Shown here piece by piece: positions 1-26,654 of a DNA stretch of 26,654 bases. Numbering within the stretch: position 1 is the stretch's first letter; each line of letters begins with the position of its first letter. This stretch comes from a virus (taxonomy: Duplodnaviria; Caudoviricetes): positions 1-26,654 of the IMG/VR virus record IMGVR_UViG_3300016476_001170, one strand, 5' to 3'. Both the position numbers and the translations under genes were made by a program. Under the pieces are notes generated by a model that was not told the DNA's origin, made no database searches, and saw only the letters and a list, made by a program, of their open reading frames with translations.

Positions 1-279
1 AACTCCAAAATGTTCTTTAATCTCGTCAACAGCATCTTCTTTCAAACGGTATGCGGCAAACAATGCTCCACTTGCGTTATGTGCTTGTCCTTGAGGAGGA
101 TTCTTGGCAAACTCCTGCCAACCTTCGCCCATTTCCACTAACTTGGAGCAGCATTCTAGTACAATCAACTCAGCGAACTTTTCTTGATCAAATTCCCATT
201 CAGGAGATTCTCCGCTAAAACATGGAAAGTTTGTTCGCTTCCAGCATTGTTCGGCAAGCTCTTTAATTCGTTCGTTCAT
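1..279 (-). CDS. hypothetical phage protein, MNERIKEL...KFAELIV...HFGV family (3' end beyond window)
   Basis: Not in ORF track; my translation MNERIKELAEQCWKRTNFPCFSGESPEWEFDQEKFAELIVLECC...IKEHFGV; clearly paralogous to 652..870 and 867..1079; start overlaps upstream stop (TAATG). Confidence 0.85.
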   Translation of the reverse strand, partial: MNERIKELAEQCWKRTNFPCFSGESPEWEFDQEKFAELIVLECCSKLVEMGEGWQEFAKNPPQGQAHNASGALFAAYRLKEDAVDEIKEHFGV

Positions 280-440
280 TAGTAGCACTCCTCGACGGTG
301 ACAGTATGCCCAAGATATTCTAACAGTTCTTTGATGCCTTCTGTTCCCATATCTTCGTCATTGTGATCCCAACTGAATCGTTTGTCGTCTACTTTAACTG
401 TCCATCCGTCACAGTATTGTTCAATTTCGATATCTTTCAT
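279..440 (-). CDS. hypothetical protein, 53 aa, acidic
   Basis: My translation MKDIEIEQYCDGWTVKVDDKRFSWDHNDEDMGTEGIKELLEYLGHTVTVEECY; fills the gap exactly, with ATGA overlap at 437-440 and TAATG overlap at 277-281. Confidence 0.8.
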   Translation of the reverse strand: MKDIEIEQYCDGWTVKVDDKRFSWDHNDEDMGTEGIKELLEYLGHTVTVEECY

Positions 441-655
441 TCTTCATCTCCGTCGCAATCGATATAGGTTAGAGGATCAATGTCCTTATCCATTGGATAA
501 CCAAGTCGAATATTGTGCGCTACTTTATATGCAATGATACGAGCATAATATTCTAAAATGTCCGGAGGCAGTACATATTCTCCAGTCTTGTGATCGTAGG
601 GCAAATCACCGGCACTTTCTAATGCCAATTCTTTGCTGTATGCGTAAGTGGTCAT
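437..655 (-). CDS. hypothetical protein
   Basis: 72 aa ORF, ATGA-coupled on both sides, GGAG upstream. Confidence 0.8.
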   Translation of the reverse strand: MTTYAYSKELALESAGDLPYDHKTGEYVLPPDILEYYARIIAYKVAHNIRLGYPMDKDIDPLTYIDCDGDEE

Positions 656-870
656 AGTTCAACTCCGAAATGTTCTGCTATCCTATTAATGGCCTGTTCG
701 ACATAATAAACACCCTGTTCTGGTGTACTCATATAACTTGGACTAGCAACATCCATACATTCCCGAACAATTAACTCTACAAACTTTTTCAAAGTATCTG
801 CTGGGACTAGTGCTAGTGCATAATCCCAGTCTGCTTTTTCAACAAGTTCAATAACTAGGGCGCTATTCAT
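652..870 (-). CDS. hypothetical phage protein, KFxELIVREC...HFGVE family
   Basis: 72 aa; shares KFVELIVREC and EHFGVE with neighbours; ATGA overlaps. Confidence 0.85.
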   Translation of the reverse strand: MNSALVIELVEKADWDYALALVPADTLKKFVELIVRECMDVASPSYMSTPEQGVYYVEQAINRIAEHFGVEL

Positions 871-1079
871 TCTTCAACTCCGAAATGTTGTTTAACTTTG
901 CCTAGATTGGGAATGCCATTGTCGCTGGCACTCTCGTCCATAATGAAGTCGTACATTTCTTCTACGATCAACTCGGCGAACTTTTGTAACTGAGCGTCGC
1001 ACCATTCGCCACCGCCCAAGCCCAAAGCATCGGCATAATTGTCAGCTTGGGCGACAAGTTCTTTAATTCGTTCGTTCAT
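867..1079 (-). CDS. hypothetical phage protein, MNERIKEL...KFAELIV...HFGVE family
   Basis: 70 aa; paralog of 1..279 and 652..870; GAGGTG upstream. Confidence 0.85.
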   Translation of the reverse strand: MNERIKELVAQADNYADALGLGGGEWCDAQLQKFAELIVEEMYDFIMDESASDNGIPNLGKVKQHFGVEE

Positions 1080-1174
1080 TTTAGCACCTCATAGAAAACG
1101 ATTGCCCAGCAAAACAACAGAGCGCCGATTGCTTCCCAGTTCCAGGTATAAAGTTCTCGAAATCGTTCGTTCAT
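1076..1174 (-). CDS. small single-TM peptide, 32 aa
   Basis: My translation MNERFRELYTWNWEAIGALLFCWAIVFYEVLK; ATGA overlaps at both ends; AAGGA upstream. Confidence 0.65.
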   Translation of the reverse strand: MNERFRELYTWNWEAIGALLFCWAIVFYEVLK

Positions 1175-1311
1175 TGCATTTCCTTGGGAGTAGTTTTACG
1201 AACACGGCCACAATCAAAACAGCGCCAGAGATAACCGTTCTTAAGGCTTTTCCTGTCATCAAAGTTGGGTTGCCAAGCGTGAAGACATTTTTTGGTTGGC
1301 TTCTTAGTCAT
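1171..1311 (-). CDS. small basic protein with CxH...CxxC (possible Zn ribbon), 46 aa
   Basis: My translation MTKKPTKKCLHAWQPNFDDRKSLKNGYLWRCFDCGRVRKTTPKEMQ; GGAG at 1318-1321. Confidence 0.7.
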   Translation of the reverse strand: MTKKPTKKCLHAWQPNFDDRKSLKNGYLWRCFDCGRVRKTTPKEMQ

Positions 1312-1323
1312 GTTAAACTCCGA

Positions 1324-1647
1324 TCAGTATGCGTGATAAATCACCAGATAGTTCACATTAGGAACCACACCAATGGGACGATAAATGCAGATCTCACCAT
1401 CCCAGCCATCGGGGTCAAACAGTACATCATGCTCGTCCACAACCTTGAAGCGAACTTCCTTGCCAGTGTGATGGCTCACCACAAAGAACTCCGCCGGCAT
1501 GCCGAAGTATTCGCTAGCCAGGCGTAGAGTTTTATTGGGCTTGTCAAATTCGCAAAGCTTGAGATCCACACGCGGCAGCTCACGCGTCTGCCGATCATAG
1601 GCGCGCAGGATAGCAGGGTTGTTGAGATTGATAGGATCTGCGTACAT
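1324..1647 (-). CDS. hypothetical protein
   Basis: 107 aa; AAGGAG directly upstream. Confidence 0.85.
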   Translation of the reverse strand: MYADPINLNNPAILRAYDRQTRELPRVDLKLCEFDKPNKTLRLASEYFGMPAEFFVVSHHTGKEVRFKVVDEHDVLFDPDGWDGEICIYRPIGVVPNVNYLVIYHAY

Positions 1648-1656
1648 GATAGCTCC

Positions 1657-1899
1657 TTAACCGATCACTACAACACGGGGAGAATCTTCACGATCCAGGA
1701 AGTGATTGCCTTGCAAAGGAGCGGTGAAGTAGTCGGTCTTGAATTTGCGATCTTCGCTACCCAACCACACACGCTTGATAAACTGAGCACGGAATTCCGT
1801 GTTGCTGTGAATACCGACAACCTTGCCAACCATGTAGCAATTGTCGCTACCAGGAAAATCCATAGACTTGACGATATCACCAACTTTGACTTGAGACAT
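1657..1899 (-). CDS. hypothetical protein
   Basis: 80 aa; GGAG RBS; promoter at 1931-1959. Confidence 0.85.
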   Translation of the reverse strand: MSQVKVGDIVKSMDFPGSDNCYMVGKVVGIHSNTEFRAQFIKRVWLGSEDRKFKTDYFTAPLQGNHFLDREDSPRVVVIG

Positions 1900-1930
1900 T
1901 TCTTGCTCCGTTTTGTTACGCTATGAATAT

Positions 1931-1959
1931 ATTATAGCAAAATTGGGAATTTTGGACAA
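1931..1959 (-). promoter_or_regulatory. sigma70-type early promoter (repeated cassette)
   Basis: TTGTCC-AAAATTCCCAATTTTGC(17)-TATAAT, extended -10 TGn. Confidence 0.8.
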
Positions 1960-1966
1960 GAGTAGT

Positions 1967-2170
1967 TTAATACTCTCGCACAATTTTGTCGTCAGTAATT
2001 AGTACTACATTTGTGGGGCCACTACGCCAAGCAAATTGAACAGGATGCACAAGCTCCACAGTATGCTGAAGCTTGCCGCCGTATTTTACACGGCTAGACA
2101 CAATATGCCCATGGACATGGGTACCCATATAATTTGCAACAATAGTTTTAACTTTGCTATTACGGGACAT
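1967..2170 (-). CDS. hypothetical protein, 67 aa (start corrected from 2233)
   Basis: MSRNSK start has AAGGAG; the longer ORF would run through the promoter at 2201-2229. Confidence 0.8.
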   Translation of the reverse strand: MSRNSKVKTIVANYMGTHVHGHIVSSRVKYGGKLQHTVELVHPVQFAWRSGPTNVVLITDDKIVREY

Positions 2171-2200
2171 TTGTGGCTCCTTTTTGTTTACCATAGATAC

Positions 2201-2229
2201 AGTATAGCAAAAACGGGAATTTCGAGCAA
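2201..2229 (-). promoter_or_regulatory. sigma70-type early promoter (repeated cassette)
   Basis: TTGCTC-GAAATTCCCGTTTTTGC(17)-TATACT. Confidence 0.8.
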
Positions 2230-2231
2230 CC

Positions 2232-2254
2232 AAAATAAAAGGGGCCGAAGCCCC
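2232..2254 (-). terminator. intrinsic terminator
   Basis: GGGGC-TTCG-GCCCC (cUUCGg tetraloop) followed by TTTTATTTT, downstream of 2277..2537. Confidence 0.85.
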
Positions 2255-2276
2255 TAAAATCTGTAATACTTAGGTA

Positions 2277-2537
2277 TTACTTTTTAAATACTTTTAGAAA
2301 ACCATCCATTAGCTTGGAATAGTCTACTTTAGCGACTTCCTGGACCTGACGGGTTACTTCTGCAGAAATTAGGCTAGCTGTATCGGAGCCTGCTTTTACT
2401 GCGGCTTTTGTATAAGCGGTTTGTGCATCAACAAACTGCTCCAAAGCTTTGGCAACAGCATCGTTTGGAACGAAAGTGCGAACGGCTTCTTTCTTGCCGG
2501 TTTGTACTAGGTCAATTACGGTATCAAATGCAAACAT
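2277..2537 (-). CDS. 86 aa helical protein, possibly phasin-like (start corrected from 2594)
   Basis: AAGGAG 7 nt before MFAFDT; Ala-rich amphipathic helices; phasin call rests on composition plus the PhaR-like palindrome upstream. Confidence 0.6.
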   Translation of the reverse strand: MFAFDTVIDLVQTGKKEAVRTFVPNDAVAKALEQFVDAQTAYTKAAVKAGSDTASLISAEVTRQVQEVAKVDYSKLMDGFLKVFKK

Positions 2538-2612
2538 GTTATTTCTCCTTAAGACGAAATTTGCGTTACTTGTTGGGCCCACCTTGTGTAGCACCCTTCA
2601 AAGTATTTATCT

Positions 2613-2641
2613 ATTATAACAATATTTATGTTGCAACGCAA
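2613..2641 (-). promoter_or_regulatory. sigma70-type promoter, followed by TAAATA motif (2604-2609)
   Basis: TTGCGT-N17-TATAAT with TGn. Confidence 0.65.
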
Positions 2642-2645
2642 CATA
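2627..2645. promoter_or_regulatory. palindromic operator, PhaR-like TGC-N3-GCA
   Basis: TATGTTGC-AAC-GCAACATA, perfect 8-bp inverted repeat overlapping the -35 element. Confidence 0.55.
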
Positions 2646-2718
2646 TTTTTAATTTTTTCTTCCCATATTATGAGCAATAAATAAAATACATTCAAAATAA
2701 CTTGCAAGGAGATCAAGA

Positions 2719-3009
2719 ATGGAAATTTTTATTTTATTGGTAGTCATAGCAGGCGCTGCTTTCTGGTACTATTCCAGACCACAAAAAGTTGAAGCTGCTG
2801 CTAGCGAAGCAGATTCTGCACCATACAAATTGGAAACACCACCAGCCGCACCAACAGTTACAGAAGTTGCTGCTGCCGCAGAGCCTGTTGCTGCTGAACC
2901 AAAGAAGGCAAAGAAAGCTGCTGCACCCAAGGCCAAAAAGCCTGCCGCAATGAAGGCAAAAGAAAAGGCTCCCGCAAAGAAGCCCCGCGCAAAGAAACCT
3001 ACAGCTTAA
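2719..3009 (+). CDS. N-terminally membrane-anchored protein with Lys/Ala/Pro-rich (histone H1-like) tail
   Basis: Hydrophobic residues 3-18; C-terminus PKKAKKAAAPKAKKPAA...PAKKPRAKKPTA; AAGGAG at 2706-2711; TAAATA at 2678-2683. Confidence 0.85.
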   Translation: MEIFILLVVIAGAAFWYYSRPQKVEAAASEADSAPYKLETPPAAPTVTEVAAAAEPVAAEPKKAKKAAAPKAKKPAAMKAKEKAPAKKPRAKKPTA

Positions 3010-4019
3010 ATTAAGTTAAGTTTTTGAGCATGTTTAGCCAGCTCGAAGCTGGCTAAATTTTTGGCTTTTGATTCACACATGATATCGTGTGTACTAAGGA
3101 ATTGTACAGCCCAATCATTAACTGGCGCGTTCCAATAGAAGTCACTGTGTGCGCGAAGCTTTTGTTTCTTCTTGCCTTCTATTAGAAGCTGTGCCATATC
3201 TGGCATAACTGTAACGTTATGATCTACTAGAACATCTTCGCGACTGACACTATAATGCATAGTAGGACGCACACCACGCCAACTATCCACCACTCTTTTA
3301 ACGCTATCACTAGTTGGGTCAATGTATACCCCTTCACGACACCAATGGTGATGTACGTCCAGCACGATAGGAACAAGATCGCCAATGCTAAGACAAGTAT
3401 CCAACCCATGTGCATTCTCCTCGTTTTCAATAGTTAGTGTATTACGAGCTTCGGGCGTCAAAAGTCCGTAGACATCACGAATACCTTGTGCACCACGTCG
3501 CCCAGCAATGTGGACGTTGATTTTAAAGTCCTGAAATGATTGACCATAGCCCATCCAACGAGCCATGTCTACATGGTACTCAAACTCTTCAATACTACGC
3601 CGTACAATATCGTCATTGTCACTTGCAAGAACGCAAAACTGCCCAGGATGAAAAGACAGCCGTACACCATGCTGCCTAGCAAGCCGTCCCACTTCTGCAA
3701 AATGTTTTTCGGCATAAGCTCGAACATCCGGTTGGTCATAAAACCAGCCCCAATTAGGCTCAGTGTACACAGGCAAAATGTCGCTGCTAAGACGTACCAT
3801 ACGTAGGTGTTCATCCAGGGTTCCTACCTTTTCTACAAGTTTACGGGTCGATTCAATATTGTGTTTGACAAGATTCCACAATCTTTCTACAGCCACATCT
3901 TTGGTTTGGCGATTCAGCCAAGCCACAGTAGTGATCTTAGTGTTTAGTTCAGGAGTCGATACAACTTGACCTTTGGCGTCAATTTCGCTCCATTTGCAGG
4001 CAAAACCAATTTTGGGCAT
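3006..4019 (-). CDS. uvsE: UV-damage endonuclease (UvsE/UvdE family); start corrected from 4052
   Basis: KIGFAC, RLSSDILP, RLSFHPGQF, INVH, LTIENEE, VLDVHHH, MHYS, RAHSD, MCESKAKNLA motifs; TAATG overlap with upstream gene. Confidence 0.92.
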   Translation of the reverse strand: MPKIGFACKWSEIDAKGQVVSTPELNTKITTVAWLNRQTKDVAVERLWNLVKHNIESTRKLVEKVGTLDEHLRMVRLSSDILPVYTEPNWGWFYDQPDVRAYAEKHFAEVGRLARQHGVRLSFHPGQFCVLASDNDDIVRRSIEEFEYHVDMARWMGYGQSFQDFKINVHIAGRRGAQGIRDVYGLLTPEARNTLTIENEENAHGLDTCLSIGDLVPIVLDVHHHWCREGVYIDPTSDSVKRVVDSWRGVRPTMHYSVSREDVLVDHNVTVMPDMAQLLIEGKKKQKLRAHSDFYWNAPVNDWAVQFLSTHDIMCESKAKNLASFELAKHAQKLNLI

Positions 4020-4201
4020 TATTCTCTTTGAAGTTGGGCCCAGGCGAGCCATTGTTGAAAACTATTATATACTGTGAGTGCTTCTTTGTCATCCACAGGC
4101 ACTTTAACGCCGCGCACATAGAAGCCGTCGGCTGCAATACGAAGCATTTCTTCTTGCTTAAGATCCTCGTTGGTGTGAAAAACTATTGTACCGCTATCCA
4201 T
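4019..4201 (-). CDS. hypothetical protein, 60 aa, probably leaderless
   Basis: ATG lies 6 nt after the -10 hexamer; coupled to uvsE. Confidence 0.75.
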   Translation of the reverse strand: MDSGTIVFHTNEDLKQEEMLRIAADGFYVRGVKVPVDDKEALTVYNSFQQWLAWAQLQRE

Positions 4202-4207
4202 ATTGCT

Positions 4208-4236
4208 ATTGTAGCAAAATATGGATTTATAGTCAA
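4208..4236 (-). promoter_or_regulatory. sigma70-type early promoter (repeated cassette)
   Basis: TTGACT-ATAAATCCATATTTTGC(17)-TACAAT. Confidence 0.8.
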
Positions 4237-5454
4237 TTACTCTTGAATCAAACCAAATTTGGCCCAGCGACTACCTTGTAAGCAAACCCAACCAATTGGT
4301 TTACCAATTTGGGGACTATCGTTAAACACAATTTCTCCGGCACGACCTTCCCAATTTGGTTCGGCACTGGCAGTACTGATTGGTAATGCGCCCAATCTTA
4401 AATCGTTTATAGTGACACTGCCGTCTACTTCTAAACTAATATTCTCTTTACCGGCTGCCCCCAGTGTTACATTAAATGGGCGATGGGTTCCCACAAATGC
4501 TCGATTTTTTCCGCTCTTGTTAATGGCGACTTCTATTTCCTCATCCCAAACACTAAGAGCATATGTTGGCTCTAATGTGTTAATACCTACACGCTTTTTG
4601 CTTACGTATAGGGTCTCGTCTAATAGTGTGTCTCCGCGAGTTTGCAGTTCTTCAAGTGTACCGACTTTGCGAAGATTACTTACTGTTAAGCTGCTGGGCA
4701 ATTGATTTTCACTGATACTGTTTCTGTCATTGAATAACAGTTTGGGTGCAAGTAGACCATGCTCTGCAATGTGTCCCAGCACAGTTTCTTTTGCATCACT
4801 GATTAGCTGCCGATAGCCAGCAGATTTAGGATCTACGTTTCCGGCAATGTTTAACTCTTGTACTGTTAATGTTTCAGTAACTGTCGCCGGACCTTGTACT
4901 TTGATACCAGTAGTAATAATAGGCTGTTCTACTACCACAGCATTGTCCATAATAGTTAACTGGCATTGTGTAGCTTTGTCATCAATGCCAGAACTGGCAA
5001 AGTTTGCAATGATGCCGCCGGCAACATAATCTCCGCTTATGGTAAAATTATCAAAATTGATAGCTCCAGCTGCAATGCTGCGAGCAGGAAATTCCATTTT
5101 TCTTAGATAATTTTTTAGTGCAGTTTCAATGTGTGGCGTAACGTCAAATTCCGCTACGTGTGCATTTACTGCTTCAGTAACTCTGTTTGCTATTACAGCT
5201 TGGAAGTTGTCGATTATGTCAGTGCCAATCTTATTAATTTCAGCTGTGATATGATTCACATCTATAGTGTAGTCATTGATTTTTGCACTAATTTTGGGAT
5301 CTGCGAGCTTTGATACAACCGATTCAAAATCATATTCGGCAAGAGTGGCAGCAATTTCTTTAGAAACTGTATCAGACAGACTTTGGTCTACTTTTGTTTT
5401 TATATCTGCTACTATTGATTCTACAATTGAATTTAGTTGATTTCCAATTTCCAT
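4237..5454 (-). CDS. hypothetical protein, probably virion/fibre-associated
   Basis: 405 aa; helical N-terminus, beta-rich C-half with RVGINT and GEIVFN..P..G..IGWVC..W..FG ending of the kind seen in phage fibre proteins. Confidence 0.65.
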   Translation of the reverse strand: MEIGNQLNSIVESIVADIKTKVDQSLSDTVSKEIAATLAEYDFESVVSKLADPKISAKINDYTIDVNHITAEINKIGTDIIDNFQAVIANRVTEAVNAHVAEFDVTPHIETALKNYLRKMEFPARSIAAGAINFDNFTISGDYVAGGIIANFASSGIDDKATQCQLTIMDNAVVVEQPIITTGIKVQGPATVTETLTVQELNIAGNVDPKSAGYRQLISDAKETVLGHIAEHGLLAPKLLFNDRNSISENQLPSSLTVSNLRKVGTLEELQTRGDTLLDETLYVSKKRVGINTLEPTYALSVWDEEIEVAINKSGKNRAFVGTHRPFNVTLGAAGKENISLEVDGSVTINDLRLGALPISTASAEPNWEGRAGEIVFNDSPQIGKPIGWVCLQGSRWAKFGLIQE

Positions 5455-6183
5455 TTATTTCTCGAAACTTATGCTTATAACGTGTTCATAGTTTTTCTTT
5501 ATGAGACTTTTATACATAAGGTTCTTATGCACTAGAAAGTTGGTAGCCCCTACATCCATTGATAGCTTGGCTAACTGTTTGAAAAACAATGTACGTCTAC
5601 TGTATATACCTCTGCACCGGGCCTGCTCACCATTCAATTGATAAAGTGCGGTAGTCCAGATATTTTTATCTCTTTGATCCCAATCGTGAATTTCGGTAAA
5701 AGCAGTAAGTTGATCACCAGATTTGATTATGGCTGGCTGACTGTACTCTCTATCCTTGAAATCCTGATTTTTATAATCCTTGACAGTAGTTATAATCAAG
5801 TTGGCCGAATATTTGCAAAGACTAGCAATAGCTGCTCGTTGCTCATCATCTGAGTTTGCAAAAGTTAAATATTCGTCGAATGCTATTACAAGATCAAACT
5901 TTTTGTCTTCGGCCGAATCAAAAGTTTTTACATTAATGCCTTCAGCATTTAGCCACGTTAACACTTCGTCGCTAACTGCTGTAACATACATTTCTTTATT
6001 TTTATGACGACATGATAATATTGCCGGACTAAAACCAACGAAAAGCACAGTCTCTACGCTTGTATTATAAAACTCGACAATCTTATCGATAATATCTTGC
6101 TTGCGTTCGACTATTTCTTTCTTTTTGGTATGTAGACGAAATGCGTCAAAAATTACATCGCTATACTTACTAAATTCTGTCAT
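5455..6183 (-). CDS. hypothetical protein, degenerate class I SAM methyltransferase-like fold
   Basis: 242 aa; VLFVGF (eroded motif I), KKFDLVIA; TAAATA upstream at 6211-6216. Confidence 0.55.
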   Translation of the reverse strand: MTEFSKYSDVIFDAFRLHTKKKEIVERKQDIIDKIVEFYNTSVETVLFVGFSPAILSCRHKNKEMYVTAVSDEVLTWLNAEGINVKTFDSAEDKKFDLVIAFDEYLTFANSDDEQRAAIASLCKYSANLIITTVKDYKNQDFKDREYSQPAIIKSGDQLTAFTEIHDWDQRDKNIWTTALYQLNGEQARCRGIYSRRTLFFKQLAKLSMDVGATNFLVHKNLMYKSLIKKNYEHVISISFEK

Positions 6184-6209
6184 ATCACTGATATTGTTAT
6201 ATTTGTATA

Positions 6210-7130
6210 TTATTTAGTAGTTTCGCGATTCAAATCTAATGTGACACAGTGGAATCCGCCCCCTAGTGTTCTACTATGGCGCAATTCTAAAGGTATGACT
6301 GTAAATTTAAAAGATTCTAGTAAATTTATTAGATTTTTTTGATTTTTATCAACTATGACTGTATTTGAGTCTAAACTTAACATATTCAACGCAATCCACT
6401 TACTTGCATAAGGATATTGATAAAAATCTTGTGCTACTACATCGTCTACGTATATTTGTTGCCAACCGTCAAATACTTTAGGGCAATTAGACGAGTTAAC
6501 TCTACTAGAATTCAATAAAACTAAACCTTCTCGCAAAGGAACTATGGTACTATCAATGTGTACGCCGGAATAAAAATTACAAAGTTCTATGTTTACATCA
6601 GGAAAGCTTTTACAAAGCCAATCGTATGCCAGTCGATTCCCAGATGCCGACTCTAACATTAGCATTGAATCATTTAAACGCAATACATTTGCGGCATCGA
6701 GTACGGCACCAGAATTTCTATCCATGTGCAGGATTTTGTTTGCGTCTTCCAAAATATCAATGTAACATTGATATTCCATATCTCTGCAAGGATACATCAT
6801 TGCAGGATCGACAACTGTGCTGCCATAGATTAAAAATCTATCCCTCGGGCAATAGTTGTATAGACCGTCGTGTACTTGGAAATTCAGATCATTGGGTCGA
6901 ATAACTTCAGCACCAAATTCACTGAGAACTCTCGTTAGCTCGTCTAAATCTTCGTTGGCTTCATCTATAATCCATTGTGGTACAGGGCCTGCGGGGACAG
7001 GGGTTTCTTTCCACAATGTTTTTTCAGCTTCTAATTTAAAAACAGGATCATTAATGGGCCAATTCGCATGATCTGCTCTGCCTACCACTACCCTTTTTAA
7101 TCGATCCCACTCATTGTAACTTGATATCAT
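6210..7130 (-). CDS. amidinotransferase (glycine/inosamine-phosphate amidinotransferase family); start corrected from 7217
   Basis: SYNEWDRLKRVVVG, NYCPRD, DAAN, HIDST, LGGGFHCVTLD with catalytic Asp/His/Cys; ATGA overlap at 7127-7130. Confidence 0.9.
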   Translation of the reverse strand: MISSYNEWDRLKRVVVGRADHANWPINDPVFKLEAEKTLWKETPVPAGPVPQWIIDEANEDLDELTRVLSEFGAEVIRPNDLNFQVHDGLYNYCPRDRFLIYGSTVVDPAMMYPCRDMEYQCYIDILEDANKILHMDRNSGAVLDAANVLRLNDSMLMLESASGNRLAYDWLCKSFPDVNIELCNFYSGVHIDSTIVPLREGLVLLNSSRVNSSNCPKVFDGWQQIYVDDVVAQDFYQYPYASKWIALNMLSLDSNTVIVDKNQKNLINLLESFKFTVIPLELRHSRTLGGGFHCVTLDLNRETTK

Positions 7131-7645
7131 ACGTGCCCGGTAATCTGTAATGTATACCTGGGAGTTAAACCGATGTTTGCTGCTGCGTGAGGAAGATCGT
7201 ATTCCCATTCGAAACAATCACCTGCACGCCAATCTGTATGTGCTTTGCCGTTTGCTTCAAAATAATGACCGGGTGCCCAATCTTCTAAGAAAACAATTGC
7301 TCTGCGAATAGTCTGCTCCTTGCCCTTAAGGTTAAAAAGCTCTACGTATTTTTTATACAAATCTGCATGCACGGGCAATATAACGCCAGTGTCCATTCGA
7401 TAATAACTAGTGCCGATATCCTTCCAACCTGCTGCTGCAAAAAGATCAACAAATCGTTGATTCCAGCTAGGTTGTCTACTACGCATATCGCACATGGCCC
7501 CAGTAAAAGGACCCAGATAGCCCTGCACAGTCCATTGTGCAACGCTTTCTGGATCATTGAAGGGTTCCCGAATATAAGCTAATTGCTTGTATTCTTCGTC
7601 CCAAAACTTTTGGAAATGGAGTTTAGTTACCCCGTGTATTGCCAT
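7127..7645 (-). CDS. cupin-fold Fe(II)/2OG dioxygenase-like protein
   Basis: LPVHAD (HxD), W.AGD, PHAAANIGLTPRYTLQI (distal His and Arg). Confidence 0.7.
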   Translation of the reverse strand: MAIHGVTKLHFQKFWDEEYKQLAYIREPFNDPESVAQWTVQGYLGPFTGAMCDMRSRQPSWNQRFVDLFAAAGWKDIGTSYYRMDTGVILPVHADLYKKYVELFNLKGKEQTIRRAIVFLEDWAPGHYFEANGKAHTDWRAGDCFEWEYDLPHAAANIGLTPRYTLQITGHV

Positions 7646-8879
7646 AGTGAATTACCTTAACTTCTGCAGTAGAAGCAAGTTTACGCCAAGGATCAACAAT
7701 GATGCTGCCTGGTTTAATTTCGCAGTAAGGTTTAGTATCTTGTTGTTCGCCAGTGTACTCGTAGGTAATCTTGCGATTGTGCGCCCAAAGATAAACTGCT
7801 GCGGTTTCAATTTCTTTTACGCAATCAGTTTGATCGTCTGCTAGCGGATCAACATACTTAAGATTCTGATAACCGTGCTTAGTAACATAGTGACCTACAA
7901 GAGTAGAATAACTGCCGATGCAATATTCAACGTCGGGCTTGTATGCTTTCCCGTGAATAACAATAGGTAGTGCACCATTATCTAAACTGACTTTGATTAA
8001 GAATTTAGCAAGGTTCTCGGCTTGAATTTCGCGAGCATGCATGATGGTATCAAACAAGTCGTAGCCAATGTCATAGTGCTCGGCTAGCCAACGTAGTGCA
8101 ATGTTATCACGTGGATGGCAAGCACCGGCGTCACCCATACCGGCAGTCATGTACTTGGGACCCTGTAGACGCATAGTACTGCGAGCAAGAGCATTAGTAA
8201 CAACATCAACGTTAATGTTACCAATCTTCATTGCAAAGTCTTGGATCATGTTGACAATACCAACCTTTGCGGAGATATAGGTATTGTAGAAAATCTTAAT
8301 AGCTTCGCATTCATCCCATGTGCCAACTTCGTAACGGGGATCGTTCTGCATCATGGTTTTGTATAGAGTGATTAGTTCACCGGCAACGCCAGTTAGGCTA
8401 CCATCTTCTGTTCCGATAATAACCATCTCGGGATTAGCCATGTCCCACTTAACACTGCCCATGGCAATTAGATATGGGTTGTACAAGAACTGGTGCTTCT
8501 TATCCAGCAGTGTGATGAACTTGCGACGTGTAGTGCCCGGGAGAACTGTGGAAATTAAAACAACCTTTTTACTGGTCTTGGCGTATTGGTTAACTTTGTT
8601 GATTGCATCGATTACCGCGTCATGGCCAAAGTCTTTTGGTTCCATGTGACTGCTTGGAACAGATCCATCGTAGCCTTCGGCATGCGGTGTAGGAACTGCA
8701 ATAAAGATCCATTCTGCGTTATCGCATAGTGTTTCGATGTCACAAACTTTGACAGTGTCACTGGTCCGCGGATAAATATCATATCCCCAGACATCATGCT
8801 TTTCTGCCATAACTTCTGCGCAGTCTAGTCCTAACTTACCAATCCCTATAAAACCAATTTTTTCTCTTTTGAATGACAT
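7623..8879 (-). CDS. UDP-glucose/GDP-mannose dehydrogenase family protein
   Basis: GIGKLG Rossmann motif, IAVPTP, STVLPGT, EAIKIFYN, GACHPRD (catalytic Cys), GKAYKPD. Confidence 0.9.
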   Translation of the reverse strand: MSFKREKIGFIGIGKLGLDCAEVMAEKHDVWGYDIYPRTSDTVKVCDIETLCDNAEWIFIAVPTPHAEGYDGSVPSSHMEPKDFGHDAVIDAINKVNQYAKTSKKVVLISTVLPGTTRRKFITLLDKKHQFLYNPYLIAMGSVKWDMANPEMVIIGTEDGSLTGVAGELITLYKTMMQNDPRYEVGTWDECEAIKIFYNTYISAKVGIVNMIQDFAMKIGNINVDVVTNALARSTMRLQGPKYMTAGMGDAGACHPRDNIALRWLAEHYDIGYDLFDTIMHAREIQAENLAKFLIKVSLDNGALPIVIHGKAYKPDVEYCIGSYSTLVGHYVTKHGYQNLKYVDPLADDQTDCVKEIETAAVYLWAHNRKITYEYTGEQQDTKPYCEIKPGSIIVDPWRKLASTAEVKVIHYGNTRGN

Positions 8880-10061
8880 ATGTTCTCCGTTGAAAATTTC
8901 TATTACGTATTATATACAAATTTACTTAAGCCTGCAAATTTGTACATGTATTATTTTTATCCTTTTGGGTCAGTCGGTGAAGAAAATTTAATGAAAGAAT
9001 TTGGAACATATAAAAAAAGCAATGGTATTGATAGCTTCAATACGCCGCTATCTTTATTTTATGACCAAGAACCTTTACTCGATTTTCACTTCAATAAACT
9101 TAAAGAACATTTTTTACTCAGAACCAAATACTGCAAATTACTTGCAAATAGCGAGCACTCTGATGTCAAAAAGAAAATTTGCAAAATCAACAGTTATGTT
9201 GATTGGTATTACTTTTTTCACGGATTCGCTGCGCTCGATTGGTACCGGGATTACAAATATTTTTCAAATTTTGAACCCAAGATTGATAAAGTATTTATTT
9301 CTTTAAACAGACTATCGATGAGAGATAGAAGTTACAGATTATTGTTAGTTTCGGAATTCATGGAACGGAATTTATTAGATCATGGGTTTGTAAGCCTAAG
9401 CCTCAATGATCGTGGAGACGGTACATGGGAAGACGAAATAAATGATCCGCACACTAAAATACCAAATCACAAAATACCCATAATTCAAAAGAATTTATCT
9501 ACATTAACTGGATCTCTTGTAGTCGACAAAGATGATCCCCAGGGAGAACTAAGTGCACATGCGGGCCCAAACGAATTAACTTTAAACAAAAGAGCATTAT
9601 GGCATGTTGTAAGCGAAACAGTTTTTTATTACGACAAACTTCATTTAACCGAAAAAATATTTAAACCAATAACCGCTAAACGCCCCTTTATTTTAGTTGC
9701 AGCTCCTGGAAATTTAGCTTACCTGAAAAGCTACGGATTTAAAACATTTGATAAATGGATTGACGAAAGCTACGACAACGAAATAGATCCTGCAAAAAGA
9801 ATAGAAATGATAGCAAACGAACTGGAAAAACTTTGTAAATTGACTCCGGCACAGTTGCAATCCATGCACTCGGAAATGCAAGAAACACTAGAATACAACT
9901 TTAACCATTTTTACGGCAAATTTAAAGAGATAATAATCGACGAACTGTTAGATAATTTTAAAGGTGCAATACATCAATGGAATCATGCAAGAGTTAATGG
10001 CAGAGACATAAGCTTAGATAACATAAATTTTGCAGAAGTTAGAAGATTGCTTCTCCAATAA
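8880..10061 (+). CDS. uncharacterised phage protein, putative glycosyltransferase-like
   Basis: 393 aa; VVSET...LTEKIFKPI...PFIL...LKSYGFKTF...DESYD; the TEK segment recalls GT10/GT-B enzymes; start abuts the divergent gene. Confidence 0.6.
   Translation: MFSVENFYYVLYTNLLKPANLYMYYFYPFGSVGEENLMKEFGTYKKSNGIDSFNTPLSLFYDQEPLLDFHFNKLKEHFLLRTKYCKLLANSEHSDVKKKICKINSYVDWYYFFHGFAALDWYRDYKYFSNFEPKIDKVFISLNRLSMRDRSYRLLLVSEFMERNLLDHGFVSLSLNDRGDGTWEDEINDPHTKIPNHKIPIIQKNLSTLTGSLVVDKDDPQGELSAHAGPNELTLNKRALWHVVSETVFYYDKLHLTEKIFKPITAKRPFILVAAPGNLAYLKSYGFKTFDKWIDESYDNEIDPAKRIEMIANELEKLCKLTPAQLQSMHSEMQETLEYNFNHFYGKFKEIIIDELLDNFKGAIHQWNHARVNGRDISLDNINFAEVRRLLLQ
8909..8937 (-). promoter_or_regulatory. sigma70-type promoter for the dehydrogenase operon, inside the divergent gene
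   Basis: TTGCAG-N17-TATAAT; GGAG at 8885-8888. Confidence 0.65.
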
Positions 10062-10088
10062 ATATTTAATATTGTATGGGGTTCGATC

Positions 10089-10370
10089 ATGGGCGATATT
10101 TTTAAAATTATAGGCGATTTAGGCATGCCAATAGCTGCTGCACTAGCAGGCGGCTACTTTGTATATCTCACAATTAAACTGTTATTGCAAGGAGTTTTGG
10201 GCAGTATCAAAGGAATGGCGGGCATTATTACTGCATTGGATAATCGTGTTAAAACAATGAACCACGATGTTGTAAGAATTGACACTATTGTAAGTAATGC
10301 ATTGGGTCTAAAACCAGATGTTGACCGTATTGCTCGTGCAGACGGTAAAACCGACGCCCGTAGAGATTAA
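10089..10370 (+). CDS. small single-TM plus coiled-coil protein (holin-like/YvrJ-BhlA-like)
   Basis: LGMPIAAALAGGYFVY helix then heptad-like region; TAAATA at 10059-10064. Confidence 0.7.
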   Translation: MGDIFKIIGDLGMPIAAALAGGYFVYLTIKLLLQGVLGSIKGMAGIITALDNRVKTMNHDVVRIDTIVSNALGLKPDVDRIARADGKTDARRD

Positions 10371-10382
10371 AGGAATCTAAAA

Positions 10383-10721
10383 ATGGATGTAGTAGAGTTA
10401 GTCAATAAGTATGGATTCCCAATTGTCATGGCTGTTGGCATGGGTTTTATTATCAAATACGTTTGGGAATGGGCAACTAAAGAAGTTAAGCCAGTCATCG
10501 GCGATGCTAATACTGTATTAATTGCTCTTATTGATCGTATCCGTATGCTGGACAATGACTTGATACGTTTAAATCAAAAAGTTAATACTGTATTACACCT
10601 GCGTGGTAAAACCATTGAATACGAGCGTGTCGAAGCTGAGAAAGAAATCAACGACTTATCAAAGCACAAAAAGCCCGAAGACGACGAAGACAAAAAGACT
10701 GCTGCTGCGGGCGAAGGTTAA
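10383..10721 (+). CDS. small single-TM plus coiled-coil protein, paralog of 10089..10370
   Basis: YGFPIVMAVGMGFII; ALIDRIRMLDNDLIRL aligns with ALDNRVKTMNHDVVRI; AAGGA RBS. Confidence 0.75.
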   Translation: MDVVELVNKYGFPIVMAVGMGFIIKYVWEWATKEVKPVIGDANTVLIALIDRIRMLDNDLIRLNQKVNTVLHLRGKTIEYERVEAEKEINDLSKHKKPEDDEDKKTAAAGEG

Positions 10722-12791
10722 TTACTTGCTTGTAGCTCTATAGATGCCATCCCAATCTTTGGGCAGAGTTTGTGTCTTCATTTCCTTGCAACGATCAATC
10801 CATAGTTCATAGTAGTGCTTCATTTGTCCATCAAACTCTGACATTAATTGCTTAGACATCTTAATTGCATCATCAAACTTTTGTTCTCTATAAGCTCTGA
10901 TCATCATATTATGATTTTTTCGAGCTGCTTGATATACTGCCATGTTAACGCCTTCTGTGTGAAGTAATGGAGTATAAATGTTTAGACCAACAGCTTTGCC
11001 TTTAACTGCAATGCAATCTAACTCTAAACAAAAGAAATCGTTCTTAACTTCCTTGTAAGTATCTGGGCCGATAATAACAAGTACGCCATAACCCTTAGTT
11101 TGACCTTCTAATCGACTGGCAACGCTAACAGGATCGCCTAGTACGTCATAGCCCATCTTACCTTCGCTACCAATGTTACCCACTAGTATCTTGCCTGTGT
11201 TAACGCCTGCGCCCATACCAACTGGAGGCTTACCAATTGATTCCAAGTGCTTGTTAAATTCGTCGACTGCCTTAATCATTTCGATGGTGGTCTTAACAGC
11301 ATGATAAGCATGACGATCATCATCCAATGGAGCACCGTGAATGTGTAAGCTTGCATCGCCAATAAACTTAATCAAGCAACCGTCATTGGCAAACACCGGT
11401 TTACTGATAGCAGTCATGTATGCGTTCATAATAGCTGTAAAGCCTTCTACGTCAGCACCGTACTTTTCACCCAATCCAGTAAAGTTACGCATGTCTGTCA
11501 TAACAGCAGTAAGCATCTTTTCTTCACCGCCCAATTTAATTAGGTCAGGATTCTTTTGTAGACGCTCCACAATAACTGGGCTTACGTAACTGCCGAACTG
11601 TTTCTTTATTTGCTGCTTTTGGAGGAACTCGCTGACGAACTTGACACCGTAGGCGTGCAAAGCGACCAAGATTGTGCCACTTGCAAAGGCAGTAATGTCA
11701 AATAGCCATAAAAAGCTAGTATAAGAATACCAACTGCCAAAAATGGCGCCGCCGACCAACACAACAATCGAAGCCAAGCCAACATAAGTCCACCTCGTTA
11801 AAAATAATAAAAGAATACCTGCAGCAGCTATTGCTAAAATTTCTAAGCCGTCTGCATAGTCCGGCCTTTGAATTGATACACCATTAAACATCGTGCCCAA
11901 TAGTGCAGATTGAACTTCATGTGGCCATACACTACCGACAGCAGTAGGGACAGGGTTACCTAAACCTGCAGCAGCAACGCCCACTATAACAACAGCGCCG
12001 CCAAAGTCCTTTGGCAATTCTGTCATCGAAACTGACTTAGATTTTTGACTCCAGTCAATCCAAACACGACCCAAGCTGTCTGTAGCAATAGGACCAAACT
12101 TTGGAATGCGCATCTTCTCCACACCGCCCTCAAACAGTTTGATTTGTGTAGTACTATCACCTGCAGCCACACGCAGCGTTTCCATAGCCAAGCTTGGATA
12201 TACAACGCCATTTGCAGCGACAACTAAAGGCATGCGGCGATTAACGCCATCGACTTCTGGTAGTGTATTAACAATGCCTGTGCCTGCTGCACGACTTTCG
12301 ATTTCTGTTACGTTGGCAATAATGCCAGGATAACTTACAATCATATTCGAGTAGTCTGCGCCGATAACTGCTGTGCTTGGCTGTCTCGGACTATTCTTTG
12401 TTCGATCAGCTGGCATATTTGGAATCACAACAGGATACTTAGATAGTGTAGTTGCAAGAGCTGCATCACCGCCTCGACGATCCTGTTCAGTCATTAAGAC
12501 ATTAAACACAACCAAGCCTGCATTGCGCTTGTACAAATCTTCTATCAATTGGGCATATATTTGCCGATTAAATGGCCATTGTCCGTACTTGTCCAGTGCG
12601 TTTTCATCAATATTAACTGTGACTATGTTATTTTGTGTGGGTGCTTTACTGGTGATTAATGTATCGAAATATCTTAATCGAACGCTTTCAACAAATTGTG
12701 TATCGCTAGTACGAATGCCGAGCACAATTGCTAAAGTGATTAGTGCCAACCATGGGCTCAATAAAATATTTTTAATGTTGATTTTCTTCAT
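10722..12791 (-). CDS. CHASE2-domain class III adenylate cyclase
   Basis: N-terminal TM; IVTVNIDE..LDKYGQWPFNR (CHASE2); three TMs; QFGSYVSP, TDMRNFT, IKFIGDA, GNIGS, YDVLGDPVSVASRLE, VKGK; Lys/Asp pair indicates ATP specificity. Confidence 0.93.
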   Translation of the reverse strand: MKKINIKNILLSPWLALITLAIVLGIRTSDTQFVESVRLRYFDTLITSKAPTQNNIVTVNIDENALDKYGQWPFNRQIYAQLIEDLYKRNAGLVVFNVLMTEQDRRGGDAALATTLSKYPVVIPNMPADRTKNSPRQPSTAVIGADYSNMIVSYPGIIANVTEIESRAAGTGIVNTLPEVDGVNRRMPLVVAANGVVYPSLAMETLRVAAGDSTTQIKLFEGGVEKMRIPKFGPIATDSLGRVWIDWSQKSKSVSMTELPKDFGGAVVIVGVAAAGLGNPVPTAVGSVWPHEVQSALLGTMFNGVSIQRPDYADGLEILAIAAAGILLLFLTRWTYVGLASIVVLVGGAIFGSWYSYTSFLWLFDITAFASGTILVALHAYGVKFVSEFLQKQQIKKQFGSYVSPVIVERLQKNPDLIKLGGEEKMLTAVMTDMRNFTGLGEKYGADVEGFTAIMNAYMTAISKPVFANDGCLIKFIGDASLHIHGAPLDDDRHAYHAVKTTIEMIKAVDEFNKHLESIGKPPVGMGAGVNTGKILVGNIGSEGKMGYDVLGDPVSVASRLEGQTKGYGVLVIIGPDTYKEVKNDFFCLELDCIAVKGKAVGLNIYTPLLHTEGVNMAVYQAARKNHNMMIRAYREQKFDDAIKMSKQLMSEFDGQMKHYYELWIDRCKEMKTQTLPKDWDGIYRATSK

Positions 12792-12877
12792 AATCGTGTC
12801 CAGGTGTTACAGTATTTACCATGTGGTGATTTTAATAGTCACAACGGTAAAATGCGCCATACACTTTATTGATCTTG

Positions 12878-12965
12878 TGTTATAATACTCACACAAGTTG
12901 TTGAAAAACGTAAGTCGCGGTACTTGGCTAATTAAAAACTCCTGCCAAGTACCGCGTTCTTATTT
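12878..12965 (+). ncRNA. candidate small RNA (extended -10 promoter, 13-bp hairpin, U-rich tail)
   Basis: TGTTATAAT 12878-12886; stem CGCGGTACTTGGC 12916-12928 / GCCAAGTACCGCG 12944-12956; then TTCTTATTT; no plus-strand ORF. Confidence 0.45.
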
Positions 12966-12970
12966 GTGAA

Positions 12971-13315
12971 TTAGAACTTTTTAACTTGTCGGTCTTTGTC
13001 AGGTGGTGCGGATTTTGGAGCGGTATCTGATTTACTGTATCCTCTACCAAAACCTATAATGCATCCGATGTTTTCTCTAACATCAAATTCTATTAGTGTC
13101 CAAGTTAGGGTTTCTTTATTAACAGTTAAAGCAATGCTTGCTCTAGGAGTTATCCCAACCCACTCTACTGCTTCCTTACTTCTCTCCTGAAGTATAGGAA
13201 CCAATTTATCGAGATCCTCGCATAAAACCGGTTTATTTACAGTAACTGGCTGTGCAGCAGTCAGCGCGGGAACTAAAAAGAGAGAAAAGAAAAGCTTTTT
13301 CATAAGAAACCCCAT
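12971..13315 (-). CDS. small exported protein with two Cys (start 13315 or 13303)
   Basis: MKKLFFSLFLVPALTAA signal peptide; KPVLC...GCII. Confidence 0.8.
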   Translation of the reverse strand: MGFLMKKLFFSLFLVPALTAAQPVTVNKPVLCEDLDKLVPILQERSKEAVEWVGITPRASIALTVNKETLTWTLIEFDVRENIGCIIGFGRGYSKSDTAPKSAPPDKDRQVKKF

Positions 13316-13333
13316 TCACATATTGTATATAGC

Positions 13334-13359
13334 AAAAAAGGACCTTACGATCCTTTTTT
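13334..13359. terminator. possible bidirectional terminator
   Basis: AAAAAAGGA-N8-TCCTTTTTT; weak GC core. Confidence 0.4.
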
Positions 13360-13485
13360 AATTGGCTCTTTAATAGGGCCCGATTTTTTAGTTTCTTCCA
13401 TCGCTTTCTCAGTCATTGGACTAACATCTTTAGGTGCCCTTACGGGTGGATTTTTTGGTGCAGGTCTGTGTCGAAACCAACTCAT
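13345..13485 (-). CDS. small Pro/Lys-rich protein, 46 aa
   Basis: My translation MSWFRHRPAPKNPPVRAPKDVSPMTEKAMEETKKSGPIKEPIKKGS; AAAGGA at 13493-13498. Confidence 0.65.
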   Translation of the reverse strand: MSWFRHRPAPKNPPVRAPKDVSPMTEKAMEETKKSGPIKEPIKKGS

Positions 13486-13498
13486 AATATTGTCCTTT

Positions 13499-14605
13499 CT
13501 ATTTTTGATTTATTGTAATAACTGTACTTCCGCCTTTATTAACTTGTTGTGTAACTTGAACACCAGACTGAATAATATTCACCACGGCATTTTTGTCTGT
13601 ATCTACAGTTACGTATGCTGTGTGGGTCGTATCTCTGTATAAGGTTACTTTGCTTTTATCATCATTTAGGTAATATTTTAAGCCAGTAGCTGGATCATAG
13701 TTCGGTAATAATGTCTTATCGAGTTGATTTCCTAACAAAATATTATTTTGCTGATCCAGTAAATTAACGCTAAATGTGACCAATGCGTTTCCTAACAAAT
13801 CAACATCAAGTTGATTCATATCCAATTCTTTAAAATCATCTAAGAAATTCTTATCTAGACCGCTAAATTTTAAGAAATCTACATTTAGCATATTAGCTAG
13901 TTCATCTTTGCCACTAACTTCTTCTATGTTGTTAAGCTCGGGTGGCTTACTAACAATCAATAAATTATTAATATTATTTTGATCCAACTTAACTACTACA
14001 GGACTAGACGGTGGTGTAGAAGTAGTTGCTACCATAGTCGCTTGATAAGGAGCGTCTAAAAATACTACGCCAGCGTCATTACGAACTTCAATGGCGCCAG
14101 TTACACAGCCTTTATTATCGCAGCTGGGAAGTAGCATAATTAAGCTGCGTCCCAACTCATCAACAGTCATACTAAAATCTGTTCCTCTCACGGCAATACT
14201 AGCAGTAGGGGTTTTAATGTCAACTGATTGCGGATTAGACTTAGCAATTTGACCACTAGCGTACCTTGCTGTGCCTAGCGCAACCTTCATCGCCAATTTG
14301 CCTGATCCTTTGTTTGGATCATACACAAAGTCGTCGATAACTAATTTACTTTGTTCATTGATCTTAACTACAGTATTGTCTTCGAAAGTTAGTTGAGCTT
14401 TTGCCTTGGCCGTAGTGATAGTGTCCTGCATTTCCACAGGCGTATTAACATTACTGGGCATACTTTTGTTCTTACGAACAATTTCTGTGGGCCCAGTTTG
14501 TTCAGTAACTTTACCTACCGCAGCCCAATTAATCGGACTGACTAATAGAAACGTTATTACCAGTACCGCTTGTGCTAACTGTGACACTCTTTGCTGTAAG
14601 ACCAC
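13499..14605 (-). CDS. exported FecR-domain protein
   Basis: Signal-like N-terminus; DTITT...LTFEDNTVVKINEQSKL...G..RYASG...IKTPTASIAVRGTDF; GTG start with GGAG 9 nt upstream. Confidence 0.85.
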   Translation of the reverse strand: MVLQQRVSQLAQAVLVITFLLVSPINWAAVGKVTEQTGPTEIVRKNKSMPSNVNTPVEMQDTITTAKAKAQLTFEDNTVVKINEQSKLVIDDFVYDPNKGSGKLAMKVALGTARYASGQIAKSNPQSVDIKTPTASIAVRGTDFSMTVDELGRSLIMLLPSCDNKGCVTGAIEVRNDAGVVFLDAPYQATMVATTSTPPSSPVVVKLDQNNINNLLIVSKPPELNNIEEVSGKDELANMLNVDFLKFSGLDKNFLDDFKELDMNQLDVDLLGNALVTFSVNLLDQQNNILLGNQLDKTLLPNYDPATGLKYYLNDDKSKVTLYRDTTHTAYVTVDTDKNAVVNIIQSGVQVTQQVNKGGSTVITINQK

Positions 14606-15131
14606 TTTGTGTTACTCCAACTGTATTTGAATTTCCATTTACTGTGATACCTGCATAGGTAAGTCCAGTGTTTGTGCTAGTGTGTGTTACTGTGTTTGTA
14701 TCACCGGTTACGCTGATTGCGCTTGTATGGTTAGCACCTGCTCCCAATAATTGAGATACTGTGTTGCCATCACCAACAATAGTTTGTGAAATTGTACTAC
14801 CTGAACAACCTGCAGAACTTGTTGTTCCGCATTGTATTGTTTGGATATTATTGTCACCTGTCGTGGATACTGTTACTGTAGCTGCTGCGCCATTAACGAC
14901 CAATGCCAAACTGTTGCCGCTACCAATTTGGTCAACGGTAACCTGAGTAGCATTGCCACCGATGTAAGCAGCATCGACGCTGTCGCCTACGGTATTCCCT
15001 GTTCCTTGTTGTGTAATAGTCACAGTGGCGCCATCACCAACTTGTTCCACATATACTTCGCTGGCAATTGCTGTGACTGCGCTAAATGCAGTGAACAGCA
15101 ATGCCATTATTAAACTTTTCTTAAAAGTCAT
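14529..15131 (-). CDS. curlin-like (CsgA/CsgB-type) repeat protein
   Basis: Sec signal peptide then repeated (Q/x)xGxxN beta-arc units (QQGTGN, QIGSGN, TTGDNN, IVGDGN, VTGDTN, VNGNSN, TSGTGN); directly downstream of csgG. Confidence 0.8.
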   Translation of the reverse strand: MTFKKSLIMALLFTAFSAVTAIASEVYVEQVGDGATVTITQQGTGNTVGDSVDAAYIGGNATQVTVDQIGSGNSLALVVNGAAATVTVSTTGDNNIQTIQCGTTSSAGCSGSTISQTIVGDGNTVSQLLGAGANHTSAISVTGDTNTVTHTSTNTGLTYAGITVNGNSNTVGVTQSGLTAKSVTVSTSGTGNNVSISQSD

Positions 15132-15934
15132 TTATTAGCTCCTTGTTTTTCTTGTTTTTTGAAGCTCCATAATCCTTTACGCTCGCCCTCCACAATCATG
15201 TTGTAAACAGCTTGTTCAATTGCTACTCGAACTGCATATGTTGTTGGTTCATTGAGAACTGCGCCGTTTTCCATTTCAACGGCCCTTGTTCCTGCATCAA
15301 CAAATCTTAGCATGTTTATATCATGTGCGGTACTATAGATTGTTTTTGATACGGCGTTAGTCAACAAAACTTCTCCGGAATTAACCGAAACAAGACGTAA
15401 GCTAATTACAACTTCGTCCACTCTGTACTGTTGGCTTGCGCCTATTCCCAATAGTCTAGCACCTGTTCCTCCTGAACGAATATTGCTATCATACCCAATG
15501 ATACCTCCCTCGATCATAACGCCAGCCACTGTCATTGGTTTCAATGGCTTAGCATCCTTGCCTTCGTAAACTTCTCTTTGATTACGAATTAGTTGACGCT
15601 CTTTGATTAAGTTATCTAATCCCACACGTTCGACAACTTTAAACCAACCCTTGTATTCTTGCAATGAGTTAATTAAAAATACTTCTGCACCTTGCGTTAC
15701 TGCTTTACTAAACAGTGCCAACTTGTCATTGGGTTTCATCTGACCAGTCTTATCCATAAAACCATATACTGCTATAGTCATGGGAGGACCATCTAGTGCC
15801 GGAACAAGATTTACCAAATGTTCCCTAGGCTTTAACACAATGGGTTCTTCTTGATTGGTTTTGAATTCGTGATTTGCTTGTGTAGCGCAACCACTTAGTA
15901 AACCAACAAGTATTAGTGCTATTATTTTCTTCAT
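15128..15934 (-). CDS. csgG: curli secretion channel lipoprotein CsgG (start corrected from 15946)
   Basis: LLSGC lipobox; IAVYGFMDKTGQMKP, FSKAVTQGA, WFKVVERVGLDNLIKERQLIR, IEGGIIGYDSNIRSGGTGARLLGIG, LRLVSVNSGEVL. Confidence 0.95.
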   Translation of the reverse strand: MKKIIALILVGLLSGCATQANHEFKTNQEEPIVLKPREHLVNLVPALDGPPMTIAVYGFMDKTGQMKPNDKLALFSKAVTQGAEVFLINSLQEYKGWFKVVERVGLDNLIKERQLIRNQREVYEGKDAKPLKPMTVAGVMIEGGIIGYDSNIRSGGTGARLLGIGASQQYRVDEVVISLRLVSVNSGEVLLTNAVSKTIYSTAHDINMLRFVDAGTRAVEMENGAVLNEPTTYAVRVAIEQAVYNMIVEGERKGLWSFKKQEKQGANK

Positions 15935-15935
15935 C

Positions 15936-16385
15936 TTAGAACCCAAAGCTGGCTATCGGAACGGTAACGTCAGTTCTATTACCGTTCGCTTCGATGATAG
16001 TCAATGTAACATCTGCGCTGTTTTTCACCCAGCTGATGTTAGTGCCTTGAAAGTTCATTGTTCCGCTTGTTGCACCGCCATCAGTAAACATTGCGTCTGC
16101 TAATTGTTTACTCAATTGGGCGTAGATGCGGGATTCTACGTTGTTTAAAAACTTAGATAAGTTTGTGTTATTTCTTGCTCGTGCTTCTGCATCTGCAGCA
16201 GCTTTAGCTTCATCTTTAAGCTTTTGTTTGCGTTGGGATTCTAACTGTTCGATCGTTAGGACGTGCGAAGAATACCCGTTTCCTGGAATGAAAGACGGGC
16301 TTTGAAACTGATGCACTAATTCGGCCGAAAAGGCTGTTGATAGCCCTAAGCTTAAAATAGTTACAACAACTAGTTTATTTCGCAT
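15936..16385 (-). CDS. csgF: curli assembly factor CsgF
   Basis: Signal peptide then ELVHQFQSPSF..GNG (CsgF N-terminal FxFxNPxFGG-like), LSKFLNNVESRIYAQLS; immediately upstream of csgG. Confidence 0.85.
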   Translation of the reverse strand: MRNKLVVVTILSLGLSTAFSAELVHQFQSPSFIPGNGYSSHVLTIEQLESQRKQKLKDEAKAAADAEARARNNTNLSKFLNNVESRIYAQLSKQLADAMFTDGGATSGTMNFQGTNISWVKNSADVTLTIIEANGNRTDVTVPIASFGF

Positions 16386-16419
16386 GATTGGTCCTTATAG
16401 TATTTACAGGGACCAATCA
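16385..16419 (-). promoter_or_regulatory. RBS-sequestering hairpin with TAAATA late-promoter motif in the loop
   Basis: 10-bp perfect stem 16410-16419 / 16385-16394 covers GGA of the AAGGA RBS and the A of ATG; TAAATA at 16401-16406. Confidence 0.75.
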
Positions 16420-16425
16420 AAAAAA

Positions 16426-16740
16426 TTAAGTGGTAGCTTTTGCTATTCTTGCAAGAATTTCGTCGTAAAAACTGTCCAGTTCGCCGCCGAATTTACCCCT
16501 TAAATGCTCTGCAGCATCAATACAGAACTTGTAATTGTTCTTGTAGTATTCTTTAATAAATTCGCTGTGCAAAAACTTGTATTGTTCCAATGTTGGAAGC
16601 TCTAGAACAGGTAAAGCATCTGCATCAATAACACAATAGCTGGGAATTTTCTCGCCGTTGCGCTCAAATGTTTCTAGCTCTAATACTGTATAGTTTTCCT
16701 TGAGGCGTTCTGCAGCTTCTTCACCAAGTATGATATGCAT
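16426..16740 (-). CDS. stand-alone homolog of the C-terminal ~100 aa of the CHASE2 cyclase
   Basis: IILG...K...LELE vs IIG...K...LELD; H...I..Y........I.....L...F.G....FY.....R vs the same pattern in 10722..12791. Confidence 0.75.
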   Translation of the reverse strand: MHIILGEEAAERLKENYTVLELETFERNGEKIPSYCVIDADALPVLELPTLEQYKFLHSEFIKEYYKNNYKFCIDAAEHLRGKFGGELDSFYDEILARIAKATT

Positions 16741-17149
16741 GTTCTGCTTCCTCTAATGCTTTAAAGATTTGTTCGGGATTCATATTATGATTTTTATAGC
16801 CCTCGTAAACCATGCTAAGATAACTTTCACTGGGCCCGGCCAATAGATTATCAGGTTGCATAAAATAAATCATTGCAGTGATAGTTTTTCCTTTGAAATT
16901 AACCTGCACTTGTTTTTTATCATAAAACAAAGGATAACCTTCTAAGATGTCTAGCGCAAGCTCGCAGTTATCTGTAATGTCCCATAATGCACATTCCATT
17001 GATGCACCCGGTTCCTCTACAGCATCGCAAAAATTTTTAAATGCCAGCTTATGGTTTTCCAGTATCACGGAGCCGAGACTCTTAGCAAAAGGGCAACGGC
17101 GATCCATCTCTCTGAAATTGGTGTTCATTCCGTAAGCAAGGTAATACAT
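16721..17149 (-). CDS. gamma-glutamylcyclotransferase (AIG2-like) family protein
   Basis: YYLAYGMN, LDILEGYPLFY, PSESYL. Confidence 0.88.
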   Translation of the reverse strand: MYYLAYGMNTNFREMDRRCPFAKSLGSVILENHKLAFKNFCDAVEEPGASMECALWDITDNCELALDILEGYPLFYDKKQVQVNFKGKTITAMIYFMQPDNLLAGPSESYLSMVYEGYKNHNMNPEQIFKALEEAEHAYHTW

Positions 17150-17679
17150 TATAGCTCCGCTAGCTTATATCGTTTAACTGCGCTTTGCACAGCTTCGGCC
17201 TGACTGACACAGTCAGCAAGGGCGTTGTGCAACATAGCACCCGGCTCACGATCATCGCCCAGTGCCTTTAGCAAAGTGCGGCTATCACGAATAGTATAAT
17301 ATGGCCATGGCGCAGGCTTGCCTAGTTGTCGATAAAGATTTTCTAGAATCACAATATCAAATACTGGGCCTTGAGCCCAAATGCGATCAGCGCCTAACAC
17401 AAACTTGTTTAAGGCTCGTGTAAAGTCTTCTAAGCTTACACGGTCGTGTTCGCCCAGTGCTTCTTCCCTAACCGCTTCATTTTGTGTGCCCCACCAAGCA
17501 ACGGTGCCCTCATCGACGCGACGACCTAACTCAATTTGTTCATCGACGTTGATTCGAAAATAAAGCCCATCCTTCATTTCTTTGGAACTATCAAACGGAT
17601 CAAACTTAATAGCGCCAAAAGTTAAAATAACGCTGTCGGGGCTTGTTGCCAGCGTCTCAAGGTCTAGCATCACGTCCAT
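17149..17679 (-). CDS. DEDDh 3'-5' exonuclease (RNase AS/DUF5051-like)
   Basis: MLDLETL, IWAQG..FD..IL, RDSRT, HNALAD. Confidence 0.88.
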   Translation of the reverse strand: MDVMLDLETLATSPDSVILTFGAIKFDPFDSSKEMKDGLYFRINVDEQIELGRRVDEGTVAWWGTQNEAVREEALGEHDRVSLEDFTRALNKFVLGADRIWAQGPVFDIVILENLYRQLGKPAPWPYYTIRDSRTLLKALGDDREPGAMLHNALADCVSQAEAVQSAVKRYKLAEL

Positions 17680-17683
17680 GCTG

Positions 17684-17995
17684 TTACTCCGCAGGTTCTA
17701 GTTTGACTACTAGTGGAAATCCGTTGTTACGAGCAAGTAGTGTTACTTCTACACCTTTTTGTTCTGCCATTTCATAAGGCATTGTGGCAACAACTGCAGA
17801 ACCATCGGTATGGATTTTCATAGTCATTTCTTCTGCTTCCATTTGACTATAGTTAAAAATGATTACCAATGTTTCAACTACAAATTCTTGAGTAGTCACT
17901 TCATCATTGATATAAATCACATTGTATTGCACTGGTTCCGGAATATCTTCGCGGGGCTTGATTTTTTGTACTGCTTTTGGTTCTGCTGTAGACAT
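17684..17995 (-). CDS. clpS: ATP-dependent Clp protease adaptor ClpS
   Basis: YNVIYINDEVTTQEFVVETL..IF, MKIHTDGSAVV, EMAEQK, GFPL. Confidence 0.92.
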   Translation of the reverse strand: MSTAEPKAVQKIKPREDIPEPVQYNVIYINDEVTTQEFVVETLVIIFNYSQMEAEEMTMKIHTDGSAVVATMPYEMAEQKGVEVTLLARNNGFPLVVKLEPAE

Positions 17996-18008
17996 AATAA
18001 TTGAAAAT

Positions 18009-18035
18009 TAAAAAGGGGAGACAATTCTCCCCTTT
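18009..18035 (-). terminator. intrinsic terminator after hsp20
   Basis: Inverted repeat 18012-18021 / 18026-18035 (GGGGAGA/TCTCCCC core) ending in a T run. Confidence 0.8.
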
Positions 18036-18064
18036 ATTATAACACCGTTACTTTATTTTGTAAA
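18036..18064 (-). promoter_or_regulatory. sigma70-type promoter for the clpS operon
   Basis: TTTACA-N17-TATAAT with TGn; predicted start falls inside the terminator's 5' arm. Confidence 0.65.
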
Positions 18065-18496
18065 GGTGATGGCAATCTTTTTGGGCTTTTGCTCTTCGGG
18101 AATGATCCTTTCCAGAGCAATTGCAAGAATGCCGTTTTGCACTGTTGCAGCTTTGACTTCCACATTGTCTGCCAATGTAAATGTGCGTTCAAAATTGCGT
18201 GTGCTAATACCCTTGTGGGTATAGTTAATTTCGGACTCTTTCTTTTCCTTTGTGCCTTTGATTATCAATGTGGACTCTTTCAGTTCAACGTCGATTTCAT
18301 TTTCGGCAAATCCTGCAACGGCAACTTCGATTACAAAATGCGAATCGTCAAGTTGAGCAATGTTGTAGGGAGGATAGTTATCACTACCACGACTATTCGC
18401 AAAAGTGCGATTTAGTTCTTCAAACATACGGTCAAAACCAATGGCATGACGATGTAGGCTAGGTAGATCAAGAGTACGGATTTCAAATTTTGTCAT
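18053..18496 (-). CDS. small heat-shock protein Hsp20 (IbpA-like)
   Basis: IGFDRMF, NYPPYNI, IEVAVAGF, YTHKGISTRNFERTFTLA, NGILAIALER. Confidence 0.95.
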   Translation of the reverse strand: MTKFEIRTLDLPSLHRHAIGFDRMFEELNRTFANSRGSDNYPPYNIAQLDDSHFVIEVAVAGFAENEIDVELKESTLIIKGTKEKKESEINYTHKGISTRNFERTFTLADNVEVKAATVQNGILAIALERIIPEEQKPKKIAITFTK

Positions 18497-18503
18497 GTTG
18501 TTT

Positions 18504-18520
18504 CTCCTTTAATAAGCAAG
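18504..18520 (-). promoter_or_regulatory. ROSE-like RNA thermometer
   Basis: CUU(G)CUU-AUUA-AAGGAG: UUGCU motif pairs with the SD, leaving a bulged G. Confidence 0.7.
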
Positions 18521-18563
18521 TTTATGACATTTAATGTAGACCCCAACCGGGCATCTACACAAG

Positions 18564-18597
18564 TATTTATTATAGTTAAATCAAATATTTTAATCAA
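18564..18597 (-). promoter_or_regulatory. overlapping sigma70 and TAAATA promoters for hsp20
   Basis: TTGATT-N17-TATAAT (18569-18597) overlapping TAAATA (18564-18569). Confidence 0.65.
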
Positions 18598-18853
18598 TTG
18601 ATTTGGGAGGATTCATTGGCTCTACCAGACGCCAACGGCTTGTGGCCACACTTTTGGATTCCCATGTCAGAGCCCAAAATGAATAATGTTCGGGATTGTC
18701 AAAAGTTATTTTCAAACGATAATTTTGAGTTTTTACCTTATAAGGTATTTGATATTTTTCGTGCCATTCTTTAAAGGCTTTTTCTATGTAATATTTTGTA
18801 TAACCTGCTGCCATCCCGCCAGCACCAGAAGGCAAGGTAAATTCAATGTACAT
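18590..18853 (-). CDS. hypothetical protein
   Basis: 87 aa; TAATG overlap with rpsU. Confidence 0.8.
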   Translation of the reverse strand: MYIEFTLPSGAGGMAAGYTKYYIEKAFKEWHEKYQIPYKVKTQNYRLKITFDNPEHYSFWALTWESKSVATSRWRLVEPMNPPKSID

Positions 18854-19095
18854 TAATACATTCTTTTGGGCAGCGATTCAGCAGCCAACTTTTTGCGCCA
18901 GCGGTTCTTTGCAGCACTGGCGGCCTTTTTGCGAGTTGTTGTGGGCTTTTCATAAAACTCTTTGTCGCGTAGAGTTTGCAGTATACCGTTTTCGGCTACC
19001 TTTTTCTTAAACTTACGCAGGGCTTTTTCTACGTTATCATCTTTAACGTAAACTACCATACCCTTCGACTTTCGAGGTCTATCAAAACTCATCAT
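18853..19095 (-). CDS. rpsU: ribosomal protein bS21
   Basis: VYVKDDNVEKALRKFKKKV...GILQTLRDKEFYEKPTTTRKK. Confidence 0.92.
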   Translation of the reverse strand: MMSFDRPRKSKGMVVYVKDDNVEKALRKFKKKVAENGILQTLRDKEFYEKPTTTRKKAASAAKNRWRKKLAAESLPKRMY

Positions 19096-19360
19096 CTATT
19101 TCCTTTAACCATTCTAGTAAGTCTCGGTCACGATAATGCCTATAATCGTAAATGCGATTTGGCGGGATCATTGCACGAATGCCCTCTGCCCATTGTATAT
19201 CGTTAACACCGTCGTGATAAAGATAAATGTCGTATTCTTTTTCACTTAAGTTATTTACTAAAAATTCAATTTGTTCGTTGGTCCAGTCTGCATTTCTGAT
19301 AAAGATTTTCTTTGCAGTTCTGTCAAAATTCATATCTGGACAAGTATAAAAATTTGGCAT
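19082..19360 (-). CDS. hypothetical protein
   Basis: 92 aa ORF tiling the operon. Confidence 0.8.
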   Translation of the reverse strand: MPNFYTCPDMNFDRTAKKIFIRNADWTNEQIEFLVNNLSEKEYDIYLYHDGVNDIQWAEGIRAMIPPNRIYDYRHYRDRDLLEWLKEIDDEF

Positions 19361-19364
19361 AAGC

Positions 19365-20144
19365 TTATCTCTTTGCTGTAATCATTAAGTGCCAACCCAA
19401 TGCTCGTTCCATAATTTTAAACAATTCCGGGGGCATAGCTTCAAACCAAGGCTGTTTCACATATTCGTATTTTACATAGTGTTCTATGTTCCAAGGAAAA
19501 ATAAAATCCTGCTCAACTTGCACATTTCCAAATGCGCCAAACAACTGTCTAGCTTCTTCCTTTGTATAGGTCACAGCTTGCGGGCAGTTGCTTTGTGCTT
19601 CTGGTTGATCCCAATTAGCTTCGATTAAGATATTTTTCCAACTGTTTTTAGCATACAACATCACTTTGATTTCACCGTCATCTGCTAACAAGTTGGGCAA
19701 ACAGGACACTACACGTTCCGGATGCGGTGCATGATGAATTACTCCAAAACTATAGATCAGATCAAACTTTTCACCATTGGCGAATACTTTGTACAGCTCT
19801 TCTGCGTTACATTCAATAAAAGTACCTTCGAGACCAAAAACTTCAAATCTTTTTTTAGCTAATTTAATACTTTCCCCGCTTAAATCAACACCTGTGTAAA
19901 TTGCACCATGTCGAGCAAAGTTGGTTGCATCTGTGCCAATGCCGCAGCCGATTTCTAGAACACGTTTGCCTTTCCAGCGTTCAAATTCGGGGAATGTGTA
20001 ATTATGCGGTTCGTTGGCGTATCTTCTAGCCTCAACTTCGTCAAAGTATTCTTTAGATCCAATGGGACTTGTACTGTGTCTAATGTTGCAAGGACGATTG
20101 TTCCAGTATGTTCTTACTTGTTCTAATAGATCTTGATTACTCAT
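19365..20144 (-). CDS. class I SAM-dependent methyltransferase
   Basis: [26 protein letters not shown]; ATG at 20144 preferred over TTG at 20150. Confidence 0.9.
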
Positions 20145-20850
20145 TGCCAACCTTTGCTGATAATTTTGCGATCCAGTCTCTTAGATCTTGTTGACGTTGC
20201 GGATGACTGTAGTCTTCGGGGTTAGTTGGATCTCTGCCGTCTGCTGCATAGCTTTGCTCACGGAAAGTTTCATCATCGTTGCCGCCGGTAACGTCTGCAC
20301 GATCATGATAAACTTGCACAGAAATATTTTTCATACGACCGACAGGAACTGTTACATTATAGATCCACCAATCACTATGATTAACTGGGCTTACCATTCC
20401 AAAGAAGTTAACCCACTCTCTAGGCACAATCGGGAATAGTGCAAATGGATGGTTCATAGTTACACAAGGCATACGCAATAATCCAAAGTATCCGTCTTCT
20501 TTACGAATCTCTTCGTCCCAGTGTTCTGTAAGCATCAGTGCGTCGTCGTTCCAGAACATGATCCATTCTCCCGTTGCTTGCTCGGCAAGGAAGTTAACGT
20601 ATTTGTATAGGCGCAGATATCCGAAACGTTCAGTTTCAAATACTTTTGTTGTTGCGCCGGCCTGTTCTAGAAACGGAAACCAAGTAGAAGAGAAAAACTC
20701 TCTGCTTTCTTCGTCATCATTATCATAAGCAATTAAGATTTCGATATCAGCAGGATTTTTAGCATTGGCTAACAAACTGCCAATACTTTTAATTACTGCT
20801 TCTGTTCTTTTTCTTGTGGGTAATAAAATAGATATTTTAGGTTTTGTCAT
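20137..20850 (-). CDS. glycosyltransferase family 2 (GT-A)
   Basis: [30 protein letters not shown]; start set at MTKPK. Confidence 0.85.
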
Positions 20851-22348
20851 TGGATAATTGTTTGAGTTTTTCTTCAACTAGCTCTTGTTCGCTAGCACTT
20901 AATTGATCGAGATCATATTCGCCCGACTGCAATTTTTCTATTAAGAATAGTATATATTGTTCGTCGTAAGTATAGCTATCAGTTTTGGATTTGTCTACTT
21001 CTATCCATTTTTGACCATTGAATTTAAACAACTTATTTGGTAAGTAGTCCACTCTCAGGAATGTATCGCCTTTGTTGGCACCGTTTGGAAATGCTGTTCC
21101 GAATCCACTTTGGCTAGGTGCGGCCTCTATATTATCAGCGGCCAGTGCCGAAACTTTTCTTACGTTTAGTGCTTCTGGAACGGGCGCAATCTCCACTTTG
21201 TTGCGAGCAGCAGTTTCTGGAACTTTAGGAAATTTAGAAACTTCTGCAGGAGTTAAATAATCCCCCGGGCGCTCATTGCCAATATCTAGGCCTGGTGCAT
21301 TAGGACTTTCCACAATTGGCTCAATTGTCTCAACAGGCTCTTTCTTCGTTTTCTTAGCTTTGGGTTTTTTTGATGCAGAGGTTTCTGCTGCAGGCGCGAC
21401 CATTGGCTTTCCAGTCGGAAAATGATCAAACGGCATTGACAAATAGGGATGCTTAGCTAAGATGGATTCTTCAGGTGTTTGCTGAGTGCCTACCTCAGGC
21501 TCGATGGCTGGTTCTTCCTGAATTAGTGCTTTGTCTTCAGTGCTTGCATCATCAACTGCGGCTACGGATTCTTCTACTAGATATTCCTTTTCTTCTCGGG
21601 CCCAACGTAAGCTTTGTTGTGCAGCAAGAATTAATACTAATGCCAGAGGATCAAATACTGCCACAATCAGAATAATTACCCAACGGACTGCTCGTTCTAA
21701 GATATTTGCATCTGGATTGTCGCCGTAAATCAGCGCCGCAATATACTTTATAGGACCAACTTCGTTTTCGATCTTACGAAACTCTGCTCGTAACGGCGCA
21801 ACTTCTTCGTTAAGGCTAGCAATCTTTTTCTGCTCGGCGTCGATTTCAGCGAGTAATTTGGTACGCTCTTTCTGTTGATTCCTGCGAATAGATACAGCTT
21901 TGTCGGCGCCTTTTTCATCTGTACTGCGCGCCATGACTTGGTCCACTGCTTCATCCATCTGTTTAAGAGCTTTACGGTTGGCTTCGATGTTATCCTTGGC
22001 AGTACGTATCTTTTCGTCATAGATTGCAACCTTTGCTTGACTGTCACCGCTTACTAAACTTTGATCGCTGTGTGCTTTGGATAAGAATCCGAAAATGCCC
22101 ATTGAGGTTAGCAACATAAGAAATGCTACAGCAGGCACAAGATACATTTTGTATGCTAAAGATGCACGATCCCAATTTTGCTTTAACCAAACTGCTGCTG
22201 TAACTTTACCAACTTCGAGGCTAGCGCCCATGATTAGAATTGGGAGAACGGCTCCAGAGAAGATAGCTGCCAAACCAGTGATGCTGTAATAAGCTCCCAC
22301 AGCTTCGATAACCAGTGCAACTAGTAAAGTAAAATATCCAAAAAGCAT
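20837..22348 (-). CDS. multi-pass membrane protein with coiled coil and Pro/Glu/Lys-rich cytoplasmic tail
   Basis: Three N-terminal TMs, long coiled coil, fourth TM (FDPLA), low-complexity linker, C-terminal FGTAFP...GDTFLRVDYLPNKLFKFNG.KW domain. Confidence 0.8.
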   Translation of the reverse strand: MLFGYFTLLVALVIEAVGAYYSITGLAAIFSGAVLPILIMGASLEVGKVTAAVWLKQNWDRASLAYKMYLVPAVAFLMLLTSMGIFGFLSKAHSDQSLVSGDSQAKVAIYDEKIRTAKDNIEANRKALKQMDEAVDQVMARSTDEKGADKAVSIRRNQQKERTKLLAEIDAEQKKIASLNEEVAPLRAEFRKIENEVGPIKYIAALIYGDNPDANILERAVRWVIILIVAVFDPLALVLILAAQQSLRWAREEKEYLVEESVAAVDDASTEDKALIQEEPAIEPEVGTQQTPEESILAKHPYLSMPFDHFPTGKPMVAPAAETSASKKPKAKKTKKEPVETIEPIVESPNAPGLDIGNERPGDYLTPAEVSKFPKVPETAARNKVEIAPVPEALNVRKVSALAADNIEAAPSQSGFGTAFPNGANKGDTFLRVDYLPNKLFKFNGQKWIEVDKSKTDSYTYDEQYILFLIEKLQSGEYDLDQLSASEQELVEEKLKQLSNDKT

Positions 22349-22352
22349 AGTA

Positions 22353-22398
22353 TATTTAAAAGAAAATGTCCTACATTTTAAATTATGTAGGACATTTT
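22353..22398 (-). terminator. 14-bp hairpin terminator followed by TAAATA promoter motif
   Basis: AAAATGTCCTACAT-N8-ATGTAGGACATTTT (22363-22398); TAAATA 22353-22358 lies 4 nt before ATG 22348. Confidence 0.7.
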
Positions 22399-22411
22399 TT
22401 CAAGTTTTTTA

Positions 22412-23914
22412 TTACCAAGATGTCAAATTAGCGCGTTTCCAAGTATCAGTGTCAACACAAATATAAACATAATCGCCATCAAACGTAATTTGACCTTTTG
22501 TTCCAGTTGACGATGCTGTAGTTGGAACATAAGTATTTCCAACTGTTAAGTTACCGCTAGCTGTTAGTGTTTGGGCACTGATACTACTAAAACCTGCAAT
22601 CACCGGAGCAGGACTCGCAGTAAATGCATATATGCTACCAGCCATTACAAGATTGCTAGATACAGTTGCATTTGCCGAATCAAATGTTGCAACAACATTT
22701 TCAGCATTGACGCCTCCAACTAGTATCTTCACTTGGGTATTTGCAACAGTAGTGCCTAGTGTTAAATTGCCGCCAGCGTTGCCTGATAAGCCTTGCACAT
22801 AGAAGTAGCCATCCAATGGATTAATACTGGTCCCTAAACTGTTATTAGGGTTAGTATTATCGTAGCCGCTGCCGGCTATGCCTATATCGATGTAATAAGT
22901 AGTGTCTGTGCCTGAGTCAGAAGTAACGACAATATCCCCAGTTGCTGCGGGCCCCGAATTTAAATTCTGCCATACTAACTGTGTATAAATGTTTGCGTTT
23001 GAGTAAACTTGCACAAACGCATCTGGGAATCCTGAGCCGAACACATTTCCGTTTTGGCTTACTACTAAGTTACCACTTAAAATAGTATGGTTGTTTTCGT
23101 AAAACTTTGCAGGTGTTGAATTATCGTGAGTGATTCTAACTAAACTTACGTTACCATTAATATCATTTTGATATACGTGACTAGTTCCTGTTAGGCCACC
23201 TGGTGTCGCAAATGAATATCCTGTTGTAAAATTTTCTGCAGCATAAAATGCATTGCCAAATACGTCGCCACGGAATGCAAACATATAGCCGTCGGCATAT
23301 GTATTGAATCCCATATGGCCGTTAGAACTATTGATAGATATCAAACCAGAAGTGCTAATGCCCGGATTAGCATTAGCAGAAATAATCAAATTGTCTGTGG
23401 AAAAAATATCTAGGTTGGATCCTTGTACTCTCAAATTCCCTGTTGCAGACATTAAAACAGTATTAGAGAAAAAATTACCCATGGATAGCAAGTTTGTATT
23501 TGCTCCGGCGGTATCGGTTAATCGTAATACTACACCCCTACCGTCAAATGGTTTTAAAGTGATACCTGCATTAGCAGTGGCTTCTATTGTTTGCTCTGCT
23601 ACACCGGTAATTATGAGGTTGCCCAAACTAGCATTTGCTGTGATTCCGGTTAACTGAGAACCGTTACCTATAAAATAAGCGGCTGATACGTTTCCTTGCG
23701 AAACTAAGCTGTAGAGCGCGGTAATGTTGCCTGCGGTTAAATTTCCGCTAGAACTATAATTATTAGCTGTGAGCGTGTTGGCGATAAGGTTTCCGCCAAC
23801 ATTACCTGCATAAAGTTGAGAGAAATTCTCGTTAACTTTTTCAAATGCAGTACGTAAATTATCCCCAGTATAACTGTCTGGTCCAGTACCGATATTAATG
23901 ATCTGTTGAGTCAT
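22412..23914 (-). CDS. tail fibre / baseplate-attached structural protein
   Basis: N-terminal INIGTGPD..TGDNLRTAFEKVNENFSQLY (T4 gp9/gp10-type N-terminus); G/N/S/T-rich beta repeats; C-terminal G..GQI.FD..YVYICV..TWKR. Confidence 0.8.
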   Translation of the reverse strand: MTQQIINIGTGPDSYTGDNLRTAFEKVNENFSQLYAGNVGGNLIANTLTANNYSSSGNLTAGNITALYSLVSQGNVSAAYFIGNGSQLTGITANASLGNLIITGVAEQTIEATANAGITLKPFDGRGVVLRLTDTAGANTNLLSMGNFFSNTVLMSATGNLRVQGSNLDIFSTDNLIISANANPGISTSGLISINSSNGHMGFNTYADGYMFAFRGDVFGNAFYAAENFTTGYSFATPGGLTGTSHVYQNDINGNVSLVRITHDNSTPAKFYENNHTILSGNLVVSQNGNVFGSGFPDAFVQVYSNANIYTQLVWQNLNSGPAATGDIVVTSDSGTDTTYYIDIGIAGSGYDNTNPNNSLGTSINPLDGYFYVQGLSGNAGGNLTLGTTVANTQVKILVGGVNAENVVATFDSANATVSSNLVMAGSIYAFTASPAPVIAGFSSISAQTLTASGNLTVGNTYVPTTASSTGTKGQITFDGDYVYICVDTDTWKRANLTSW

Positions 23915-23949
23915 AAAAAATCCCGCTATTTCTATATTTAGCGGGATTT
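23915..23949 (-). terminator. terminator hairpin with embedded TAAATA motif
   Basis: AAATCCCGCTA-N10-TAGCGGGATTT then TTT and ATG; TAAATA at 23935-23940. Confidence 0.75.
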
Positions 23950-23966
23950 GTTATTTGATTATAGTA

Positions 23967-24320
23967 CTAGCGTATAACAATCTTATTGTTTTCGTGCCTG
24001 TCACTATATAGTTTTCGGCCCCGTTCTCTGACTAAATCTGCCATTCCTTGAGGATTAGTTTCAAATTGATTTCGAAGATCTTCTGTAGAAATGTTGTCAT
24101 CTGTATCAATGGCATAGATTTCGTAGTGTCGATGACTGTTAAATCGGGCCCGCATCATTAATAAATTTACAATGCTGCCCACAGAATGGCTGCGACCTTT
24201 GGCAGGATTCTGTTCAGTTTCTTTTAGCGCAGCCCACATCTCTTCTTTTTCGATATCGCTAACATTGATGCAGGCTTCTAAACCGTTGCAGTCCCAGCTG
24301 AGTACATAAGTGTGGCTCAT
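23967..24320 (-). CDS. hypothetical protein
   Basis: 117 aa; WDCNGLEACI, RARFNSHRHYEIY; ATGA overlap. Confidence 0.85.
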   Translation of the reverse strand: MSHTYVLSWDCNGLEACINVSDIEKEEMWAALKETEQNPAKGRSHSVGSIVNLLMMRARFNSHRHYEIYAIDTDDNISTEDLRNQFETNPQGMADLVRERGRKLYSDRHENNKIVIR

Positions 24321-24469
24321 AGTTTAGATTTGATCTGTTCGATTACAGCCCGTGCTTCGGCAAAATTGCTGTGATTTAATGCTAGTTCCACTACATCAAT
24401 TTGATAGTATTGGGGGTCGCAATCATACAGTTGACGCCATGCAATTGTATAAAGTAGTTTAGAACTCAT
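24317..24469 (-). CDS. hypothetical protein, 50 aa
   Basis: My translation MSSKLLYTIAWRQLYDCDPQYYQIDVVELALNHSNFAEARAVIEQIKSKL; ATGA overlaps at both ends. Confidence 0.75.
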   Translation of the reverse strand: MSSKLLYTIAWRQLYDCDPQYYQIDVVELALNHSNFAEARAVIEQIKSKL

Positions 24470-24897
24470 TGTGTTTCACGCTCTAGTAGATATTTACTGG
24501 CTTCGGGTCCTAAAGCATTGAATTCTTCTAGTAGAGTTTTTGCGCGGTACTGAATCCAGCCCTGAACTATCGTATCCAGCTTTTCACTGCCCCTAACAAC
24601 ATCTGCAACGAAACCGGGAATTGTTCCGTAGGTCACAGCCTTTTCGATCCAGTGACGATCTACCACCATAAACTGGCTGTAATCAAATTCCCAAGAGTGA
24701 TTGTCAACGTCGACTCGAGCGTTTTTCTCGTGTTTACGATTATATGAATGGGGGCCGCCTAGACAACTTAGTACAGTATATTGCGACCCATTTACCTGTA
24801 CTACTAGGAAGTAAGGGCAGAACATTTCGTGCCAGTAATCTCCAGGCCGCGGGCCCTTTAGCGCAGCTTGATTGAGCTCATCGCGATTGTAATTCAC
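24466..24897 (-). CDS. hypothetical protein
   Basis: 143 aa; GTGA overlap with upstream gene. Confidence 0.8.
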   Translation of the reverse strand: MNYNRDELNQAALKGPRPGDYWHEMFCPYFLVVQVNGSQYTVLSCLGGPHSYNRKHEKNARVDVDNHSWEFDYSQFMVVDRHWIEKAVTYGTIPGFVADVVRGSEKLDTIVQGWIQYRAKTLLEEFNALGPEASKYLLERETQ

Positions 24898-25151
24898 AGC
24901 AGAATAGCCCTCAGCGTACCAACAGCGTAAATTGTAAGCAGACCTGCGTTAACTGCAATCATTGCATTGTCTCGAATACGCACAGCCCATACAAGAAAGA
25001 TAATTGCACCGATGTTTAGCAAGTACACATTTAAAGGATCAATTGCAAGGCTAGTAAGCACAGCACCCACAAGAGTGAATCCAGTTGCAACCCACTTTAG
25101 CAGTTCGTCGGTTTGACGATTAGTGAGATAAAATTTATCAATCGAATTCAC
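24894..25151 (-). CDS. small 3-TM membrane protein, 85 aa (start corrected from 25283)
   Basis: GTG at 25151 with AAGGA upstream; three hydrophobic segments. Confidence 0.75.
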   Translation of the reverse strand: MNSIDKFYLTNRQTDELLKWVATGFTLVGAVLTSLAIDPLNVYLLNIGAIIFLVWAVRIRDNAMIAVNAGLLTIYAVGTLRAILL

Positions 25152-25368
25152 AGTATTCTTCCTTTGCAGCATAATAATCGGCCATGGCGTCAAGCTCGGC
25201 CTCACTTGGGAAATCTGTATCCCGCTGGTCGTCAATGGCCTGCAGCTGGTCAAGAACATCATACACCGTTTGTACCGGCACATCTAGCATCATGGAAATA
25301 TAACTGGGATGCTTGCCTTCTTCCAGTAGCTCTTGAATTTCAATAAACAGGTCAGACATTTTGCTCAT
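25138..25368 (-). CDS. acidic hypothetical protein, possible HTH
   Basis: 76 aa; G.HPSYISMMLDVPVQTVY resembles an HTH; AAGGAG RBS. Confidence 0.8.
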   Translation of the reverse strand: MSKMSDLFIEIQELLEEGKHPSYISMMLDVPVQTVYDVLDQLQAIDDQRDTDFPSEAELDAMADYYAAKEEYCEFD

Positions 25369-25381
25369 TTACAGTTCTCCT

Positions 25382-25606
25382 TTAAAAACGATCCAGAATT
25401 TCTTGTGCGAGGAACAGTTCTTTGTCTTGTTCAACATCGTCGTCGATTACCGCAAGTTCAAGCATAACTTTCATCGACATTGCTTCTGCTTGCTGCGGAG
25501 CCGGAAGAGAATTAATAAAACGCTCAACTTCTTCTACAGTTTGCATCTCCCACATAAGTTGACAGATGCCAGCTTGCCGAACAGTTAGGTTTTCAAGACG
25601 GACCAT
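25382..25606 (-). CDS. hypothetical protein
   Basis: 74 aa; GGAG RBS, consensus promoter upstream. Confidence 0.85.
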   Translation of the reverse strand: MVRLENLTVRQAGICQLMWEMQTVEEVERFINSLPAPQQAEAMSMKVMLELAVIDDDVEQDKELFLAQEILDRF

Positions 25607-25623
25607 TTTTGCTCCAGTAGTGT

Positions 25624-25653
25624 ATTATACAGCCGAATCTTTAATTGTGTCAA
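25624..25653 (-). promoter_or_regulatory. consensus sigma70 promoter
   Basis: TTGACA-N18-TATAAT. Confidence 0.8.
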
Positions 25654-25905
25654 TTAGTCCTGCTGCGCCTCGACTACTGCGATAGCATCATCCATGTACA
25701 TGAAATATACATCAGACCCGCAGACATTAGCGGGGAGAAAACTATTAGCCTTGCGGTCAAACATTTGAACTAGAGTGCCGTGATTCCAAATTGGACGATC
25801 TTTGTTGGCCCGGCGAACCAGGACACCATGTTCATTGGCACGAAACCGATAAATCCAATTGCCCTGTACAGCTTGATGCACTTGTTCAAGTAGAGTGAGT
25901 TCCAT
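25654..25905 (-). CDS. hypothetical protein
   Basis: 83 aa ORF tiling the region. Confidence 0.75.
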   Translation of the reverse strand: MELTLLEQVHQAVQGNWIYRFRANEHGVLVRRANKDRPIWNHGTLVQMFDRKANSFLPANVCGSDVYFMYMDDAIAVVEAQQD

Positions 25906-25907
25906 GA

Positions 25908-26150
25908 TTATTGAGCCATGTCAAGTTGCACTACAATTCCATTCCAATTGCCGGCGAGACCGGTAGAGTGAGCAAGAATGTCGGTGCCACTACGCTGAAA
26001 CTCTAGAGCATCTAGGCACTTTTGAGTTGCTGCATTAAATGCAGACATATCACCGACACCATTGCGGATTTGTTTGGCAGTTGCATAGAAGCTTGCGTAG
26101 CCAGAAACAATGCGGAATTTTTGGCTCTGTTTAAAACGCTTGATTTCCAT
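25908..26150 (-). CDS. hypothetical protein, 80 aa (start corrected from 26249)
   Basis: MEIKRF start with AAGGAG; promoter at 26181-26209. Confidence 0.8.
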   Translation of the reverse strand: MEIKRFKQSQKFRIVSGYASFYATAKQIRNGVGDMSAFNAATQKCLDALEFQRSGTDILAHSTGLAGNWNGIVVQLDMAQ

Positions 26151-26180
26151 CGTCAACTCCTTTTTACTTACTATACCAAT

Positions 26181-26209
26181 ATTATAGCAAAAATGGGAAT
26201 TATTGTCTA
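26181..26209 (-). promoter_or_regulatory. sigma70-type early promoter (repeated cassette)
   Basis: TAGACA-ATAATTCCCATTTTTGC(17)-TATAAT. Confidence 0.8.
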
Positions 26210-26224
26210 CCAAAAAAGTAATAC

Positions 26225-26539
26225 TTAATACTGATTCAGCGCAGGGCACAGTTCGGCGATAATGCTGCGCTCAAAAGCGTGAGCATCTTTGCGGCCCCGG
26301 ACCACACCAATGACTTCAACTTCGAAAGCTTCTGCACCGTGCTCACGAATGCTCTTGCAGAGGGGCCAGTCCTTGTCCTCAGTCAGTGCACGACGAACAT
26401 GCTTCTGCATACGAACTTTGATGGCTTTTTTCAGCTGCTGGCCGCAAACAGTAATACCAATGTAGTACTCGCCGGTGTTAGTGTTCGCTAGCATATAGAT
26501 AGCGTGTTTGCGGTCTTGACGGGCTTTGCGTTTCATCAT
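26225..26539 (-). CDS. small GIY-YIG nuclease-domain protein, probably leaderless (start corrected from 26578)
   Basis: AIYMLANTNTGEYYIGIT, R...H, FEVEVI, ER..I..L.PALN. Confidence 0.8.
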   Translation of the reverse strand: MMKRKARQDRKHAIYMLANTNTGEYYIGITVCGQQLKKAIKVRMQKHVRRALTEDKDWPLCKSIREHGAEAFEVEVIGVVRGRKDAHAFERSIIAELCPALNQY

Positions 26540-26545
26540 ACCATT

Positions 26546-26574
26546 ATTATAACAAAAATGGTAATTTTCTGCAA
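26546..26574 (-). promoter_or_regulatory. sigma70-type early promoter (repeated cassette)
   Basis: TTGCAG-AAAATTACCATTTTTGT(17)-TATAAT. Confidence 0.8.
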
Positions 26575-26583
26575 TCAAAAAAA

Positions 26584-26613
26584 GTAGTACTAAAGTTTAA
26601 TTTTTAGTACTAC
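26584..26613. repeat. 11-bp inverted repeat upstream of an early promoter
   Basis: GTAGTACTAAA-N8-TTTAGTACTAC. Confidence 0.7.
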
Positions 26614-26654
26614 CTTTAAGTTAGTTAGCACTTACGCACTTCGCCTACGTAGAA

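Follow-up and report, generated by a model that had tools for sequence, protein, structure and literature searches.

A predicted free-standing adenylate cyclase tail module encoded beside clpS in uncultured jumbo phages

The DNA analysed here, referred to as the window, comprises the 26,654 bases of one virus record. Between csgF of a viral curli block and the hsp20-clpS group, its minus strand carries a short stand-alone gene, here called the tail gene, whose product resembles the C-terminal end of the class III adenylate cyclase encoded further downstream (Table 1). The Shine-Dalgarno-like GAGGA of the tail gene sits within the 3' end of the upstream GGACT gene, and the two genes overlap by 20 nt. 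The window cyclase has intact motifs except for an Asn to Ser exchange in the N...R motif, and its C-terminal module runs from the last core strand through a VKGK hairpin and TPR-like helices to a W-x-G-x5-K tail. In phage cyclases generally (motif GDxVSxAxRLE), Ser replaces the transition-state Asn, and these enzymes end in an invariant Lys, as do bacterial tail-bearing cyclases. Facing the cyclase on the plus strand, positions 10089-10721 encode two paralogous small membrane proteins (both phrog_18771) that recur near the cyclase in relatives. The conserved block at 3006-10061, syntenic across most relatives, contains UvdE, amidinotransferase-like and UDP-glucose dehydrogenase-like genes and an opposite-strand 393-aa gene, and 5' of hsp20 the minus strand (18853-20877) encodes ribosomal protein S21, a methyltransferase and a GT2 glycosyltransferase.

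Table 1. Features around the tail gene, in window positions unless residues are given
Feature	Position	Strand	Remarks
CHASE2 class III adenylate cyclase (PF00211) of the curli block	10722..12791	-	689 aa
Cyclase C-terminal module, homologous to the tail gene	10722..11084	-	residues 570-689
TAAATA late-promoter-like word	12813..12818	-	21 nt 5' of cyclase start
csgF, csgG, curlin, fecR (viral curli block)	13499..16385	-	mobile neighbour
Hairpin over csgF ribosome-binding site and start	16385..16419	-	TAAATA (16401-16406) in loop
Stand-alone cyclase-tail gene	16426..16740	-	104 aa, short form without Trp tail
Elements of the tail-gene product (model and alignment)			strand 2-5, helix 7-13, hairpin 18-38, three TPR-like helices 51-103 (residues)
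Gamma-glutamyl cyclotransferase-like (GGACT) gene	16721..17149	-	variable neighbour, 19/80 loci
Shine-Dalgarno-like GAGGA of the tail gene	16749..16753	-	read directly, 8 nt upstream
Rv2179c-like 3'-5' exonuclease	17149..17679	-	beside short form in 79/80 loci
clpS	17684..17995	-	constant neighbour of the tail gene
Terminator-like hairpin 3' of hsp20	18012..18035	-	overlaps start region of clpS promoter
Sigma70-like promoter before clpS	18036..18064	-	TTTACA-17-TATAAT, 11/12
hsp20	18053..18496	-	

A preliminary description of the window had quoted two blocks of similarity between this gene and the end of the cyclase. Both are present in the 104-aa open reading frame, and residues 3-104 of the tail protein align without gaps to cyclase residues 572-673 (about nt 10773-11084) at 17% identity (BLASTP, E 4e-5). 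Homologs of the tail protein come in a short form, as in the window, and a long form of 112-130 aa that retains the P-x-x-W tail of the cyclase. The profile comparison proposed earlier agrees with the alignment: a profile from 120 homologs matched the window cyclase with a probability of 96 (E 3.6e-9), one from 74 longer homologs matched it across residues 572-687 with the W-x-G tail included (E 7.1e-13), and a 131-sequence family profile gave the real cyclase 44.2 bits against 5.7 bits for the best of 1000 shuffles. Superposition of structures, also proposed, points the same way. The AlphaFold2 model of the tail protein (pLDDT 89) matches the models of two phage cyclases over its full length, with TMq 0.68 and 0.73 across 101 columns. 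Against the PDB, the top rows for this model are adenylyl cyclases, with merely 38-41 columns and E 0.6-1.0, a weak similarity confined to the first ~40 residues. A weak and partial match is expected because none of the 36 solved sequences that match the window cyclase aligns past residue 607. VIA-align returned generic helical matches (best Z 5.9), with TPR domains at Z ~5 and not above unrelated helical rows. Neither PF00211 nor any other Pfam family was found in the tail protein at E 0.1, which includes TPR, and the long-form profile matched no PDB sequence. Matching the TPR-like cyclase tails in both profile and fold across the entire module, the tail protein is classed here as a free variant of the class III cyclase tail module and not as a member of the class III cyclases.

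The catalytic residues are indeed missing, as had been noted: the metal Asp, substrate Lys/Asp and Asn/Arg positions of the cyclase all precede residue 570 and are consequently absent from the tail protein. A VKGK-like word occurs in just 2 of 265 family members versus 31/33 phage and 14/15 bacterial cyclase tails (45/48), and the terminal Lys of the W-x-G tail in 0/265 versus 46/48. The long form retains the Trp; the short form in the window keeps neither Trp nor terminal Lys. Comparison of columns among 121 close cyclases, 76 long forms and 189 short forms places the beginning of the family at cyclase residue 570 and identifies L589, E590, L591, H627, L649, G651, G655, D658, Y661 and R667 (cyclase numbering) as retained, together with W680 in the long form. 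In the numbering of the tail protein, L20, L22, H58, L80, G82, G86, D89 and Y92 are conserved, plus the W of the long form. Ile605 of the cyclase is replaced by Ala, Ser or Thr in the family. A G-x-F/W-x-G-x-x-D-x-F/Y-Y loop was found in 229/265 family members (with a pattern also allowing Asn), in 16/33 phage cyclases and in 0/15 bacterial tails. Two further candidate features were dropped: a Cys/His metal site, because the Cys is not invariant (82-94%), and a Leu571-to-polar change as a sign of lost packing, because bacterial cyclases are polar there too.

Class III cyclases form head-to-tail dimers whose interface is built by core elements upstream of the tail fragment. By alignment these elements are absent from the tail protein, which starts at the last core strand, so that a half-dimer decoy is unlikely and the earlier argument from the dimeric nature of these enzymes is not supported.

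Clustering at 90% gave 130 proteins of the tail family, and at 50% (E up to 0.001) 346 representatives, of which the best 150 are 82-144 aa long and nearly all match from residue 1. Longer, fused forms were not found at E 0.001 in a search that missed full cyclases too. The free tail protein has no match in Pfam, PHROG or NCBIfam, and where its relatives carry a name it is 'hypothetical protein'. Neither form matched any of 50,697 GenBank phage records, and 185,579 prokaryotic genomes, searched with the short-form pattern only, yielded a single hit on a 9 kb MAG contig with phage gene order. This contig (JANZYY010000187.1) belongs to a Fischerella MAG and is probably a mis-binned phage contig. 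Atlas neighbours of the tail protein are viral clusters; for the long form there are additional bacterial clusters of 118-125 aa, which may be fragments. The tail gene was single-copy in 12/12 large genomes. Taken together, the family is unnamed, single-copy and phage-restricted, and it comes from giant uncultured (jumbo) phages. Host prediction from ClpS and S21 yielded no host.

To place the family we used an unrooted tree of 99 tails over 124 columns (a sample of 51 family members, 33 phage cyclases after thinning to <72% identity and, as a small bacterial sample, 15 bacterial tails). The family forms one clade (100/100) on a long stem (1.25) and attaches close to the base of the phage cyclases, which is unresolved, and outside the starred 29-row set containing the window cyclase. 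A constraint joining the tail protein and the cyclase of the window was rejected (p-AU 0.011). The earlier designation as a copy of the cyclase's C-terminal module is thus right as to homology (E 4e-5 to 7e-13) and wrong if a recent duplicate is meant. Short forms mostly make up one derived group (25/26, SH 96 in a quick tree). The family profile scored a median of 46 bits on phage cyclase tails versus 9.9 on the 15 bacterial tails. These data place a single ancient origin of the tail gene near the base of the phage cyclases, and the cyclase lineage of the viral curli block is its likely source. In sister lineages the curli-cyclase block lies directly downstream of hsp20-clpS in 31/80 cyclase loci, which opens a possible route: a truncated cyclase copy could have been left stranded under the clpS promoter. 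Sister lineages without the tail gene show the order dnaK-hsp20-clpS, then genes that by eye are heme oxygenase-like and ferredoxin-dependent bilin reductase-like (L185:2204-3422, L229:2302-3517, L240:2395-3625, L193:1619-3484), then the curli block.

The tail gene, called diverged but intact in the preliminary description, lives up to both words, and the proposed check found purifying selection. Its reading frame is open, at 99-130 aa, in 112 classified loci. The median Nei-Gojobori dN/dS was 0.155 over 47 pairs with dS 0.1-0.8, which are not independent; clpS gave 0.074 and hsp20 0.09. For the window's own gene all partners are saturated, with ratios of 0.38-0.54. Split by context, the ratio came to 0.129 for loci that contain the curli block and to 0.11 for those that lack it (11 pairs each), four saturated cross-clade pairs (dN >0.35, ratios 0.76-1.06) having been set aside. 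An all-pairs value of 0.47 (1393 pairs, dS up to 1.5) was discarded as inflated by saturation. The gene is intact and under purifying selection, with dN/dS about 0.11-0.16.

Gene neighbourhoods tie the tail gene to clpS and hsp20. In 80 short-form loci we found clpS 80 times, the exonuclease 79, hsp20 78, csgF 34 and a cyclase catalytic domain 12 times, and in 80 long-form loci clpS 80, hsp20 79, the cyclase 8 and csgF 4 times; many loci of both kinds end early or are near-identical. Pooled, clpS is present in 160/160 loci, hsp20 in 157/160 and a 503-aa gene in 136/160. In six loci clpS overlaps the start of the tail gene (gap -3), and in one more it is 10 nt away. Scanning in reverse from clpS, with a query biased to this group, 41/45 loci with 4.5 kb downstream carry the tail gene; it is missing from the other 4/45, which have sufficient flank. 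In sister lineages, 23/31 clpS-bearing cyclase loci have no tail gene. Between clpS and the tail gene, loci L013-L080 contain an insertion hot spot whose genes, as identified by eye, are a cytidyltransferase-like gene in 58 loci, homing endonucleases and tripartite tricarboxylate receptor-like and PP-loop-like genes.

The link to the cyclase is far looser. A search for PF00211 across the whole of the 24 longest carrier records found it in 10/24, but among the 11 records with a completeness of 90% or more (318-354 kb) only 2 have it. No class III cyclase was found in the remaining 9/11, one of which is 100% complete with terminal repeats. CsgG was likewise absent from five near-complete carriers searched, and in 4/5 of these genomes the best match of the window cyclase is the tail gene itself. 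Viewed from the cyclase, the tail gene lies within 10 kb in 8/80 loci and is absent from 10/11 cyclase-bearing records searched whole, namely the complete Melnitz genome and 9/10 partial records (32-71% complete). The co-occurrence check therefore went against the original proposal: the tail gene is not tied to the phage cyclase, it is not co-inherited with csgF, csgG, fecR or the cyclase, and it is selected equally with or without the block. From the carrier, cyclase-side and clpS-side counts, the tail gene ranks as near-core within the hsp20-clpS block, with the curli-cyclase block as a mobile neighbour.

The words preceding the two groups of genes differ. The sigma70-like site before clpS is the best within the 9.5 kb scanned, a region where such sites overall are no more numerous than in shuffles. 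A site of at least 10/12 precedes clpS in 83/127 distinct relatives versus 2.8% of shuffles; TAAATA is also found upstream of clpS, in 61/127 relatives (shuffles 16%). This promoter overlaps the hsp20 stop region and the terminator, and in relatives its -35 word falls within the final codons of hsp20. None of 65 short-form upstream regions has a sigma70-like site (at least 10/12) for the tail gene's own use, and TAAATA precedes the tail gene in 6/65 short and 0/56 long forms (shuffles 5-7%), so the late word of the curli block is not common to the tail gene. The clpS promoter is the likely source of the tail-gene transcript, as far as promoter words can tell. TAAATA stands close upstream of both csgF and the cyclase. 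Between the tail gene and csgF no terminator was called; a hairpin (-18.1 kcal/mol, z -4.9) lies there instead, with the csgF ribosome-binding site buried and the late-promoter word in its loop. Among 32 distinct csgF 5' regions, 26 have TAAATA, and the stem sequences vary while the structure is kept. We predict that this hairpin combines a late promoter with a block on translation from early read-through. The layout resembles that of T4 late genes, which are shielded from early read-through by a comparable arrangement. With a sigma70-like site before clpS and TAAATA before csgF and the cyclase, the tail gene would be expressed early with clpS and the curli-cyclase block late, in keeping with the earlier suggestion that the small protein is made before the cyclase. 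This contrast may supply a timing for the viral curli block.

As to function, the tail protein might be a mimic of cyclase tails that acts on the host cAMP machinery, a reading close to the host-cyclase branch of the earlier proposal and one which we adopt tentatively, deducing target and inhibition from descent and from retention without a phage cyclase. Made early from the clpS operon as a folded, non-catalytic binding module, it would bind a host protein that normally meets such tails, either a host cyclase with a tail of this kind or a regulator of that enzyme. Its mode of action would be tail exchange, or titration of a tail-binding partner, and not half-dimer formation; host cAMP signalling would be damped early in infection. 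A host protein is the likely partner because the majority of complete carriers encode no cyclase themselves, and the target may lie in the cAMP machinery because a piece of a protein tends to keep the partners of the whole from which it derives. The origin in a cyclase tail and the single-copy retention at dN/dS 0.11-0.13 regardless of the curli block favour this reading. Hosts could offer a target, since bacterial cyclases with a variety of sensors (GAF-PAS, receiver, HAMP and Cache), as well as CHASE2/FecR-linked alphaproteobacterial enzymes, terminate in the same TPR-like tail, whose helices have TPR Pfam matches; the family profile finds such cyclase tails in 13/121 genomes of the cyanobacterial phylum, with weak E-values. 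The GAF-PAS cyclases bearing this tail are presumably of the CyaB1 type, and in Anabaena CyaB1 the TPR-like tail is reportedly required for full activity. Bacterial tails and the phage protein have in common the last core strand, the hairpin, three helices and, in the long form, the Trp tail; the phage protein differs in being free-standing and in lacking catalytic core, VKGK and terminal Lys.

Several observations speak against an action on host cAMP. The family is nearer to phage than to the 15 bacterial tails (46 vs 10 bits), something that the mimicry of a host tail would not require. The conserved residues can all be read as fold-keeping, and the Ile605 change, the long stem and the lost Trp tail would fit a new job. 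No cNMP-binding domain was found in 12 carrier genomes, the phosphoesterase that adjoins the long form has PptH, and not the cAMP phosphodiesterases, as its nearest match, and the constant neighbours are clpS and hsp20. This phosphoesterase, a calcineurin-like protein encoded head to head with the long form, had been considered as a cAMP-phosphodiesterase partner. It is present in 73/80 long-form and in no short-form loci, with an orthologue in 7/7 long-form and 0/5 short-form genomes, and its closest solved fold is PptH (TM 0.72-0.74, E 3e-11), compared with TM 0.50 and E 3e-6 for Rv0805. Because PptH is closest, because the gene has its own late word (56/56), and because no copy lies near eight long forms and the pattern comes from just two clades, we set this candidate aside.

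Nearly as likely as the host-cAMP reading is that the tail took on a new role as a TPR-like adaptor or co-chaperone serving the ClpS/Hsp20 protein-turnover operon and has left cAMP behind. This close rival draws on the constancy of clpS and hsp20, on the overlapping or closely spaced starts and the reverse scan from clpS, on the resemblance of the helical half to TPR domains, which is not distinctive, and on the long stem. Yet the whole block, 503-aa gene included, is syntenic, so proximity may be history, and the tail gene has been lost from some clpS loci and is missing from most clpS-bearing sister loci.

With somewhat less confidence, the host-cAMP reading can be extended to a timed sequence: the early tail protein may shut host cAMP off, and phages with the curli block may restore it late with their membrane cyclase. 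Here the tail protein would swap into, or outcompete, the tails of host class III cyclases, which we regard with equal reserve. A complex prediction for cyclase residues 417-689 with the tail protein gave a score of 0.01 and a mark of 0.32, in a run whose controls did not fold.

It is rather unlikely that the phage cyclase tail already bound a further, putative target, such as a host protein of defence or housekeeping, and that the free copy took over this task; we give the same low credence to the corollary that this copy let the cyclase block come and go. The loop common to the family and phage cyclases, missing from bacterial tails, and the attachment at the base of the phage cyclases would fit, but the bacterial sample is small and the loop may serve structure alone.

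More doubtful still is control of the phage's own CHASE2 cyclase, which the tail protein would hold off until late; this was part of the original proposal. The family is closest to phage cyclase tails, the early and late promoter words would suit such a role, csgF adjoins in 34/80 short-form loci and a cyclase is present in 10 of the 24 large records. Against this stand the near-complete carriers without a cyclase, the cyclase records without a tail gene (Melnitz among them), the rarity of the two within 10 kb and the equal selection with and without the block. The idea of a remnant in decay, or of one half of a cyclase encoded in two pieces, is largely refuted: its start coincides exactly with cyclase residue 570, but the frame stays open under selection and no catalytic half was found in 9/11 near-complete carriers at E up to 1.

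Catalytically dead enzyme fragments and mimics can act as dominant-negative regulators. Like them, the tail protein is a dead, folded and conserved piece of an enzyme; unlike them, it is a peripheral tail with no half-dimer domain, and it mostly occurs without its parent enzyme. We know of no partner of the TPR-like cyclase tail.

Type VIII secretion (curli) genes together with those for FecR and an adenylate cyclase have been reported as a block in viruses (Wittmers et al. 2022, PMC9599517). The window contains this block, whose cyclase lineage is the likely source of the tail gene; the accessible text of that article mentions no free tail, and the tail gene is not co-inherited with the block and has the opposite promoter type. 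ClpS adaptors of jumbo phages (Iyer et al. 2021, PMC7824862), and the setting of phage bS21 next to hsp20 and Clp genes (PMC9723584), were likewise published before, and they represent the gene neighbourhood in which the tail gene lies; no cyclase-derived protein is mentioned in the accessible portions of these papers. Cyanobacterial cyclases are listed in PMC2853384, as far as its accessible part goes. In line with the earlier statement that no description was known, our literature search turned up, in main texts, neither a cyclase tail encoded on its own nor a phage inhibitor of cyclases; supplements could list the tail protein as a hypothetical protein.

The tail family consists of unnamed, conserved genes of a sizeable group of jumbo phages, with a traceable origin in a signalling enzyme. 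Since many bacterial class III cyclases end in a TPR-like tail, the isolated, well-folded module is a ready reagent for a partner search. If it acts on host cyclases, it would represent a new phage route to cAMP control; if its partner is ClpS, it would show plainly how a piece of an enzyme can become an adaptor. If host cAMP is indeed switched off and later on, the tail protein would give a first handle on the binding partner of this widespread tail. The PptH-like metallophosphoesterase may deserve its own look as a phage phosphopantetheinyl hydrolase-like enzyme. At L088:7384-8187 (minus strand) and in 72 other long-form loci it lies antisense between clpS and the tail gene, with a GNDEH motif, a TIGR03729 match under cut-off and TAAATA on its own strand, a late antisense gene within an early transcript.
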